A DNA stretch of 64,000 nucleotides, from the NCBI GenBank assembly GCA_035632955.1, contig DASQFU010000211.1, positions 14,025 to 78,024 of the forward strand, in the 5' to 3' direction. Both the position numbers and the translations under genes were made by a program. The DNA comes from Candidatus Limnocylindria bacterium. Lineage in GTDB: Bacteria; Eisenbacteria; RBG-16-71-46. The notes beneath the pieces were generated by a model that was not told the origin of the DNA, searched no databases, and saw only the letters and a list, made by a program, of their open reading frames with translations. Positions within the stretch are counted from its first letter, which is position 1, and each line of letters opens with the position of its first letter. Shown in pieces: positions 1 to 64,000 of this stretch.

Positions 1-1236
1 GTCCGGAACGCTGAGAACTACAACCTGGGCGAGCTCGCCGATTCCTCGCTCGTCGGCCTCGCCGCGCCGGACGACAGCACGTTCGTCGTGACGCTCGAGC
101 AACCGACATCTTATTTCCTGTTTCTGACCCAGTTCTACACGTGCCTGCCGGTTCCGCGTCACGTCGTCGAGCGTTGGGGTGACCGCTGGACCGAGCGCGA
201 GCATCTGGTCGGCAACGGACCGTTCCGAATGACCTATCACCGGCGCCGCGACCGCTTCGAGTTCGGACGGAATCCCCGCTATTGGGACGCCGGGAGCGTG
301 AAGCTCGATCGTGTCATCGCGTACTCGATCGACGATCTCAACACCTGCACGAATCTCTACAAGGCCGGCGTCACCGACTGGAATCCGAGCGGCTACATCC
401 CCTCTCAGTTCATCCCCTACCTTCGTGGATTCGACGATTACCGGACCGGCAGATATCAAGCCGTCTACTTCTACTCGATCAACACGACACGGCCGCCGTT
501 CGACAACGTCTGGGTTCGCCGCGCGCTCAACTATGCAGTGGACCGCGAGGCGATCACCCGCGACCTGCTCAAGGGCAGCCGCGATCCATGGGGCAACTTC
601 CCGCCCTCCGGCTATCCCGGTTATCGACATCCTCCGCCGATCTCCTACGACCCGGAACGTGCGCGAGAATGTCTCGCGCGCGCCGGCTACCCGAGCGGCA
701 AAGGCTTCCCGAAAACGGAGATTCTGTTCAACACGAGCGAAGACCATCGCCGCATCGCGGAAGCCATCCAGGAGATGTGGAAGCGCGAGCTTGGCATCCA
801 GGTCGGCCTCTCGAATCAGGAGTGGGGCTCGTACCTGCAGGCGACGACCGCGCTCCAGTACGACGTCGCGCGCCGCTCGTGGATCGGCGATTATCTCGAC
901 CCCACCACGTTTCTCTCGATCATGCGGACCGGCGACGGCAACAACCGCACCGGCTGGAGCGATCCTACGTACGACCGCCTGCTGCGGGCCGCCGATGCCG
1001 AGGTCGACCCCGCTCGTCGCATGCTAATGCTCGCGGAAGCCGAGGCGCGAGTGCTCGATGCCGGTGTTCTGATCCCGATCTATCACTATTCGACGGTCGA
1101 GCTGGTGAAACCATACGTGCGCGGCCTCTACCCGACCGCGCTCGACGTCCATCCGCTCACGCGCGTCTGGATCGATCGGGATTGGAACCGGCATCCAGCG
1201 CCGGTGGCCCAGCTCCCGGATCGCGTCCGGCGCTAG
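1..1236 (+). CDS. ABC transporter substrate-binding protein, family 5 (oligopeptide/dipeptide OppA/DppA-like); 5' end outside window
   Basis: Frame 1 is open from base 1 (VRNAENYNLGELAD...) into listed ORF 88..1236. Blocks such as GNGPFRM, RNPRYWD and YFYSINTTRPPFDNVWVRRALNYAVDRE are typical of family-5 binding proteins. Two Opp/Dpp-type permease genes follow. Confidence 0.85.
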   Translation, partial: VRNAENYNLGELADSSLVGLAAPDDSTFVVTLEQPTSYFLFLTQFYTCLPVPRHVVERWGDRWTEREHLVGNGPFRMTYHRRRDRFEFGRNPRYWDAGSVKLDRVIAYSIDDLNTCTNLYKAGVTDWNPSGYIPSQFIPYLRGFDDYRTGRYQAVYFYSINTTRPPFDNVWVRRALNYAVDREAITRDLLKGSRDPWGNFPPSGYPGYRHPPPISYDPERARECLARAGYPSGKGFPKTEILFNTSEDHRRIAEAIQEMWKRELGIQVGLSNQEWGSYLQATTALQYDVARRSWIGDYLDPTTFLSIMRTGDGNNRTGWSDPTYDRLLRAADAEVDPARRMLMLAEAEARVLDAGVLIPIYHYSTVELVKPYVRGLYPTALDVHPLTRVWIDRDWNRHPAPVAQLPDRVRR

Positions 1237-1240
1237 GTTC

Positions 1241-2158
1241 GTGGCGACCTTTCTCCTCCGGCGACTGCTGCTGATCGTTCCCACGCTGTGGGTGATCGCG
1301 ACGCTCACGTTCTTCCTGATGCGGCAGGCGCCGGGCGGGCCGTTTCAGGCGGAGCGCGAGATCCCGGCGGCCGCCAAGGCGCAGCTCGAGCGGCAGTACG
1401 GGCTCGACCGGCCGCTGCTCTACCAGTACCTGGCCTTTCTCGGGAACGCTGCACGGCTCGACTTCGGTCCGTCGTACAAGTACGCGCCGAAGCAGGTGAC
1501 GGAGATCATTCGCGAGTCGTTCCCGGTCTCGCTCGAGCTCGGCGGCTGGGCGCTGCTGTTCGCGCTCGCGATCGGCGTGCCGCTCGGCGTGGTGGCGGCC
1601 GTGAAGCAGAACACGCGCACCGATTTTGCCGCCATGACCGCGGCGCTCGCCGGCGTGTCGATCCCGAACTTCGTGCTCGGGCCGTTGTTGGTGCTCGGAT
1701 TGTCGCTGACGCTGTTCGTGCTGCCGCCGGCGCTGTGGCAGGGACCCGAGAGCCGCGTGCTGCCGGTGCTCACGCTTTCCACCGCCTATGTCGCCTACAT
1801 CGCGCGTCTGACGCGCGGCGGCATGCTCGAGGTGCTGAGACAGGACTACATTCGTACTGCGCGCGCCAAAGGGCTGGCGGAAGGGTCGGTGGTGTTCAAG
1901 CACGCGCTCAAGCTCGGCATCCTTCCGGTGGTCTCCTATCTCGGTCCGGCTGCGGCGCGCATCGTAATGGGCTCGATCGTGGTCGAGAGCATCTTCGCGA
2001 TTCCCGGTCTGGGAAACTATCTCGTCACCGGCGCATTCAACCGCGACTACACGCTGGTGCTCGGCGTCGTGCTGTTCTACGCGCTGTTCCTGATGCTCCT
2101 GAATCTGCTCGTGGACGTTGCATACACCTGGATCGATCCGCGCGTGGAGTTGCGATGA
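1241..2158 (+). CDS. ABC transporter permease (OppB/DppB-like)
   Basis: GTG start lies 4 nt after the upstream stop. N-terminus LLRRLLLIVPTLWVIATLTFFLMRQAPGGPF and the multi-TM body are typical of Opp/Dpp B-type permeases. Confidence 0.9.
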   Translation: MATFLLRRLLLIVPTLWVIATLTFFLMRQAPGGPFQAEREIPAAAKAQLERQYGLDRPLLYQYLAFLGNAARLDFGPSYKYAPKQVTEIIRESFPVSLELGGWALLFALAIGVPLGVVAAVKQNTRTDFAAMTAALAGVSIPNFVLGPLLVLGLSLTLFVLPPALWQGPESRVLPVLTLSTAYVAYIARLTRGGMLEVLRQDYIRTARAKGLAEGSVVFKHALKLGILPVVSYLGPAAARIVMGSIVVESIFAIPGLGNYLVTGAFNRDYTLVLGVVLFYALFLMLLNLLVDVAYTWIDPRVELR

Positions 2159-2171
2159 CGCTCGGTACGCG

Positions 2172-3107
2172 ATGCCCGGCACCGGCGGCGCAGCCGTGAG
2201 CGCCGCGACCATGTCGCCGGCCGACGTGCCGCAGGTTCTGAAATCCGAGCGGCCGGAGAGTCCGTGGGCGGACGCCTGGAAGCGCCTGCGCAGGAATCGC
2301 GCGGCCGTGGCCTCCGCGACGTTCCTGACCGCGCTCTCCGCGATTGCGGCGCTCGCGCCGTGGCTTCCGGGCCTCGCCGACCCCACCGTGCAGGACCTGG
2401 CGCTCGGGGCTTCGGCGCCCTCTCCGGCGCACTGGTTCGGCACCGACGAGCTGGGTCGCGACACGCTCGCGCGCGTGATTCATGGCGGCCGCATCTCGCT
2501 GCTCGTCGGCCTGATCGCGACCCTCGTCAGCCTGCTGGTCGGCGTGACCTACGGCGCGTTCGCCGGCTATCGCGGCGGAAAGATCGACGAGGTGATGATG
2601 CGCTTCGTGGATGTGCTCTACTCGCTGCCCTACATCTTCCTCGTCATCCTGCTGCTCGTGTTCTTCAGCAAGAGCCTGATCATGCTGTTCGTCGCGCTCG
2701 GGCTCGTCCAGTGGCTGACGATGGCGCGCATCGTCCGCGGCCAAGTGCTGTCGCTCAAGAACCAGAACTTCGTCGAGGCCGCGCGCGCGCTCGGCGCCGG
2801 AGACCTGCGCATCATCTTCCGGCACATCGTCCCGAACACGCTCGGGCCGGTGATCGTCTACACGACCCTGACCGTGCCCGCCGTCATCCTGCAGGAAGCG
2901 TTCCTGTCCTTCCTCGGCCTGGGCGTTCAGCCTCCGGACGCCTCGTGGGGCACGCTGGTGTCGGACGGCGCGCGGTTGCTGGCGCTGTTTCCCTGGCTCG
3001 TGATCTTCCCGGGCATCGCGCTCTCACTCACACTGATGTGCTTCAACTTCCTCGGCGACGGCCTGCGCGACGCGCTCGATCCGCAGGATCGCCGCGACGT
3101 CGCGTAG
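2172..3107 (+). CDS. ABC transporter permease (OppC/DppC-like)
   Basis: WFGTDELGRDTLARVIHGGRISL block plus TM body. The ORF opens at 2118 but ATG 2172 (or 2211) avoids overlap with the upstream gene. Start is uncertain. Confidence 0.85.
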   Translation: MPGTGGAAVSAATMSPADVPQVLKSERPESPWADAWKRLRRNRAAVASATFLTALSAIAALAPWLPGLADPTVQDLALGASAPSPAHWFGTDELGRDTLARVIHGGRISLLVGLIATLVSLLVGVTYGAFAGYRGGKIDEVMMRFVDVLYSLPYIFLVILLLVFFSKSLIMLFVALGLVQWLTMARIVRGQVLSLKNQNFVEAARALGAGDLRIIFRHIVPNTLGPVIVYTTLTVPAVILQEAFLSFLGLGVQPPDASWGTLVSDGARLLALFPWLVIFPGIALSLTLMCFNFLGDGLRDALDPQDRRDVA

Positions 3108-3170
3108 CTGACGCGTGATGAAGGCGGACGCGTAGGCTGCCGCTCGGCGATTCGCTATCATGACTCGCCC

Positions 3171-3989
3171 ATGCCGAGCTCGGAGCAACCTGCCATGTCG
3201 AGTGAGAATCCGGTCGGGCCATCGCGATCTCGCCTCTACCTTCTCAATGGCGTTTATGGTGCGCCCGAGCATTTCGAGGCGTTGCAGGTCGCGCTCGCGC
3301 CCGCGATCGAAACGCGCGTGTTTCCGTTTCGCCGCGAGGGTCTCGCCGACCCCACACCCGAGCACGGGTTCTCGCCGATGGTGGACCGGCTCGCGACCGA
3401 GCTCGATCGCTGCGACGGCGATCGCGCGCCGGCCTTGTTCGGCTTCTCGCTCGGGGGTGCGCTGGCGCTCGAGTACGCACTGACGCATCCGGGTCGCGTC
3501 TCGGCGCTGATCCTCGTCAATGCGTTCGCGCGCTACCGGCAAGGGCCGGTGGCGACCGGCTCGCTGCCCGCCTTGCGCGCCTGGCCGCCGGCTTGGGCGC
3601 ACCCCGAAGCGACGGCGCGCATCGTCCATCAGGTCCGCTGGCTCCGTCGCTCGCTGTTTCACGCCGAGGCGCCACGGGAAGCGATCGAGCGCGGCGTCCG
3701 TGCCGCGACCGCGGCGGTGTCGCAAGGCGATCTGCTGTTTCAGCTCGCGCACCTCGGGCTCGCCGAGCCCGCGGGTCTCGCCGGGCGAGTGGGGCAGCTC
3801 TCGCGCGATCTGCCGATTCTGCTGGCTTCGAGCCGGCACGATCGCGTCGTGCCACCTTTCCATACCGATTGGCTGGCCACGCAATTGCCGTGGGCGCGCC
3901 GGACCCGCTTCGAAGGCGGGCACGCGTTCTTCCAGCACGACGCAGCGCTTCTCGCCCATACGGTCCGGGAGTTTCTCGAGGCGCTCTGA
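3171..3989 (+). CDS. alpha/beta-fold hydrolase
   Basis: Nucleophile elbow [31 protein letters not shown] (GxSxG) and C-terminal GGHAFFQHD histidine region. Confidence 0.8.
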
Positions 3990-4143
3990 CCGCCTCGGCT
4001 GCGTCCCCGAACCGCCGATCCGTCGCTTCCAACCGTTCGTCGGGAAAGTCTCCCGTTCGGGGCTCGCCGTGGCGTCTCATGCATGGGTGGGCCGCACACC
4101 CGTCCGATCGGACGGCAGCGCGCGCGCCGTGCCTGGAGACACC

Positions 4144-5055
4144 ATGACGACGCTGCAAGTTCAAACCGCTTTCAAGACCTACGGCAAGGTCGAGGCGCTG
4201 CGCGGCGCGGCGCTCGAGCTCGGCGCAGGCGAGATGCTCGCGCTGCTCGGACCGAACGGGGCCGGCAAGACGACCTTGGTGCGCGCGATCGCCGGCCGAG
4301 TGCGGCTCGATCGCGGGACGATCGAGTTGCTCGGTGAGGCCCTCTCCCCTGCGAGCCCGCGCCCCGCTCTGGGGGTCGTGCCGCAGGAGGTCGCGCTCTA
4401 CCCGCTGCTCACCGCGCGCGAAAATCTCGAAGCGTTTGGGCGCCTGAACGCCGTCTCCGGATCGCGGCTTCGGGAGCGCGTGAAATGGGCGCTGGAATGG
4501 ACCCAGCTCGCCGAGCGGAGCCGCGAGCCCATCAAACGCTTTTCGGGCGGAATGAGGCGCCGGCTCAACATCGCGTGCGGCATCCTGCACGAGCCCCAGG
4601 TCGTGCTGCTCGACGAGCCGACGGTGGGCGTCGACCCGCAGAGTCGCGAGCGGATCTACGACATGCTGTCCGGGTTGCGCGCCGCCGGCACCTCGCTGCT
4701 GCTCACCACGCACCAGCTCGAGGAGGCGGAGGCCCGCTGCGAACGGATCGTCATTCTCGACCGTGGCCTCGTGATCGCCTCGGGAACGCTGGGCGAGCTG
4801 GTGCGGAAGACGATCGGTGACTCGCGGGACGTCACGCTGCGCGTCGATCGTCCGCCCCGGACACCGCTCGTCGGATTCGAGGCCGACGGCGCCGACACGA
4901 CGCTGCGTGCACGCGTCGCCGACGTCGCGAGCGACCTGCCGGCGCTACTGGTGCGCGCCCAGGCCGCGGGCTGCACGATCGAGGACGTCTCGGTGCGGAG
5001 CCCGAGCCTCCAGAGCGTCTTCATCCACCTGACCGGAAGGGAGCTGCGCGAATGA
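4144..5055 (+). CDS. ABC transporter ATP-binding protein (ABC-2 exporter type)
   Basis: Walker [10 protein letters not shown], signature FSGGMRRRL, Walker B VVLLDEPT. Listed ORF 3520..5055 carries an Arg/Ala/Pro-rich 5' extension overlapping the hydrolase, so the in-frame ATG at 4144 ([10 protein letters not shown]) was chosen. Confidence 0.9.
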
Positions 5056-6377
5056 TCGCAACCCTGATGCGCGTCGCCTGGATCAGCCTGAGCCGCGACC
5101 GTGTCGCGCAGGCGCTCACGTTCGCGCTGCCGATCGCGTTCTTCACGATCTTCGCGGCGGTGTTCGCGGGGCAGGACATGCGGACCACCCCACGCGTCGA
5201 GGCGGCGGTCGTGGATCAGGACGGCTCCGAGTACAGCCGCCGCCTCGTCATGGCGCTCAAGGCAGATCGCGGCTTGGAGGTTCGAACGTCGCATGGCCGC
5301 CGGGGCGAGGCACAGACGCCGCTCGATCGCGCGCGAGCCGAGGCCCTGGTGCGCGATGGCGCCGTGCCGGTCGCGGTGGTCCTGCCGAAGGGCATGCACG
5401 TCGGCTTCGGCCCAGCGGAGGGCGCGCCACCGGTCGAGCTGCTGTCCGATCCATCGGATCCCGTCGCGCCGCAGATCGTCATGGGGTTGTTGCAGAAGGC
5501 GGCGATGACAGCGGCGCCGGACCTGATGGTGCGCTCGAGTCTCGAGTTGTTCGAGCGCTACAGCGGACCGCTCTCTGAGCGCCAGCGCGAGGCGATCGCG
5601 GCCTGGGAGCACGTGCTGCGCGTGCAAACGGCTGCCCAGGACTCCGCGCTGCGCCGTGCGGAGACCGAGAAGGACGGCGGGCAGCCTACCCGCGCGCCGC
5701 AGGACGTCGCTGGCACTACCGATTCGGGACCGATTCCCGTGCGCGTCGTGGACGTGATGGGCGAGAAGCGCGAAAACCCGCTGATCGCGTTCTACGCCGC
5801 TGGGATCGGGATCATGTTCCTGCTGTTCACGTGCACGGGAGCCGCCGGCTCGCTGCTCGACGAGGTGGACTCCGGCACGCTCGACCGCGTGTTGACGTCG
5901 CGCGCCGGGATGACCGGTCTCCTGATCGCAAAGTGGTGCTTTATGGCCGCGCTCGGTGTGCTCCAGCTCACGGTCATGTTTTCGTACGGAGCGCTCGCGT
6001 TCGGGCTGCCGCTACTCGAGCACCTGGCCGGATTCGCGGTCATGACGGCGTTCAGCGCCGCCGTGGTTGCGAGCTTCGGGTTGCTGATCGCCACGGCGTC
6101 CCGGACTCGGGCTCAGCTCTCGGGCGTTTCGACCATCGTGATCCTCGTGATCTCCGCGCTCGGAGGCAGCATGTTCCCCCGTTTCATGATGAGCGAGGGG
6201 ATGCAGAAGGTCGGCCTTCTCACGTTCAACGCCTGGGCGCTCGACGGCTTCATCAAGGTATTCTGGCGCGACGCGAAGCTGGTCGAGCTGTGGCCGCAGC
6301 TCTTGGTGCTGAGCGCGTTCACGGTGGCGTTCCTGACCACGGCCCGCCTGCTCGCCCGTCGCTGGGAAGCCGCCTGA
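5052..6377 (+). CDS. ABC-2 type transporter permease
   Basis: ATGA start/stop overlap with the ATPase gene. One N-terminal TM, a large extracytoplasmic region, then a cluster of C-terminal TMs (ABC-2 membrane layout). Confidence 0.8.
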
Positions 6378-6505
6378 CCGGAGCTCCACCGACCGCGTCT
6401 CGTTCCATCGACAACCGGTCCTGCGCGAGATCGGGCCTTCTGCGATAGAGTGCCCGCCGGTCGCCGTCAACGATCTCGTCGTCTCAACCGGAGAGCTCCC
6501 GTCCC

Positions 6506-7267
6506 ATGGAATGGTTCCTCCAGCCGCAGATCTGGATCGCGCTCGCCACGCTCACGCTGCTCGAGATCGTGCTCGGAATCGACAACATCGTCTTCATCGC
6601 GATTCTCGCCGGCCGGCTGCCCACGCACCAGCAGGAGCGAGCGCGCCGCATCGGGCTGATGCTCGCCATGTTGATGCGGATCGGCCTGCTGCTGTCGCTG
6701 GTCTGGATGATCCGGCTCACTGCGCCGCTGTTCACGGTGTTCCATCACCCGATTTCGGGACGCGATCTCATTCTCATCTTCGGGGGCCTGTTCCTGATCT
6801 TCAAGAGCACCCGAGAGATCCACGACAAGCTGGAAGGCGAAGAGGAGAGCCCCGAGGTCCGAGCGAAGGCATCGTTCGCAGGCGTCATCGTGCAGATCCT
6901 GCTGCTCGACATCGTGTTCTCGCTAGACTCCGTCATCACGGCGATTGGAATGGTGGAGCAGATTCCGGTGATGATCGCAGCGATCGTGCTGGCAATCGGC
7001 TTCATGCTCCTGTTCTCGGGAACGATCAGCGGGTTCGTCGACCGGCATCCCACCATCAAGATGCTGGCGCTGAGCTTCCTGCTCCTGATCGGGCTGGCGC
7101 TGATCGCCGAGGGATTCGGTCACCACATCCCGAAGGGCTACATCTACTTCGCGATGGCGTTCTCCGTGTTCGTCGAGATGCTGAACCTGAGACTCAGGAA
7201 AGGCGCGCCGATCCGGCTGCACGAAACGATCCGCCCGGAAACGAAGAGCGTGGGCAAGACGCCCTGA
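6506..7267 (+). CDS. TerC family integral membrane protein
   Basis: N-terminus WIALATLTLLEIVLGIDNIVFIAIL and second repeat ILLLDIVFSLDSVITAIGM are TerC-family hallmarks. Confidence 0.85.
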   Translation: MEWFLQPQIWIALATLTLLEIVLGIDNIVFIAILAGRLPTHQQERARRIGLMLAMLMRIGLLLSLVWMIRLTAPLFTVFHHPISGRDLILIFGGLFLIFKSTREIHDKLEGEEESPEVRAKASFAGVIVQILLLDIVFSLDSVITAIGMVEQIPVMIAAIVLAIGFMLLFSGTISGFVDRHPTIKMLALSFLLLIGLALIAEGFGHHIPKGYIYFAMAFSVFVEMLNLRLRKGAPIRLHETIRPETKSVGKTP

Positions 7268-7322
7268 CCCGTTCTCTCCCCGCGACCTGAAGGTCCTGGT
7301 GATTCAACGATAGGAGGCCCGG

Positions 7323-7604
7323 ATGTCGAAACCTTGCACGCACCTGGACCAGGTCCATGACGTGACGCCGCAGACGCCCGCCGGCTGCGAGGAATGTCTC
7401 GCGTCCGGTGGCGAGTGGGTTCATCTGCGTCTGTGCTTGACCTGCGGCCACGTCGGCTGTTGCGACAACTCCGTAGGAAAACACGCGACCAAGCACTTCC
7501 AAGGCACCCATCACCCGATCATCCGCAGTTTTCAACCGAGCGAGAATTGGGGTTGGTGCTACGTGGATGAGATCTTCATGGAGCCGGCCCCCACCGTGTC
7601 GTAG
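7323..7604 (+). CDS. UBP-type zinc-finger domain protein
   Basis: CTHLD...CEECL...WVHLRLCLTCGHVGCCD...HATKHF...HHP pattern of Cys/His ligands typical of zf-UBP. Confidence 0.8.
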   Translation: MSKPCTHLDQVHDVTPQTPAGCEECLASGGEWVHLRLCLTCGHVGCCDNSVGKHATKHFQGTHHPIIRSFQPSENWGWCYVDEIFMEPAPTVS

Positions 7605-7635
7605 TAAACCGGCGGCCGTGCGGACGGATGAGCCC

Positions 7636-8566
7636 ATGACGAAGACCGAAGCGGATGCCAGGCTCGCCGACGCTTGGCCGGCCCTCCCCCTCGATGGCTG
7701 GCTGGAGACCTATGCCTCGCTGCACCTATGGACGCAGATCGTCGGCAAGACGCGGCTCGCACTGGCGCCGATGCAGAACCATTGGTGGCAGGTCACGCTC
7801 TACGTGACGGCACGAGGACTCGGGACGTCACCCATTCCCTACGGCGAGCGCACGCTCGAGCTCGAGTTCGACTTCGTCGATCACCGCCTCGTCGCGCGAG
7901 CGAGCGATGGCAGAATCCACACGCTCCCGCTCGTACCGCAGGCCACCGCCGACTTCTACGAGCAGTACCTGGATCTGTTGCGATCGTTGGACGTCGAGGT
8001 TCGGATTTGGCCGGTCCCTTCGGAGATCGCGAACCCGATACCGTTCACCGTGGATCGCGTGCATGCCTCGTACGATGCGGAAGCCGCCCATCGTCTCTGG
8101 CGGGTGCTGGTGCAGATCGATCGAGTCCTGAAGCAGTTTCGCGGGTCCTTCGTCGGCAAGTGCAGCCCGGTCCATTTCTGGTGGGGAGCGTTCGATCTCT
8201 CCTGCACGCGTTTCTCGGGGCGGCGCGCTCCTCCCCACCCGGGCGGCGTGCCGAATGTCCCGGACCGAGTCACGCGCGAGGGGTACTCGCACGAGTGCAT
8301 CAGCGCGGGCTGGTGGCCCGGAAGCGAGGCGGGCCCGGTACGGGAACCGGCGTTTTACGCCTACGCGTACCCGGAACCATTGGGATGTTCGGAGGCGACG
8401 ATCCAACCGCGCACGGCGAGCTATCACCCGGAGCTACACGAGTGGATTCTCCCGTACGCCGCGGTGCTCGAGGCCCAGGACCGCGACGCCGTGTTGCTCG
8501 AGTTCCTACACAGCACCTACGACGTCGCCGCCAGTCTCGGCGGATGGGATCGCGAAGCGTTGGACG

Positions 8567-8583
<17 letters not shown>
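7636..8583 (+). CDS. DUF5996 family protein
   Basis: Blocks LHLWTQIVGKTRLALAPMQNHWWQVTLYVTARGL and GKCSPVHFWWGAFDLSCTRFSGR match my recollection of DUF5996. In-frame ATG 7636 chosen over the longer ORF start at 7567. Confidence 0.7.
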
Positions 8584-9148
<565 letters not shown>

Positions 9149-9194
9149 CGAATCCCTCCGGTGACGAAAACATCTCCGGGTCCGCGTCGTGACG

Positions 9195-10334
9195 TTAGTT
9201 TCGTGCTGATGCGCTCCATTGTTGGATGAGGTTCTCGAGATTCTTCTTGTTGCCGTCGTCCGGTGCTTGAGCGATCGCCTTCTTCGCGTATGCGATCGCC
9301 TTCTTCTTGTCCCCCGATAGCGCGTACGCTCGCGCCAGTCCCACGTTCACCGGCCACCGATCCGGGAAGCGCTTCGCATTGACGAAGAAGATTCGCTTCG
9401 CCAGAGCGTCGTTGCCCTGCATCTGCTGGAAGCGGGCAAGTTGATGGAGGTCGATCGGAGTCGCGTCCGGCATCGCCAGGGCTTTCTCCATCGTCTTCTC
9501 GCCTTGGTCCTTCATCCCGTTCGCGATCTGCAGCTCGGCCAGAACCGACAGCGTCTGCAGATTGGCCACGCCGTTCTGCGGGTCGATCGCCGCCTCCTGC
9601 GCCCACGCCAGGCCCTGGTCGAGGTGCGACTTCGACGTGAGGCAGTAGATCGCCGCCTCGCGGAAGTTCTGCCACTTGAACGACTGCTGGTTGCGAAACT
9701 CCTGCTTCAGGTTCTCCACGTACAGCCCGGCCATGTCGTCGACGGTGATGTGAATCGGAATCTGCAATCGTTCCCACTTGAGGGCGACCGTCGCCTGGTC
9801 CGCCTTCCGATCCGTGAACTCGTAGGTGAGCCACTCGTGGTATTCACACTCGGCCGGTTTGACCGTGACCCGCAGCTGATCCTCGGCTTGGTCGTACCAG
9901 AATGCGCCCCATGACGCGTGGTTCTTCGAGAAGATGACGGTCCATTCTTCCTTGCCCGCGATGAAGAACAATCCGTACGACCCGGCCGGCAACTCCCGGC
10001 CTTCGATGTTCACCGGATGCGAAACCGTGAATACGGTGTTCTCGTTGGCTCCGCCGCGCCACGGACACTGCTTGCAATCGTTGAAGCCGAGATCATGGAG
10101 GCCGTACGGCACCAACTCTCCCCAGATGTGACCGCTGCGATCTTTGCCGTCGGGGCCATGAACATCCGGGCTGCTGTACTCGATGGTTACGCGTACGAGC
10201 CCGATCCCCTGTGTCACCGAACCGAATTGATTGTCGCCACTCGGGGGGAGCGTGATGTCCTTGGCGAACGCGGCATGCGCGGGCACGAGCAACGCCATCG
10301 CCAGCACGGGAATGAGACGTGAGGCCTGCATCAT
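9195..10334 (-). CDS. secreted DUF2911 domain protein with C-terminal TPR-like region
   Basis: Start at ATGATG 10334 (MMQASRLIPVLAMALLVPAHAAFA signal peptide). Blocks WGELVPYG...WRGGANENTVFTVSHPVNIEGRELPAGSYGLFFI are DUF2911-like. The upstream part of listed ORF 9195..11540 overlaps the next gene in another frame. Confidence 0.75.
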   Translation of the reverse strand: MMQASRLIPVLAMALLVPAHAAFAKDITLPPSGDNQFGSVTQGIGLVRVTIEYSSPDVHGPDGKDRSGHIWGELVPYGLHDLGFNDCKQCPWRGGANENTVFTVSHPVNIEGRELPAGSYGLFFIAGKEEWTVIFSKNHASWGAFWYDQAEDQLRVTVKPAECEYHEWLTYEFTDRKADQATVALKWERLQIPIHITVDDMAGLYVENLKQEFRNQQSFKWQNFREAAIYCLTSKSHLDQGLAWAQEAAIDPQNGVANLQTLSVLAELQIANGMKDQGEKTMEKALAMPDATPIDLHQLARFQQMQGNDALAKRIFFVNAKRFPDRWPVNVGLARAYALSGDKKKAIAYAKKAIAQAPDDGNKKNLENLIQQWSASARN

Positions 10335-10489
10335 CGAATCCCTCCTGGAAACCCCGGTCGTGCGAATCGTGCGATGTGTGCGTGAAAGCTGGGACGAATG
10401 TCGGGGGATCGGCACGAACGCGCAAGACTGGAGCGACGGACGCTGGTGAGCACGGCGCGAACGCGGGCTCGGCCGGCGGGACAGGAGCG

Positions 10490-11689
10490 CTACCCGCTGG
10501 CCAGCGCCTCGCGCTCCGCGCCAGTCATGGGCTTGGCGGCGCGGATCAGTCCCCGCGCCCAATCCACCTTCTCCCACACGTTCCACAGCAGCACGCCACG
10601 CACCACGTCGTCGCGCAGGTAGAACACGATCCCTTCGCGATAAGGCTCCTTCCAGACCGCGTGCGTCTCGAGGCTGCCGTCGATCTCTCCCACGGCCTCC
10701 CAACCGAGATCGAACAGGTCGGAATAGAAGAACGGCTGGTGCGTGTAGGGACGGTTCGCGCCCGCCATGTTGGCGCCGGCCGCTTTGCCGTGATGGATCG
10801 CGTGATCCCAGTGCTCGATACGGGTGCGCCGATCGAGCGTCAGATCGGGGAACTCCGCGACGTCGCCGGCCGCCCACACGTGCGGATCCGACGTGCGGGC
10901 GTACTCGTCGACTTCGATCCCATTCCCGACCTCGAGCCCCGCGGCTTCGGCCAGGTCGGTCTGCGGCTCGATGCCGGCGCCCACGATCACGACCTGAGTC
11001 GTGACTTGATTGCCCTGGCTGGTCGTGACGAACAGGCTGCCGCCGCGCTGTTCGAAGCGGACGGCGCGGTCTCCCGAAACCGCCTCGACGCCCTGCTTCC
11101 GGTAGTACTCGGCGACGAACAGTCCCAGATCGCGCGGCAGAACCCGCCGCAGCGGGTACTCGCTCGGGTAGAGCAAGGTCACTTCCTTGCCCACGTGACG
11201 GAGCGCCGCCGCCAGCTCCATGGCGATGAATCCGCCGCCCAGCACCAGCGCGTGCTGGAAGTGATCGAGACGATGCTCGAGGGTCAGGTAGTCCTCGAGG
11301 TAGCGGAAGTAGTGAATGCCTTCCTGCTCCGAGCCTTCGACGTCGAGCCGGCGCGGCCATCCGCCGGTCGCGAGCAAGAGCTGCTGGTACTCGTGGACCG
11401 TGCCGTGATCGTCCCAGATCCGGCGGCTCGGAAGATCCAGCTCCACGACCTCGTGGCGCAGCGCCAGCTCGACGCCCTTCTCGCGATAGAAGTTCTCGTC
11501 GTGGACCGGCAGCTTGTCCTTCGTCGACTTTCCGAACCACAGGTCTTTGGAGAGCGGCGGCCGGTGGTAAGGCGGGTGATTCTCGCGCGACAGCATCAGG
11601 ATGCTGCCGTTCCCGTCGTGCGCACGGATCCCTTCGATGGCCGAAGCGCCGGCAAGGCCTCCACCCACGATCACGTAGGAGTAACGCAT
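10490..11689 (-). CDS. FAD-dependent pyridine nucleotide-disulfide oxidoreductase (ferredoxin reductase/AIF-like)
   Basis: N-terminal dinucleotide fold YVIVGGGLAGASA, second fold ALVLGGGFIAMELA, and WAAGDVAEF motif. Confidence 0.85.
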   Translation of the reverse strand: MRYSYVIVGGGLAGASAIEGIRAHDGNGSILMLSRENHPPYHRPPLSKDLWFGKSTKDKLPVHDENFYREKGVELALRHEVVELDLPSRRIWDDHGTVHEYQQLLLATGGWPRRLDVEGSEQEGIHYFRYLEDYLTLEHRLDHFQHALVLGGGFIAMELAAALRHVGKEVTLLYPSEYPLRRVLPRDLGLFVAEYYRKQGVEAVSGDRAVRFEQRGGSLFVTTSQGNQVTTQVVIVGAGIEPQTDLAEAAGLEVGNGIEVDEYARTSDPHVWAAGDVAEFPDLTLDRRTRIEHWDHAIHHGKAAGANMAGANRPYTHQPFFYSDLFDLGWEAVGEIDGSLETHAVWKEPYREGIVFYLRDDVVRGVLLWNVWEKVDWARGLIRAAKPMTGAEREALASG

Positions 11690-11786
11690 CGCAGCTCCCG
11701 GTCGCCCCGAGAGGGGCGGTTGGCTCGTTGGTGACGGCGATCCGGGGGTGCGCCGCGCCCCGTGCCCGGTGCGACGCGCGAGTCTA

Positions 11787-13193
11787 TCACCCCGGCACTG
11801 CGGGCGAGGGCGGACGCTCCGCCGAGAGCTCGCTCTGGAGACCGCGCTTCCAGGTCCCGCGCGCGGCCCAGGCGAGAATCAGCAGGCCACGCACGATACA
11901 CGTGAGCGTGATGATCCACGCGATTCCCAACACGCCGCTGCCGGTCCACTCGGGAATCCAGAACGCGAGTGGAATCCGCACCAACGAGAAGCTGGTGAAG
12001 ATCCACGACAGCACGATCGTGTGTCCGGACCCGAGCACCGACTCGGCCGTCACGATCTCGAGTCCGTTGACGAACAGGCACAGCGCCAGGATGCGCAGGT
12101 AGGGCACGCCGATCCGGTGCACCTCGGGATCGTGCGTGAACAGCGTCAGGAACGACTCGGGGAACGCCATGATCAATGCGGTCAGCACGCCGGTGATCCA
12201 GAGGCTCCAGCGGCACCCGGTGAGAATCACTTGCACGGCGCGATCGGGACGGCCGGCGCCGAGATTCTGGCCGACCAGCACCGCGCCGGCCGTGCCGATC
12301 GCGACCGAGGTGATGAACTGGATCGCTTCGATCCGATTGGCGATCGACACGATCGCCATCGACGCAACACCGAACCGCGACGCCGAGCGGGCGAACGCGA
12401 TGTACACGACCGAGAACAGCATGCCGATCACCGCCGCCGGCAGCCCGACGCGCACCATGGCGAGGATCCGAACCGGCGGGCCTTCGGCGCGCATCGCGAA
12501 CGGGAACGAGCGATGACCCCGAGCCGCGACGACGAGATACGACGCGACCAGCACGGCTTGTGCGATCACGGTCGCCCATCCGGCGCCCGCCACGCCCAGG
12601 GCCGGAAACGGGCCCCAGCCGTAGATCAGGAGCGGCGCGAGCAACACGTTCAGGCCGACCGCGAACGCGTCGAGTAGCAGCGGCGTGCGTGTGTTCCCCG
12701 CGGCCCGCATGATGCTTTCGCAGGTGAACGCCATCATCGGCAAAGGGGCCCCGAGCAGCACGACCGACAGGTAGCGGCTGCCGCTCTCGACGGTGGCCGG
12801 GTCGCTGCTCATCAAGCCGAAGATCGGCCGCGCCGCGAACACGCCCGCGAGCGTGCCGGCGAGGCCGAGTACCGCCGAGCCGCGCAATCCCTGAAACGCG
12901 GCGAACCCGGCGCGGCGGCGCTCGCCCGCGCCCAGCAGCTGGCTGATGTAAGCCGTGATCCCGATCGCGACCACGTCGTTCAGCGAGTACATCCACCACA
13001 GGACGAAGATCGAGGACGTCACCGCCGCCGTCGCGTCGACGCCGAGCCCGCGCACCCACAACGCGTCGACCCACTGGTAGGCGAGGCGCAACATCTGGGA
13101 CGCGAGCACGGGCACGGCGATGCGGAACAAGACGCCCGGGATCGGATCGCGAACGCCGGCGAGCGAATCGTCGGGTTGGCTCGAGCTGCTCAC
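11787..13193 (-). CDS. MATE family efflux transporter
   Basis: 12-TM protein with N-terminal LFRIAVPVLASQMLRLAYQWVDALWVRGLG block typical of MATE/NorM-like exporters. Confidence 0.85.
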   Translation of the reverse strand: MSSSSQPDDSLAGVRDPIPGVLFRIAVPVLASQMLRLAYQWVDALWVRGLGVDATAAVTSSIFVLWWMYSLNDVVAIGITAYISQLLGAGERRRAGFAAFQGLRGSAVLGLAGTLAGVFAARPIFGLMSSDPATVESGSRYLSVVLLGAPLPMMAFTCESIMRAAGNTRTPLLLDAFAVGLNVLLAPLLIYGWGPFPALGVAGAGWATVIAQAVLVASYLVVAARGHRSFPFAMRAEGPPVRILAMVRVGLPAAVIGMLFSVVYIAFARSASRFGVASMAIVSIANRIEAIQFITSVAIGTAGAVLVGQNLGAGRPDRAVQVILTGCRWSLWITGVLTALIMAFPESFLTLFTHDPEVHRIGVPYLRILALCLFVNGLEIVTAESVLGSGHTIVLSWIFTSFSLVRIPLAFWIPEWTGSGVLGIAWIITLTCIVRGLLILAWAARGTWKRGLQSELSAERPPSPAVPG

Positions 13194-13224
13194 GGCGGGA
13201 CCATCGGGCGGGTCACGCCCAGGG

Positions 13225-13758
13225 TCATTTGAAGCTCGGTCGTGGGTAGGCGCCGCTCTGGTAGGTCGGCGCTTCGACTCCGGCTCGCTGGAGCGTGGCG
13301 TTCAGGTGGGCAATCTGGCCTTCGAGATCGTGCACGCGCTGGGCGAGCTGGGTCAGCCGGGCCGATGCCGTCCGCACCATCGCGACACCCATCTCCGGGA
13401 AATCCAGAATGGCGTCGAACAGAGTCTCGTTCGAGATGTTGAGCACGTGGGTGTGCTCGGCCGCCGCGGCGGTGAAGTGGTGCGGCTCCCCTTCCCCGAG
13501 GGCCAGCTCTCCGAACCCCTGCCCCACGATGCGGATGTCGTCCAGCGCCCGGCCCTTGTAGATCTCGACCCGGCCTTCGACGATCAGGAACGCGCCGCGG
13601 TTAGCGTCGCCCTCCTTGAACACCGTACGGCCGGCCTCGAAATGCAGCTCCCGCGAGCGGCTCGCCAGCTCCGCCAAGGCCTCGGTCGGCATGTGCGCGA
13701 ACAGTTCCGCGCTCTTCAGGATCGCGGTCTTCTCCATCAGCGTCAGCGTTTCTTCCAC
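13225..13758 (-). CDS. cyclic-nucleotide-binding-domain protein with C-terminal coiled coil (cassette copy A)
   Basis: cNMP-domain blocks LFAHMPTEALAELA...FKEGD...FLIVEGRVEIY...FGELAL. GTG 13758 aligns residue for residue with the ATG of the paralogue at 33905 (VEETLTLMEKT vs MPERMTLIEKT). Only 4 nt downstream of the TLC-HEAT stop. Confidence 0.8.
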   Translation of the reverse strand: MEETLTLMEKTAILKSAELFAHMPTEALAELASRSRELHFEAGRTVFKEGDANRGAFLIVEGRVEIYKGRALDDIRIVGQGFGELALGEGEPHHFTAAAAEHTHVLNISNETLFDAILDFPEMGVAMVRTASARLTQLAQRVHDLEGQIAHLNATLQRAGVEAPTYQSGAYPRPSFK

Positions 13759-13762
13759 GTCC

Positions 13763-16486
13763 TCACCCCGCAGCGATCGACAAGCGCGCCCACGCGGCTG
13801 TCTCGCGCACCAAGGCATCGAAGGCCGACAGATTCGATTCGACCAGCGGCAGCAGCGTCCGCTCGCGCCGCGACCCGGCGACGTACAGCGCGCACGTGCG
13901 CAGCCACGCGTCGTCGCCCTGCAGGATCTCCTCCAGCGTCCGATCGTAGTCGACGAAGTGCAGCCCGTAGCGGATCTCCGCCAGCCGGAGCTTCTCATCG
14001 TCACCCGTGTCGTCCACGAGCGGCAGGACGAGCGCACGGTGATCGGGATCGAGCGCGTTGTCCAGGTACTCGAGCGCGTTCCCGCGCAAACGGGCGTTCG
14101 CGGACACGATACCCTGATAGGCTGCGAGCATCTCTTCCGGCGGGTAGAGCAGCGACAGCCGCCGGAACACGCGGTTCAGAGCCTGCTCCATGCGCTCGTT
14201 GAGGACGATGCACAACAGACGCTCGGCGCCGCGAGCGCGGCCGATCGGGCAGGAGCGATAGTGCACGAGCGCGAACAGATAGCTCTCCGCGTCGTAGTTG
14301 AGGTCCTCGCTGATACGCCGGCGCGGAAACTGAATCCCGGACACCGAGGCGCGAATCTGATTGGCCGCCTTCAGCACGCGATAGGCGAGCCGCACCTGGC
14401 CGCGCTCGTTGTATCGGAACAACGCGTTGATCGCCTCCTGCGAGCGGATGTCGCTCAGCACTCGTGGAATGACGATGCGCAGGGAAAACGGGACCGATGC
14501 GTCGCCGAGATGATCTCCCAGGGTCCCGACCACCCGATCCCCAAACCCAGCCAACCCGGCGCGAGCCGCTGCTTCGGTGTCGCGCGACCCGAGCGCATCC
14601 ATCAACGCTGGGATGTCGCTCCGGCGCTGGGCCCGGCCGGCGCTGCGCAGCGCCGAGCGTCGCACCGCGAGATCGGCATCCCGCAACAGCGGCGTCAGCA
14701 GCTCGTGCAACCGACTGGGCGCCGCACGGCGGCCGAGCGCCTCCGCGACCACCGTACGGGTCGCGCTCTCGCCCGATTCGAGCAGGCGCGTGAGGATCGC
14801 CCGCACGCGTGGCTCGCCATCCGCCGGCGCGAACTCGGTGATGCACAGGATCGCCGCCTGACGCAGACCGACGTCGCCGGATTCGATGAACTCCTCGAGC
14901 GGCTCGACCGGGTCTTCCCCGCGCAGCGCGCCGTGGGTGCTCAACGCCTGCACTCGGACCTCCGGATCAGGGTCCTGCAACAGCGCCTCGACGCGCACAC
15001 GGTGCTCCTGGAGCAGAGCCGCGCGCACCAGCGCCAGCGCTCGTGCGCGCACGCGCGGCGAAGCGTGCCCGAGCAGAGCCGGCAGGTGCCCGGTCAGCTC
15101 CTCGGGCGCGTTCTCCTCCAGCATGGCGATGCCGTGAAGCACGATTCGCTCGAACCGGTTCTCGAGCAGGCGCGCCATCTCCTGTAGCAGACTGGCCTCG
15201 CGCAGCGACACCGTGGCTTGGCGATGGTCGTTGCTCAATCGGCGCAGGTTCAGGCCGAGCTCGCGCACGTAGCCCCGGCGCACGCCGAGCCACGCCAGCA
15301 CCCAGATCACGACCAGCGCGCCCACCAGAATCGCCAGGGAGCGGGTGCCGGCCCCGCCGAGCAGGAAGCCGACGGCCAGAATCAGAATGCCCGCGAGCCC
15401 GTCACCGGTGCGCTCCAGTCCTGCTTCGATCAAGCCCTTGGCGCGGCGCCGCAGCGCCGGCGCCAGCGGGAAGTAGAACAGCTCGCCCGCCGCCTTGTTC
15501 ACGGAATGGCGGGCGATCTGCTCCCACAACCGCGTGGCCGCGACCGCGACGAACCCGGGCACCGCCACCGTCGCGGCGGTGCCGATCAGGATTCCGGTCG
15601 GCAGCGCCGCCGCCGACCAACCGGCCCCGAAGCGCTGGATCAGCCATCGGGTGCCGAACAACTGAAGCGCTAGCGCGCCGAGGTTGCTCGCCGTATAGAA
15701 GAGTCCAATGAAGGAAGCGAGCTGGGCAGGACCGGGATAGCGCTGTTGCAGCTCGACTTTGAATTGATAGTCGAGCAACGCGGCGACCATGACCGAGCAC
15801 AGCGTCGCGAGCGCGAGAAAGCGCACGTAGGGGTGCCGGAGCGGATGCGAGGGAGCGCCTTCGTCCACGGCCGGCTCGGCGGTGGCGGGCGGCGTCCGGC
15901 GCGCGAGCTGGAACGCGCGCACCCCGGCCCATGCCTGCAGCACGGCTCCGACGACGAGCAACGTCGGCAGGGTCCAGAGGTGCGCGAGAGGTGCGGCGAC
16001 CAGGCCGCCGACCAATCCCCCGAGAATGCCGCCGACGCCGATCACGCCGAACGTTCGCTTGGCCTCGCGCGGATTCGACAGGTCGTTCGCGAACACCCAG
16101 AACTGCGCCATCAGAATCAGCCCGTAGACGTTCACCCACAGATAGAATGCAACCGGAACCCAACGGTCCTGGAGCCGGAACAGTTGCGAGAACGCGACCA
16201 GGGAGATCGCCGTCACCAGCGACGCTCCGGCCAACGTCTCCCAGACGGCGCGATCGCGCGTCACCCGCGTGAACAGCAGGGAGGCGAGCACGGTGAGGAT
16301 CCCGACGCCGAGAAATACGTAGGGCAGTAGCGTGGCCGGAAGCTGCGCCAGGAACAACGCGTCGCGAACGGTCTTGACGAGGGTGTAGGAGCCGGTCAGA
16401 CCAAAGAGAATCGTCGCCAGGGCGATCGCCCGGCGCGCCTCGGCCGGGTCGAGCTGGAGTCGAGCCGCGAGACGTTCAAACATCAC
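13763..16486 (-). CDS. TLC (ATP/ADP-translocase-like, Npt family) 12-TM transporter domain fused to a C-terminal HEAT-repeat domain (cassette copy A)
   Basis: TLC hallmark FYLWVNVYGLILMAQFWVFANDLSNPREAKRTFGVIG (compare FWxFAN...AKRFY of rickettsial/chlamydial translocases). C-terminal half has repeated DPDPEVRVQAL / DADLAVRRSALRSAG HEAT-like units. Start GTG 16486 or ATG 16483. Confidence 0.8.
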   Translation of the reverse strand: MMFERLAARLQLDPAEARRAIALATILFGLTGSYTLVKTVRDALFLAQLPATLLPYVFLGVGILTVLASLLFTRVTRDRAVWETLAGASLVTAISLVAFSQLFRLQDRWVPVAFYLWVNVYGLILMAQFWVFANDLSNPREAKRTFGVIGVGGILGGLVGGLVAAPLAHLWTLPTLLVVGAVLQAWAGVRAFQLARRTPPATAEPAVDEGAPSHPLRHPYVRFLALATLCSVMVAALLDYQFKVELQQRYPGPAQLASFIGLFYTASNLGALALQLFGTRWLIQRFGAGWSAAALPTGILIGTAATVAVPGFVAVAATRLWEQIARHSVNKAAGELFYFPLAPALRRRAKGLIEAGLERTGDGLAGILILAVGFLLGGAGTRSLAILVGALVVIWVLAWLGVRRGYVRELGLNLRRLSNDHRQATVSLREASLLQEMARLLENRFERIVLHGIAMLEENAPEELTGHLPALLGHASPRVRARALALVRAALLQEHRVRVEALLQDPDPEVRVQALSTHGALRGEDPVEPLEEFIESGDVGLRQAAILCITEFAPADGEPRVRAILTRLLESGESATRTVVAEALGRRAAPSRLHELLTPLLRDADLAVRRSALRSAGRAQRRSDIPALMDALGSRDTEAAARAGLAGFGDRVVGTLGDHLGDASVPFSLRIVIPRVLSDIRSQEAINALFRYNERGQVRLAYRVLKAANQIRASVSGIQFPRRRISEDLNYDAESYLFALVHYRSCPIGRARGAERLLCIVLNERMEQALNRVFRRLSLLYPPEEMLAAYQGIVSANARLRGNALEYLDNALDPDHRALVLPLVDDTGDDEKLRLAEIRYGLHFVDYDRTLEEILQGDDAWLRTCALYVAGSRRERTLLPLVESNLSAFDALVRETAAWARLSIAAG

Positions 16487-16532
16487 AGATCGCGCGGCGG
16501 TTGCCCACGCCCACGCTCAGCGAGGCGCGACG

Positions 16533-16561
16533 TTGACTCGGATCGGTCCCCGACCGATAGT
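16533..16561 (+). promoter_or_regulatory. putative sigma70-type promoter (TTGACT-17 nt-GATAGT) just upstream of the Omp85-like gene, copy A
   Basis: TTGACT at 16533-16538, 17-nt spacer, GATAGT at 16556-16561, ATG at 16572 with no Shine-Dalgarno. The same arrangement occurs in copy B (36700-36727). Confidence 0.3.
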
Positions 16562-16571
16562 CCACGACCCC

Positions 16572-17966
16572 ATGCATCGGCTTTCCCCAGTTGCGATCGT
16601 GCTCGCGGCCTGCTTGAGTTCGACGGTCCCGGCGACACGGGCGGAATCGTTGGCGTCCCTCGACTTCACCACCGCCGCGACGCCGCCCGATTCCACCGAT
16701 GCGCCCGGCGCCAGCGCTGCCGCGCATCCGGATCACGGGGCCACGACCGCGCCGCCCTGGAATTCGCCGCACGCCGTCCCGGTCGAGCGAACCTGGGAGA
16801 CCGCGCTGCGCCTGCCCGGCCGGATCGTGTCCCTCCCGCTGCGCGCCCTCGGGTTCGTGAGCGAGCGCTTCCTCCTCCGGGTCGAGGATGCGAGCGTGGT
16901 GCCGAAGGCGGCGTACCTGTACTCGGCGTTGCCGTACGCCGGGGTCTTCGTCACCCCCGCGTCGCTCGGCGATCGAACGGGCTTCGGCGCGACGGTCCGG
17001 ATCGTTCCACCTCCGATCCGCAACCACTTGCAGGCAGAGGTGAGCGGCAGCACGCGCAACTATAGCAGCACCCGGATCGCGGCGTCCGCGGGCCCAGCAC
17101 GGCTCGCGTATCGCTACGACTGGCGGCCCCAGGAGCGGTTCTTCGGCGTCGGGCTGCGCGCCTCTTCCGATGACACGACCGCCTACGCGTGGCAGACCGA
17201 ACAGGTCCGATTCGGGCTGGAGTACCCCTGGATGCGATCGGGGCAGCCATCGCCGCGGACGCAGGTCAGCGCCTGGGTCGGTCCGCGCAGCATCGTCGTG
17301 CGCCGCGGGCGTGACCCCGACGTGGTGTCGTTCGAGCAGGAGTTCCCGGGCCTCGCCCCAGGACAGCTCGACCGGCGCTTCGAGCATCTGGTGTACGGGG
17401 GCCGCGCACAGGTGGATCGCCGCACGGGTGCGCCGCACTGGAGCCACGGCTATCGCGTCGCGCTGCAGATCGAGCGTTTCGACCAGCCGATCGAGGCGTT
17501 CGCGCTGCGCAGCGCCGCGGCCGCGAGTCCATCGTTCACGCGTAAGCGCCTCGAAGCCGAATGGGGCTTCTCGTTCATGCGTGACCCGCGCACGATTCGC
17601 CTCGGCTGGGTCGTCGTCGACCAGGACGCTGCGTCGGACTCGGTTCTGCTGCTCCCCGACCTCGCTCGCCTCGGAGGCGCGCAGGGGCTCGCCGGCTTCG
17701 AGCCCGGCCGCTTCCACCACCGTGACGCTCTGGCGATGAAGCTCAGCTACATCTTTCCGATGGCCGAACACTTCGAGTTCGACCTCCACACGGAAGTCGG
17801 TGGCGTCTATGCCGACGTCATGGAAGACCCGCGGCTCGACGATCTCGAGACCTCCTATGGCGTGGCGCTACGGCCACGCTCGAAAGAGACCGTGCTGGGC
17901 TCGATCGGCGTCGACTGGAGTCGCGAGAAGGTGCGGATTCGCTATTCGCTCGGAGGCGTCGAATGA
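16572..17966 (+). CDS. Omp85/BamA-superfamily-like outer-membrane beta-barrel without POTRA domains (cassette copy A)
   Basis: Signal peptide MHRLSPVAIVLAACLSSTVPATRA. Omp85-like block LGGAQGLAGFEPGRF (compare GG..xRGF) and alternating beta-strand C-terminus. The TTG at 16533 used by the ORF track is more likely a -35 box. Confidence 0.65.
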   Translation: MHRLSPVAIVLAACLSSTVPATRAESLASLDFTTAATPPDSTDAPGASAAAHPDHGATTAPPWNSPHAVPVERTWETALRLPGRIVSLPLRALGFVSERFLLRVEDASVVPKAAYLYSALPYAGVFVTPASLGDRTGFGATVRIVPPPIRNHLQAEVSGSTRNYSSTRIAASAGPARLAYRYDWRPQERFFGVGLRASSDDTTAYAWQTEQVRFGLEYPWMRSGQPSPRTQVSAWVGPRSIVVRRGRDPDVVSFEQEFPGLAPGQLDRRFEHLVYGGRAQVDRRTGAPHWSHGYRVALQIERFDQPIEAFALRSAAAASPSFTRKRLEAEWGFSFMRDPRTIRLGWVVVDQDAASDSVLLLPDLARLGGAQGLAGFEPGRFHHRDALAMKLSYIFPMAEHFEFDLHTEVGGVYADVMEDPRLDDLETSYGVALRPRSKETVLGSIGVDWSREKVRIRYSLGGVE

Positions 17967-19303
17967 TTCGTGCGCGGAGTCGCCTCCGGACGATCGCGTC
18001 GGTCGCCCTGCTCGCAGGCTGCGGGTGGCGGCTCGCCGCCGCGGCTCCGGAGCAGCGCGCCGAATCGCCTGAGCCCACCGACATCTCGTATTACTACGAC
18101 CTCCTCGAGCACACGGTGTTCCGCCCGGTCGCGCGAGCGCTCGATCCGTCATTGCTGGTGCGAAAGGTCACGGGGCGGCGCCGCGAGGCGTTCAACGTCG
18201 ACGAGCAGGACCAGGTCCGGCTGCCGAGCACCTGGTGGCAGCCGCGGCTGGGTTTCCAACCGCTCACGGTTGCGGACATGATTGCCGGCCTGGGACCGAC
18301 GACCGGTCCCGCCCGCGGCAAGTGGCATGTCACGCGCGCCAAGACGCAAGGCGTCACGCCCGGCTTCTTCATCAAAGACGCGACCGGGGCGCGCTTCATT
18401 CTCAAGTTCGATCCGCCGAATCAGCCCGAGATGGCGACCGGCGCGGGCGTCGTCGCGGCCTACCTGTACTGGGCCGCGGGATTCAACGTGCCGAACGACG
18501 TCATCGTCTCCTTCCGCAGCGAGGATCTGGCGATCGTCGAGGGAGCGCTCTACACCGATCCGCACGGGCACAAGAAACCGATCTCGCGGGAGTTCCTGGA
18601 GCAGATCCTTGCCCGCGTCGCGCGCAGCTCGGACGGGACGTATCGCGCGCTCGCGAGCCGGCTCCTGGCCGGCAAGCCGCTCGGACCGTTCGAATATCGC
18701 GGCCGCCGCCGTGACGACCCCGAGGATCTCATTCCGCATCAGCTCCGTCGCGAGCTGCGCGGCTTGTGGTCGATTGTCGCTTGGACCAATCACGCCGATT
18801 CCCGCGGGCCGAACTCGCTCGACGTGTGGGTCACGGACGGCGACCGCTCGTTCGTGCGTCACCATCTGATCGATTTCAACGGCTGCCTCGGATCGGGCTC
18901 GATCGCGGCGCGCTCGCCCCAGACCGGTAACGAATACTTCGTGGACTATGGCGTGATGGCGCGCTCGCTCCTGACGCTGGGCCTGCGGCGTGCGCGCTGG
19001 GAGACCACGGTCGACCCGCAGCTCCCGAGCATCGGCTTCATCGAAGCCTCGGCGTTCGACCCGGAAGGGTGGCGGCCCGACTATCCGAATCCCGCCTTCG
19101 ACGAACGAACGGAGCGCGACGTGCGGTGGGGCGTGCGGATCGTCGCCGGTTTCACGGACGAGCACATCCGCGCGGCGGTGGAGCAGGCGCAGTTCTCCGA
19201 TCCACGGGCGACCGAATACTTGACCCAGGTGCTGATCCAGCGGCGCGACATCCTCGTCCGGCGCTGGCTCATCGAGCCTCAGACCGCCACCACGACGCGT
19301 TGA
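17963..19303 (+). CDS. lipoprotein with PI3K/PI4K-like (protein-kinase-like) catalytic core (cassette copy A)
   Basis: ATGA overlap with the barrel gene. Lipobox VALLAGC. Motifs RFILKFD (Lys148), NHADSRGPNSLD (Asp279/Asn284) and HHLIDFNG (Asp304). Paralogue at 38145..39476. Confidence 0.7.
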   Translation: MIRARSRLRTIASVALLAGCGWRLAAAAPEQRAESPEPTDISYYYDLLEHTVFRPVARALDPSLLVRKVTGRRREAFNVDEQDQVRLPSTWWQPRLGFQPLTVADMIAGLGPTTGPARGKWHVTRAKTQGVTPGFFIKDATGARFILKFDPPNQPEMATGAGVVAAYLYWAAGFNVPNDVIVSFRSEDLAIVEGALYTDPHGHKKPISREFLEQILARVARSSDGTYRALASRLLAGKPLGPFEYRGRRRDDPEDLIPHQLRRELRGLWSIVAWTNHADSRGPNSLDVWVTDGDRSFVRHHLIDFNGCLGSGSIAARSPQTGNEYFVDYGVMARSLLTLGLRRARWETTVDPQLPSIGFIEASAFDPEGWRPDYPNPAFDERTERDVRWGVRIVAGFTDEHIRAAVEQAQFSDPRATEYLTQVLIQRRDILVRRWLIEPQTATTTR

Positions 19304-19318
19304 TCCTGGCCGGCGGCG

Positions 19319-19897
19319 TCACGGCTTTCGGATGATCGCCGCCAGTGGGATTCCCGCGAGAAACCAGCCGATGACCTGATCGGCGGTCTGCGCCACGGTG
19401 TACGCGGTCGGAAACGAGTACCAGATCCAATAGGACATCTCGATCGCCAGGCTGGCGAACAACCCGAGTAGAGTGACGAACATCAAGCGTGATGCGAACG
19501 AGGCGAGCGACACGGCCGCCATCGACAGCAGGATCGCCGCGATCAGCCCACCGAGGACGTTGGTCACCAGCTCGCCCCCGAGCTGCCTTGTGGACATCGG
19601 TTCGGCGCCCGCCGGGTGATAGACCAGGATGCCGCGCGGGCCCTGGCGGATCTTTTCGGCCCATTGCTTCTGGGCCTGTTCGCGCTGCTCGGCGGTCATC
19701 GTCGCCGACGCAGGCATGGCCGGAAAGAAATAGAACCCCGGCTCCTTCAATCGCTGCTGCAGGACCGGCAGCACGGTCTCCTCGGCCGGCAGGCTCTGGA
19801 TGCCAACCGTGCCGAGGGGCAGTAGCGCGTGGCCGATGAATCCCCAGACGAACACGACGCCGCCGGCGAGGATTCCCCCCAACAGAACTCTCTTCAT
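19319..19897 (-). CDS. hypothetical membrane protein
   Basis: In-frame ATG (MKRVLLGGILAGGVVFVWGF) preceded by AGGAGG. Several hydrophobic segments. The upstream part of listed ORF 19319..20314 is Arg/Ser-rich junk. Confidence 0.6.
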   Translation of the reverse strand: MKRVLLGGILAGGVVFVWGFIGHALLPLGTVGIQSLPAEETVLPVLQQRLKEPGFYFFPAMPASATMTAEQREQAQKQWAEKIRQGPRGILVYHPAGAEPMSTRQLGGELVTNVLGGLIAAILLSMAAVSLASFASRLMFVTLLGLFASLAIEMSYWIWYSFPTAYTVAQTADQVIGWFLAGIPLAAIIRKP

Positions 19898-19925
19898 ACT
19901 CCGGCCTCCTGTTCCATGGCTTCGA

Positions 19926-21269
19926 TCAGTCCTTTGCGTCCAGCTCGCGCAGGGTCTCGACGACCGGCTGCGCGATCGGGTGCAGCGCCACGTACGCGAG
20001 ATCGTTCTCGCTCGGAAGCTCGGCGAGGAACACGGGCCGCTTGCGGCTGTCAGTGAGGAACTCCCCCCGGTACCTCCGCTCATAGCGTTTTCGTTGCCGG
20101 TCCTTGCGAGCGCGCTCGAGCAGCGCCGGAAGCGTCCATTCGCCGAAGGCCTTGGTCCAACGCTCGTCTGCCTGCTTCCCCTTGGCCGGCTCGGTTTTGC
20201 GCACCGTCGCGGGCACCAGCGCGTAGCGCCCGCAATCGCCGACGGCTTGAAAGTCGGTCCACACCACCCGTGCGACGGCTTCGACGACGTCCATGTGCGA
20301 TGCGATCGGCGCACGACTGCGCAAGTCGAGCACTTCCATCTCGTAGCTCACCGCGACGTGGCGTTCCCGGACCACCGCGTCGAACGGCTGTTCGACAAAG
20401 CTATCCACTCGATGACCCTGGCCGTCCTGCTCGACCACGTGGTGATAGATGATCTGTTGGTAGTGGTCCGAGTTGGTGCTCGAGCGCAGCGAATGAAATC
20501 GGCCGTAGACCACGCGATCGGCTCTCAGCTTGCGCGCGACTTCGAGCGCGGCGCTACGCGGCATCTCGGTGAGCTGGGAGACCGTCACCTGCTCATAGAC
20601 CCGTTCGGGTTCGATCAGCACCGTAAACGTGTGTTGCTCGCGGTCGAGGCCCTCGACAACCTCGGCGTACACGAGGTCGGTGATCTCCTGGGAGAGTCCG
20701 GGCACGCCGGTCTGGTTCGCGAACGGAAGAATCGCGACGCGCGTCCGCGCGGCTCGGAACGCCTCCTGGATACGGGTTTCCGTGTCGCGGTAGCCGAGTT
20801 CGAACTCACGCACGCTACGCAGCTCGAACCAGGCGCGCTTCGGGCGACCGCCTGCTAGCGCATCGCGGCCGCGCCAGTAGTAGATGCCCGCCGCGGCCGA
20901 GCGCAAGAGCCGCTCGCGGTCGGCAAAGGCCCGGTCGTCCGGCACCTCGATCTGGTAGCGGGACAGCTCGCCACGGAAGCTCCGCAGCTCGAGCGAGTAG
21001 CGGGCGGCGGCCACGGTGTCCACCTCGGCCAGCGTCAGCGTTCGCCGCTTCCATTCCTCGACGAGCCGGGTCGCCGCCGCGGCCATCGCGGCGCGCGCAT
21101 GTGGATTGCCCGGCTCCTTGTCCACTGCCTTGCGCGCCTTCTCGTAGGCACGGCGGGCGTTCCCTGCCACCAGCTCGCGCTCGCTCTGAATCGCGAGCTG
21201 GCTCGCGCTCGCGCACGAGAGCAGCAGCAGCGCGCACGCCAGAGGAATCAACCGACGGGCCGTCGTCAC
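19926..21269 (-). CDS. hypothetical lipoprotein (central CsgG/LpoB-like alpha/beta region)
   Basis: GTG 21269 forms a GTGA overlap with the upstream CPBP gene stop. Lipobox ACALLLLSC. Block RVAILPFANQTGVPGLSQEITDLVYAEV...LRADRVVYGRF resembles CsgG/LpoB-type lipoproteins. Confidence 0.55.
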   Translation of the reverse strand: MTTARRLIPLACALLLLSCASASQLAIQSERELVAGNARRAYEKARKAVDKEPGNPHARAAMAAAATRLVEEWKRRTLTLAEVDTVAAARYSLELRSFRGELSRYQIEVPDDRAFADRERLLRSAAAGIYYWRGRDALAGGRPKRAWFELRSVREFELGYRDTETRIQEAFRAARTRVAILPFANQTGVPGLSQEITDLVYAEVVEGLDREQHTFTVLIEPERVYEQVTVSQLTEMPRSAALEVARKLRADRVVYGRFHSLRSSTNSDHYQQIIYHHVVEQDGQGHRVDSFVEQPFDAVVRERHVAVSYEMEVLDLRSRAPIASHMDVVEAVARVVWTDFQAVGDCGRYALVPATVRKTEPAKGKQADERWTKAFGEWTLPALLERARKDRQRKRYERRYRGEFLTDSRKRPVFLAELPSENDLAYVALHPIAQPVVETLRELDAKD

Positions 21270-22051
21270 GCCGAGGCCAGCTCCAGCTCGCGCGTGTAAG
21301 CCTCGCGAGCCAGATGTCCCGAATGCATGTCGATCAACGCGTGCACCACCATCCCGACGTAGATCGTTCCGGTGGCGAGATAGAGAACTCCGAGGACGAG
21401 GCCGACCGCGCCCGTCGCAAGCATGCCGCGCGGTCCCTGATAGACGTGCCCGCAACCGAACACGACCGCCGAGCCCACCATCGCGGCCAGCGGCCCCATC
21501 CACTGGCCGAGGTACCAGATGACGTAGCCGCGGTACAACACCTCTTCACAGATGCCGGCGGTGATGGAGACGCGGTAGAACCACTGCAGCTCTTCCACGC
21601 TGCGGGGCAGCAAGCGTTCGACGTGGGCGACCTGGTTGCGCACCCGAGCCAGGGCTTCGTCGCTGGCGAGAATCTGGCTGCGCTGCCGCAGGACGATGAC
21701 GATTGCCGTGGCGACGCCGACCAGGGCCACGGCGAGACCCCAATTCGGCCATGCCGTGAGACCGAGGCCGCCGATCGGCCGGCCCTGTTGTAGCCAGAAC
21801 GCGAATACCAACGCCGCCAGCGTCCATTGGAGCAGGATCGCCTCGCGGTAGAGCGCCATGCGCACGACCGGGATCTCGGGCTCGGGCGCCAGCCGAAGCC
21901 GGCGGTAGCCGAACAGTCCGGCGCGGACGGGAAACAGTAACGCGAGCACCAGGAACAGGATGTGATCGATCACGGTCGGCACGGCGCGCAGCATACCCGA
22001 GCGCGCCGGGACGTGCGCATTGCCAGAGTGACCCTGGCGTTCTCGCTGCAT
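21266..22051 (-). CDS. CPBP family intramembrane glutamic endopeptidase (CAAX protease-like)
   Basis: Motifs EEVLYRGY and FGCGHVYQG plus a distal MVVHALIDM histidine. Start could also be the internal Met at 21994. Confidence 0.8.
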   Translation of the reverse strand: MQRERQGHSGNAHVPARSGMLRAVPTVIDHILFLVLALLFPVRAGLFGYRRLRLAPEPEIPVVRMALYREAILLQWTLAALVFAFWLQQGRPIGGLGLTAWPNWGLAVALVGVATAIVIVLRQRSQILASDEALARVRNQVAHVERLLPRSVEELQWFYRVSITAGICEEVLYRGYVIWYLGQWMGPLAAMVGSAVVFGCGHVYQGPRGMLATGAVGLVLGVLYLATGTIYVGMVVHALIDMHSGHLAREAYTRELELASA

Positions 22052-22103
22052 GGCCCCCGGCGGAATCTCTCGCCGGGGCGATGTCGTTCGGTTGCGCCAA
22101 CCG

Positions 22104-25100
22104 TCAGCGCACTTGCTCGGTGCGCCCAGCGCCGCTGGCCATCACCGGATCACCAATCAAGGCGCGTACCCGATGCGTGCCGCCGTCATCGAGCAAGGGG
22201 ATCGCTCCCGCCTCGACTGGAACGCCGTCGAGCTCGGCTTCGGAGATTCCGCGCGACCGGCTCTGCGGATTCTCGACCCGGATTTCGTAGCGCGTATTCC
22301 CGAAGCGCAGCACCACCGAGAATCCAGACCACGCGAAGGGAATGCACGGGTTCAAGGCGAGCGTCGTGCCGCGACGCTCGAGGCCGAGGATGGCCTCGAG
22401 CCCGGCACGATACATCCAGCTCGCCGATCCCGTGTACCAGGTCCATCCACCACGTCCGGCGTGAGCGGCATGCGCGTACACGTCCGCCGCGACCACGTAC
22501 GGCTCCACCTTGTAGCGGATGACGTCGGCCGGGGTGCGCGCATGGTTGATGGGATTGAGGAGATGGAAGAGCTCGACCGCCTCGTCGCCGCTGCCGAGAC
22601 GCGCCACCGCGATCACCGCCCACAGCGCGGCATGCGTGTATTGGCCTCCGTTCTCGCGCACCCCCGGCACATAGCCCTTGATGTAGCCGGGATCTGTTGC
22701 GGACGTGTCGAAAGGCGGGGTCAGCAGCAGGATGACTCGGGTGTCGCGACGCACGAGCTGGCTGCGCACCGAGTCCATCGCGCGCTCCGCGCGCCTAGGT
22801 GGCGCGACGCCGGACAGCACCGCCCATGACTGGGAGATGGAATCGATGCGGCACTCTTCGTTCTGGGCCGAGCCGAGCGGCGTCCCGTCGTCGAAGTAGG
22901 CGCGCCGGTACCAATTGCCGTCCCATGCTTGCTCGAGAACGGTGGCGAGCCGGCCCAACTCGTTGCGATAGCGAACGGCGCGTTCGAGATCACCGCGGTG
23001 CTCGGCCAGGTCGGAGAAATCCGTCAGCACCCTCGCGAGGAACCAGCCCAGCCACACGCTTTCCCCCCGGCCTTCCCGGCCGACCCGGTTCATTCCATCG
23101 TTCCAGTCCCCACTGCCGATGAGCGGAAGTCCGTGTGATCCCGACGTGAGGCTGCGATCGATCGCGCGCAGGCAATGCTCGTAGATCGTTCCGTCTTCAC
23201 GCGACGTTTCCGGACGGCCGAACGCCTCGTGCTGTCCGGGTTCGAGCGGTGGCGCCGTCAGGAAGGGCGCACGCTCGTCGAGCAGCGCGCGATCCCCGGT
23301 CGAGACGACGTAGTTCGCGACGGCGTAAGGCAGCCACAACAGATCGTCGGAGCAGCGGCTGCGAATCCCCGCCCCCGAGTGCGCGTGCCACCAGTGCTGC
23401 ACGTCGCCCTCGGCGAACTGCCGGCTCGCGGCGCGCAGCAGATGCTCGCGGTAGAGCTCGGGGGCGGCGAAGGTGAGCGCCGTCACGTCCTGGAGCTGAT
23501 CGCGGAATCCATACGCGCCGCCGGGCTGATAGTAGGCGGTGCGCGCCCACAACCGGCTCGAGACGGACTGGTAGAGGAGCCAACGATTCATCAGGATGTC
23601 GAACGAGTCGTCCGGCGTATGGATTTCGACCGCGCCGAGACGTTCCTCCCAGGAGCGCTCGACCTCCGCGAGCGCCGCGAGCGCAGCGGCGACCGAACCA
23701 TGCTCGCGCACCATCCGGACGGCCGTTTCGCGATCTTCACCTTGCCCGAGCAGGAAGACGATCTGGCGGGTCTCGCCGCGCGCGAGCTCGACCGCCACGT
23801 GAAGCGCAGCGCACGGATCGAGCCCGGCGCCGAAGGCGTTCGACAGCACCGTGCGGCCGAGCGCCGCCGGCCGTGCCATCGTGCCGTTCCGACCGAGGAA
23901 CTCCAGCCGGTCACCGGTCGCCGATCGCACCGCGCCGGCATGCGCGAACGCGACCCGGCCTCCGAACCCCTGGTTGTACGGGTTCTGAGCCAGCACCGCC
24001 GCCGAGTCGGCATCCCATTCGGTTCGCACGTGCAAGTGCTCGCCGGGACGCGGTGGCGACAGCGCCCATTCGTTGTAGCCGAAGGCGCTCAGCCGGCGCG
24101 GTCGATCGCTGTGATTGGCAATCGTGAGCAACGCGAACCGCACCGGTTCCGAGGCGTGCACGAACAGCGCGAGCTCGTGCCGGATGCCGCGCCGACGGTG
24201 GACGTAACGCGTCACGCCGGCGCCGTGGCGCACCAGCCAGCGCCCGCCGTCCGGTTCGCGGCGCATCGGACCGGGAGTCGCGCCCCACACCTCGCCGGTC
24301 TCGTCGTCGCGCAGATACACCGCCTCCCCGGTCGCCTCGGTCACCGGGTCGTTGGCGAACGGCGTGAGTCGATTCTCGCGACTGTTCTCGCACCAGGTAT
24401 ACGCGGGGCCGGCCGCCGCCACGACGGTTCCAAAGCGCGGATTGGCGAGCACGTTGGCCCACGGCAGCGGGGTCTGCTCCGCGCCGTTCAGCACGATCGC
24501 ATACTCGCGACCGTCGGCCGTGAACCCGCCGCGCCCATTCCAATGCGTGAGCTCCGGCATCTCGATCTCGGATCCGGCATCGACGCCGGTTTCATCGGCG
24601 GAAGGCCTTCGCACCTCGAGCGGCGGCGGCCATTCGGGCTCGTCATAAGGGCGTTCAAGGTGATCTTCGACGCTTCCGGCATCGCCGCTCAGAACCGCGC
24701 GCGCCACGCTCGAGAGCAGGATGTGGTCGGCATCCCGGAGCCCATCGCCGCTCAGCAGGAACGCACCGCCGGTCCGGTTCTTCCAGGCTCCCCAGGGCCC
24801 GCCTTCGAGCAACTCGCCGAGCTGCTCGTGGATCGCGTTGCGATAGCTCACGGGATGCTCGTTCAGGATCACGACGTCCGCGCTCAGGCCTTTCAGGCGC
24901 CAGTAGTCCTGCGCTCGAAGCACCTGTCGCACCAGCGGCAGGTCGTCCGGCTCCAGAACCCGGACCAGCAGAATCGGCAGATCGCCCGAAATGCCATGGG
25001 TCCAAAGACCCGCCTGGCCGAGCGTGTTGCGCGCGCGGACCGCAGCGGCGGCGCCCAGGGAGCGGTCCGTGTAGAGGACGCGCGATGCCAGGCGCTCGTA

Positions 25101-28100
25101 GAGCTGCGCTTCCTCGACCGGAATGCCGAGGTGCCGCAGCGCGATCGAGCCCTGGGTCGTGGCGAGCGCGAACGTGCGTGGCGCGGAGGTCGGGTCGGCG
25201 TACTTCATGCACAGAGCGATCGCCGCCTCGCGATCGGTGGCCAACCCGGTCGCGAACGAGACCCTCGCGAACCCGCCCGGCGCCAGGCGAATGCGCTGCC
25301 TGAGGCTCAAGATCGGGTCGAGCGTCGCGCCGGTCGTGCCGGTCAGCGGCCGGCCGTCGAGTGCGATCGGATCCTCCGGTCCACGCCCCCGACCTAGAAA
25401 GCGCGCCCGATCGGTCTCCCATTCCACCGCGCTCTGAGTACGGCCTTCCATGCTCAACACGTGCATGGCCCAGGCGCCGGGCTCGTCGGCGGATCGCCGC
25501 CGCCTTCCGCACAGAAGCGAAGACGTCTCCGGACGGCACTCGGTCTCCAGAAACAGCTTGCCGAACACCGGGTGCGCGAGATCGTCCAAGCGGGAAACCA
25601 GAGCCACTTCGACGTAACTCGTGATCTCGATCTCGCGCAGATGCGGACTCCGGTTGGTGAGAGACAGGCGTCGCACTTCGACGTCGTCCTCGGGAGAGAC
25701 CGCGATCTCGAGCAGGGTGTCGATCTCCTCGGCGCGCTGCTGAATCACGGCCTTTTCGGCGAAGAACGTGGTCCGGTATTCGTCGGCCTCGTGGCGCATC
25801 GGTTGATAGGTCGCGGACCAAACGGCACCACTTCGCACGTCGCGCAGATAGAGATATTGGCCACCGGGGTCGCTGATCGCGTCTTCCCGCTGCCGCGTCA
25901 CCGCCAGACCGCGACAGGTGCTGGCGCCCCCACCGGCATTGGTGACGACCGAGACGTAGCGGCCATTGGAAAGGAAGGCCGCGTGTGGATAGCGGGTATG
26001 CGGGGTGCGGAAGCGTCGCGGCAGGATCGGCGGGATCGGAGGCGCGACACGCGTGACCTCGATCGGCCGCGGCCGGGTGACGGGTACGAAGCGCGGAACG
26101 CGCTCCTGGAGCAGCAACTCGGTCGCTTGAACGCGCGCGTCGGCGTGGAAGCGGGACACCATCAGACCGTTCGATATCGCGTTGGCGAGCGCCACCATGG
26201 ACATCCCCTGATGGTGCGCAAAGAAGGACCTGACCGGCACGGCTCGGGATTGGGTTCGAGGCGCCGGCGGGCTCTCCCGGGTCTCGTAGTTCTCGCGCGG
26301 CGTGTAGTCCAATGCTTCGTAGAATCCGTACGCGCCCTCGGCGCCTTCGCGGGCAAGGCGCCGAAGATTCGCCGCGGCCTCGCCGGGGACTACCATCGCG
26401 GCCAGCGCCGTCGCGTACGGCGCGATCACCAGATCCTCGGCCAAACCGCGTTTCAACCCCAGCTCGGGCACGCCAAACGCCTTGTACTGGTAGGTGCCAT
26501 ACCGATCCACGAGGTTGAACGCCGACTCGGAGATCCCCCAGGGCACGCCGTGAGCGCGGGCGTGCTCGATCTGGGCGCGCACGGAGGCGCGGTGCGAACG
26601 ATGAAGTAGCGTGTCCGGATAGCTCCGCATCACCAGGAGCGGCATCAGGTATTCGAACATCGACCCGCTCCACGAGACCAGCGTCGGCATGCCGCCGATA
26701 CTCACCAGCGCTCGTCCGAGCTGGAACCAGTGTTCCTGTGGAACGTCGCCCTTGGCGATCGCGACGAAGCTCGCCAGCCGCGCCTCCGAAGCGAGCAGAT
26801 CGTAGTTCGAGGCGTCGAGGCGCCCCGGTCCTTCGACGTCGGCGAGCCGGAACCCGATCGAGAAGATTCGCCGATCGCGGTCGTAGAGGAAGGCGAAGTT
26901 CATCGCTCGAGCGAGCGCGTCCACCCGGTCCGCGAGCGCGGCCCGCCGCTCGTTCCATGGTTGCCGCGGTTCGAGATCGGGCGACTCGCGGAGCTGGCGC
27001 AGGAGCCCCTCGCCGTGCCACGCCACTTCGGCGGCATCGGGGCCCGCGAGCGAATCCAGATCGAGCGCTTCCAGCGCCTGCTCGAGCGCACTCGTCCTCG
27101 AGGCCTCGCCCGGGGTATCCGGCGGCTCCGAGGCGATCCCGGCCCGCATGGCTTCCACCTCACGACGCGCCGTCGCGACGCGTTCGAGGGCTGGGCGATC
27201 CAGGCGCGTCCCGGCCAGCGATTCGAGACTCTCTCCCAGCAGCAGCACGGTATCGGCGATCGCGGACACGCGACGCGGGTCGGTGGGCCCCAGGTCATCG
27301 AGACGGCGCAGACCCTCGGCGAGCGCAATCAGCGATCCCGCCAGATTGGCGCTGTCGACGGTCGAGACGTACCGGGGCTGGAGCGGGGCCAGGCTCGTGG
27401 TGTCGTACCAGTTGAGCAGATGCCCTTCGTGCCGCTCGAGTCCTTCGAGTGTGGTGATCGTGCGCTCGATCCGCTCGAGCGTCTCCCGAGCGCCGATGAA
27501 TCCGAGATCGTGCGCCGAGAGCGTCGCGAGCAATCCCATGCCGATGTTGGTCGGCGACGTGCGGTGCGCCGTCCCGCGATCGAGATGCTCTTGAACGTTG
27601 TCGGGTGGCAGCCAATGCTCGGCTTCGGTGACGAAGGTGTCGAAATACTTCCACGTCCGGGCCGCAACGCGCCTCAAGTACGCTCGGTCGCGTGGTTCGA
27701 GCACGATCGCGCGCGCCGTGGGCGGCCGGCTCAACCAAAACGCCACGATCGGCGAGACGATCCACAGCGCGAGCAGCGGCGCCGCCGTCGGGAGCGCCGG
27801 GGCCCGAAACGCGGCCGCGGCCATGAACAGCGCGAAGGCGACCGCTGGACCCGCCCACATGCCATTCGCGAACGCGCGCAGACGCTGGCTGCGGGTCAAC
27901 CCGGTCGCTCGCGCCGCGGCCGTCGCGGCGGTCTCCCACTCGAGCATCCTCCGCTGAGTGATGATCAGACGGACCAGCGTGAGCGCGATCGCATGGACCA
28001 TCTCGTAGGAGTGATAGGCGAGCAGCGTGATGTCGAGCAGCGCCTGAGCGCCCGCCGTTTCGAGCTCTTCCCGCACGTCGCGCAGGAACACCCCGATGGA

Positions 28101-30695
28101 CTGCTGCGGCCTCGGCCCCCGCAATGCACGCATCAATTGTGGATAGATCGGAAAGCCCATCACCCCGACGATCGCGAGCGTCCAAATCCAAGCGGCTCCC
28201 GGCAACCACGTCCACGCCGACGCCAGGAGTGCGAGCATGCCCGGCGCCACCAGACTGCGTCTCAGATTGTCGAGGATCTTCCAGCGGCTGATGAGCGGGA
28301 GCCGGTTGCGCTCGACGCCGTGACGCGCGGGCACCCACGGGAAGAGCCAGAACAGAATCTGCCAGTCGCCCCGCACCCAGCGGCGCTGGCGACCGGCGTG
28401 GGCGAGCACGCTCGAAGGAAAGTCGTCCACCACCTCGACGTCGGAGACGAGGGCGGTTCGGGCGTAGAGGCCTTCGAACAGGTCGTGCGAGAGCAGCGCG
28501 TTCTCGGGCACACGTCCCGCGAGGGCCGCACGGAACGCGTCGACGTCGTAGAGCCCTTTGCCGGTGAAGATCCCTTCGTTGAACAGGTCCTGATACACGT
28601 CCGAGACGGCGGTCGTGTACGGGTCCACTCCGGTATGCCCGGCGTAGACGCGCGCGAACAGCGAGCCCGCGGCGCTCGCCATGGTGACGCTGACCCGCGG
28701 CTGGAGGATCCCGTAGCCGCGAGTCACCCGGCCGAGTCGCGGATCGAACAACGGACGATTGAGCGGGTGGCGGATGATTCCAATCAGCTGACGGGCGGCA
28801 TCACGAGGCAACCGCGTGTCGGCATCCAGGGTGATGCAGTAGCGGACTTTCTCGAGCATCGAGGGGTCGCCGACGACGACGCGGAACGAGGTGTCGGTCG
28901 CGCCGCGCAGCAGGGCATTGAACTCTTCGATCTTCCCGCGCTTCCGCTCCCAACCCATCCACACGCCTTCGCGCGCGTTCCATCGCCGGGGTCGATGGAC
29001 GAGGTAGAACCGATCCGGTCCACCCCGGGCGTGGCGGGCATTCAGGGCCGTGATCCCGTCCCGCGCGATCGCAAGGATTCCCTCGTCCTCGGGCTGCTGC
29101 GCTGCGGTCGCATCGGGGAAGTCGGTGAGCAGGGCGAAGTGAACGTTGGCATCCAGGTTCCCGAGCGCCTGGACCTCGAGGTGCTCGACCAGCGACTTCG
29201 CGTTTCGCCCGCTGCCGAGGAGCGTGGGAACGATCACCATGGTGCGCGCGTCTTCTGGCACGCCGTGATGGAGCTCGATCCGCGGCAGACGCCTGGGTCG
29301 TGCAATCCGGTGGACGAGCCGCTGGACCAGCAACACCGCGATCTGATTCGCCGGTAGGAGCGCGAGCAGGCCGATCCACGGCCAGACGGCGTTCTCGGCA
29401 CCGTGATCGCGTGCGTACAGAACCGCTGCAGCGATTCCCAGCGCGGTGATCGTCGCGATCGATCCGAGATAGAACCCCAGAGCGTTGCCGAAGGCCACGC
29501 GACGGATGCGATGCCGCCACTTCGGCGCATAGGCCACGTCCACCTCGAAGTCGCGACGACCGGGGCCGATCAAGTGGTATCCGACGTGCGCGCTGGCGTC
29601 GGCGTGGAGCGGATCCGTCGTCTGGCGTGCGCTCTCGATCGCGCGCAACGCCACCCGCACCTGAGCTTCGCCGCTCGGCTCGGACAACTCTTCGACCGCC
29701 TGGCGGTAGCGGTCGCGGCTCGCGAAGTCCATCTGTCCGTAGACTCCGGCCGGATCGCGCTGGAGCACCTGCTCCATCAAGCTGACGCGCTCGACCGTGC
29801 GATTCCAATCGATCGTCGCGACCAGCCGCAGCGCGGTGATCGAGTTTCCCGTCGACACCTGCCCCATGGTTTGCCGCTGATGCTCGGCACGGACCGCCTG
29901 GTCGATGTCGAGCCCCTTCGCCTCCAGCCGGCGCTCGAGCTCGATCCTCAGCTCCGAAACCCGCGGCCCGAGCTCCCGCAGGCGCTGCTGGAGCTGGACC
30001 ACGAACGCGTCCGAGAGCGATTCGGGGAGGGCTGGCAACGGGTCTTTCGGGCCGATCGATTCGAACCGCGCGAAGTATCGGTCGGCCTCCGCGACGCCCG
30101 CGCGGCTTTCCATGATCTCGTGGGCGAGACGTCTCAGATTCTCGATCAGGCAGAGCTTGAGCATGCTCGGCCACGCCCACAGCTCGCCGAGCGTGAGCGG
30201 TGCCACGGTCTGGTAAGCGCTGACGAAGTGAGTCAGCCGGTGAAGATCGAAGCGCGCGTCGCTGTGGCTGATGAACTCCAGCGCCATGGCATGGACGCGA
30301 GCCATGCCGGCCAGATCACGCGAGGCGAGTTTGGGAAGCTCGAGGTAGTAGCGCTGCGGGAGGTTCTTCCGCACCTCGTGGATCTCCGCTTCCACCAGGT
30401 GAAAGTTGTCCAGCAACCATTCCGCGGCCGGGGCCACGGCTTCGCCGCGACGCACGTTCTGCGCGAGGGCCCGATAGGCGTGGCGCAGGACGCGGGCATT
30501 CTCGTGAAGACGAGGGAGGAAACGGCGCGAGCGGCGGCGAGGATTGCGCGCGAGCGTATAACTCGCCGCCAGAACTCGAGCGCGCTCCTCGAGATGCTCG
30601 ACGCTCAGAAGCTCGCTGCGAAGCGGGCCCGCACCCGAGCCGGCGGACCGTCGACTCGGGTCTCGCCATCTCCAGAGAACCGAGTCCATTCCCAT
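22104..30695 (-). CDS. cgs: cyclic beta-1,2-glucan synthase (Cgs/NdvB/ChvB-like), 2863 aa
   Basis: Size and architecture: N-terminal TM region. Glycosyltransferase core with [12 protein letters not shown] (DxD) and [11 protein letters not shown] (QxxRW). C-terminal GH94 phosphorylase-like region with [12 protein letters not shown]. Confidence 0.9.
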
Positions 30696-30752
30696 GTGAA
30701 CCGCGTTTTCGTTAGACCTGGGGGACGGTCGGCGCCGTTAGAAACCCACGCG

Positions 30753-30938
30753 TCACTTGGGTCGCGGCGCCGGAGGGATGGCGTCGAGGTCGAGCTGCCG
30801 GTACATCGCGATCAACTCTTCGTGAGTGATGAGCACCAGGCCCTTGCACTTCCGGCACTTGAGCTCGAGGCCCTCGCGCACCACTCGGGCCAGCATCGAG
30901 CCGCACGCGCAGCGGCATCGATCGCCGCTCGGCGTCAT
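30753..30938 (-). CDS. small Com-like zinc-ribbon protein
   Basis: 61 codons with G/C-rich third positions. CRCACGSMLARVVREGLELKCRKCKGLV resembles the phage Mu Com zinc ribbon (C..C...IEIKCPRCK). It lies 57 nt upstream of cgs on the same strand. An alternative GTG start is at 30989. Confidence 0.45.
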   Translation of the reverse strand: MTPSGDRCRCACGSMLARVVREGLELKCRKCKGLVLITHEELIAMYRQLDLDAIPPAPRPK

Positions 30939-31142
30939 GCGGGCGGCGTTCGAGGACAGGCGAGGGATGCGGAACTCCTGAGGCTTCACGAGGCCGGCGA
31001 TGGTAGGTGCCTCGTTCCGTGAGGTCAAGCGCCGCGACGTTCCGTCGACGCGACGTTCCGTGTGACGCGACGCCGTCGCGACGTTCCGCCGGTGATATCT
31101 TGCGCTGCACGCCCGATCGTTCGGACCCACTCCCGCCCACTG

Positions 31143-32420
31143 ATGCCACGCACGCCACGCTCTGCCGCACCCAGACCTTCTCCGCGCCCCTCGTTTGCGG
31201 CCATCCACGTCTCGGTCGCGCTCGTGATCGTGGCCGGGTGGGTGCTGCGCGCCGCCCTGCCCGGGGTATCGGTGCACACTCCCGACGAAGGCGTGTACGC
31301 CTCCTATGCCACCACGCTCTATCGCGACGGCCTCGGCTCGGTCCCCGGCATGCTCCGGACGTACAACCAGACTCCGGAGTTGTGGGTCTATCCCTCGCCG
31401 GTCCGGGTCGGATACCTCTGGATCCTGACCGGAGCGATGCACCTCACGCAGACGGCGAACCTCGAGATCACCACCGCCGTCTCCGCGGTGTTCAGCGGCC
31501 TCTCGCTCGTGCTCCTGGCGTGGATCGCCTACCGTTTCTTCGACCCCTGGGTGGCGCTCGTCTCGCTGTTGTTTCTCGCGGTCTCCCCGCTCGATCTCGC
31601 GATCGCGCGCCGCACGTGGCAGGAAGCGGTGGTCGCATGCTTCGCCCTCGCCCTGGTCGGCGCTGCGCTCGCCGCGATGCGGCAACGCTCCTCTCCCGGC
31701 TGGGCGGTCGCGTTGCTGGTGCTCGGCGGCTACGCGCTGCTGATCAAGGAGACGAACTCGATCGTGTTCGCGCTGTGCGCACTCGGCCTCGCGGTCGCCT
31801 GGATCGCTCGCGGACGCCGGCGCGCCGCATGTCTCTTGCTTGGCGGCGCAGCGGCAACCGTCGTCGCCAGTGCGACGGTGCTGGTCGCGACCGCGGGCGG
31901 TATCGACGAGCTGCGCGCCGTCTACGCGCGGCTGTTCGTCAGCGGTCAGGCCACGGAATACTTTCGCAAGTATCAGACCGGAGGCCCGATGTACTACGTG
32001 AAGGGTCTCGGCATTCTGCACCCGGCACCGTTCCTCCTCGGCTTCGTGGGGTGCGTGTTGGCGATCCTGCCCGAACGATGGGCGCGCGTTCTGAGCGCGG
32101 ATTCCGAACGCCTGCGCGCGCTGCGCTTCACGAGCGTGTACGTACTCGGTTTCAGCGCGGTTGCGCTCCTGCACACGCAGAAGAATCTCCGGTTCCTGAG
32201 CGTGATCTATGCTCCGGCGTACCTGATGGCGGCCGCGCTAGTGCAGGCGATCGCCCGAGGCGTCGCGCTGAGACTGCCTCGTTCCCGCGCCCGTGTTGCC
32301 GTCGCGGTGCTCGGTCTATCGCTGGTCGTTTTGGCGGGGTTCGACTTGCAGCGCTTCATCCGCTACTTCGTGGCCGAAGGTATTCCGGATCTCGCCACCC
32401 CGTGGTTCACGAAGCGCTGA
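31143..32420 (+). CDS. GT-C fold membrane glycosyltransferase (family 39 / ArnT-PMT-like)
   Basis: Multi-TM protein with an early periplasmic-loop PDEGVYASYA motif and ArnT/PMT_2-like topology. ATG 31143 preferred over 31062 (Arg/Pro-rich leader). Confidence 0.6.
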   Translation: MPRTPRSAAPRPSPRPSFAAIHVSVALVIVAGWVLRAALPGVSVHTPDEGVYASYATTLYRDGLGSVPGMLRTYNQTPELWVYPSPVRVGYLWILTGAMHLTQTANLEITTAVSAVFSGLSLVLLAWIAYRFFDPWVALVSLLFLAVSPLDLAIARRTWQEAVVACFALALVGAALAAMRQRSSPGWAVALLVLGGYALLIKETNSIVFALCALGLAVAWIARGRRRAACLLLGGAAATVVASATVLVATAGGIDELRAVYARLFVSGQATEYFRKYQTGGPMYYVKGLGILHPAPFLLGFVGCVLAILPERWARVLSADSERLRALRFTSVYVLGFSAVALLHTQKNLRFLSVIYAPAYLMAAALVQAIARGVALRLPRSRARVAVAVLGLSLVVLAGFDLQRFIRYFVAEGIPDLATPWFTKR

Positions 32421-32715
32421 CCGGCGGCGCCAAGCCCTCGACGATCACGAGCTGTGTGCGCGCGGTTGCCTGACGGATCGACTTCAGCACCGCGTACTCG
32501 ATCGAGTCCCACCACGCTTTCGCCTGGGCCGCGGTCGGAAACTCCAAAACGACCAGACGCTCGGGCGTCCAGTCACCTTCGAGCACGTGCACGGATCCAC
32601 CGCGCGCCAGGTAGCGTCCGCCGTGGGCGGCGATCGTCGGGGGCACGGCGTTCTTGTACTCCTCGTATCGCGCGGGATCGACGACCGAGACGTTCGCGAT
32701 GACGTAGGCAGGCAT
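32407..32715 (-). CDS. DUF1330 domain protein
   Basis: MPAYVIANVSVVDPARYEEYKNAVPPTIAAHGGRYLARGG...LVVLEFPTAAQAKAWWDS is typical of DUF1330. Only the last 102 codons of listed ORF 32407..33453 are used. Confidence 0.8.
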   Translation of the reverse strand: MPAYVIANVSVVDPARYEEYKNAVPPTIAAHGGRYLARGGSVHVLEGDWTPERLVVLEFPTAAQAKAWWDSIEYAVLKSIRQATARTQLVIVEGLAPPVSAS

Positions 32716-32783
32716 TGGATCTCCTGGACAGGGCGTGACGTTCGCGTCGCGCGTGGGGCCCATCGATGGGCCTCGGACGATTC

Positions 32784-33228
32784 CTAGCGCTCGACGGTAT
32801 AGAAGATGTCGCCGCTTGTCTCGTCCGCGGTCTCCGCCTGCACGGTCCACATCCGGCTCAGGAAATACTGGAGCCTGATCCGGCTCGCCGCGTCGAACAG
32901 CCCGACGCCATAGTTGACGTAGACTCCCGGGTGGATCGTGTAGGTTGCGTTCCATTCCGCGGGCTCCGTGTCGAGGGTCGCCTGCACCGTCGGCTGGTAG
33001 TAGCCCAACGGCTGGAGCGCGAGCTCGATCTCGCTGGTCGCCGTCTCGTGGAGCTGGCGGAGCTGTGGCTCGGTGCGATCGTCGCTCTCGGCCGCGCGCG
33101 ATCCCCGTCATCGAGAGAGCGTTGCGCTTGAGCTCGCCATCGATGCCTTCGATCTCGGTGTCCACCGCGCGCGCCTGGGCGTGGCGTGCCGGCAACGGCA
33201 TCGCCACCAGAATCGCGCACGACACGAT
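32784..33228 (-). pseudogene. TamA N-terminus fused to TamB C-terminus (deletion remnant of a tamA-tamB locus) with a frameshift
   Basis: Minus-strand frame A gives IVSCAILVAMPLPARHAQA-RAVDTEIEGIDGELKRNALSMTGIAR. After a (CG)n run at 33093-33100 the +1 frame continues AESDDRTEPQLRQLHETATSEIELALQPLGYYQPTVQATLDTEPAEWNATYTIHPG (TamA POTRA1-like). It then runs straight into VYVNYGVGLFDAASRIRLQYFLSRMWTVQAETADETSGDIFYTVER (TamB/DUF490 C-terminal strand motif). Confidence 0.6.
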
Positions 33229-33365
33229 GCGATGCGGTGAATCGTTCTCACGTCCGAGTCTCCGCGTGGCATTGTCGATCGGCCCGATGCGGGCGAGAAA
33301 GCACAAGAGAGGCGCCGCGACCAGGCTCGGCTTCGCCCTCCGAAGCTCGCGAGCGCCGGAAAGAT

Positions 33366-33905
33366 CTACTCGCGGCTTCCAGATCGGCGATTGGGTTCGG
33401 AGAGAGGGGATTCGGGTGTTGCGAGGCCCGATTGCTCGAGCGTCTCGCTGCATTGCTTGAGCTGGGCCTCCAGCTGCAGCACCCGCTCGGTCAGCCGATG
33501 CACCTGCAACGATTGCGCGCGCGATAGGGCGAGGCCGAAATCCGGAACATCGAGCAGCACCTCGACCACGTCGTCGCGCTGAATGTTGAGCACATGCGTC
33601 TCTTCGCGCGCGATTCCCGTGTACTGGTGCCCGGCGTTCTCCTCGAGGAAGAACTCTCCGTGCGCGGCACCCGAGCGCAGGGGTCGGACGACCGCGTCGC
33701 CTTTGCGCAGCTCCACCAGCCCGTCCACGACGATGAACGTGCCCTGGTCCTCGTCGCCTTCGCTGAACAACACTTCATCCGGGTCGGCATGAATCTCGGT
33801 CGCGCGCGCCGCGAGCTGTGCGAGGGCTTCGGTCGGAACGCTGGAGAACAGGTTCGTCGACTTGAGGAAGACCGTCTTCTCGATCAGCGTCATTCGCTCG
33901 GGCAT
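33366..33905 (-). CDS. cyclic-nucleotide-binding-domain protein with C-terminal coiled coil (cassette copy B)
   Basis: Paralogue of 13225..13758, with blocks LFSSVPTEALAQLA...FSEGDEDQGTFIVVDGLVEL. Starts 3 nt after the TLC-HEAT stop. Confidence 0.8.
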   Translation of the reverse strand: MPERMTLIEKTVFLKSTNLFSSVPTEALAQLAARATEIHADPDEVLFSEGDEDQGTFIVVDGLVELRKGDAVVRPLRSGAAHGEFFLEENAGHQYTGIAREETHVLNIQRDDVVEVLLDVPDFGLALSRAQSLQVHRLTERVLQLEAQLKQCSETLEQSGLATPESPLSEPNRRSGSRE

Positions 33906-33908
33906 GCG

Positions 33909-36626
33909 CTACCCTGCTGCGAGTGCGTTTTGGGCCCACGCGGCGGTCTCTCGCACGCGTGGATCCTCGGCTTGAAGGTTCACCTGGACGAGCTCGGCGA
34001 GCGCGCGCTCACGGCGGTACCCGACGACGTAGAGAGCGCACACGCGTAGCCAGGAATCGGTGCCGTTCAAGCATTCCTGAAGTGCCTCGGCGTAACTTGG
34101 CTCCCGCAAGCCGAAACGCTCCTGGGCGCGTGGCAACTGTTCCTCGTCCGGAGTGTCGTCGAGTAGGGGCAGCACCAACTCTCGATCCTCGGCCGACAGA
34201 GCCGTCTCCAGGTACTCGAGCGCGTTACCCCGGAGATGTGGCTTGCCCGAACCCCGGCCTCGATACGCAGCGTAGATGGTATCGGGTGGGTAGATCAGAG
34301 CGAGACGCCGGAAGACCCGATTCAACGTCTGGGCCAGTCGCTCGTCCAGGACCGCCGAGAGAAACGTTTCGGCGCTGCCTCCTTCCACGGACGTGAACGC
34401 ACGCCGCTGCAGGAACCCGAGCCAGTACGTGCGGACTTCGTATTCCAGGTCTTCTCGAACCTGTTCGCTCGGGAAAGCGATCTCCGGATTCGCGCGTCGG
34501 ATGCGATTGCAGGCCTTGAGAACGCGATACGTGAGCACCATGTCGGACCGGTCCCGGAAGCGGAACAAAGCGAGGATGGATTCGGAGGTCGGTATCTCCC
34601 GCAACACGCGCGGAATCTCCCGCCGCACCTCGATCCGGACGCCGGTATCGACGAGCAAGTCCGCGAGCGTGCCGACCACGATCTCCCCCATCGCTGCCAG
34701 GCCTGCGCGCGCCGCCCGTTCCGTCTCGGATTTTCCCAGCGCCTCGATGAGCATCGGGATGTGCTCGCGACGCTTACCGCTCGCTGCGGCCCGCAAGGCT
34801 GCATTTCGCACCTCGAGATCCGGATCGGCGAGCAGCGGCGTCAGCAGATCGTGCAATCGGCTCTGCGTCGGCGCGACAGCCAGCGCTTCCACGGCCTCGA
34901 TCCGCCGCGCGGTCGCGCCGTCCCGTAGACGCGGTTCGAGGATGTCATGCACACGCGCGTCCTCTTCCGCCGGCGCGAACTGGACCAGGCATTGAAGTGC
35001 GGTCGCGCGCAGCCGCGGATCCTGGTCGTCGAAAAACGGGTCCAACGTCCTGGTGGGCCGTCCCCGCCCCAAAGCGCAGGTCGCCCGCAGCGCACCGAGT
35101 CGAACCGCGGGATCTTCGTCGTTCAGCAACGCACGCACCTGCTCGCGCGCCGAGTCGGTCTGAAATGTGGCGATCAGCTCCAGCGCGCGACCCCTCACCC
35201 GGGCGGAGGCGTGCTCAACCAATCGTGGCAGCCGCTTCTCGAGCAGAGGCATCGCGCTGTCTTCGAGCAGATCCATGCCGTGCATCACGACCCGTTCGTA
35301 GGGACTGTCGAGCAGCCTCACCATCTCTTTGAGCAGCCGGCGCTCGCGCAGCCGAATCGTCATCTGTTCGGGGTCCACGTGCAGGCGGTTCAGGGTTCGC
35401 GATAGCTCACGCTCGTAACCGCGGCGCAGCTCGTACCAGGCCACGAGCCAGATCGCGACCACCACCACGATTAGCACCGCGATCGTCCAGGTGTCCACGC
35501 CGAAGGCGATCCCGATCCCGAGAATCATCAGCCCCGCGATGCCGTCTCCCACGCGCTCGAGTCCCGCCTCGATCACCGCTTTCGCGTGACGCCGCAGCGC
35601 CGGCTCGAGCGGGAAATAGAACAGCTCGACCGCCGCCTTGTTCAGCGACAGGCGGATGATCTGGTCCCAGAGCCGCGTGCCCAAAACCGTCAGCGCGCCC
35701 GGTGCCAGCAGCGTCGCCACGGCGCCGATCCCGAGGCCAGCCGGCAGCACCAACGAGGACGAAGAAGCGCCGAGCGTGCTCAGCGACCAGCGCGTGACGA
35801 TCATCTGCACCGCCAGTGCGCCCAGGTTCATTGCGGTGTAGAACATTCCGAAGAACTGCGCGAGCGCGGTCCTCGTCGGATAGCGATTCTGGATCTCGAC
35901 TTTGAGCTGGTAGTCGAGCACTCCGGTGATGATCACCGAGCACAGCGAGGCGATCGCGAGCCAGCGCACGTAGGACGAGCTCCAGGGAGATTGCGTTCGT
36001 TCGGGTCTGGCGGCCACGGCTTCTGCCGGTGTGTGGCCGCGACGCACGCCGGTCACGATCAGCGGAACGACGAGGGCGACCAGCAACGCCGCCGAGAACG
36101 CGAGCGCATCGAGGCCCAGCGCGGGCCCGAGGGCGCTCGCCGTCAAGCCTCCGATCAGACCGCCGAGAATCCCGCCGCCACCGATCATTCCGAAGATGCG
36201 CTTGGCGAGTCGCGGATCGGAGATGCTGTTCGTGAACGCCCAGAACTGGGAGACGAGGATGAGACCGTAGACGTTCACCCACAGGTAGAAGGCAACCGGC
36301 AGCCAGCCCCTCTCACTTCTGAAGAAAGGTGCGAAGGCCGCGAGCGACACCGAGGCGATCGCGGCCGCCGCAACCAGCGTGACCCAGGTTGGAACCCGGC
36401 GCGTGAGCTTCGCCACGACCTGGGACACGAGCAGCGTGAGGCCGCCGACGCCGAGATATACGTAGGGCAGCGATTGCGCGGGCAACCGGGAAAGGTAGAG
36501 GGAATCGCGCGCCGTCTTGACCAGCGTGTAGGAGCTGGTGATCCCGAACAGCACGAGGGCGAGCGTCAAGGCATGTCGCAGCTCGTGCGGCTCCAGCTCC
36601 AGCCGTCGAGCCAGACGTTCGATCAT
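33909..36626 (-). CDS. TLC (ATP/ADP-translocase-like) transporter domain fused to HEAT repeats (cassette copy B)
   Basis: FYLWVNVYGLILVSQFWAFTNSISDPRLAKRIFGMIG plus HEAT units DEDPAVRLGALRA, DQDPRLRATALQCL and DPDLEVRNAALRAA. Colinear with 13763..16486 over the full length. Confidence 0.8.
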   Translation of the reverse strand: MIERLARRLELEPHELRHALTLALVLFGITSSYTLVKTARDSLYLSRLPAQSLPYVYLGVGGLTLLVSQVVAKLTRRVPTWVTLVAAAAIASVSLAAFAPFFRSERGWLPVAFYLWVNVYGLILVSQFWAFTNSISDPRLAKRIFGMIGGGGILGGLIGGLTASALGPALGLDALAFSAALLVALVVPLIVTGVRRGHTPAEAVAARPERTQSPWSSSYVRWLAIASLCSVIITGVLDYQLKVEIQNRYPTRTALAQFFGMFYTAMNLGALAVQMIVTRWSLSTLGASSSSLVLPAGLGIGAVATLLAPGALTVLGTRLWDQIIRLSLNKAAVELFYFPLEPALRRHAKAVIEAGLERVGDGIAGLMILGIGIAFGVDTWTIAVLIVVVVAIWLVAWYELRRGYERELSRTLNRLHVDPEQMTIRLRERRLLKEMVRLLDSPYERVVMHGMDLLEDSAMPLLEKRLPRLVEHASARVRGRALELIATFQTDSAREQVRALLNDEDPAVRLGALRATCALGRGRPTRTLDPFFDDQDPRLRATALQCLVQFAPAEEDARVHDILEPRLRDGATARRIEAVEALAVAPTQSRLHDLLTPLLADPDLEVRNAALRAAASGKRREHIPMLIEALGKSETERAARAGLAAMGEIVVGTLADLLVDTGVRIEVRREIPRVLREIPTSESILALFRFRDRSDMVLTYRVLKACNRIRRANPEIAFPSEQVREDLEYEVRTYWLGFLQRRAFTSVEGGSAETFLSAVLDERLAQTLNRVFRRLALIYPPDTIYAAYRGRGSGKPHLRGNALEYLETALSAEDRELVLPLLDDTPDEEQLPRAQERFGLREPSYAEALQECLNGTDSWLRVCALYVVGYRRERALAELVQVNLQAEDPRVRETAAWAQNALAAG

Positions 36627-36699
36627 GACGCGCGTGCTCCCGTGCCGTAGGTCGCACCGTCATTCGCTACGGCGCGGATCGCGCTGCGGCTCGTGACCG

Positions 36700-36727
36700 T
36701 TGACAGAAAGCGACTTTAGTCTAGATT
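36700..36727 (+). promoter_or_regulatory. putative sigma70-type promoter (TTGACA-16 nt-TAGATT) abutting the Omp85-like gene, copy B
   Basis: TTGACA at 36700-36705, TAGATT at 36722-36727, GTG start at 36736 with no Shine-Dalgarno, in a locally AT-richer patch. Parallels copy A. Confidence 0.35.
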
Positions 36728-36735
36728 GAGTCGCT

Positions 36736-38148
36736 GTGCACTTCTGGAGCGCGTTTGCTGCGACGTGCGTGTGGGTCGCGCTGATGTCGATCGACGCCGG
36801 GGCGGCGGTGGAAACCGCCCCGGCGAATCCATCGTTGCTCGCGGCGGCCGACACGACACGGAACCGTACATCGGCTCCGGCGACCGAAGCCGGCGATCTC
36901 GCCGTGACTTCCGATGTCCCCTGGAATCCCCCCCGCGCGCTCTCACGCCGGCATCCATGGGAGCAGGTACTGCAATTTCCCGGGCGCATCGTGACGGTGC
37001 CGATCTCGGCGCTCGGCTACACCGTGGAGCACGGCCTGTTCTGGATGGAGAAGACGAGCTTCGTCACCAAGGCCACGTTCGCGGCGCGCGATCTGCGCGG
37101 GCGTGCCGGGCTCTCCGTCCGGCCTGCGAGCCTCGGGGATCGGACCGGCCTGGGCGGGACCATCCGCATGGACACACCCTTCTTCGGGGGCGCGCTCAAG
37201 AACCGTGTCAGCACCGAGCTCAGCGGCAGCACGCGCAAGTACAGCGGCGTGGTCGTCACCGTGAAGGGCGAGCCTGGACTTCTCGAGTACGGACAGGAGT
37301 GGCGGCCGCAGGATCGTTTCTACGGCCTCGGGATCGAATCTGTTCGTGACAGTGTCAGCGACTACGCGACCCAGAGCCAGTTCGCGCGCGCGCGCTTACG
37401 CTGGACATGGAACCAGGAGAAACGGGAGGAGCCGCGCGCGGCGTTCGCGATCTGGGCCGGGACGCGCAATGTCGTGACCCGCAACGGCCGCGGGGATGGG
37501 ACGGTTTCCTACCACGTCCGTTTTCCCGATCTCGGCGCCGCCACGCTCGATCGCCATGTCGAACACTTCATCTACGGCACCAGCCTCGCGAGCGATTGGC
37601 GGGTCGGCGAACCCCACTGGAGCCAGGGCTGGCGGGTGTGGCTTTCCGCCGAACGCTACGATCGACCGATCCATCCGCTGGCGCTGCGCGTCGGGCAACC
37701 GCGCGGCGCGCAGTTCACACGCTACGACGTCGAAGTCGAGACCGGAAAATCGTTCCTGCGCGACCCGCGCACGCTCCGGCTGCTCGTGCGGATGACGAAT
37801 CAGGAGGTCTCGTCCGGTGGCGATCGTTTCCTGATCTCCGATCTGCCCAAGCTTGGCGGGCGCGAAGGCCTGTCGGGATTCGAGGCCGGCCGATTTCACG
37901 ATCTCGATCTGTTGGCGACCAAGATCTCTTACATCTTCCCGCTGGTGGGGCGGCTCGAACTCGATGTTCACACCGAATGGGGCGCCGTCCATTCGAACGT
38001 TTGGGAAGACCTGAAGTTCAGCACGCTGAGGAACTCGTTCGGCGTCGCCCTGCGCGGGCGTCTCAAGCACACACCCTTCGGCTCGATCGGTGTGGACTTC
38101 AGTCCCGAGAAAACGCGGTTACGCTTCTCCGTGGGGAGGGTCGAGTGA
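36736..38148 (+). CDS. Omp85/BamA-superfamily-like outer-membrane beta-barrel without POTRA domains (cassette copy B)
   Basis: Paralogue of 16572..17966. Signal-like N-terminus MHFWSAFAATCVWVALMSIDAGAA, LGGREGLSGFEAGRF block, beta-strand-rich C-terminus. Confidence 0.65.
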   Translation: MHFWSAFAATCVWVALMSIDAGAAVETAPANPSLLAAADTTRNRTSAPATEAGDLAVTSDVPWNPPRALSRRHPWEQVLQFPGRIVTVPISALGYTVEHGLFWMEKTSFVTKATFAARDLRGRAGLSVRPASLGDRTGLGGTIRMDTPFFGGALKNRVSTELSGSTRKYSGVVVTVKGEPGLLEYGQEWRPQDRFYGLGIESVRDSVSDYATQSQFARARLRWTWNQEKREEPRAAFAIWAGTRNVVTRNGRGDGTVSYHVRFPDLGAATLDRHVEHFIYGTSLASDWRVGEPHWSQGWRVWLSAERYDRPIHPLALRVGQPRGAQFTRYDVEVETGKSFLRDPRTLRLLVRMTNQEVSSGGDRFLISDLPKLGGREGLSGFEAGRFHDLDLLATKISYIFPLVGRLELDVHTEWGAVHSNVWEDLKFSTLRNSFGVALRGRLKHTPFGSIGVDFSPEKTRLRFSVGRVE

Positions 38149-39476
38149 AGCCCGCGATCATTCTCGGCGCGCTGCTCGGGGCCCTCGGCTGGACCGACAC
38201 GCTCGTGGCTCAGCCGCCCTCGGGCGCAACCGAGATGCCCAGAGAACGCGACTACTCGTACATCTACGACATGCTCGACCACAGTCTCGTGCGACCCTTT
38301 ACGCGGGTGTTCGATCCCGCCCTGCTGTTGCGCAAGGTCGTGGGGCGCCCGCGCCAGGCCGCCAACGTGGGCGAAAACGATCAGGTGCGCCTCCCGAGCA
38401 CCTGGTGGCAGCCGCGGATCGGCTTTCGGCCGGTCACGGTCGAGCAAATGATGAAGGGGCCGGGATCGAGCGCCGGGCCCGCGCCGGGAAAATGGACGGT
38501 CACCAAAGCCAAGACCCAGGGCGTCACCCCCGGCTTCCAGATCGAGGACTCGAAGGGCGATAGGTTCATCATCAAGTTCGATCCCACCACGTTCCCCGAG
38601 CTCACCACTTCGGTCGACGTCATCGGCTCGCACCTGTTCTGGGCGGCCGGGTACAACGTTCCTCACAACACCATCGCCACGTTCAAAGCCGAGGATCTCG
38701 CGCTCGACAAGGATGCCACCTTTACCGACGCGCTCGGCAAGAAGCAGCCAATGACGCCGGAGTACCTGACTCAGCTCCTCGACCGGGTCGCTCGCCTGCG
38801 CGACGGCACGTACCGCTGCCTCGCGAGCAGGTTCATCTCCGGCAAGCCCCTGGGTCCGTTCGAGTACTACGGGCGGCGCAACGACGATCCCGAGGACCTG
38901 ATTCCGCACGAGCTGCGGCGCGAGCTGCGCGGGCTGTGGACCGTGTGCGCGTTCCTCAACCATGCCGACAGCCGCGGGCCCAACTCGCTCGACATGTGGG
39001 TGACCGAGAACGGCCGCTCGTTCGTGCGCCATCACCTGATCGATTTCGGCTCGATCCTCGGTTCGAGCGCCATCGGTCCGCGCTCATACGTGACCGGCAC
39101 CGAGTATTACGTGGACTTCAACGTGATTGGCCAGCAGGCGGCCACGATCGGGCTGCGGCCGTTCGACTGGGAGCGGGTCGTGGATCCGAAAATTGCCTCG
39201 ATCGGATTCGTCGAGGGGAGGGTGTTCGACCCGGCCGGCTGGCGGCCGGACTACGCGAACCCGGCATTCGACGAGCGCACCGAGCGCGACATCCGTTGGG
39301 GTGCGAAGATCGTCGCCGGTTTTACCGACGAGCACATCCGGGCCGCCGTGAAGGCCGGGAGCTACTCCGACCTGCGGGCCTCGGAGTACCTGACCCAGGT
39401 GCTGATCCAGCGCCGCGACAAGCTGGTTCGCCATTGGCTCGGGCCGGACTACCGCGTACCTTACGATACGCGATGA
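38145..39476 (+). CDS. exported protein with PI3K/PI4K-like kinase core (cassette copy B)
   Basis: GTG 38145 forms a GTGA overlap with the barrel gene stop. Signal peptide VKPAIILGALLGALGWTDTLVAQ. Motifs RFIIKFD (Lys144), NHADSRGPNSLD (Asp275/Asn280, nt 38961-38996) and HHLIDFGSILG (Asp300-Phe-Gly). Confidence 0.7.
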   Translation: MKPAIILGALLGALGWTDTLVAQPPSGATEMPRERDYSYIYDMLDHSLVRPFTRVFDPALLLRKVVGRPRQAANVGENDQVRLPSTWWQPRIGFRPVTVEQMMKGPGSSAGPAPGKWTVTKAKTQGVTPGFQIEDSKGDRFIIKFDPTTFPELTTSVDVIGSHLFWAAGYNVPHNTIATFKAEDLALDKDATFTDALGKKQPMTPEYLTQLLDRVARLRDGTYRCLASRFISGKPLGPFEYYGRRNDDPEDLIPHELRRELRGLWTVCAFLNHADSRGPNSLDMWVTENGRSFVRHHLIDFGSILGSSAIGPRSYVTGTEYYVDFNVIGQQAATIGLRPFDWERVVDPKIASIGFVEGRVFDPAGWRPDYANPAFDERTERDIRWGAKIVAGFTDEHIRAAVKAGSYSDLRASEYLTQVLIQRRDKLVRHWLGPDYRVPYDTR

Positions 39477-40861
39477 GGTCGATCGTGTGGGCGATTCCCT
39501 TCCTGCTGGCGCTGGCCGCCTCTTCGGGCTGCAGCCGCGCTCACATCGGCGTATACGAAGGGACGTTTCCTGCCCCCGGGGCGATCACCGCGTTCGACAA
39601 GCGGTGGAGCTCGTTGCCACGCGAGAGCAAGGCGGGCGCGCCTCCGTTCCTGGTTCCGGGCAGCACCAATATGGTGCGACACGACGTCGGCACGGTCGCG
39701 GTTCCGCCCGAGGCGGACAGCATCATCGTCATCGTCTATGGGGACAACCGGCCCGGCTGGCGGATGATGACGACCGCGTGGGGGCTGCCCGCGGTTCTCA
39801 ACATCGGCAGCTCCGATCCCAAGCAGTTCCTGTGGGCGATGGCGAACATCCCGGTGATGCTGGTGCAGGCGGTCGTACCACGATTCGACCTGTTCCACGA
39901 CCTGATGAGCGCCTTCTGGACGCGCCGATTCTCGGGAGGCGCCGAGCGTCGGGTCATCGAAGCGATCGAGAAGGACCTGCCCGCGAACTTCGTCGTCAAC
40001 ACGGGTGATCTGGTCGAGAACGGCCGGAGGGGCCTGCAATGGGAGGATTTCGTCCGCAAGCACGAACATCTGCGCAGGCGGGTTCCGTTTCTGGCGGCAC
40101 CGGGAAACCACGAGCGCCTGTGGTCGAAGGAGGGCCAAGCGAACTGGGATGCGGTGATGGGCCCTCCCGCCCAGCCCGATCGTTACTGGTTCGCAGTCGA
40201 CCTGCAGGAGTCGATCGCCCGCTTCGTGTTCCTCGATTCCGAGCTGCTGGCGGACCCGCGCGACCACTATCCGGACTCGCTGCAATCGGCGCTGTCGAAC
40301 GAGCAGTTGCGCTGGGCGGATTCGGCGCTCGCCGTGCCGGCGCGCTGGCGATTCGTCATCCTGCACCATCCGCTGGTCACGAGCGGGCACTACTTGTCCG
40401 ACTGGGCGTCCGACGAGTCGAGTCCGGTCGAAACCAGGCGCCGTGGGCGCCTGCTCGAGATTTGCCGGCGGAGGGGCGTGACGGCGGTGCTCGCCGGCCA
40501 CGAGCACCTCTACCAACGCACCTTCGTGCGCGGCCGGGACGGACGTGGCTTCTGGCATATCGCGACCGGCGGCGGCGGATCCCCGCTCTATCGCATCTCC
40601 GAGTACGAGCGCAAGGCGGCACTCGCCTTGACGCTGCCGGATAGCTCGGTCGTGACGTGGAACCGCGCGCGCTCGATGTACCACTATTGCCGCCTCATCA
40701 TCGTGCGACGCCCCAAACCGGGCGAGGATGCGGTGGTACTGGAGGTCAACCGTGTGCGGGACAACGGACAGATCACCCGCATCGACTTCGTGCACCTGAA
40801 CGAGCTGCCTCCGGAGGAGAAACGTGAACGCATCCCCGGGCAACCGCCCCCCGGCTTCTAG
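39473..40861 (+). CDS. lipoprotein metallophosphoesterase (calcineurin-like)
   Basis: ATGA overlap with the upstream gene. Lipobox-like LALAASSGCS. Metallophosphatase motifs VYGDNRPG, NTGDLVENG, APGNHE, ILHHP and LAGHEHLY. Confidence 0.8.
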   Translation: MRSIVWAIPFLLALAASSGCSRAHIGVYEGTFPAPGAITAFDKRWSSLPRESKAGAPPFLVPGSTNMVRHDVGTVAVPPEADSIIVIVYGDNRPGWRMMTTAWGLPAVLNIGSSDPKQFLWAMANIPVMLVQAVVPRFDLFHDLMSAFWTRRFSGGAERRVIEAIEKDLPANFVVNTGDLVENGRRGLQWEDFVRKHEHLRRRVPFLAAPGNHERLWSKEGQANWDAVMGPPAQPDRYWFAVDLQESIARFVFLDSELLADPRDHYPDSLQSALSNEQLRWADSALAVPARWRFVILHHPLVTSGHYLSDWASDESSPVETRRRGRLLEICRRRGVTAVLAGHEHLYQRTFVRGRDGRGFWHIATGGGGSPLYRISEYERKAALALTLPDSSVVTWNRARSMYHYCRLIIVRRPKPGEDAVVLEVNRVRDNGQITRIDFVHLNELPPEEKRERIPGQPPPGF

Positions 40862-42230
40862 CCGGCGCGGACTTCTGGATCGACTGCTCTCTCTGTTCGC
40901 CGACGTCCGGGGCGGCGAGGGCGCCCCCGCGCTGCTGATGATGCTCAACGTGTTCCTGCTGTTGAGCTGCTACTACATCATAAAACCGGTGCGGGAAGCG
41001 TTCATCCTGAGCGGCTCCGGCGCCGAGGTGAAGAGCTACGCCTCGGCCGCGATGGTCGTCGTGCTGGTGTTCCTGATTCCCGCCTATTCCGCCTTCGCGA
41101 GCCGCGTCAACCGGACGACGCTCCTGACGTGGGTCACGGGCTTCTTCGTCGTCAATCTGATTGCGTTCTACTTCCTGGCCCAGGCGCGGATGCCCTATCT
41201 CGACATCGTGTTCTTCGTCTGGGTCGGCATCTTCAACGTCATGATCATCGCCCAGTTCTGGTCGCTGGCGAACGACGTCTACACGCCCGACGAGGGAAAG
41301 CGGTTGTTCGCGATCATCGCTTTCGGCTCCACGATCGGCGCGATCGTCGGGGCCACGTTGGTCGAGAATCTGGTGGACCCCGAGAAGGCCGATCCCAACG
41401 CGGTCAATCGGATGCTGCTGGTCGCCGCGGGAGTCCTGGCCGTTTGCGGTGCCCTCACGCTGCTGATCAGCCGCCGCTCGAAAGTGGCGGTGTCCGAGGA
41501 GGCGAAGACATCGGCCGCCGAGCAGCCGCTCGCCTCCAAGGGAGCGTTCCGGCTCGTGCTCAGCGAGCGTTACCTGCTGCTGATCGGCCTATTGATGCTG
41601 ATCGTCAACTTCGTGAACACGACCGGGGAATACATCCTCGGCGAGACGCTCGAGAGGACCGCTAAGAGCCTGGCCGCAGCCGGGCAGACCGCGGGCCTCG
41701 CCGCCGAGGAGTTCGAGAAACAGTTCATCGGCAACTACTACGCGGGCTTCTTCAAGTGGGTGAACTGGGTCACCGCCCTGGTGCAGTTGTTCATCGTGTC
41801 GCGGTTCCTGAAATGGTTCGGCGTGAGAGCGGCGCTGTTCGTGCTGCCGCTGATCGCGCTCGGAGGCTATGCGATGCTGGCGCTCGCGCCGGTGCTGTCG
41901 GTGATTCGCGGCGTCAAGATCGCGGAAAACTCCGTGGACTACTCGCTCCAGAACACGACGCGCCAGGCGTTGTTCTTGCCGACCTCGCGCGAGGCGAAGT
42001 ACAAGGCGAAGCAGGCTACCGACACGTTCTTCTGGCGCGCCGGCGACGTGCTGTCTGCGGCGTTGGTGTTCGTCGGCAGCCAGCTCGCGCTCCCGCCGCG
42101 GGGCTTCGCGCTCGTGAACATCGTGCTCGTGCTGGCGTGGATCGTGATCGTGATCGGTCTCGCGCGCCTCCACAAGCAGCGCACCGCGGACTCCGAGGCG
42201 GTTCCAGCGACCGCCCCGGCGCGCGCCTGA
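40824..42230 (+). CDS. stand-alone TLC family (ATP/ADP-translocase-like, Npt1/Npt2-type) transporter
   Basis: CYYIIKPVREAFIL and FFVWVGIFNVMIIAQFWSLANDVYTPDEGKRLFAIIAFG hallmark blocks, about 12 TMs. The GTG 40824 start overlaps the upstream gene by 38 nt, so the start is uncertain. Confidence 0.8.
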   Translation: MNASPGNRPPASSRRGLLDRLLSLFADVRGGEGAPALLMMLNVFLLLSCYYIIKPVREAFILSGSGAEVKSYASAAMVVVLVFLIPAYSAFASRVNRTTLLTWVTGFFVVNLIAFYFLAQARMPYLDIVFFVWVGIFNVMIIAQFWSLANDVYTPDEGKRLFAIIAFGSTIGAIVGATLVENLVDPEKADPNAVNRMLLVAAGVLAVCGALTLLISRRSKVAVSEEAKTSAAEQPLASKGAFRLVLSERYLLLIGLLMLIVNFVNTTGEYILGETLERTAKSLAAAGQTAGLAAEEFEKQFIGNYYAGFFKWVNWVTALVQLFIVSRFLKWFGVRAALFVLPLIALGGYAMLALAPVLSVIRGVKIAENSVDYSLQNTTRQALFLPTSREAKYKAKQATDTFFWRAGDVLSAALVFVGSQLALPPRGFALVNIVLVLAWIVIVIGLARLHKQRTADSEAVPATAPARA

Positions 42231-42577
42231 TTCTCGCCCTTTTCGCGCTTCTCGCCCTTATGCTACGGTGCGTCGTCTCGAACCCATCCTGGGACGCTCG
42301 GCGACGGGCGCTTGTGCCGTCTGGGGTCGTGTAGTTTCTTCCGCGCTCTTGTAGGTGCGTCGTCGTGGATCGGATGCCCTCCGCGCGTGAAAGCGCCGGA
42401 AGCTGTAGAAATCATTGTCGTTGCGTGCTCACGTGCGTGGCATGCTTGATGCTCGAAGGCGCTTGCGAACCGCGCCGCGACTCGGGCTTCCGTCGCAGTG
42501 GAGACCGCAGTAGCTTACGGCGTGTCCACGGGGTTCCGTCCGAACTCCCCTCTCGATAGACGGGCAGCGGAGGGTCA

Positions 42578-44101
42578 ATGTACAAGAGCAAGAGGCTATG
42601 GGTCGTGCTGGCCGGGGTTGCGGCGGTGCTCTACGCAATCGCGCCTCGAACGGCGCTCGCTCAGGTGAACGGCGTGCACTTCACGCTCTTCCCCTGGGCC
42701 GGGTTCGGCAACTATGCGAAGAACGTGAACATCGAGGACGAGCCGATCTACGGCGGATCCCTCGGGTTGATCTTCCACCGTTACGTCGGCATCGAGGGTC
42801 ACTTCGGCCGTAGCTCCACCGAGTCCACCAACGGTTTCACACTGTATGCGGTGCCGGCGCCACCCGTCGCCAGGCCCGAGAAGCTCGACCTCTATCATTA
42901 CGGCGGCAATCTGGTCGTGAACCTTCGCCCCTCGGCGTGGTTCAGCCCCTATCTCATGGCCGGTTGGCAGGAAGCCAAGTTCCAATTTGCGAACGAGGAT
43001 TCGGTTCCCGATTCGAGATTCTTGAACGGCTGGCAGTTCGGCGGCGGGCTCAAGCTCCGCTTCGCGCCCCGATTCGCGGTCCGCGCCGAGTTCCGCAACG
43101 CGCTGTGGAAGTTCCCGGAAGGCACGCCTGCGCCCGCGGGTGAGGATGCTACCGACAATCAGTATTACACCGCCGGTCTCGAGATCGCGCTCGGTGGCTC
43201 GACCGGAACCTCCGACGCCGACAACGACGGCGTCCGGGATGGCAAGGACAAGTGCCCCGACACTCCGATGGGCGCGCGAGTGGATGCCAACGGATGTCCG
43301 ATCGACAGTGACAGCGACCGTGTCGCCGACGGCATCGATCAGTGCCCCGACACGCCCACCGGTGCCAGCGTGGACGCGCGCGGTTGCCCGACCGACTCCG
43401 ACAACGACGGTGTTCCCGACGGAATCGATCAGTGCTCGGGGACGCCGAGCGGCGCGGTCGTGGACGCCCGTGGCTGCCCGAAGGACACCGATAACGACGG
43501 CGTTCCGGACGGTGTCGACCAGTGCGCCGACACGCCGAGCGGGACGCAGGTCGACGCGCGCGGTTGCCCGGTCGTCACGGATGCCGACAACGACGGCGTC
43601 TCGGACGACAAGGATCTGTGCCCGTTCACGCCGGCGAACGCCCGGGTGGACAAGGACGGCTGTCCGATCGAGCTGAGCGAGCGCGAAACCGAGCTGCTCG
43701 ACAAGGGTCGGATCACCGAGCGCAACATCAACTTCGAGACCGCCAAGTGGGACATCCTGCCGGAGTCCCTCCCGGTTCTCGACGAGATCGCCAGCATCCT
43801 GATCCAGTGGCCGCGACTGCGGATCGAGATTGGCGGGCATGCGGATCATCGCGGCTCGAATGCGTACAATCTCGACCTCTCGAACAAGCGCGCCAGCGCG
43901 GTGCTCGAATACCTGGTCGGCAAGTTCCCGCAGATCACGCGCGAGCAGTACACAGCGAAGGGTTACGGAGAGGGCGTTCCGGTGGCGAGCAACCAGACGG
44001 TCGAAGGCATGGCGAAGAACCGGCGCGTCGAGTTCAAGGTCCTGAACACCGAAGAGCTCAAGAAGGAGCGCGAACGGCGGCGGTTGCTGGAGAAGAACTA
44101 G
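42578..44101 (+). CDS. OmpA family outer-membrane protein with thrombospondin type-3 (Ca-binding) repeats
   Basis: GGAGG precedes the ATG. Signal peptide, then N-terminal beta-barrel-like region. Seven DxDxDGVxDxxDxCPxTPxGxxVDxxGCP repeats. C-terminal OmpA domain (IGGHADHRGSNAYNLDLSNKRA...NRRVEF). Confidence 0.85.
   Translation: MYKSKRLWVVLAGVAAVLYAIAPRTALAQVNGVHFTLFPWAGFGNYAKNVNIEDEPIYGGSLGLIFHRYVGIEGHFGRSSTESTNGFTLYAVPAPPVARPEKLDLYHYGGNLVVNLRPSAWFSPYLMAGWQEAKFQFANEDSVPDSRFLNGWQFGGGLKLRFAPRFAVRAEFRNALWKFPEGTPAPAGEDATDNQYYTAGLEIALGGSTGTSDADNDGVRDGKDKCPDTPMGARVDANGCPIDSDSDRVADGIDQCPDTPTGASVDARGCPTDSDNDGVPDGIDQCSGTPSGAVVDARGCPKDTDNDGVPDGVDQCADTPSGTQVDARGCPVVTDADNDGVSDDKDLCPFTPANARVDKDGCPIELSERETELLDKGRITERNINFETAKWDILPESLPVLDEIASILIQWPRLRIEIGGHADHRGSNAYNLDLSNKRASAVLEYLVGKFPQITREQYTAKGYGEGVPVASNQTVEGMAKNRRVEFKVLNTEELKKERERRRLLEKN
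43211..43672 (+). repeat. tandem coding repeats (thrombospondin type-3-like) inside the OmpA gene
   Basis: Repeated gacaacgacggcgt...gaccagtgc...gacacgcc...ggctgcccg units encoding DNDGVPDGxDQCxDTPxGxxVDARGCP. Confidence 0.8.
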
Positions 44102-44116
44102 TAACGTACGCGGATA

Positions 44117-44143
44117 CGAGCCGGGGCGATGAGCCCCGGCTCG
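44117..44143 (+). terminator. GC-rich hairpin downstream of the OmpA gene (possible intrinsic terminator)
   Basis: cgagccgggg / ccccggctcg form a perfect 10-bp stem with a 7-nt loop, 16 nt after the stop. No U-tract follows. A second 8-bp hairpin (cccgcggc/gccgcggg) lies at 44165-44188. Confidence 0.35.
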
Positions 44144-44214
44144 ATTCGCATGCTCGGCGCCATCCCCGCGGCTAGTCCTGGCCGCGGGACTGGGCCGCTT
44201 CGACGGGGTGTGAC

Positions 44215-45744
44215 ATGAACACATGGCGATCGAGGTTTACGGTGGGGCGCGGCGGGTGGCGGATCGGTCTCCTCGCCGCCGTGATTTTCTTCGGACCGCT
44301 GGCGTCGTCCGCCGCCGCGCTCTGCACGATCGACGGCCCGACGACCGCCTCGGTGAACAGCGCGTTCACGCTCTGCGGGCCGGCCGGCGACGGTTACACG
44401 TACGAATGGTTCGGCCCCGGCATCCAGACGGCGCGCAGTCGTTGCGTCACGATCACGGGCCGCCCGGCCGGCACCTACGAGTACGAGCTCGTCACCCGCA
44501 TCGACGGCGACCAGCACGAACGCTGCGTCCATACGGTGCGCGTCGGCGGCGCATCCGGCGGTTCCCTGGTGTGCCAGGTCAGCGGCCCGCAGGCGATCTC
44601 CGCGGGGCAAACCGTCCAGCTCTGCGGCCCGCAATCGAGCCTCCACGAATACGAGTGGACCGGGCCGGCCGGGTTCACGGCCACGACGCGGTGCGTGACC
44701 GTGTCACGCGCCGGGATCTACGGCCTCACCATCCGCAACAGCCTCACCGGTTACGTTCGCGAATGCAGCCATCGGCTCGAGGCCGCGGGCGCCGTCGGCT
44801 TCGAATGCGACATCACCGGTCCGGCGTCGGCGGAAGCGGGCGCGGGCGTCGAGTTGTGCGGGCCGCGCAACGCGAACTTCAGCTATCGCTGGCAGGGGCC
44901 GGGCGGTTTCACGGCCGGGAGCCGATGCGTGGTCGTCACCGATGAAGGCGACTACTCCCTGACCATCCGTAACGTGTCCGGTGGCGCAACCTACCAGTGC
45001 AGTCACCGGCTGGACCTCACCAGCGCCGGTGGCGCCGCCTCGTGCTCCATCACCGGCCCGCAATGGCTCACCGCCGGCCGCCGTGCCCGGCTGTGCGGCC
45101 AATCCATCGCGAATCACTCGTACCGCTGGACCGGACCGAACGGGTATCAGGCCACGACTCGCTGCATCGACGTGGACGAAGGCGGCGCGTATGACCTCAC
45201 GATGCGCGATCTCTCGCAAGGCACGGTGCGCCGTTGCAGTTTTACGTTGCAGACGCAAGCCGATCCCGGCGATCCGGATGCCGAACTGAGCGAGAACTGC
45301 CCGAAAGCGCTCGGCTACTGGCGCGGGCAATGCGGCAGCGATGCGACCGCGGGCACGCGCGAGCTCTCGACCCAGGATGTGCGCGCGATCGCACGATGCA
45401 TCGACGAGCGCTCGAAGTATTTCAACTGGAGCAACGACTACGACGGCCTCTGCCAAGTGCTGCGGCCGGCGGCTCCCCTCACCAATCGGAAGCAGGTCGC
45501 GCGACATTTCGCGGCACTGCTCGCCAACGTGTGCGCCCGCGACCTGGACCTGGTCTCACCGGGCACCGGCGATATCGGCCTCGACCCGACCACGCGCATC
45601 GCCTTCCGCAACATCCGGACGATCGAGCAACTGATCACGCTGGTCGACAACCTGCTGCTCACGCGGACCGGCAACTACGTGCGGGTGGCGCAGACGCTGA
45701 ATGCCGTCAACCAGGGCCGCGGCATCGGCCCGGTATGCGATTAG
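44215..45744 (+). CDS. secreted protein with four tandem 4-Cys repeats and a Cys-containing C-terminal domain, unknown function
   Basis: Signal peptide WRIGLLAAVIFFGPLASSAAA. Repeats start at Cys37, Cys120, Cys198 and Cys277, each with pattern C.I.GP...LCGP...Y.W.GP.GF.A..RCV.V...G.Y.LT.R......C.H.L. Confidence 0.65.
   Translation: MNTWRSRFTVGRGGWRIGLLAAVIFFGPLASSAAALCTIDGPTTASVNSAFTLCGPAGDGYTYEWFGPGIQTARSRCVTITGRPAGTYEYELVTRIDGDQHERCVHTVRVGGASGGSLVCQVSGPQAISAGQTVQLCGPQSSLHEYEWTGPAGFTATTRCVTVSRAGIYGLTIRNSLTGYVRECSHRLEAAGAVGFECDITGPASAEAGAGVELCGPRNANFSYRWQGPGGFTAGSRCVVVTDEGDYSLTIRNVSGGATYQCSHRLDLTSAGGAASCSITGPQWLTAGRRARLCGQSIANHSYRWTGPNGYQATTRCIDVDEGGAYDLTMRDLSQGTVRRCSFTLQTQADPGDPDAELSENCPKALGYWRGQCGSDATAGTRELSTQDVRAIARCIDERSKYFNWSNDYDGLCQVLRPAAPLTNRKQVARHFAALLANVCARDLDLVSPGTGDIGLDPTTRIAFRNIRTIEQLITLVDNLLLTRTGNYVRVAQTLNAVNQGRGIGPVCD
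44323..45252 (+). repeat. four diverged tandem coding repeats of about 78-83 codons
   Basis: Cys positions 37/54/77/104, 120/137/160/184, 198/215/238/262 and 277/294/317/341 show constant spacing (17, 23, 24-27). Confidence 0.75.
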
Positions 45745-45810
45745 TGTCGCGTCTCCCATCGGCGCCGTGCGCGCGGGCGCGTCGAGCGCGTCCGTGCCGG
45801 CCGTCTCGTC

Positions 45811-46425
45811 TTATTTGGACCTCGACGGCGCCGGTCGCACCGGCGCCTTGCGCCGCCGATTCAGCTCGCGATGGCGGAAGCAGCCGACGAGGTGATCGTT
45901 CACCATCCCGGTCGCCTGCATGAACGCGTAGCAGATCGTCGAGCCGACGAACGAGAAGCCGCGCCGGCGCAGCTCGCGGCTCATCGCGTCCGACTCGGCG
46001 GTCCGGGCCGGGACCTCGGAGAGCTCGCGCCAGCGGTTGAGGATCGGGCGGCTTGCGACGAAACTCCAGATGAACGCGTCGAAGCTGCCGACTTCCCGCT
46101 GCACCTCGAGGAATGCTCGGGCGTTATGAACCGCGGCGGCGACCTTCAGCCGATTGCGAACGATGCCCGGATCTCTGAGCAATGCTCGTTGCCTGCGGGC
46201 GTCGAAGCGGGCGACCTTGCGCGGGTCGAAGCCATCGAACGCGCGGCGGTATCCCGCGCGCTTCTCGAGGATCGTGCGCCAGCTCAGCCCGGCTTGCGCC
46301 CCCTCCAGCACCAGCAGCTCGAACAGCGCCCGCTCCTCGTGCAGCGGCGTTCCCCACTCGTGGTCGTGGTAGACGAGATAGAGCGGCGTTTGCCGGGCCC
46401 AGCCACAGCGCTGTTTGCGGTCCAT
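45811..46425 (-). CDS. tag: DNA-3-methyladenine glycosylase I
   Basis: RCGWARQTPLYLVYHDHEWGTPLHEERALFELLVLEGAQAGLSWRTILEKR is the Tag signature region. ATG 46425 chosen within listed ORF 45811..46605. Confidence 0.9.
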   Translation of the reverse strand: MDRKQRCGWARQTPLYLVYHDHEWGTPLHEERALFELLVLEGAQAGLSWRTILEKRAGYRRAFDGFDPRKVARFDARRQRALLRDPGIVRNRLKVAAAVHNARAFLEVQREVGSFDAFIWSFVASRPILNRWRELSEVPARTAESDAMSRELRRRGFSFVGSTICYAFMQATGMVNDHLVGCFRHRELNRRRKAPVRPAPSRSK

Positions 46426-46579
46426 GTCGGGTGGATTGTAGCGAGGTCCGGTCGTTTTAGCGCTGCATTCCGATTCGAGACGCGCGCCGCACCGGCCGAT
46501 AACCAGTGCGGCCTCCTCTCCCCCGCACCCAGCGCTCGGTTGGGATCCGGGGCGGTTCGGGTCCTCGTCGAGCGAATGC

Positions 46580-47782
46580 ATGAGCGCGGTTCCCCAGCAG
46601 GCCATCGACGTCCTTCCGGCTTCGCCGGTACTGCGCCCGCGACCCGTCCGGTTAAGAGGACCAGGGCGGCTGCTGGGTGTCGATGCATGGCGCGGCCTGG
46701 CGCTGGTGCTGATGTCGCTCGACCACGCCGCGTACTACGCGGGATCCCACATCCAAGCGGAGCACTTCGCGGACTTCCCGAGCGAGCTTCCGGTCTGGGG
46801 CTTCCGGCTGGTCGGCCTGATCACCAACCTCGCGGCGCCGACGTTCTGGCTCGTGAGCGGGGTCAGCATCGCCCTGCTGATCCCCAGCCTGCGCATCAGG
46901 GGTGGCGGCGAATGGGCGGTGACGCGGTACCTGTGGATTCGCGCCGGTTGCCTGGCGCTGCTCGACGTCGCGGTCGTGCCGTGGCTCTGGAGCAAGCCAC
47001 CGGTGCCGACCTACGAGTACTCGTTCGGCTTGTTGTCGAGCTTCGCGGTCAGCTTGATCCTGATCAGCGGCTTGCGTTTTCTGCGCCTGCGCTACTTCAT
47101 GGCCGTGAGCATCGCGCTCGTGATCGGCTATCAGTGGCTCGCGGGAATCATCACGCCGGCGATGCTGAAGGATTGGGGCCTGGCGTCGAGCCTCTGGACC
47201 CGCTACGGCACGCCGGGTCACACGCCGCATACACTGGGCGTGCCGTTTCCCGTGCTCGGCTGGTTCGGGCTGATGGGCTGCGGCTACGTGTTCGGCAAAC
47301 GGTTGTATGCCGATCGCGGCCGGCATCCGCGTCATTGGGCCGCCCTGGGCCTCGGCTTGCTCGCGACCTGGCTGGTGGTGCGCGTGCTCCGCTCCTATGG
47401 GAACACCGTGCCGATTTCCTACCATGGCGATTGGAGCGAGCTGATCACGATGTACAAGGGACCGGTGAGCCTGGCGTTCCTGTGCTTCAACGCTGGCTGG
47501 GGCTGTCTCGGCTTTGCGCTGCTGCTGCGCCTGTCGCGGCAGCTCTCGGACCGCCCACTCCGCTGGCTGGTGGCGCTCGGGCAGGCGTCGCTATTCACGT
47601 TCATCGCCCACCTGCTGGTCTACCGCACGCTGGGACGGATCGAGCTGAAGTTCATGCCGCACGCCGAGGTGTTTCGCTACGCGACGACCTTCATCGCCGG
47701 ACTCGCGCTGCTCGTGCCGATGGCTCGCTGGTACGCGGGGCTCAAGCGACGCCACCCGCGGAGCGTGCTCCAGTACCTGTAG
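46580..47782 (+). CDS. DUF1624 / heparan-alpha-glucosaminide N-acetyltransferase-like membrane protein
   Basis: LGVDAWRGLALVLMSLDHAAYY N-terminal motif (RxxxxDxxRGxA...M...H) and about 10 TMs. Confidence 0.65.
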   Translation: MSAVPQQAIDVLPASPVLRPRPVRLRGPGRLLGVDAWRGLALVLMSLDHAAYYAGSHIQAEHFADFPSELPVWGFRLVGLITNLAAPTFWLVSGVSIALLIPSLRIRGGGEWAVTRYLWIRAGCLALLDVAVVPWLWSKPPVPTYEYSFGLLSSFAVSLILISGLRFLRLRYFMAVSIALVIGYQWLAGIITPAMLKDWGLASSLWTRYGTPGHTPHTLGVPFPVLGWFGLMGCGYVFGKRLYADRGRHPRHWAALGLGLLATWLVVRVLRSYGNTVPISYHGDWSELITMYKGPVSLAFLCFNAGWGCLGFALLLRLSRQLSDRPLRWLVALGQASLFTFIAHLLVYRTLGRIELKFMPHAEVFRYATTFIAGLALLVPMARWYAGLKRRHPRSVLQYL

Positions 47783-47795
47783 CCGAGCGTCCGGG

Positions 47796-48884
47796 CTAGA
47801 GACGCGCGCGCAGGCGCGTCTCGTAGGCCGCCAGATCCTCGACGGTTTCGGGGCGTGCGAGCCCGGCCAAACGATTCGGGTCGGCGGCGAGAGCGCGTTC
47901 GATCGTCCGGACCAGCCCACGTTGGCGGGGGCTCAACCACCGCTGCGGATCGGTTCCGAGAGCCAGCGCGGCGTTCACGCGCGTCGCTTGCATGGGTGTG
48001 AGCGGCAGCAGCCGGAGCGGCGAGCGCTCGAGACTATGCTTCTGGTCCGACCCCGACGCCGAACGGCCGGATCCCGCACCGCGCACGGCCCGTTCACCGA
48101 CCAAGGCACGGGCGGTGCGGTGCTGGTCGTCGTCGCGGGTGAACACGCGTGCGGCGCAACCTGCCGCCGACGCTTTGCGCACCAGCTCACGATAGGAGAG
48201 CGCGTCACGGTCGAACATCACCTCGACCGCCTCGCCGCCCTCGCGCCAAACGGCCCGCGTCGCCACGACCCCCGCGATCGCGCCCAGCTTCGCCTCACCC
48301 TGCCAGTAGCAATGCATTCCGAAGGCCGCCGGCTCGAACGCGGCGAGATGGGTCTCGTCCCGCGCCAGCTCGAGATAGTCGGGTATCGGGCGCCCCGCGG
48401 CCGCCAGCGCCTCGATCAGGCGCTTCGCGACCTGGTGCGGGCTGTAGAGCCCATCCCGACGCGGCACCACGTCACGGCCACCGCCATCCACGAAGCGCAA
48501 CACCGGATTGTTCCAGGCGGGCTCGCTGAAACGCGCGAGCACCTCGCGATCGCGCCCACCGCGGTTGTTGTGAATGGCGATCGGCACGAACTCGGTTTCG
48601 ATCGCCTCCACCAGCAACGGATGAGACAGCACCTGCCGGCCGAAGCCCACGCAAGTTCCGCAGCCCGGAATCTCTTGAAAGAGGATCAGCGCCGGCTTGC
48701 GGTCTTGGCGTGACTCGGCCAAACCCCGATCGAGATCGCGTTCCCAGCGGACCACACCGAGCTCGGGGGGATTCGAGCCAAGGTTCGGCTCGCGCGCTCC
48801 GGCAAGAAGCTCCACAGGGCGGGAACCGGCCAGCGGCCAGAAGGCGGTCAGCGCGAGCAAAGTCCAGGCGCGGGTTCTCGACAT
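47796..48884 (-). CDS. secreted thioredoxin-like domain fused to an MsrA-like domain
   Basis: Signal peptide MSRTRAWTLLALTAFWPLAG. KPALILFQEIPGCGTCV redox motif. FGMHCYWQGEAKLGAIAGVVATRAVW...EVMFDRDALSYRELV resembles the MsrA GCFWG...GY core. Confidence 0.6.
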   Translation of the reverse strand: MSRTRAWTLLALTAFWPLAGSRPVELLAGAREPNLGSNPPELGVVRWERDLDRGLAESRQDRKPALILFQEIPGCGTCVGFGRQVLSHPLLVEAIETEFVPIAIHNNRGGRDREVLARFSEPAWNNPVLRFVDGGGRDVVPRRDGLYSPHQVAKRLIEALAAAGRPIPDYLELARDETHLAAFEPAAFGMHCYWQGEAKLGAIAGVVATRAVWREGGEAVEVMFDRDALSYRELVRKASAAGCAARVFTRDDDQHRTARALVGERAVRGAGSGRSASGSDQKHSLERSPLRLLPLTPMQATRVNAALALGTDPQRWLSPRQRGLVRTIERALAADPNRLAGLARPETVEDLAAYETRLRARL

Positions 48885-49010
48885 GCTTGACCTCGGTGCG
48901 CGGCCGGCTTGGTGTTGGGGCTTACGGCTCGGGTGCCCGAGGGTCGGGTACCCCCGTCAAGGTACTGACGGTCCGCGGCGGATGTGACACGCCGCGCGGA
49001 GCGGGCCGAT

Positions 49011-52000
49011 CTATTCGCCCACCATCTGGACCTGGGGCGGCGGGACCACCCCCTGCTCCTGCGCGGCTTTGGCGACCTTGATGGGGACCAGCTTCGTGAA
49101 CGCCTCGTCGAAGCGCCACCGGCGCCACTCGCCTTCCAGGCGCACCAGAATGTGCTCGCCCTCGATCCGGATCGGCGCTCCCCGCCGCTTCGCCTCGCGC
49201 GCGATGAACGGCGCCACGTCGCGCATCCATTCCTCGGCGGTGATCGCCGATGGCACGTTGCCGTGGTGCTGTGCCCGGTCGAGCTTGACCTCGGGGTCGA
49301 ACAGGTACACGCGGCCAGCCGCCGCTCCCGACATCAGGAACTTGCCGGCGTAGGGCTTCGGCCGCAGCGCCAGCTCGCCTCGCGCGCCGGGTTTCCGCAG
49401 CCCCATCACGACGTGCAGCGAGTTGTCGCCGCCCGACATCAGGTACTCGAACGCGTACTCGTTGGGCGAGCCGAAGTGGATGCTCTTGAAGCCGGGGGCG
49501 CGCGTCTTGCCGTCAGGGAGATTCACCTTGTTCTGTCCCGCGGCGGCGTAGCGCGAGCCGGTGTCCCAGAAGCTCATCGTGCCGCCGTGCGCGGCGTACG
49601 CGCAGGTGTTGAGCGCATCCTGGAGCACGAACAGATAGCCCGAGTCGGCCTTCATCGCCCAGTGGCTCTGGCCCTGCCCGTAGGTCCACAGCTCCGCGCC
49701 TTCCAGCAGCGCGCCGAAGAAATCTCCGAACTCCCGGCCGTAGAGCTCGATCACGACGCCCGCGGCGGCGCGGCCCTCGCGGTCCGCGAGGTTGGTGGCG
49801 ACGTAGCGGGGCCCACCCGTGAATCCGTAGCCGACCAGGTTTCGCCAACCGAGGCGCACCGCCTCGGAAGTGAAACGCGACGCGGAGCGCAAATCGAACG
49901 ACTCGCCGACAAAGCCGGCGAAGTCGACGACCAGGACGTCGCGCGCCGCATCGTGCGGCGGCGCGAGATCGTCGCGTGTCTCGAGCGTGATGCGGCCGTA
50001 ACGACCGGCGCCGCGGCCCGCCTCGGCGAGCGCCTCGTGCAAAGGTGGCACGTCGTCGAGCAAGCGGAAGATGCCGCCTTCCGATCGGCCGTCCGCCATG
50101 CGCCCACCATCGGTGAGGTACTCCATGCTCGACAGCGCCTTGCCTCCGAGGTCGCAGTAGGTGAGCCGCTTGCGAAGCTCGGTCAGCATGCGCAGCGCGG
50201 CCGGGCGCTGCGGCTTGCCGATCCTCGCGAACCGAGGCAGCGCGTGCTCGACCAGGTAGCGATAGTCCTCGAAACTCAGCGCTCCGGCGCGCTCGAGCGT
50301 CGCGTCCACCAGCTCGTTGGCCGGCGCCGGCAGATCGTCGTCGGGGCCGAACAGCCGCCCGGCGCTCATCCCGCCCGCGCCCTCGAGCAGGCAACGCAAC
50401 TGCTCGAGCCGGTCGTCGACGTGACGCTTCCACGCCTCGTCGGCGAGTCCTTCGACCTGCTCGAGCGTCACGGCCATCCCGACCTTGCGTCCCGCGCGCT
50501 CGACCAGGATGCGCTCGCCGAAACGGTTGCGCAGCTCGAGCCCGTCGCGCTCGGGAGCGGTGAACACCTCGACCACGCCGCCATAATCGCGACGCTCGGG
50601 ATTGCCGCCCGGACGCATGCTGAACCGCAAATCGGCGCCGCCGTCTCCGAGCACGCCTTGCTGGTGCAGGACGCGCAGAATGCTGTCGGCGATCTTGGCT
50701 TCGCTGCCGTTGGCGACGGCGTGCACGCCGCCTTGACCGGTCTCGATCGAGGCGATGATCTCGTGCGGCCGCAGGAACTTGATGTCCATGTTCTCGCGGA
50801 ATCCCACCACCCGCGCCTCGCCCCGGCGCCGGGACTCGACGATCGTGAACTTGTACGGTCCGGTCGGCGTGAGCTGCACGTAGTTGGTCATCAGCAGCCG
50901 GAACTTCGCGCGCCGCGCCTCGTCCATGGCTTCGAGATCGACGCCGGTGATGGGCGAGATGATCTGCGAGGCTTCCTCGGTCGTGAGCCCGAGCACCCGC
51001 CGCGTGAAGTCGACGAGATAGGCGGCGTATTCCGTGTCGGTGAGCGCCTTGCGCTCGTAGACCGAATCACCGTGATACGACTCGGCGCCCGGGCCCATCG
51101 AGGGGTCGGCGTGCACGAACCCGAACTCGTTCAGGAACGGTGAGGTCGAATCGACGCCGACCTGCTCGCCGTTGTGCATCAGCAGCAGGTTGTAGGCCTT
51201 GAATGGATGCGCGCCGGCGGGATTGCCGCGGCCCTCGGCGTCGATCGCGGGCGAGTTGGTCGGGTAGCGGTGGTGCATCCCCCAGACGTGCGCGTGCAGC
51301 ACCGCGGTCCGGAAGGTGCGGCCTTTGACCGTCACCTCCACTCCGCCGTGCTCGCGCGCGCCGGGATATCCCGCCCAGAAGCGATCGAAGTCGAAGAACT
51401 CGGGAATCATGTGCGTCCACCCGGAGATCTTGATGGCGGCGAGATCCTCGCCGAGCGAGACCACGTAGCCGCGGCGCTTGAGCGCGTACTTCCCGGGCGG
51501 CGCATCGTCACGCCCGTGCGTCCGGTAGAAGCGCGAGTCCAAGAGATGCGCGAGAGCCGTGAAATACTCTTCGCGCACGTCGGCGATGAAGTCCGCCAGC
51601 CGTTCGCTCAACTGCGCTCCGCCCGGGAGCGACGTCGCGGCCATCGCACCCGCTTCCAGTGCGGGCTCGACGCTCTCCAAAGCCAGTCCCAGCACGTCGT
51701 CGTCGAGGTCGCCGTACTTGGTGCGCCGCTGCAGCCAGCGCGGACTCTTGATCAACTGGCGCCCGTACCGCTCGAGCACGTCGGGCTTGAGCTCGACGAA
51801 CAGCAGGTAGAAGTCGCCGGGATTCTCGCGCAGGTCGGCTTTGCGCCAGCCGTCCTCGCCCGCGTACTGCTCGCGCACCGGCAGCTTGAACTCACGCAAT
51901 TGCAGCCGCACGCCGTCGAGCGTCAGCTCGACGCCGGCCGCGTCGAAGAATCGGCAGCCGGTGAGATGATCCAGCATCTCGCGCACGGACTCGGCGCGGT

Positions 52001-55000
52001 CGGGGCCGATCGTGTTCAGGATCAGGCAGGTCTTCTCGCGCACTTCGCGGGGCGCGAAGCCAGCAAAGTCGATGCCGCCGCCGCGATTGTTGCCGCCGTT
52101 GAACGAGCGGCACGCGGACTCCCAGATTGCTTGAACCGTCACGGGCTCCGAGACCGCCAGCGAGCCGACGCGGCAGGAGTCGTGCTCGACCGCCTCTGCC
52201 GGCCGTTCCTCGGCCTCCGCCGGCACGGGCCCGGTCGCCGCCGGGCGCCGCGGGTGCGTGGGCATGACGAGCAGGTCGGTGCGGCCGCGGAGCTTGCGCA
52301 GATCGTCGATCAGACGGTCCTGCGCGACCACGTTGCCCGCGGCATCGAGCGCGCCCGATTGGCGGTTGAGCGCATCCACCAGCACCGCGAGCTTCACCAT
52401 GTTGAGCACCGTCCAGTTGCGGAAGCGATGGCGCATCAGGTGCCGGTCGTTCTGTACCGTCAGCTCGGGCTTGGTGGTAATCCCTCCGCGCGGACAATCG
52501 AGGTGGCAGTTGCCGCACTGATTGCAGCCGAATGCCGCGGCCTTGCCGATGCTGGCTTCGACCAACCCGTCGGCGCCCGCAATCAACACCTTGAGCATGT
52601 CGAGCTCGCCGCGGAGCCCGCCGGAAGCGAACAGCCGCGTTCCCCCTCCCGCGCCGAACGGCACGCCGTTGAGATCGCGAATCGTACGCAGCGTGCCCGA
52701 GCCGTCGAGGTCCACCTTCTCGTGCACCAGGGCATGATGGGTATGGAGGATGGTGCGAAAGATGTCCGGCCAGCCGACGTGCGACGAGTCGGCGTGGTAG
52801 TTCCCCGAGCCGCCGAGGCCCGAGTCGACCAGCAGGTAGTCGACGATGAAGTTGGACCACATCCCGGCGGCGACGTACTTCGTGTAGTTCGATCCCGTGA
52901 TCTTGATGCCGCAGTGGTTGTGATAGAGGACCCACAGCCACACCTCGGCCGGCATGTCCTCGATCGAATAGATGTCGTGCTTGGGATCGGGCGAGAGCGC
53001 GTCGGTGCCGACCGGAATGTTGCGCGCCTTGCTGACCGTGGTCGTCACTTTGGCGCCCGCCAGGCGGCCGCCTTTGCCGGGCTTCGCACCCTGGTTGATC
53101 TTGATCTCCACGTCGCGCACACGGCGGAGATCGGCGGCGTGCATACCGAAATGACCGCTGGCCGCCTGCAGGCTCTGCCACGCCCAGTCCTCGTCGCGCT
53201 CGAGGCGGATCGGGCCGCCCTCACCGGACGAGGTCATCGCGAGCCCCGCGTTGCCTTCGATCCGCGCCACCAGAAAATCCTCGGAGGCCGCGCCGAGCGA
53301 GATGCTGGCGTGGCTCACCGGTCCCTGCCAGATCGGCTCCCGGAATCCGAAACCCGAGAGCACGAGCGCGCCGGCGGCCCCGGACGGCGCCGGCGCCGAT
53401 CGCAATGTGACGGTACCGTCGCGGGAGGCGCGCCGGATCGTGTGCCCGTGACCGCCGTGATCCCGCGCGAGCAGCTCGATCCGCGTCTCTGTGCCGCCCC
53501 CGTCGCGCGCGACCATCCACAGCGAGCCGTCGCCTTCGAGCGCATGCTCGAGCACGTGACCGGACTCGAGCTGCACTTCGAACCCTCCGCGGCCGTCGGC
53601 GGTGAAGCCGAGCAGCGCGGGGCTCTTCGCCGCCACATGCACGGTGACGTTCGCTCCCGGCGGCACCGCTCCCGGCCGCGTGAACCCGCGCGACACCGCG
53701 AGCGAGACGTAGTCGAGCGACGTGGGGTCGCGGCGCAGGCGCTCGAGCGACCAGGCGAGCGCGTCGCGCGTCACCTTGACGCCGATGCCGTCGAGCGAGA
53801 GCGGCCCCATGTCGCCGCCGATCAGGAAGTCGTCCTCGGTCGGGAAGGCGCCGGCCGCCATCTTGTAGATCACTTCGAGAAAGTCACCGTTCAGGTTGCG
53901 ATTCGTGTTCATCAGGTGATAGTTCGCGGTCTCGTGCGCGAGGATGCGAGCCGCGTGCACCAGCGGCAGCTCCGGGCGGAGTTGCCGGAGCAGCGCCGAC
54001 ACCTGGTAGGTTTCCCTCACGTGCGGGGGTGTCGGCTCGGCGGCCACCCGGCGCTCGTTCAGCTCCCGGTTCAGCGCCCCGAACTCGCCGGTCGCCAGCG
54101 TATCCACCTCGCGGATCCAATCCTCGGTCATCGTGATCGCCATGGTGTTGCCCGAGGTTTTCTGGATGTCGTCGATGCCCATGCACGACAGAAAGTCGAG
54201 GATGCTGTGCTGCCAGCACGTGAGCGTGTTGAGCGCTTGCTTCTCGAGCTCGGCTGGATCCCGCGCGGCGAGATGCGCGAGCGCCGGCCCCAACGGCGCG
54301 CCGTGGTAGACGTCCACCAGCTCGGGCATCAACGCGAGGGCGGCGAGATGCGTCATAGCGCCGCCGTTGGCGCCGAGCAGCACCGACTCGTACACGGTCG
54401 CCGCCGAGGCCTGCGTATCGGTGTCGCCGCCCGCGCTCACGAGTTGGACACGGGCGCGGATCAGTCGCGCTTTGAGGAACGCGTCCACTTTTGGTGTCAG
54501 CCGGTAGGACTTCTCGACGCCCGACTGATAGTGAATCATCGCCACCCCGTCGAGCCGCACCGCGCCGTCCAGCGCTTCCCAGAATCCCGTTTCATAGCGC
54601 AGGTACACGGACAGCAGCAGCTCGGGATTGATCGCCAGCACCGCTGCCGCCTGCTCGGCGAGGCGCGGGCTCCAGGACAGCTCGACGATCGCCGCAGCGC
54701 CGAGCACCGCGCGCAAGCCTTTGGCGCCATCCGCTCCCGAGAGACTCGCGACGTGGCGCTCTTCGAGGCGCACCATGAGGTGGCGGGCGTGCCGCTCGAG
54801 CACCGCCCGATGTGCCAGGTAGGCGTCCGCTTCGACCACCAGCAACGAGCGCGTGTGGAGATCCGCCTTGGGATCCGCCGCCGCCATCGCTGCGAGGTAG
54901 GCGCGCTCCATCGACTCGCCGTCGCCGTACGGCAATGGCCCGACGATCATCGGCAGGTCGAGCCGTAGCGAGCGGACCGGCTGCTGCCTCTGCCCCTCGC

Positions 55001-55502
55001 CGGTGCGGAACAGCACCGCGGGATGCTTGCGGGCGATGTCCCAGGCGGTCGAAAACTCTTCGCGCAGCCCGTCGTTGGCGGGGTGCGTGATGGCCGCATG
55101 CGAGAAGTACGAGCGCCAGAATCCGTAGTGCCACGCGGCGCCGATCGTCAACGGCTCCTGCCGGAATCGCTCCTTGAGGACTTTATCGACGTCGAACGAC
55201 GTGATCTCGAGCTGGGGGATCTCGCGCGACACGCGCGAATAACGGCTCAGGAATACGCGGCCTCGCTGCGCGCGACCAAGATTCCAGAACGCATCCTCGT
55301 CGAGCCCGGCGCGCTCGATCAGGAACGAGAGCATGCGCCGCTTGCGCGGCCGATCCGTGACGCGGGCGCTGTCGGGATCGACGAGCAATGTGAGCAGGTC
55401 TTCCCAGTCGGCGAGCCGTTCGCGGAACACGCTCTCGAGCGCAGGGGTCGCGACCTCGCCGTTGCCGAGCTCGCCCGCGAGCTGATCGATGCCGATGCTC
55501 AT
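49011..55502 (-). CDS. glutamate-synthase-like multidomain protein (FMN/TIM-barrel domain, class-II amidotransferase-like domain, GXGXG domain), 2163 aa
   Basis: ATG 55502 (MSIGIDQLAG) forms an ATGA overlap with the upstream gene stop. FMN-domain block INQGAKPGKGGRLAGAKV...HDIYSIEDM...DSGLGGSG...FGCNQCGNCHLDCPRGGITT (nt about 52500-53100). Class-II GATase-like HHRYPTNS...AHPF...LMHNGEQ. C-terminal GXGXG-like region FGSPNEYAFEYLMSGG. Confidence 0.85.
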   Translation of the reverse strand: MSIGIDQLAGELGNGEVATPALESVFRERLADWEDLLTLLVDPDSARVTDRPRKRRMLSFLIERAGLDEDAFWNLGRAQRGRVFLSRYSRVSREIPQLEITSFDVDKVLKERFRQEPLTIGAAWHYGFWRSYFSHAAITHPANDGLREEFSTAWDIARKHPAVLFRTGEGQRQQPVRSLRLDLPMIVGPLPYGDGESMERAYLAAMAAADPKADLHTRSLLVVEADAYLAHRAVLERHARHLMVRLEERHVASLSGADGAKGLRAVLGAAAIVELSWSPRLAEQAAAVLAINPELLLSVYLRYETGFWEALDGAVRLDGVAMIHYQSGVEKSYRLTPKVDAFLKARLIRARVQLVSAGGDTDTQASAATVYESVLLGANGGAMTHLAALALMPELVDVYHGAPLGPALAHLAARDPAELEKQALNTLTCWQHSILDFLSCMGIDDIQKTSGNTMAITMTEDWIREVDTLATGEFGALNRELNERRVAAEPTPPHVRETYQVSALLRQLRPELPLVHAARILAHETANYHLMNTNRNLNGDFLEVIYKMAAGAFPTEDDFLIGGDMGPLSLDGIGVKVTRDALAWSLERLRRDPTSLDYVSLAVSRGFTRPGAVPPGANVTVHVAAKSPALLGFTADGRGGFEVQLESGHVLEHALEGDGSLWMVARDGGGTETRIELLARDHGGHGHTIRRASRDGTVTLRSAPAPSGAAGALVLSGFGFREPIWQGPVSHASISLGAASEDFLVARIEGNAGLAMTSSGEGGPIRLERDEDWAWQSLQAASGHFGMHAADLRRVRDVEIKINQGAKPGKGGRLAGAKVTTTVSKARNIPVGTDALSPDPKHDIYSIEDMPAEVWLWVLYHNHCGIKITGSNYTKYVAAGMWSNFIVDYLLVDSGLGGSGNYHADSSHVGWPDIFRTILHTHHALVHEKVDLDGSGTLRTIRDLNGVPFGAGGGTRLFASGGLRGELDMLKVLIAGADGLVEASIGKAAAFGCNQCGNCHLDCPRGGITTKPELTVQNDRHLMRHRFRNWTVLNMVKLAVLVDALNRQSGALDAAGNVVAQDRLIDDLRKLRGRTDLLVMPTHPRRPAATGPVPAEAEERPAEAVEHDSCRVGSLAVSEPVTVQAIWESACRSFNGGNNRGGGIDFAGFAPREVREKTCLILNTIGPDRAESVREMLDHLTGCRFFDAAGVELTLDGVRLQLREFKLPVREQYAGEDGWRKADLRENPGDFYLLFVELKPDVLERYGRQLIKSPRWLQRRTKYGDLDDDVLGLALESVEPALEAGAMAATSLPGGAQLSERLADFIADVREEYFTALAHLLDSRFYRTHGRDDAPPGKYALKRRGYVVSLGEDLAAIKISGWTHMIPEFFDFDRFWAGYPGAREHGGVEVTVKGRTFRTAVLHAHVWGMHHRYPTNSPAIDAEGRGNPAGAHPFKAYNLLLMHNGEQVGVDSTSPFLNEFGFVHADPSMGPGAESYHGDSVYERKALTDTEYAAYLVDFTRRVLGLTTEEASQIISPITGVDLEAMDEARRAKFRLLMTNYVQLTPTGPYKFTIVESRRRGEARVVGFRENMDIKFLRPHEIIASIETGQGGVHAVANGSEAKIADSILRVLHQQGVLGDGGADLRFSMRPGGNPERRDYGGVVEVFTAPERDGLELRNRFGERILVERAGRKVGMAVTLEQVEGLADEAWKRHVDDRLEQLRCLLEGAGGMSAGRLFGPDDDLPAPANELVDATLERAGALSFEDYRYLVEHALPRFARIGKPQRPAALRMLTELRKRLTYCDLGGKALSSMEYLTDGGRMADGRSEGGIFRLLDDVPPLHEALAEAGRGAGRYGRITLETRDDLAPPHDAARDVLVVDFAGFVGESFDLRSASRFTSEAVRLGWRNLVGYGFTGGPRYVATNLADREGRAAAGVVIELYGREFGDFFGALLEGAELWTYGQGQSHWAMKADSGYLFVLQDALNTCAYAAHGGTMSFWDTGSRYAAAGQNKVNLPDGKTRAPGFKSIHFGSPNEYAFEYLMSGGDNSLHVVMGLRKPGARGELALRPKPYAGKFLMSGAAAGRVYLFDPEVKLDRAQHHGNVPSAITAEEWMRDVAPFIAREAKRRGAPIRIEGEHILVRLEGEWRRWRFDEAFTKLVPIKVAKAAQEQGVVPPPQVQMVGE

Positions 55503-58228
55503 GAACGCTCCGTCCGTTCGAAGTCCTCGAGCGCCACGAACCAGTCCGGAGTCGGGGTTTCCATCACCCGCAGCGTCTGTCCTCCGTTCAGATGATTCGC
55601 CGGGCACACCTCGACGCAGGTGCCGCAGCCGATGCAGCGATTCTGCTCGGTCGTGATCCAGCGTGGATCCGCACCTTCGTACTCGTGGTTCGCGTGCGTC
55701 GGGCACACCTGAACGCACGCGCCGCAATGAATGCAGGTCGCGGCCGGACCCGCGTCGTTCTCGGCCCGCAACAGCAGGTAGCGGTTGAGACCGGGCAGGG
55801 AAGCCGGTGTGCGCTTCAGGTAGCCGCCCGGACGCACGTGCAGGAAGTCACGCTGATACCGCGGCGATCCGCGCACCGCCGAGAGGATCGCAACGTGACG
55901 CTCGCGGTCGCGCGGGCGCTCGCGATCGGACGCCTGCTGCATCACCTCATAGAGCGGCAGGTGCGGAATGCCGGCCTGACACACCTCCTCGCACTTGCCG
56001 CATCGCATGCACAGATCGAGCAACACGCTGCCCGCGCGCGGCATGGTTGCGCCTGCGAACGTCTCTTCCCCGAGATGCGTCAGCATCTGCGGGAGCCGGA
56101 TCTTCGATTCGTGGAAGATCGGGCACACCGAGTTGCACTCGCCGCAGTTGACGCAGTTGAGCGCGCGCGCCGCGGCCACCTGCGACGTCGGAGCGGCCCC
56201 GTTGCCATCGGCGGCGAGCGGAGGCGCGCCGCCGTCCGCCGTGAGCTCGACCGGCCGCACGGCGAAGCGCGCACCGATGCGCGCCGGCTCGCCGCGTCCG
56301 GACGCCGGCCCCGCGAGCGACGCGAGCATGCCGCGTGCGAGCCGCACGAGGCCGGACAGCGGTGACTCGCAGGCCGCGCGCATCGCCGCGATGCCGGGCA
56401 CGAACCCGGCCTGAGCGAACGCGCCAAGCAGGCCGTGAAAGCGGAAACCGGTGAGGATGCCGCGATTCACGAGCTCCAGCGGATCGAGTGCCCGCCGCGT
56501 GGCGCGCATCCGATCGCCTTCCTCTCGTCCGAACTTGCGCCCGAAGTAGCCCGCTTGCCAGCGCCCGAGCACGTAGGGCTTGCCGTGGTGCCCGCTCGTC
56601 GCCAGATCGAGCAGCGCCGGCGCCAGCAACAGGTCGATGGCGAACGACCCTTTCCTGTGATCGGTCAGATAGGCGCCGATCACGAGCGCGCTGCCATCGC
56701 TCAGGTAGTAGATCTCGACGTCGAGCTCGCTGCCGGCGCCGCGCACTAACCGCTCGGCGCGCGGCAGATAGTGGGACACTTCGTCAGCCGGCATCACGAT
56801 CTCCGCGGCCAGCAGGCCCGGGCCGAGGCGTTTGGTCTGCTGCGGCTTGAAACGCTCGCGGGCGAAGCGAACGCTCTCTTCGCCGAGCACAGCCGGGTTT
56901 CCGGGACATTGAACGAGCAAGGTGGCGAACCCACGCGCTGCGGCGATGCTCAGGAAATCGACGAACAAATACGACTGCAGGTCGTGGTTCACTGCCGGCG
57001 CACCGAACTCGGAGACCAGGACGCCGAGCTCCGCGGGACCTGCGATACGCGTCCAGGGCAGGTTCGCACCTGCCGAGATCGTGCTCGGACGCTCGTGCCA
57101 TGTCCGTGCGTCCTCGTCCTGCCACACGCGGTGGGTGTGGTGCAGATGCGAGGCCGACAACAGCTTCAGGTTGCCGGGACATGGGAAACTGCGGCTGGCT
57201 TCGTGGCCGATCCAGGCCGCCGCGGCGAGCGCGTCCGCCTGTGTTCCGAAGCCGAGCAGAAAGGCGCCAATCTCCGGGCGACGCTCGACCTCGACCGTGA
57301 GCTGCAGCACCAATCCCAGCACGCCTTCGCTCCCGGCGAGATCCGAAAGCCCGATCGGCTGCTGGCCGCGGGAGCGGAACCACTCTGCGCTCTGCTCGCC
57401 CGTGAGCGTATGGCGCTTCGCGCCGTCCGGCACGTCCACCCGCCCGTCGTCGTGGAGACGAACGTGCTCTCCAGTCGGCAGCAGGAGATCGGCGGCGCGC
57501 ACGCTGTCGAGTGATCGGCCATGCGCGAACGCGTTGAGGCCGATGCCGCCGGTCACGAACCACCCCACGAGCGTGCCGCCGAGGTTCGAGGGATAGACCT
57601 TGAGCGCGAGCCCGCGTTCCGCCAATCGCTCGTGGATGGTGCGGAGCCGCGCGCCGGCGCCAATCACTGCGACGCCGTCGGTCGTGTCGATGTCGACGGT
57701 GTCGAGACGCGAGAGGTCGAGCGTGAGGCCGGCGTCGTTCGGCACCGAGCCGCCCATGGCGGTCGACGCGGCGCCGCGCAACGTCACGGGAACACGATGC
57801 GCCCGCGCCCAGCGCAAGGCGGAAGCCGCCTCGGCCAGGTTGATCGGCAGGAAGATCAGATCCGGCACGGCGTGAGTGAGCGTGCGTGTGAAGAGTCTGC
57901 CGAGATAGACGTTCTGGTCGCGGTCGGCCTCGGAGCGCAGGAACGCATCGGTGACGATCCGCTCGCGCAAGGCCGGGCCCGGGACGGCTCCGCGAGCGGC
58001 TGCGGCGGGATCGGGAGCCTCGGTCGTCAGGGCCGAATGCAACGACGCCGCCAGAACGCGCGTCCGCGACGGCGCATCTCGCTCACCCGGCGCACGGTCT
58101 TCGTCGAAGAAGTAGTGGAGGTCCGGAAACGCCGTCTTGACGGTGTTTGCGCGCTGCTCGGGATTGAGTTGTATGAACTCGCTCAGCGGGTGTCGGACGG
58201 TCTTTTCAAGAAAGGAGGGTTCGGTCAT
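55499..58228 (-). CDS. FAD-linked oxidase (GlcD-like FAD_binding_4) fused to 4Fe-4S cluster domains
   Basis: PDLIFLPINLAEAASALRWARAHRVPVTLRGAASTAMGGSVP FAD-binding block. Cys clusters CVNCGECNSVCP, CMRCGKCEEVCQ, CIHCGACVQVCP and CIGCGTCVEVCP. ATG 58228 (MTEPSFLEK) chosen; the ORF is open up to 58462. Confidence 0.8.
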   Translation of the reverse strand: MTEPSFLEKTVRHPLSEFIQLNPEQRANTVKTAFPDLHYFFDEDRAPGERDAPSRTRVLAASLHSALTTEAPDPAAAARGAVPGPALRERIVTDAFLRSEADRDQNVYLGRLFTRTLTHAVPDLIFLPINLAEAASALRWARAHRVPVTLRGAASTAMGGSVPNDAGLTLDLSRLDTVDIDTTDGVAVIGAGARLRTIHERLAERGLALKVYPSNLGGTLVGWFVTGGIGLNAFAHGRSLDSVRAADLLLPTGEHVRLHDDGRVDVPDGAKRHTLTGEQSAEWFRSRGQQPIGLSDLAGSEGVLGLVLQLTVEVERRPEIGAFLLGFGTQADALAAAAWIGHEASRSFPCPGNLKLLSASHLHHTHRVWQDEDARTWHERPSTISAGANLPWTRIAGPAELGVLVSEFGAPAVNHDLQSYLFVDFLSIAAARGFATLLVQCPGNPAVLGEESVRFARERFKPQQTKRLGPGLLAAEIVMPADEVSHYLPRAERLVRGAGSELDVEIYYLSDGSALVIGAYLTDHRKGSFAIDLLLAPALLDLATSGHHGKPYVLGRWQAGYFGRKFGREEGDRMRATRRALDPLELVNRGILTGFRFHGLLGAFAQAGFVPGIAAMRAACESPLSGLVRLARGMLASLAGPASGRGEPARIGARFAVRPVELTADGGAPPLAADGNGAAPTSQVAAARALNCVNCGECNSVCPIFHESKIRLPQMLTHLGEETFAGATMPRAGSVLLDLCMRCGKCEEVCQAGIPHLPLYEVMQQASDRERPRDRERHVAILSAVRGSPRYQRDFLHVRPGGYLKRTPASLPGLNRYLLLRAENDAGPAATCIHCGACVQVCPTHANHEYEGADPRWITTEQNRCIGCGTCVEVCPANHLNGGQTLRVMETPTPDWFVALEDFERTERS

Positions 58229-58442
58229 TCCGCCGGGTTCGAGGAAGGCCGATCCGCCGGCGGTCTCTCGCCGGACCACCGCGTGCGGAACTCGCGGCGA
58301 AGCGTCGCGGGCTCCTGCTGGAGCCCGGATCATCCATGTGCCGCGAACCGAAGCACTATAGCAGAGGGTGCCGGGGCGAACCACGCGACGCCGGTCCAGA
58401 CGCTGGTGGAAGAACTGGTCCAGCCTGCACGCTCGGTCTGAT

Positions 58443-58779
58443 TCAGACGTTTCGGAGAGCATTCACGACCGTGGCATCCAGCACGAGAACGATCGAGGTA
58501 TCGCTTTTCGATCAGCGACACGATCGCTTCACGCGGCCCTTGCAGCCAGTCCGGACTGCCGTAGAAAGCCTCCTGGCTGAATCGCCGATGCTCCAAGCTG
58601 TCGTAGCTCCTGATCAGAAAGTAGGACACGTCGTCGTGAGGCGATGGCCCGTAGGCAACGACGTCGACGTACCATCGCTCAAGCAAAGGAAGGGATGCCT
58701 GAGTGACGAGACGGTGGAACTCGTCACGACTTCCCGGCTTCAAATTGTAGGAACGGATTTCCACGAATCTCTGCATCAC
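58443..58779 (-). pseudogene. NIPSNAP-like protein gene with probable +1 frameshift at an A4 run
   Basis: MMQRFVEIRSYNLKPGSRDEFHRLV...SPDWLQGPREAIVSLIE is NIPSNAP-like. After gaaaag (T-run 58505-58508 on the + strand) the listed frame turns into junk with 7/21 G/C third positions. The +1 frame reads SDTSIVLVLDATVVNALRNV-stop with 14/21 G/C third positions, ending at 58443. Confidence 0.5.
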
Positions 58780-59419
58780 GCTCAGGGTCCATTTCCCAAA
58801 GTCCAGGATAGCTGCGGACGAAGCCCTCCGGCGTCACCTCGAGCAGCGCCGCGTAGCTGAAACGCGGCGCTGCCGGCAGCCGGGCGGTCACGGTGGCGCA
58901 TCTCGACGCCGCTAGCCGCACGCGGCTTGGTACGACGCGCGTGCCGGGGTCAGAGGATGGCCTCTATCCGCAGCTCGCGACAGATGCGACGAACACGTGT
59001 GGGTGGCATGGTCCCAAGGCCGGGATGGCGCTCGGGCGATCGGTCTCGCACGGTTGGCGCTCGACTGAAGACCCAACGGGCGTCGGTGATTCGTTAATCG
59101 CTCGACTTCGACGGCTAACGGCGGCGCCATGTGGCGTCGCCTCGGACGTTTCGGCTCTGCCAAGAGGGTGAGTCCACCGGCCCTGGATCTTCCGACGCAG
59201 CCATCTGTCGACGGACCCCCCGGAACTGGGGAACTTGATGGCGTCGCGGCGGGAGCGATAGAGTGTGGGTCCGATCACCACGACCTAAGCGGGCTGTCGC
59301 CTCATCTCATCCGTTCCACGGTCCGTAGTAGATCGGGCGAGGGCCGTTCGTCCCGGTAGCGTTCTTGCAACCTCGCGCGCCCAAAAGCCGCTGTATCGAA
59401 TGGTCCCAGGAGGTTTTCC

Positions 59420-60103
59420 ATGCCAAGAAGAACACTCTTCATCGCCGGCGCAGCATCGCTGCTGCTCGCCTCTGCGGCGTTCCTCGCTCTCAAGAGCCAG
59501 GCCGCCGACCACAACGACGCGCCAGGCGTGGCGACGGATGCGAAGCTCGACATCAACGACATCTATGCGTTCCGCAGTCCGGCCAACTCGGCCAACCTGG
59601 TCATCGCCGCGACCGTGAATCCGTTCCTGACCAGCTCGCCGTCCGGGTCCCTGTTCTCGACGATCGGCCGCTATCAATTCCATGTCGACGACGACGACGC
59701 GGACCTTCTCGACGACGTGACCGTGACCTTCACGTTCAGCGATTCAGCGGGGACGCAACAGTGGCGAGCCGAGGGGCTCGGTGTCACCGCGATTACTGGC
59801 CAAGTCACTCGCGTGGGTTCGGCTCCGATCATCTACGACGCTGGCGGTATCAAGATTTTCTGCGGTTTGCGCGATGACCCCTTCTTCTTCGACCTCGCCG
59901 GATTCCAGATGTTCGTCGCCGCCCCGCACAACCTCATCCCGGGCAACGGACTACGCACCGTTGCAGAAGGGACGCCCGTCGATCGCTTCGTCGGCTTGAA
60001 CATCGCGGCAATTGTGATCGAGCTACCTATTACCGCCTTGGGCGTGCCGAGTCCTACCAGCGGCACCATCAAGGCATGGTTCTCGACCGCGAGGCAGAAC
60101 TGA
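59420..60103 (+). CDS. secreted DUF4331 domain protein (N-terminal-type half)
   Basis: Signal peptide LLLASAAFLALKSQA then ADHNDAPGVATDAKLDINDIYAFRS (DUF4331 signature SDHxDxP...DIxDxYAF). GGAGG precedes the ATG. Confidence 0.75.
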   Translation: MPRRTLFIAGAASLLLASAAFLALKSQAADHNDAPGVATDAKLDINDIYAFRSPANSANLVIAATVNPFLTSSPSGSLFSTIGRYQFHVDDDDADLLDDVTVTFTFSDSAGTQQWRAEGLGVTAITGQVTRVGSAPIIYDAGGIKIFCGLRDDPFFFDLAGFQMFVAAPHNLIPGNGLRTVAEGTPVDRFVGLNIAAIVIELPITALGVPSPTSGTIKAWFSTARQN

Positions 60104-60172
60104 TCCGTAGGTGTTCGCCGCCATCTCGACGCCCCTCGAGCGCCATCGCTCACCGGGCACGGAGGAATTCAA

Positions 60173-60673
60173 GTGATGAGATCCACCAAGACTCTGACTG
60201 CATTGTTCGCTGTCGCGGCGATGCTGGGCGGATGCAGCAGCGACAATCCGACCGTTCCGCCGGTCACGTTCACGCAGTTCGATCGGATGGCGATCCCGGC
60301 CATCAACACGGCGCTGATCCCGTCCGCTCAGAAGAACGCTTTCAACGCCGGCAGCCCCGCAACCGACCAGGCTTCGTACTCGGCCACGGCGCTCGCTTCC
60401 ATCAATGCGTTGCGGGCGGCGATGTCGACCTTCCAGCCACCGGAAGACTCTCCCGGTATCGCCGCGAGCGCGGTGGTCGCGATCGTCATTCCGGACATCG
60501 TGACGGTCAACTTCGCGAACACCCTTCAGTTCCCGAACGGACGGCAGCTCACGGACGATGTTATCGACGTGGAGTTGGGATTGATCTTGAACCGTGCCGC
60601 CGCGTCGGACGACATCGACGCGAACGATAGGACGTTTCTCTCGACGTTCCCCTATCTCGCGGCGCCAAACTGA
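60173..60673 (+). CDS. lipoprotein with DUF4331 C-terminal-type motifs
   Basis: Lipobox AMLGGCSS. Motifs MAIPAINTALIP, FPNGRQLTDDVIDVEL and NDRTFLSTFPYLAAPN match the C-terminal part of DUF4331 proteins as I recall them. Confidence 0.7.
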   Translation: MMRSTKTLTALFAVAAMLGGCSSDNPTVPPVTFTQFDRMAIPAINTALIPSAQKNAFNAGSPATDQASYSATALASINALRAAMSTFQPPEDSPGIAASAVVAIVIPDIVTVNFANTLQFPNGRQLTDDVIDVELGLILNRAAASDDIDANDRTFLSTFPYLAAPN

Positions 60674-60716
60674 TCGGCGCTTAACGCCGACCGGCAAGAC
60701 GAGTATCAAGCACGCA

Positions 60717-60747
60717 GGCGGCGCCCATGGCGCCGCCTCCTTTTTTT
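60717..60747 (+). terminator. Rho-independent terminator
   Basis: ggcggcgcc-cat-ggcgccgcc is a perfect 9-bp GC stem, followed by tcc and a T7 run (60741-60747), 44 nt after the DUF4331 lipoprotein stop and between convergent genes. Confidence 0.75.
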
Positions 60748-60776
60748 CCTGTCCTCTCGCGAAATCGGGACTCGAC

Positions 60777-61604
60777 TCACCCTTGAATCAGGATCCGCGT
60801 CACGTTCACGAATGACAGCACGACGCCGGCCGCCGTCAACGCGAGCAGTGCGAGCGCCAGCACCATCATCGAGCGGCTCTCTCGCTTCTCGCCGAAGCCC
60901 ATGGCATGGGCGGCCAGCCAGCCGCCCGCGAATCCGCCTGCGTGCGCCCAGTTGTTCACCGAGGGCATGACAAAACCCATGACGAACAGGATGATCGCCC
61001 ATTGCCAGAGCTGGCCGCTCATCATCGAGATCTTGCGGCGCCGCGCATAAGTGATCAGTGCCGCGAGCAATCCGAAAATGCTCCCCGACGCGCCGACGGT
61101 GGGCGTCCCGCTCGCCAGGTTCGAGACCAGGAATCCGGCGGCCCCGGACAAGTTGAAGATGATGAACGCTCGCGCGGGACCGAACGCGTCGGTGACCGCG
61201 GGGCCGAGGCTGCGGATCCACATCACGTTGAAGAAGATGTGGAGCAACCCGCCGTGCAGGTAGATGGCGGTGAACAGCGTCCACCACCAGCCTTGCGACC
61301 ATGCGACGCCGCCCGTCATGCCGAGCTGGTAGAGCGCCCGGTTGCCGGGCGAGAGGATCGAGAACAAACCGAGCGGCCGCAGGATCGCGCTCGGTTGCAG
61401 AACCAGGGCCGCGACGTAGAGCCCGACGCAGCTCATCACGATCAGCGCGATCAGATCGAGCTGCCGGCCGAACAGCCGCTGCATCACCGGCGTGTAGCCG
61501 TAGAGGCCGGGCCGCCAGGCGCCGCAGAACGGGCACTTCTCCTCGCCGACTCCAATCAGCTTGCCGCAGCTCGGACAGATCATGGAGCCGGCGGTCTGGC
61601 GCAT
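60777..61604 (-). CDS. rhomboid family intramembrane serine protease with N-terminal zinc ribbon
   Basis: MICPSCGKLIGVGEEKCPFCG zinc ribbon. Rhomboid motifs WWWTLFTAIYLHGGLLHIFFNM, GASGSIFGLLAA (GxSG) and the distal NNWAHAGGFAGG histidine. Confidence 0.85.
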   Translation of the reverse strand: MRQTAGSMICPSCGKLIGVGEEKCPFCGAWRPGLYGYTPVMQRLFGRQLDLIALIVMSCVGLYVAALVLQPSAILRPLGLFSILSPGNRALYQLGMTGGVAWSQGWWWTLFTAIYLHGGLLHIFFNVMWIRSLGPAVTDAFGPARAFIIFNLSGAAGFLVSNLASGTPTVGASGSIFGLLAALITYARRRKISMMSGQLWQWAIILFVMGFVMPSVNNWAHAGGFAGGWLAAHAMGFGEKRESRSMMVLALALLALTAAGVVLSFVNVTRILIQG

Positions 61605-61658
61605 GGCCGCGGAGAATAAGCCAGCGCGTGCACGCGCGCGAGCGCGTGAGGTGCGTCG

Positions 61659-62474
61659 CTACCCGCTCACCTTACCGAGCATCACGACCGGGCCGCTCGG
61701 GGCGGCTGGATTCGGCGAGCCACCCGCGGGCTCGAGCGAGACTGCGAACGCTCCGAGCGTCGCCGGGTCGCCAACGTTCTCGAGCCGCAGCACCGCGTGG
61801 CCGGTATCGTCCGCCTTGACGAGTCCGAGGCTCGCAGGCGCCGGCGTGGCGCCGCGGATTGCCCACAGCTCGTAATCGTGCCCGGTCGGCGCACGGAAGT
61901 TCTCGAACACGACCACCGCGCGCTGAGTGGCGGGATCGTAGGTGACGCGCGCCTTGAGATCGGGCGTTCCCTGCGGGGTCGTCGCCAGCTCCACGACCCG
62001 CGCCTGCGGTGCGCTCAGCACCGCCGCCCAGCGTTGCTCGTCGGCCAGCCGTTGCTCGAGCTCGGTCATCTGGCTGCGTTTCGCTTCGAGCTCGGTCCTG
62101 AGTCGCGACGCGGTATTCCACGAGATGGCCGTGGCGATGACGAGCGCAGCCGCGACGGCCGCCCAGGCCCAGCTCAGCATCGCCCGCCGAGGGCGCTCGA
62201 GCACCAAGCGACGCCCTTCGGGTGCGGGTGCAGCCTCGGGGCCATCCGACCGCACGGCCGCCATGACGCGTCTCTTCAGCTCGGCGCTCGGTCGAGCGGC
62301 GGGCGCGGAGGCGGCGAGCAACACCGTGGCAGCGCTGAAGTCGGCGAGCGCCGCTTCGCACTGCGCGCAGCCTTGCTCGAGGTGAGCCTCGAGCAGGCGC
62401 CGGTCCGCCTCGTCGAGGCTGCCGAGCGCGTATGCTGCGCACAGGTCCAGGTGTTCCTCCCGATGCTGGCTCAC
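61659..62474 (-). CDS. anti-sigma factor (zf-HC2 N-terminus, single TM, RskA-like C-terminal domain)
   Basis: GTG 62474 forms a GTGA overlap with the sigma gene stop. HLDLCAAYALG...EAHLEQGCAQCEAAL (H-x3-C-x2-C), TM AMLSWAWAAVAAALVIATAISW, and C-terminal YELWAI...AFAVSLEPAGGSP (RskA-type). Confidence 0.75.
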   Translation of the reverse strand: MSQHREEHLDLCAAYALGSLDEADRRLLEAHLEQGCAQCEAALADFSAATVLLAASAPAARPSAELKRRVMAAVRSDGPEAAPAPEGRRLVLERPRRAMLSWAWAAVAAALVIATAISWNTASRLRTELEAKRSQMTELEQRLADEQRWAAVLSAPQARVVELATTPQGTPDLKARVTYDPATQRAVVVFENFRAPTGHDYELWAIRGATPAPASLGLVKADDTGHAVLRLENVGDPATLGAFAVSLEPAGGSPNPAAPSGPVVMLGKVSG

Positions 62475-63028
62475 GTCCACTCCTCTTGCGGCATCTGCTC
62501 TCGCAGGCGCATCAGCGCCTGGCGAGTCCACGACTTCACGGTCCCGAGCGGAGCGCCGAGGCGCGTCGCGACCTCGCTCTGCGACAAGCCTTCGAAGAAG
62601 GCGATCTCGAGCACCTGGCGCTGCTGGGGCGGCAGCGACCCGAGCGCATTCTGGACTCGCTCGCCGAGCTCGCTCTGCTGCGCCAACCTGGAGGGCTCCG
62701 CAGGAGGGCTGGGCGGCTCGGGATTCACCTGGTTCTCGGCTTTCTTGCGCGATGCGACGCTGCGATAGAGGTCGAGGGCCCTGGTGCGGGTGACCGTGAG
62801 CAACCACGCTGCCACGGTGCCTCGCCGCGGGTCGTAGCTCCCGGCGCTCTTCCAGACCTGCACCCACGCCTGCTGCACGGCGTCCTCGGCGTCCGGAGCG
62901 CGGCGCAGGATGCGCAGAGCCACCGGATAGAGGAGCGGCGTGTAGCGGTCGTAGAGCTCCTCGAGTGCACTCGATTCGCCACCCTTGAGCCTAAGGATGC
63001 ATAGCGAATCGCGCTCCTGCAGGCTCAT
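62471..63028 (-). CDS. ECF-type RNA polymerase sigma-70 factor
   Basis: Region 2 block DAEDAVQQAWVQVW...AWLLTVTRTRALDLYR and region 4 block QRQVLEIAFFEGLSQSEVATRLGAPLGTVKSWTRQAL. ATG 63028 chosen within listed ORF 62471..63211. Confidence 0.85.
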   Translation of the reverse strand: MSLQERDSLCILRLKGGESSALEELYDRYTPLLYPVALRILRRAPDAEDAVQQAWVQVWKSAGSYDPRRGTVAAWLLTVTRTRALDLYRSVASRKKAENQVNPEPPSPPAEPSRLAQQSELGERVQNALGSLPPQQRQVLEIAFFEGLSQSEVATRLGAPLGTVKSWTRQALMRLREQMPQEEWT

Positions 63029-63248
63029 CGGACGACCCCGACCTGACCGACGACTTTCATGCTCTCTACGGTCCCCAGGACAGATCGGACTTGGGAGCGG
63101 ATCGGCTCGCTTGGAACGGCCTGGGATGTGATCCTCTATCCCGGTGGCGGCCGGTACCTTAAACCGGCGGTTCCACCGGAACAAGGCACGACCCGGCACC
63201 TTGTCGTTCATGCGCCGTCACGCCGCCGGCTGTTAAGGTGAGAGCCGC

Positions 63249-64000
63249 ATGGCGCGCCCCCGCAAGCAGGCTTCTCCACCGCCACGTCCCGAGCCTGAAA
63301 CGAGGGCGCGGTGGGACGGCGTCACGCTCGCCGCGTTGATTGCAACTTGCATCGCCGGCGCGTTCGTCTTTCGTTCCGCGCTCGGCTATTTTTTCGCGCA
63401 GGACGATTTCGCCGGGCTCGCTCGCGCCGCTGGAGTGCTTCCTCGCCTCACCGGACCGTGGCGCTTTCTCTCGGGACAAACTTACTTCGATCTGATGCGG
63501 GCGCTCGCCGGCCTCGACCCACGGCCCTATCACGCGGCCAGCCTGCTCGCGCACGTGGGGTGCGGCGCGCTCTTGTTCGTTCTCCTCTCCGCACGGCTTC
63601 CGACCGCGGCCGCGTTCGTCGGCGCTGTGTTCTTCGCTGTCCACCCGGCATTGTTCACGGCGCTCTATTCGGTTTCCGGAATCGGTGAGATCCTGGCGCT
63701 CCTGTTCGGGCTTGGCGCTCTGCTCGCCGCCACGGCGCGGGGGCGCCGCCGCTGGCTCGCCGTGCCGCTGTTCGCTTCGTCACTGCTCGCCAAGGAATCC
63801 ACGCTGCTCCTGCCGCTGGCAGTGCCGCTCCTGCCGAGCCGCAAGCAATCCGCGCGACCGTTTCTCGATCCGGTGTTCGGGTCGCTCGCCGCGCTGTCCA
63901 TCATGTATCTCGCTTACTTCCTGGTGAGCGATGCGTTCGGCGTGCGCAGCACGCTGCCGGAGAGCGCGCCCTACGCGCTCGGCGTTGGCGATCATGTGCT
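63249..64000 (+). CDS. GT-C / PMT-like polytopic membrane protein, 3' end outside window
   Basis: My own translation from ATG 63249 is open to the window end (MARPRKQASPP...FAQDDFAGL...YHAASLLAHVGCGALLFVLL...FFAVHPALFTALYSVSGIGEILALLF...LLAKESTLLLP). This resembles the N-terminal region of PMT/TMTC-like (DUF1736-containing) glycosyltransferases. It is not in the ORF track because it lacks a stop. Confidence 0.55.
   Translation, partial: MARPRKQASPPPRPEPETRARWDGVTLAALIATCIAGAFVFRSALGYFFAQDDFAGLARAAGVLPRLTGPWRFLSGQTYFDLMRALAGLDPRPYHAASLLAHVGCGALLFVLLSARLPTAAAFVGAVFFAVHPALFTALYSVSGIGEILALLFGLGALLAATARGRRRWLAVPLFASSLLAKESTLLLPLAVPLLPSRKQSARPFLDPVFGSLAALSIMYLAYFLVSDAFGVRSTLPESAPYALGVGDHV

Follow-up and report, generated by a model that had tools for sequence, protein, structure and literature searches.

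A predicted two-chain, rearranged relative of glutamate synthase with a dedicated FAD/Fe-S protein in an Eisenbacteria genome

Introduction

A stretch of 64,000 nucleotides from the assembly of Candidatus Limnocylindria bacterium (an uncultured soil organism of the GTDB phylum Eisenbacteria; contig DASQFU010000211.1), here called the window, carries a gene pair that raises the question of which reaction its two products catalyze together and how they are related to known glutamate synthases. To our knowledge, electron feeds to glutamate synthase are few and consist of NAD(P)H via GltD or free ferredoxin. Judged from homology and structure prediction, the pair described here is a previously undescribed, rearranged relative of glutamate synthase and a fused offshoot of an uncharacterized family whose parts are encoded by split genes.

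The gene pair

Two genes make up the module:

49011..55502, minus strand: glutamate-synthase-like fusion gene (the giant), 2163 aa, 236.8 kDa; defined by its ORF and an ATGA overlap
55499..58228, minus strand: FAD/Fe-S partner gene, 909 aa, 98 kDa; defined by its ORF with a start matching the homologue alignment

The full ORFs on the minus strand span 49011..55727 (giant) and 55499..58462 (partner), and the starts at 55502 and 58228 agree with homologue alignments in which M1 is conserved. At the junction (...GAG CGT TCA TGA GCA TCG...) the ATG start of the giant and the TGA stop of the partner overlap as ATGA, and the ORFs and the junction sequence bear out the overlapping two-gene layout of the original prediction. 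All strings that had been cited for the giant were found in its translation, namely QGAKPGKGG (aa 804-812), CPRGGITT (aa 1003-1010), LDLPMIVGPLPYGDGES, VQLVSAGGDTD and ILDFLSCMGIDD. A chance ORF can be dismissed for the giant because full-length orthologues with 57-78% identity over approximately 2150 aa occur in several phyla; at least 119 near-full-length orthologues were counted among the matches listed. Public sequencing runs that contain the module sequence were exclusively DNA runs from soil and biocrust, and no RNA evidence for the module was found among them.

The partner gene was located directly upstream of the giant in all 53 loci that include the 5' end of the latter. These loci belong to Eisenbacteria, Thermoleophilia/Actinomycetota, Planctomycetota, Latescibacterota and Krumholzibacteriia. 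Five distant single-chain relatives (2508-3152 aa) combine FAD_binding_4, FAD-oxidase_C, Fer4 and Glu_synthase domains, with GXGXG detected in four of the five and GATase_6 recovered in two. Because of this obligatory pairing and these Rosetta-stone fusions, which show that the two genes belong together, partner and giant are predicted to be two chains of one enzyme. Clustering of the flanking ORFs yielded no conserved third gene across phyla, with an ORF picking that was crude and gave shadow ORFs in high-GC DNA. Apparent fusions such as that at locus L014 were dismissed as frame artefacts of this procedure, and a 1.4-kb gap at locus L026 was rejected as a glutamine synthetase remnant, as it holds an unrelated protease-like gene.

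The FAD/Fe-S protein

The following domains were assigned to the partner:

57455..57865, minus strand: PCMH-type FAD-binding domain, aa 122-258 (FAD_binding_4, PF01565, E 7e-26)
56429..57454, minus strand: cap or FAD-oxidase_C-like domain, approximately aa 259-600 (profile alignment along the whole of LctD, residues 42-466)
55967..56164, minus strand: first dicluster domain, aa 689-754, with two CxxCxxCxxxC motifs of the Fer4_8/Fer4_17 type (Pfam)
55586..55744, minus strand: second 2x[4Fe-4S] ferredoxin domain, aa 829-881 (Pfam Fer4 families)

A GlcD-like FAD domain with four ferredoxin-type Cys4 motifs had been predicted, and both the PF01565 match and four complete CxxCxxCxxxC motifs (C692/695/698/702, C740/743/746/750, C832/835/838/842 and C865/868/871/875) agree with this. 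The family profile of the partner matched LctD and LDHD with an E value of 2e-26, and PF02913 (FAD-oxidase_C) was detected in split and fused relatives. In the profile alignment, HAGDGNLH and GEHGIG of LctD are replaced by EVYYLxDGxALV and GRPYVLG in the partner family. The His/His/Glu metal triad is absent, with the aligned positions reading Y/V and P-Y, so the flavoprotein fold points to no particular electron donor. All eight cysteines of the first dicluster domain are invariant in the partner homologue alignment, and the second ferredoxin domain has a homologue in the Fer4 domain at the N-terminus of the split-family barrel-1 subunit (E 5e-8).

Domain architecture of the giant

Along the giant chain, the following features were distinguished from N- to C-terminus:

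55053..55502, minus strand: N-terminal helical region, aa 1-150, with an invariant block in alignments, YFSHAAITHPANDGLREEFST (aa 132-152)
54093..55043, minus strand: first TIM barrel, paralogous and degenerate in its FMN motifs, approximately aa 154-470 (AF2, Foldseek, hhalign)
53358..54092, minus strand: helical linker and small beta domain, aa 471-715 (AF2 secondary structure, translation)
52278..53357, minus strand: GltS synthase (FMN) TIM barrel, aa 716-1075 (PF01645, E 3e-44, aa 727-1032)
52491..52526, minus strand: Fe-S motif C993-x2-C996-x2-C999-x3-C1003-P within the FMN barrel (invariant Cys)
52173..52175, minus strand: codon of Cys1110 (EHDS-CRVGSLAV, the hyphen marking the predicted self-cleavage site), invariant candidate Ntn nucleophile
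50523..52175, minus strand: class-II (Ntn) glutamine-amidotransferase-like domain, aa 1110 to approximately 1660 (hhalign to a split 864-aa protein)
49863..50522, minus strand: helical linker domain, approximately aa 1661-1880 (AF2 secondary structure)
49083..49850, minus strand: GXGXG-type beta-helix domain, approximately aa 1885-2140 (hhalign to GltB, PF01493 matches of orthologues)

The FMN barrel is the part that is recognized directly. Apart from the PF01645 match it aligned with the GltS structures 1ea0/2vdc in the PDB (E 1.6e-21 to 4e-24), in line with the complete GltS FMN/TIM-barrel core of the original prediction, and the GltB large-subunit model was the sole NCBIfam match of the giant. 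Pfam searches with the whole giant and with cut pieces (E<=10) returned nothing besides this barrel, and HMMER profiles of the whole giant and of its C-terminal half, run against PDB sequences, returned only the FMN barrel and one chance fasciclin match. Conserved elements of the barrel include SGEGG, QGAKPGKGG, R827, SPDPKHDIYSIED and DSGLGGSG. The Gln, Lys and Arg of the QGAKPG...R block together with SGEGG, which we take to be the 2-oxoglutarate/FMN site of GltS, are invariant across the giants. The synthase loop differs from GltS at two positions, reading QGAKPGKGGR versus QGAKPGEGGQ (E to K and Q to R). The four cysteines of the barrel Fe-S motif (CxxCxxCxxxCP) do not vary among the giants or in the split FMN subunit, and the motif gave weak Fer4 matches.

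Approximately 500 aa in front of the FMN barrel had been proposed to be a second, degenerate copy of it, and this was confirmed indirectly. Residues 1-150 were modelled by AF2 with low confidence and align to the split barrel-1 subunit, and residues 154-400 alternate between strands and helices with a pLDDT mostly >90. The Foldseek search with the first-barrel model retrieved TIM barrels, FMN oxidases among them, with E values from 7.5e-5, and hhalign linked the first barrel to the split barrel-1 subunit (E 1.4e-4), which itself matches PF01645 (E 1.5e-13 to 2.7e-16). An hhalign comparison of the N-terminal with the FMN-barrel alignment detected no internal duplication, as it returned only the 21 residues that are contained in both alignments, and the N-terminal alignment reached E 0.13 against canonical GltB. 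As the direct hhalign comparison of the two barrels gave no true match, their paralogy rests on the split homologue. The segment at aa 471-715 contains zero cysteines and hence no ferredoxin domain.

The proposed amidotransferase-like and GXGXG domains were likewise supported by an indirect route. The amidotransferase-like region aligned with the split 864-aa protein at an hhalign probability of 100% (E 2e-42), with large inserts in the giant, and the split protein scores above the Pfam cut-off for GATase_6 and matches GlmS/PurF; a class-II amidotransferase domain is thus assigned to the giant by transitive homology. HHRYPT, AHPF, HNGEQ and TDTE do not vary among the giants, and split forms likewise have the amidotransferase motifs (Cys, RYPT, HPF, HNG and TDTE) without variation. 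Cys1110 falls into the same alignment column as the Cys of EGG-CGVLG, with which split amidotransferase subunits begin, and D1108, S1109, C1110, R1111 and V1112 are invariant across phyla. The GXGXG region aligned with residues 1326-1511 of canonical GltB (hhalign E 7e-4), with a further GltB link at E 4e-6. Matches of giant orthologues to PF01493 were weak and below threshold (8.5e-5 and 3.8e-4) and those of split and fused relatives were above cut-off. AF2 predicted a beta-rich fold for this region, its confidence was lowest exactly at the amidotransferase motifs, and Foldseek returned no match for the C-terminal model of the giant.

Relation to a split family

In a split four-gene operon of the host phylum the gene order equals the domain order of the module. 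The split family comprises genes for Fer4 plus barrel 1, for Fer4 plus FMN barrel and for amidotransferase-GXGXG. Such sets were seen in MAGs of Desulfobacterales, Dehalococcoidia, Aminicenantes, Acidobacteriota and ANME-1, where they are annotated only as 'glutamate synthase', and the family counts more than 7,400 proteins and more than 586 species genomes. Viewed through these homologues, the parts of the giant show it to be a fusion of three split-family genes, encoding barrel 1, barrel 2 and amidotransferase-GXGXG. The FAD/Fe-S gene precedes the split set in 12 of 48 loci, which shows the flavoprotein to be an optional, putative electron-input module of the split glutamate-synthase family. 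Split operons that lack the flavoprotein have glnA upstream and carAB downstream. Full-text literature searches found neither a biochemical study of the split family nor a description of the giant paired with an FAD/Fe-S protein.

Proposed reaction

Our main reading, to which we assign a probability of roughly 0.6, is that the module acts as a glutamine:2-oxoglutarate amidotransferase into which electrons enter through a new type of subunit. Electrons would enter the 98-kDa chain at the PCMH/GlcD-like FAD site and would be relayed by four [4Fe-4S] clusters before reaching the Cys4 cluster and the FMN of the second TIM barrel in the 237-kDa chain, at sites indicated by conserved motifs. In this barrel 2-oxoglutarate and ammonia would condense and be reduced to L-glutamate, the ammonia being supplied by L-glutamine hydrolyzed at the Ntn-type amidotransferase domain. 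Exposure of Cys1110 would first require the chain to cut itself between Ser1109 and Cys1110, giving chains of 120 and 116 kDa. Split amidotransferase subunits also carry a short conserved pro-sequence (EGG-C), which suggests that processing is a family trait. The first barrel would be an FMN-barrel paralogue in place of the GltB central domain and the GXGXG helix would be structural. Against this reading stand the internal position of Cys1110, for which cleavage is a prediction, the two synthase-loop positions unlike GltS, the missing His/His/Glu metal site of the flavoprotein, the absence of glutamine synthetase described below, and the Foldseek result and low AF2 confidence for the C-terminal part.

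Nitrogen metabolism of the carriers and alternative reactions

Whether canonical gltBD is also encoded was checked, as the original prediction had proposed. No canonical GltB was found in the host genome, and its GltD-family gene lies on contig C228, unlinked to the module and below every curated cut-off. Canonical GltB is also missing from 17 of 20 carriers in other lineages. In five loci of relatives a type-III glutamine synthetase gene is inserted between partner and giant. On account of the missing GltB, these five loci and the glnA and carAB genes beside the split family, GOGAT chemistry appears most likely for the module. No glutamine synthetase was found in the host genome, so the classical GS-GOGAT cycle cannot run there, and 26 of the 35 giant carriers of the phylum, the host among them, lack any such enzyme, so that these genomes are without the customary supply of the proposed substrate. 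These carriers include assemblies rated 96-100% complete as well as the single-contig genome G148 (rated 86% complete). The host nevertheless needs glutamine, given that at least five domains of class-I glutamine amidotransferases are encoded in its genome. The earlier view of an enzyme 'rather than housekeeping GOGAT' was therefore not sustained as stated: the lack of canonical GltB and the synthetase, glnA and carAB neighbours speak against it. Set against these is the loss of glutamine synthetase in most phylum carriers.

The same scaffold could act on other substrates, namely an amide other than glutamine or another 2-oxoacid, or the flavoprotein could oxidize a 2-hydroxy acid, with amination of the oxidation product as the next step. 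A parallel is the glutamate-synthase-like N-methylglutamate synthase MgsABC. We consider this unlikely. The substituted loop residues, the high conservation of the additional barrel with its own invariant block at aa 132-152, the large inserts in the amidotransferase domain, the 2-hydroxyacid dehydrogenase fold retained by the partner and the scarcity of glutamine synthetase among phylum carriers would suit other substrates, but all putative 2-oxoglutarate-binding residues and glutamine-site motifs are kept, the neighbouring glutamine synthetase, glnA and carAB genes indicate glutamine, the NCBIfam match is to the GltB large-subunit model alone, and MgsABC is not known to need a redox partner. 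The methylamine-pathway neighbours gmaS and mgd were absent around the module loci. Somewhat less probable still is an ammonia-dependent enzyme in which Cys1110 is never exposed and the amidotransferase is a relic; 2-oxoglutarate and free ammonia would then yield glutamate, or glutamate would be oxidized, in effect by a flavin/Fe-S-linked glutamate dehydrogenase. The internal Cys, the uncertainty of AF2 about the amidotransferase core and again the missing synthetases are compatible with such an enzyme. A relic, however, would not retain catalytic motifs and a D1108-V1112 segment that are invariant across phyla, the pro-sequence of the split forms points to processing, and 202 of the 206 genomes examined in the host phylum already have a conventional glutamate dehydrogenase.

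The synthetase pattern also bears on a reversal of the main reading, which we regard as the most improbable of the alternatives: a redox-driven, ATP-independent formation of glutamine that stands in for glutamine synthetase. Glutamate would be oxidized at the FMN, electrons would leave via Fe-S clusters and FAD to an oxidant, and the ammonia in the tunnel would amidate a second glutamate at Cys1110. If true, this would explain why most phylum carriers have lost glutamine synthetase and kept glutamine-dependent amidotransferases. Glutamine synthetase is absent from the 26 of 35 giant carriers versus 10 of 171 genomes without the giant (Fisher p = 1.6e-17, phylogeny ignored); four of these ten carry the split form, and in at least four carrier genomes (G105, G130, G132 and G133) the remaining synthetase, apparently the only one, lies beside the giant. 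The need of the host for glutamine and the origin of the partner in an oxidase/dehydrogenase family, not an NAD(P)H reductase family, point in the same direction. Formation of a thioester from free glutamate is, however, uphill, and we know of no Ntn amidotransferase that works in reverse. Of the 19 carriers tested in other phyla, 16 have retained glutamine synthetase, glutamine uptake is a simpler explanation of the pattern, and the association is confounded by shared ancestry.

Implications

The module would add a dedicated PCMH-type flavoprotein with four clusters to the electron inputs of glutamate synthase. Its rearranged large subunit, with a catalytic Cys that is presumably active only after a self-cut, offers a test case for Ntn self-processing within a multi-domain enzyme. 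The module also draws attention to a split glutamate-synthase family that is very large and unstudied, with sulfate reducers and ANME-1 archaea among its carriers, and that probably provides many anaerobes with their main route to glutamate. Most Eisenbacteria with the fused form have lost glutamine synthetase, which poses a concrete, testable puzzle as to how these soil bacteria obtain glutamine.

Comparison with known systems

For each of the three parts of the giant the split family has a direct homologue, and the order is shared, but the identity is only about 27-33%. Its members are separate genes or partial fusions in which each barrel has its own ferredoxin domain, whereas the giant is one chain; barrel 2 of the giant has lost its ferredoxin domain and that of barrel 1 is now found at the end of the flavoprotein. 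With GlcD, LctD, LDHD and YdiJ the partner shares the FAD_binding_4 fold and cap; a GlcF/HdrD-like Fer4_8 dicluster domain comes next in the partner, as in the fused enzyme YdiJ. The partner differs from this group by the replaced metal site, the lack of CCG domains and the extra 2x[4Fe-4S] ferredoxin domain, and in all cases its coupling is to a GltS-like protein, not to quinone reduction. MgsABC of methylotrophs is assembled from three individual proteins that are related to GltB domains, one amidotransferase-like, one GXGXG-like and one with the FMN barrel; it exchanges methylamine, is not known to use a redox partner or to have a second barrel, and belongs to a methylamine pathway with gmaS and mgd as neighbouring genes. 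Compared by description, the module differs from it by being fused and by having an obligatory FAD/Fe-S partner and a second barrel.

An FMN TIM barrel with the substrate-loop motifs is common to the giant, GltB/GltD (Azospirillum brasilense; 1EA0, 2VDC, 6S6S) and Fd-GltS (Synechocystis; 1OFD). The giant also resembles these enzymes in a predicted barrel Fe-S cluster at the same place, a class-II Ntn amidotransferase-like domain and a C-terminal GXGXG beta-helix; outside the FMN barrel their similarity is below HMMER detection. Its barrel motif has four cysteines (CxxCxxCxxxCP), in contrast to the three-Cys [3Fe-4S] site of GltB, and PF04898 gave no Pfam match, a second GltS-type barrel taking the place of the central domain. 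As encoded, the candidate nucleophile Cys of the giant is residue 1110 of its chain; in GltB the catalytic Cys is residue 1 of the mature chain. As had been predicted, the neighbour is not a GltD-type subunit, the partner being a PCMH-type FAD protein with four [4Fe-4S] clusters and GltD being adrenodoxin-reductase-like, with FAD, an NADPH site and two [4Fe-4S] clusters. Canonical GltB is built from glutaminase (1-422), central (423-780), synthase (781-1202) and beta-helix (1203-1472) domains (PMC8097209), and the permuted order of the original prediction holds against it: barrel-like domain, FMN barrel, class-II amidotransferase and GXGXG in the giant versus amidotransferase, central domain, FMN barrel and GXGXG in GltB. 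The predicted overall logic of electron flow, from FAD through [4Fe-4S] clusters and the barrel cluster to FMN, is that of GltB/GltD (PMC8097209).

Gene pair and genomic setting

The ORF listing showed that positions 49011-58462 are filled by two long open reading frames on the minus strand. Homologue alignments agree with the start codons chosen for both in the original prediction:

55499-58228, minus strand: partner gene, encoding a 909-aa PCMH/GlcD-type FAD/Fe-S flavoprotein
49011-55502, minus strand: giant gene, encoding a 2163-aa glutamate-synthase-like fusion protein

The junction sequence GAG CGT TCA TGA GCA TCG places the partner TGA and the giant ATG in the proposed ATGA overlap. Every string quoted in the prediction was found in the translation, and the two-gene module is confirmed as it was described. 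Other genes in the window were noted as well:

22104-30695, minus strand: 2863-aa open reading frame
45871-47799, plus strand: 642-aa open reading frame, no Pfam match
47796-48884, minus strand: thioredoxin-like gene downstream of the pair
58330-58779, minus strand: NIPSNAP-like gene upstream of the pair

The thioredoxin-like and NIPSNAP-like genes are not conserved beside the module in other loci. The first approximately 200 residues of the 642-aa frame recur near the giant in eight related Eisenbacteria loci (L004, L005, L009, L013, L015, L020, L039 and L067), where the relatives are usually convergent and downstream of it.

Domain organization of the giant

The glutamate-synthase FMN barrel (PF01645) was detected at aa 727-1032 (E 3e-44). 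No other domain was found by Pfam or NCBIfam on the full-length protein, by Pfam after cutting it into pieces, or by PDB sequence searches. As these searches are blind outside the FMN barrel, the three other domains named in the prediction needed separate evidence. Part of it came from genome G039 of the same phylum, in which a split homologue is encoded by four consecutive genes.

Split homologue in G039, gene by gene
Gene 1, 661 aa: FAD_binding_4, FAD-oxidase_C and Fer4_8
Gene 2, 561 aa: Fer4 and a partial Glu_synthase barrel (E 1.5e-13)
Gene 3, 598 aa: Fer4 and the Glu_synthase FMN barrel (E 1e-97)
Gene 4, 864 aa: GATase_6 and GXGXG, both above Pfam cut-offs

An alignment of the C-terminal half of the giant (aa 1100-2163) matched the 864-aa protein with an hhalign probability of 100% (E 2e-42, 812 columns). 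This match upholds the amidotransferase-like domain and starts exactly at Cys1110, aligned to the Cys of 'EGG-CGVLGV'; the split protein also matches the GlmS and PurF amidotransferase models. The claimed GXGXG domain was recovered against the GXGXG region of a canonical 1556-aa GltB (E 7e-4 for the C-terminal half, 4e-6 for the split family), and two giant orthologues match PF01493 directly (8.5e-5 and 3.8e-4). The suspected second barrel is likewise supported: the AlphaFold model of the N-terminal part (pLDDT 77) contains a beta/alpha barrel at aa 154-400, for which Foldseek returned TIM barrels from E 7.5e-5, including FMN-dependent lactate oxidase, FabK and GMP reductase. The N-terminal alignment also matches the split barrel-1 subunit (E 1.4e-4), and PF01645 recognises the barrel-1 subunits encoded in other split operons (E 1e-11 and 3e-16). 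The order in the giant is barrel 1, FMN barrel, class-II amidotransferase and GXGXG.

Conserved residues and predicted cleavage

Alignment columns of 30-35 giant orthologues, drawn from several phyla, are on average 63% identical. Invariant in the FMN barrel are S759-G-E-G-G-P, Q804-G-A-K-P-G-K-G-G-R, R827, S837-P-D-P-K-H-D-I-Y-S-I-E-D, G897-G-S-G and C993/C996/C999/C1003-P; in the amidotransferase, D1108-S-C1110-R-V, H1410-H-R-Y-P-T, H1432-P-F, H1443-N-G-E-Q and T1488-D-T-E. Alignment to Azospirillum GltS places conserved residues on the known substrate loop, where two positions differ in the giant (E to K and Q to R). The Gln, Lys and Arg that hold 2-oxoglutarate in GltS structures are kept. 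The same motifs are found in the amidotransferase subunits of the split family, where a short conserved pro-sequence ending in EGG stands before the Cys, so that removal of the preceding residues is a family trait. The same step in the giant would cut the chain before Cys1110 into pieces of 120.4 and 116.4 kDa.

The split lineage

More than 7,400 relatives of the split amidotransferase-GXGXG protein were found in a collection of 5.8 billion proteins, and more than 586 species genomes contain it. Hosts include Desulfobacterales, Syntrophobacteraceae, Smithella, Dehalococcoidia, Anaerolineae, Aminicenantes, Acidobacteriota, Phycisphaerae and ANME-1 archaea. No NCBIfam models exist for the split subunits and a literature search found no paper on them. 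The module in the window is thus a divergent branch, in fused form, of a large glutamate-synthase lineage that is uncharacterised.

Two barrel genes lie upstream of the amidotransferase-GXGXG gene almost everywhere, and 12 of the 48 split loci with enough flank also have the flavoprotein gene upstream. Electrons can enter enzymes of this lineage by several options, of which the flavoprotein is one. In operons lacking the flavoprotein, from Desulfobacca and a Desulfobacteraceae MAG, glnA is the upstream neighbour and carbamoyl-phosphate synthase follows downstream, with MvhD/MetV/MetF-like genes also close by; this is a nitrogen-assimilation setting. In two flavoprotein-less deltaproteobacterial loci (L102:1315-3483 and L161:2543-3657), MvhD-like and MetV-like (DUF5981) genes precede the split operon, joined in L102 by MetF. 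Such genes may hint at another electron-input arrangement.

The partner flavoprotein

Pfam identified FAD_binding_4 at aa 122-258 (E 7e-26) and two dicluster ferredoxin regions in the partner. The predicted four Cys4 motifs are present as full CxxCxxCxxxC motifs, all sixteen Cys being conserved among homologues. A profile of 36 partner sequences matched LctD, over its whole length, as well as mouse D-lactate dehydrogenase and glycolate oxidase (E 2e-26 to 8e-20). In contrast to these enzymes, the metal-binding HAGDGNLH and GEHGIG blocks are replaced by EVYYLxDGxALV and GRPYVLG in the partner family. The partner thus has a 2-hydroxyacid dehydrogenase fold that has lost the metal site defining this class.

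Wherever a locus extends over the 5' end of the giant, the partner gene immediately precedes the giant (53 of 53 loci, from Eisenbacteria, Thermoleophilia and other Actinomycetota, Planctomycetota, Latescibacterota and Krumholzibacteriia). No other flanking gene of the module loci was found to be conserved across phyla. When 1.84 billion representatives were searched with a profile, no more than 264 proteins related to the C-terminal half of the giant were recovered, among them single chains of 2508-3152 aa that also contain the flavoprotein. FAD_binding_4, FAD-oxidase_C, Fer4 and Glu_synthase occur in five of five such chains, GXGXG in four and GATase_6 in two; in one, the halves are reversed. 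The extra C-terminal ferredoxin domain of the partner is homologous to the N-terminal one of the split barrel-1 subunit, the remainder corresponding to the split FAD subunit. What has changed is simply the position of the gene boundary between flavoprotein and barrel 1. The constant pairing and the single-chain relatives show that partner and giant make one enzyme.

In three deep-branching carriers of the giant, the flavoprotein gene is immediately preceded, on its own strand, by a gene for a large membrane protein (L061:4890-7286, L028:15-2045 and L046:6147-7295); by eye, the middle part of this protein is spermidine-synthase-like.

Relation to glutamine synthetase and GOGAT function

The assembly (3.14 Mb, 88% complete) contains no further PF01645 match and no PF01493 match, and tblastn found no canonical GltB. 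A GltD-family gene, unlinked to the module, is present on contig C228 (2537-3895, 452 aa); its product is an NAD(P)H Fe-S flavoprotein of the GltD/GltA family that stands alone and scores below every curated NCBIfam cut-off. Only two of 206 genomes of the phylum have a canonical GXGXG domain, neither with the giant, and canonical GltB is absent from 17 of 20 carriers of other lineages, including two closed chromosomes. Five Eisenbacteria loci have a type-III glutamine synthetase gene between partner and giant:

L010:6353-8770
L011:7591-9900
L022:1093-3426
L025:7662-9902
L047:2226-4559

At least four of these genomes seem to have no other glutamine synthetase. A 1.4-kb insert between the two genes in another locus (L026:7951-9343) holds, by eye, a small ClpP/SppA-type serine protease gene and is no remnant of a glutamine synthetase.

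The missing canonical GltB and the in-operon synthetase support the module as the GOGAT of the cell. A classical GS-GOGAT role here is opposed by the missing glutamine synthetase: in this genome, neither Pfam nor tblastn searches started from type-I and type-III sequences recovered one of any type. The enzyme is missing in 26 of 35 carriers of the phylum, including assemblies rated 96-100% complete and the single-contig G148 (rated 86% complete), and in only 10 of 171 non-carriers, four of which have the split form (Fisher p = 1.6e-17, uncorrected for shared ancestry). Where carriers of the phylum retain it, it is mostly type-III and adjoins the giant in at least four genomes; outside the phylum, 16 of the 19 carriers tested possess it. 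Uptake of glutamine would be a simple explanation for the loss. Other possibilities are that the module uses free ammonia or runs in reverse and makes glutamine. Class-I glutamine amidotransferase domains, at least five of them, are still encoded in the genome, which also has a glutamate dehydrogenase, as have 202 of the 206 genomes.

The interpretation in the original prediction is partly supported: its architecture and unusual partner stand, while its view that this is not a housekeeping GOGAT is established neither way. On the best explanation, with a probability of roughly 0.6, the module would reductively aminate 2-oxoglutarate in a reaction that depends on glutamine, or is at least of the GltS type, and a new flavoprotein input module would feed it. 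Canonical GltB comprises glutaminase (1-422), central (423-780), synthase (781-1202) and beta-helix (1203-1472) domains (PMC8097209); the glutaminase comes first there, whereas in the giant the amidotransferase is third, after two barrels.
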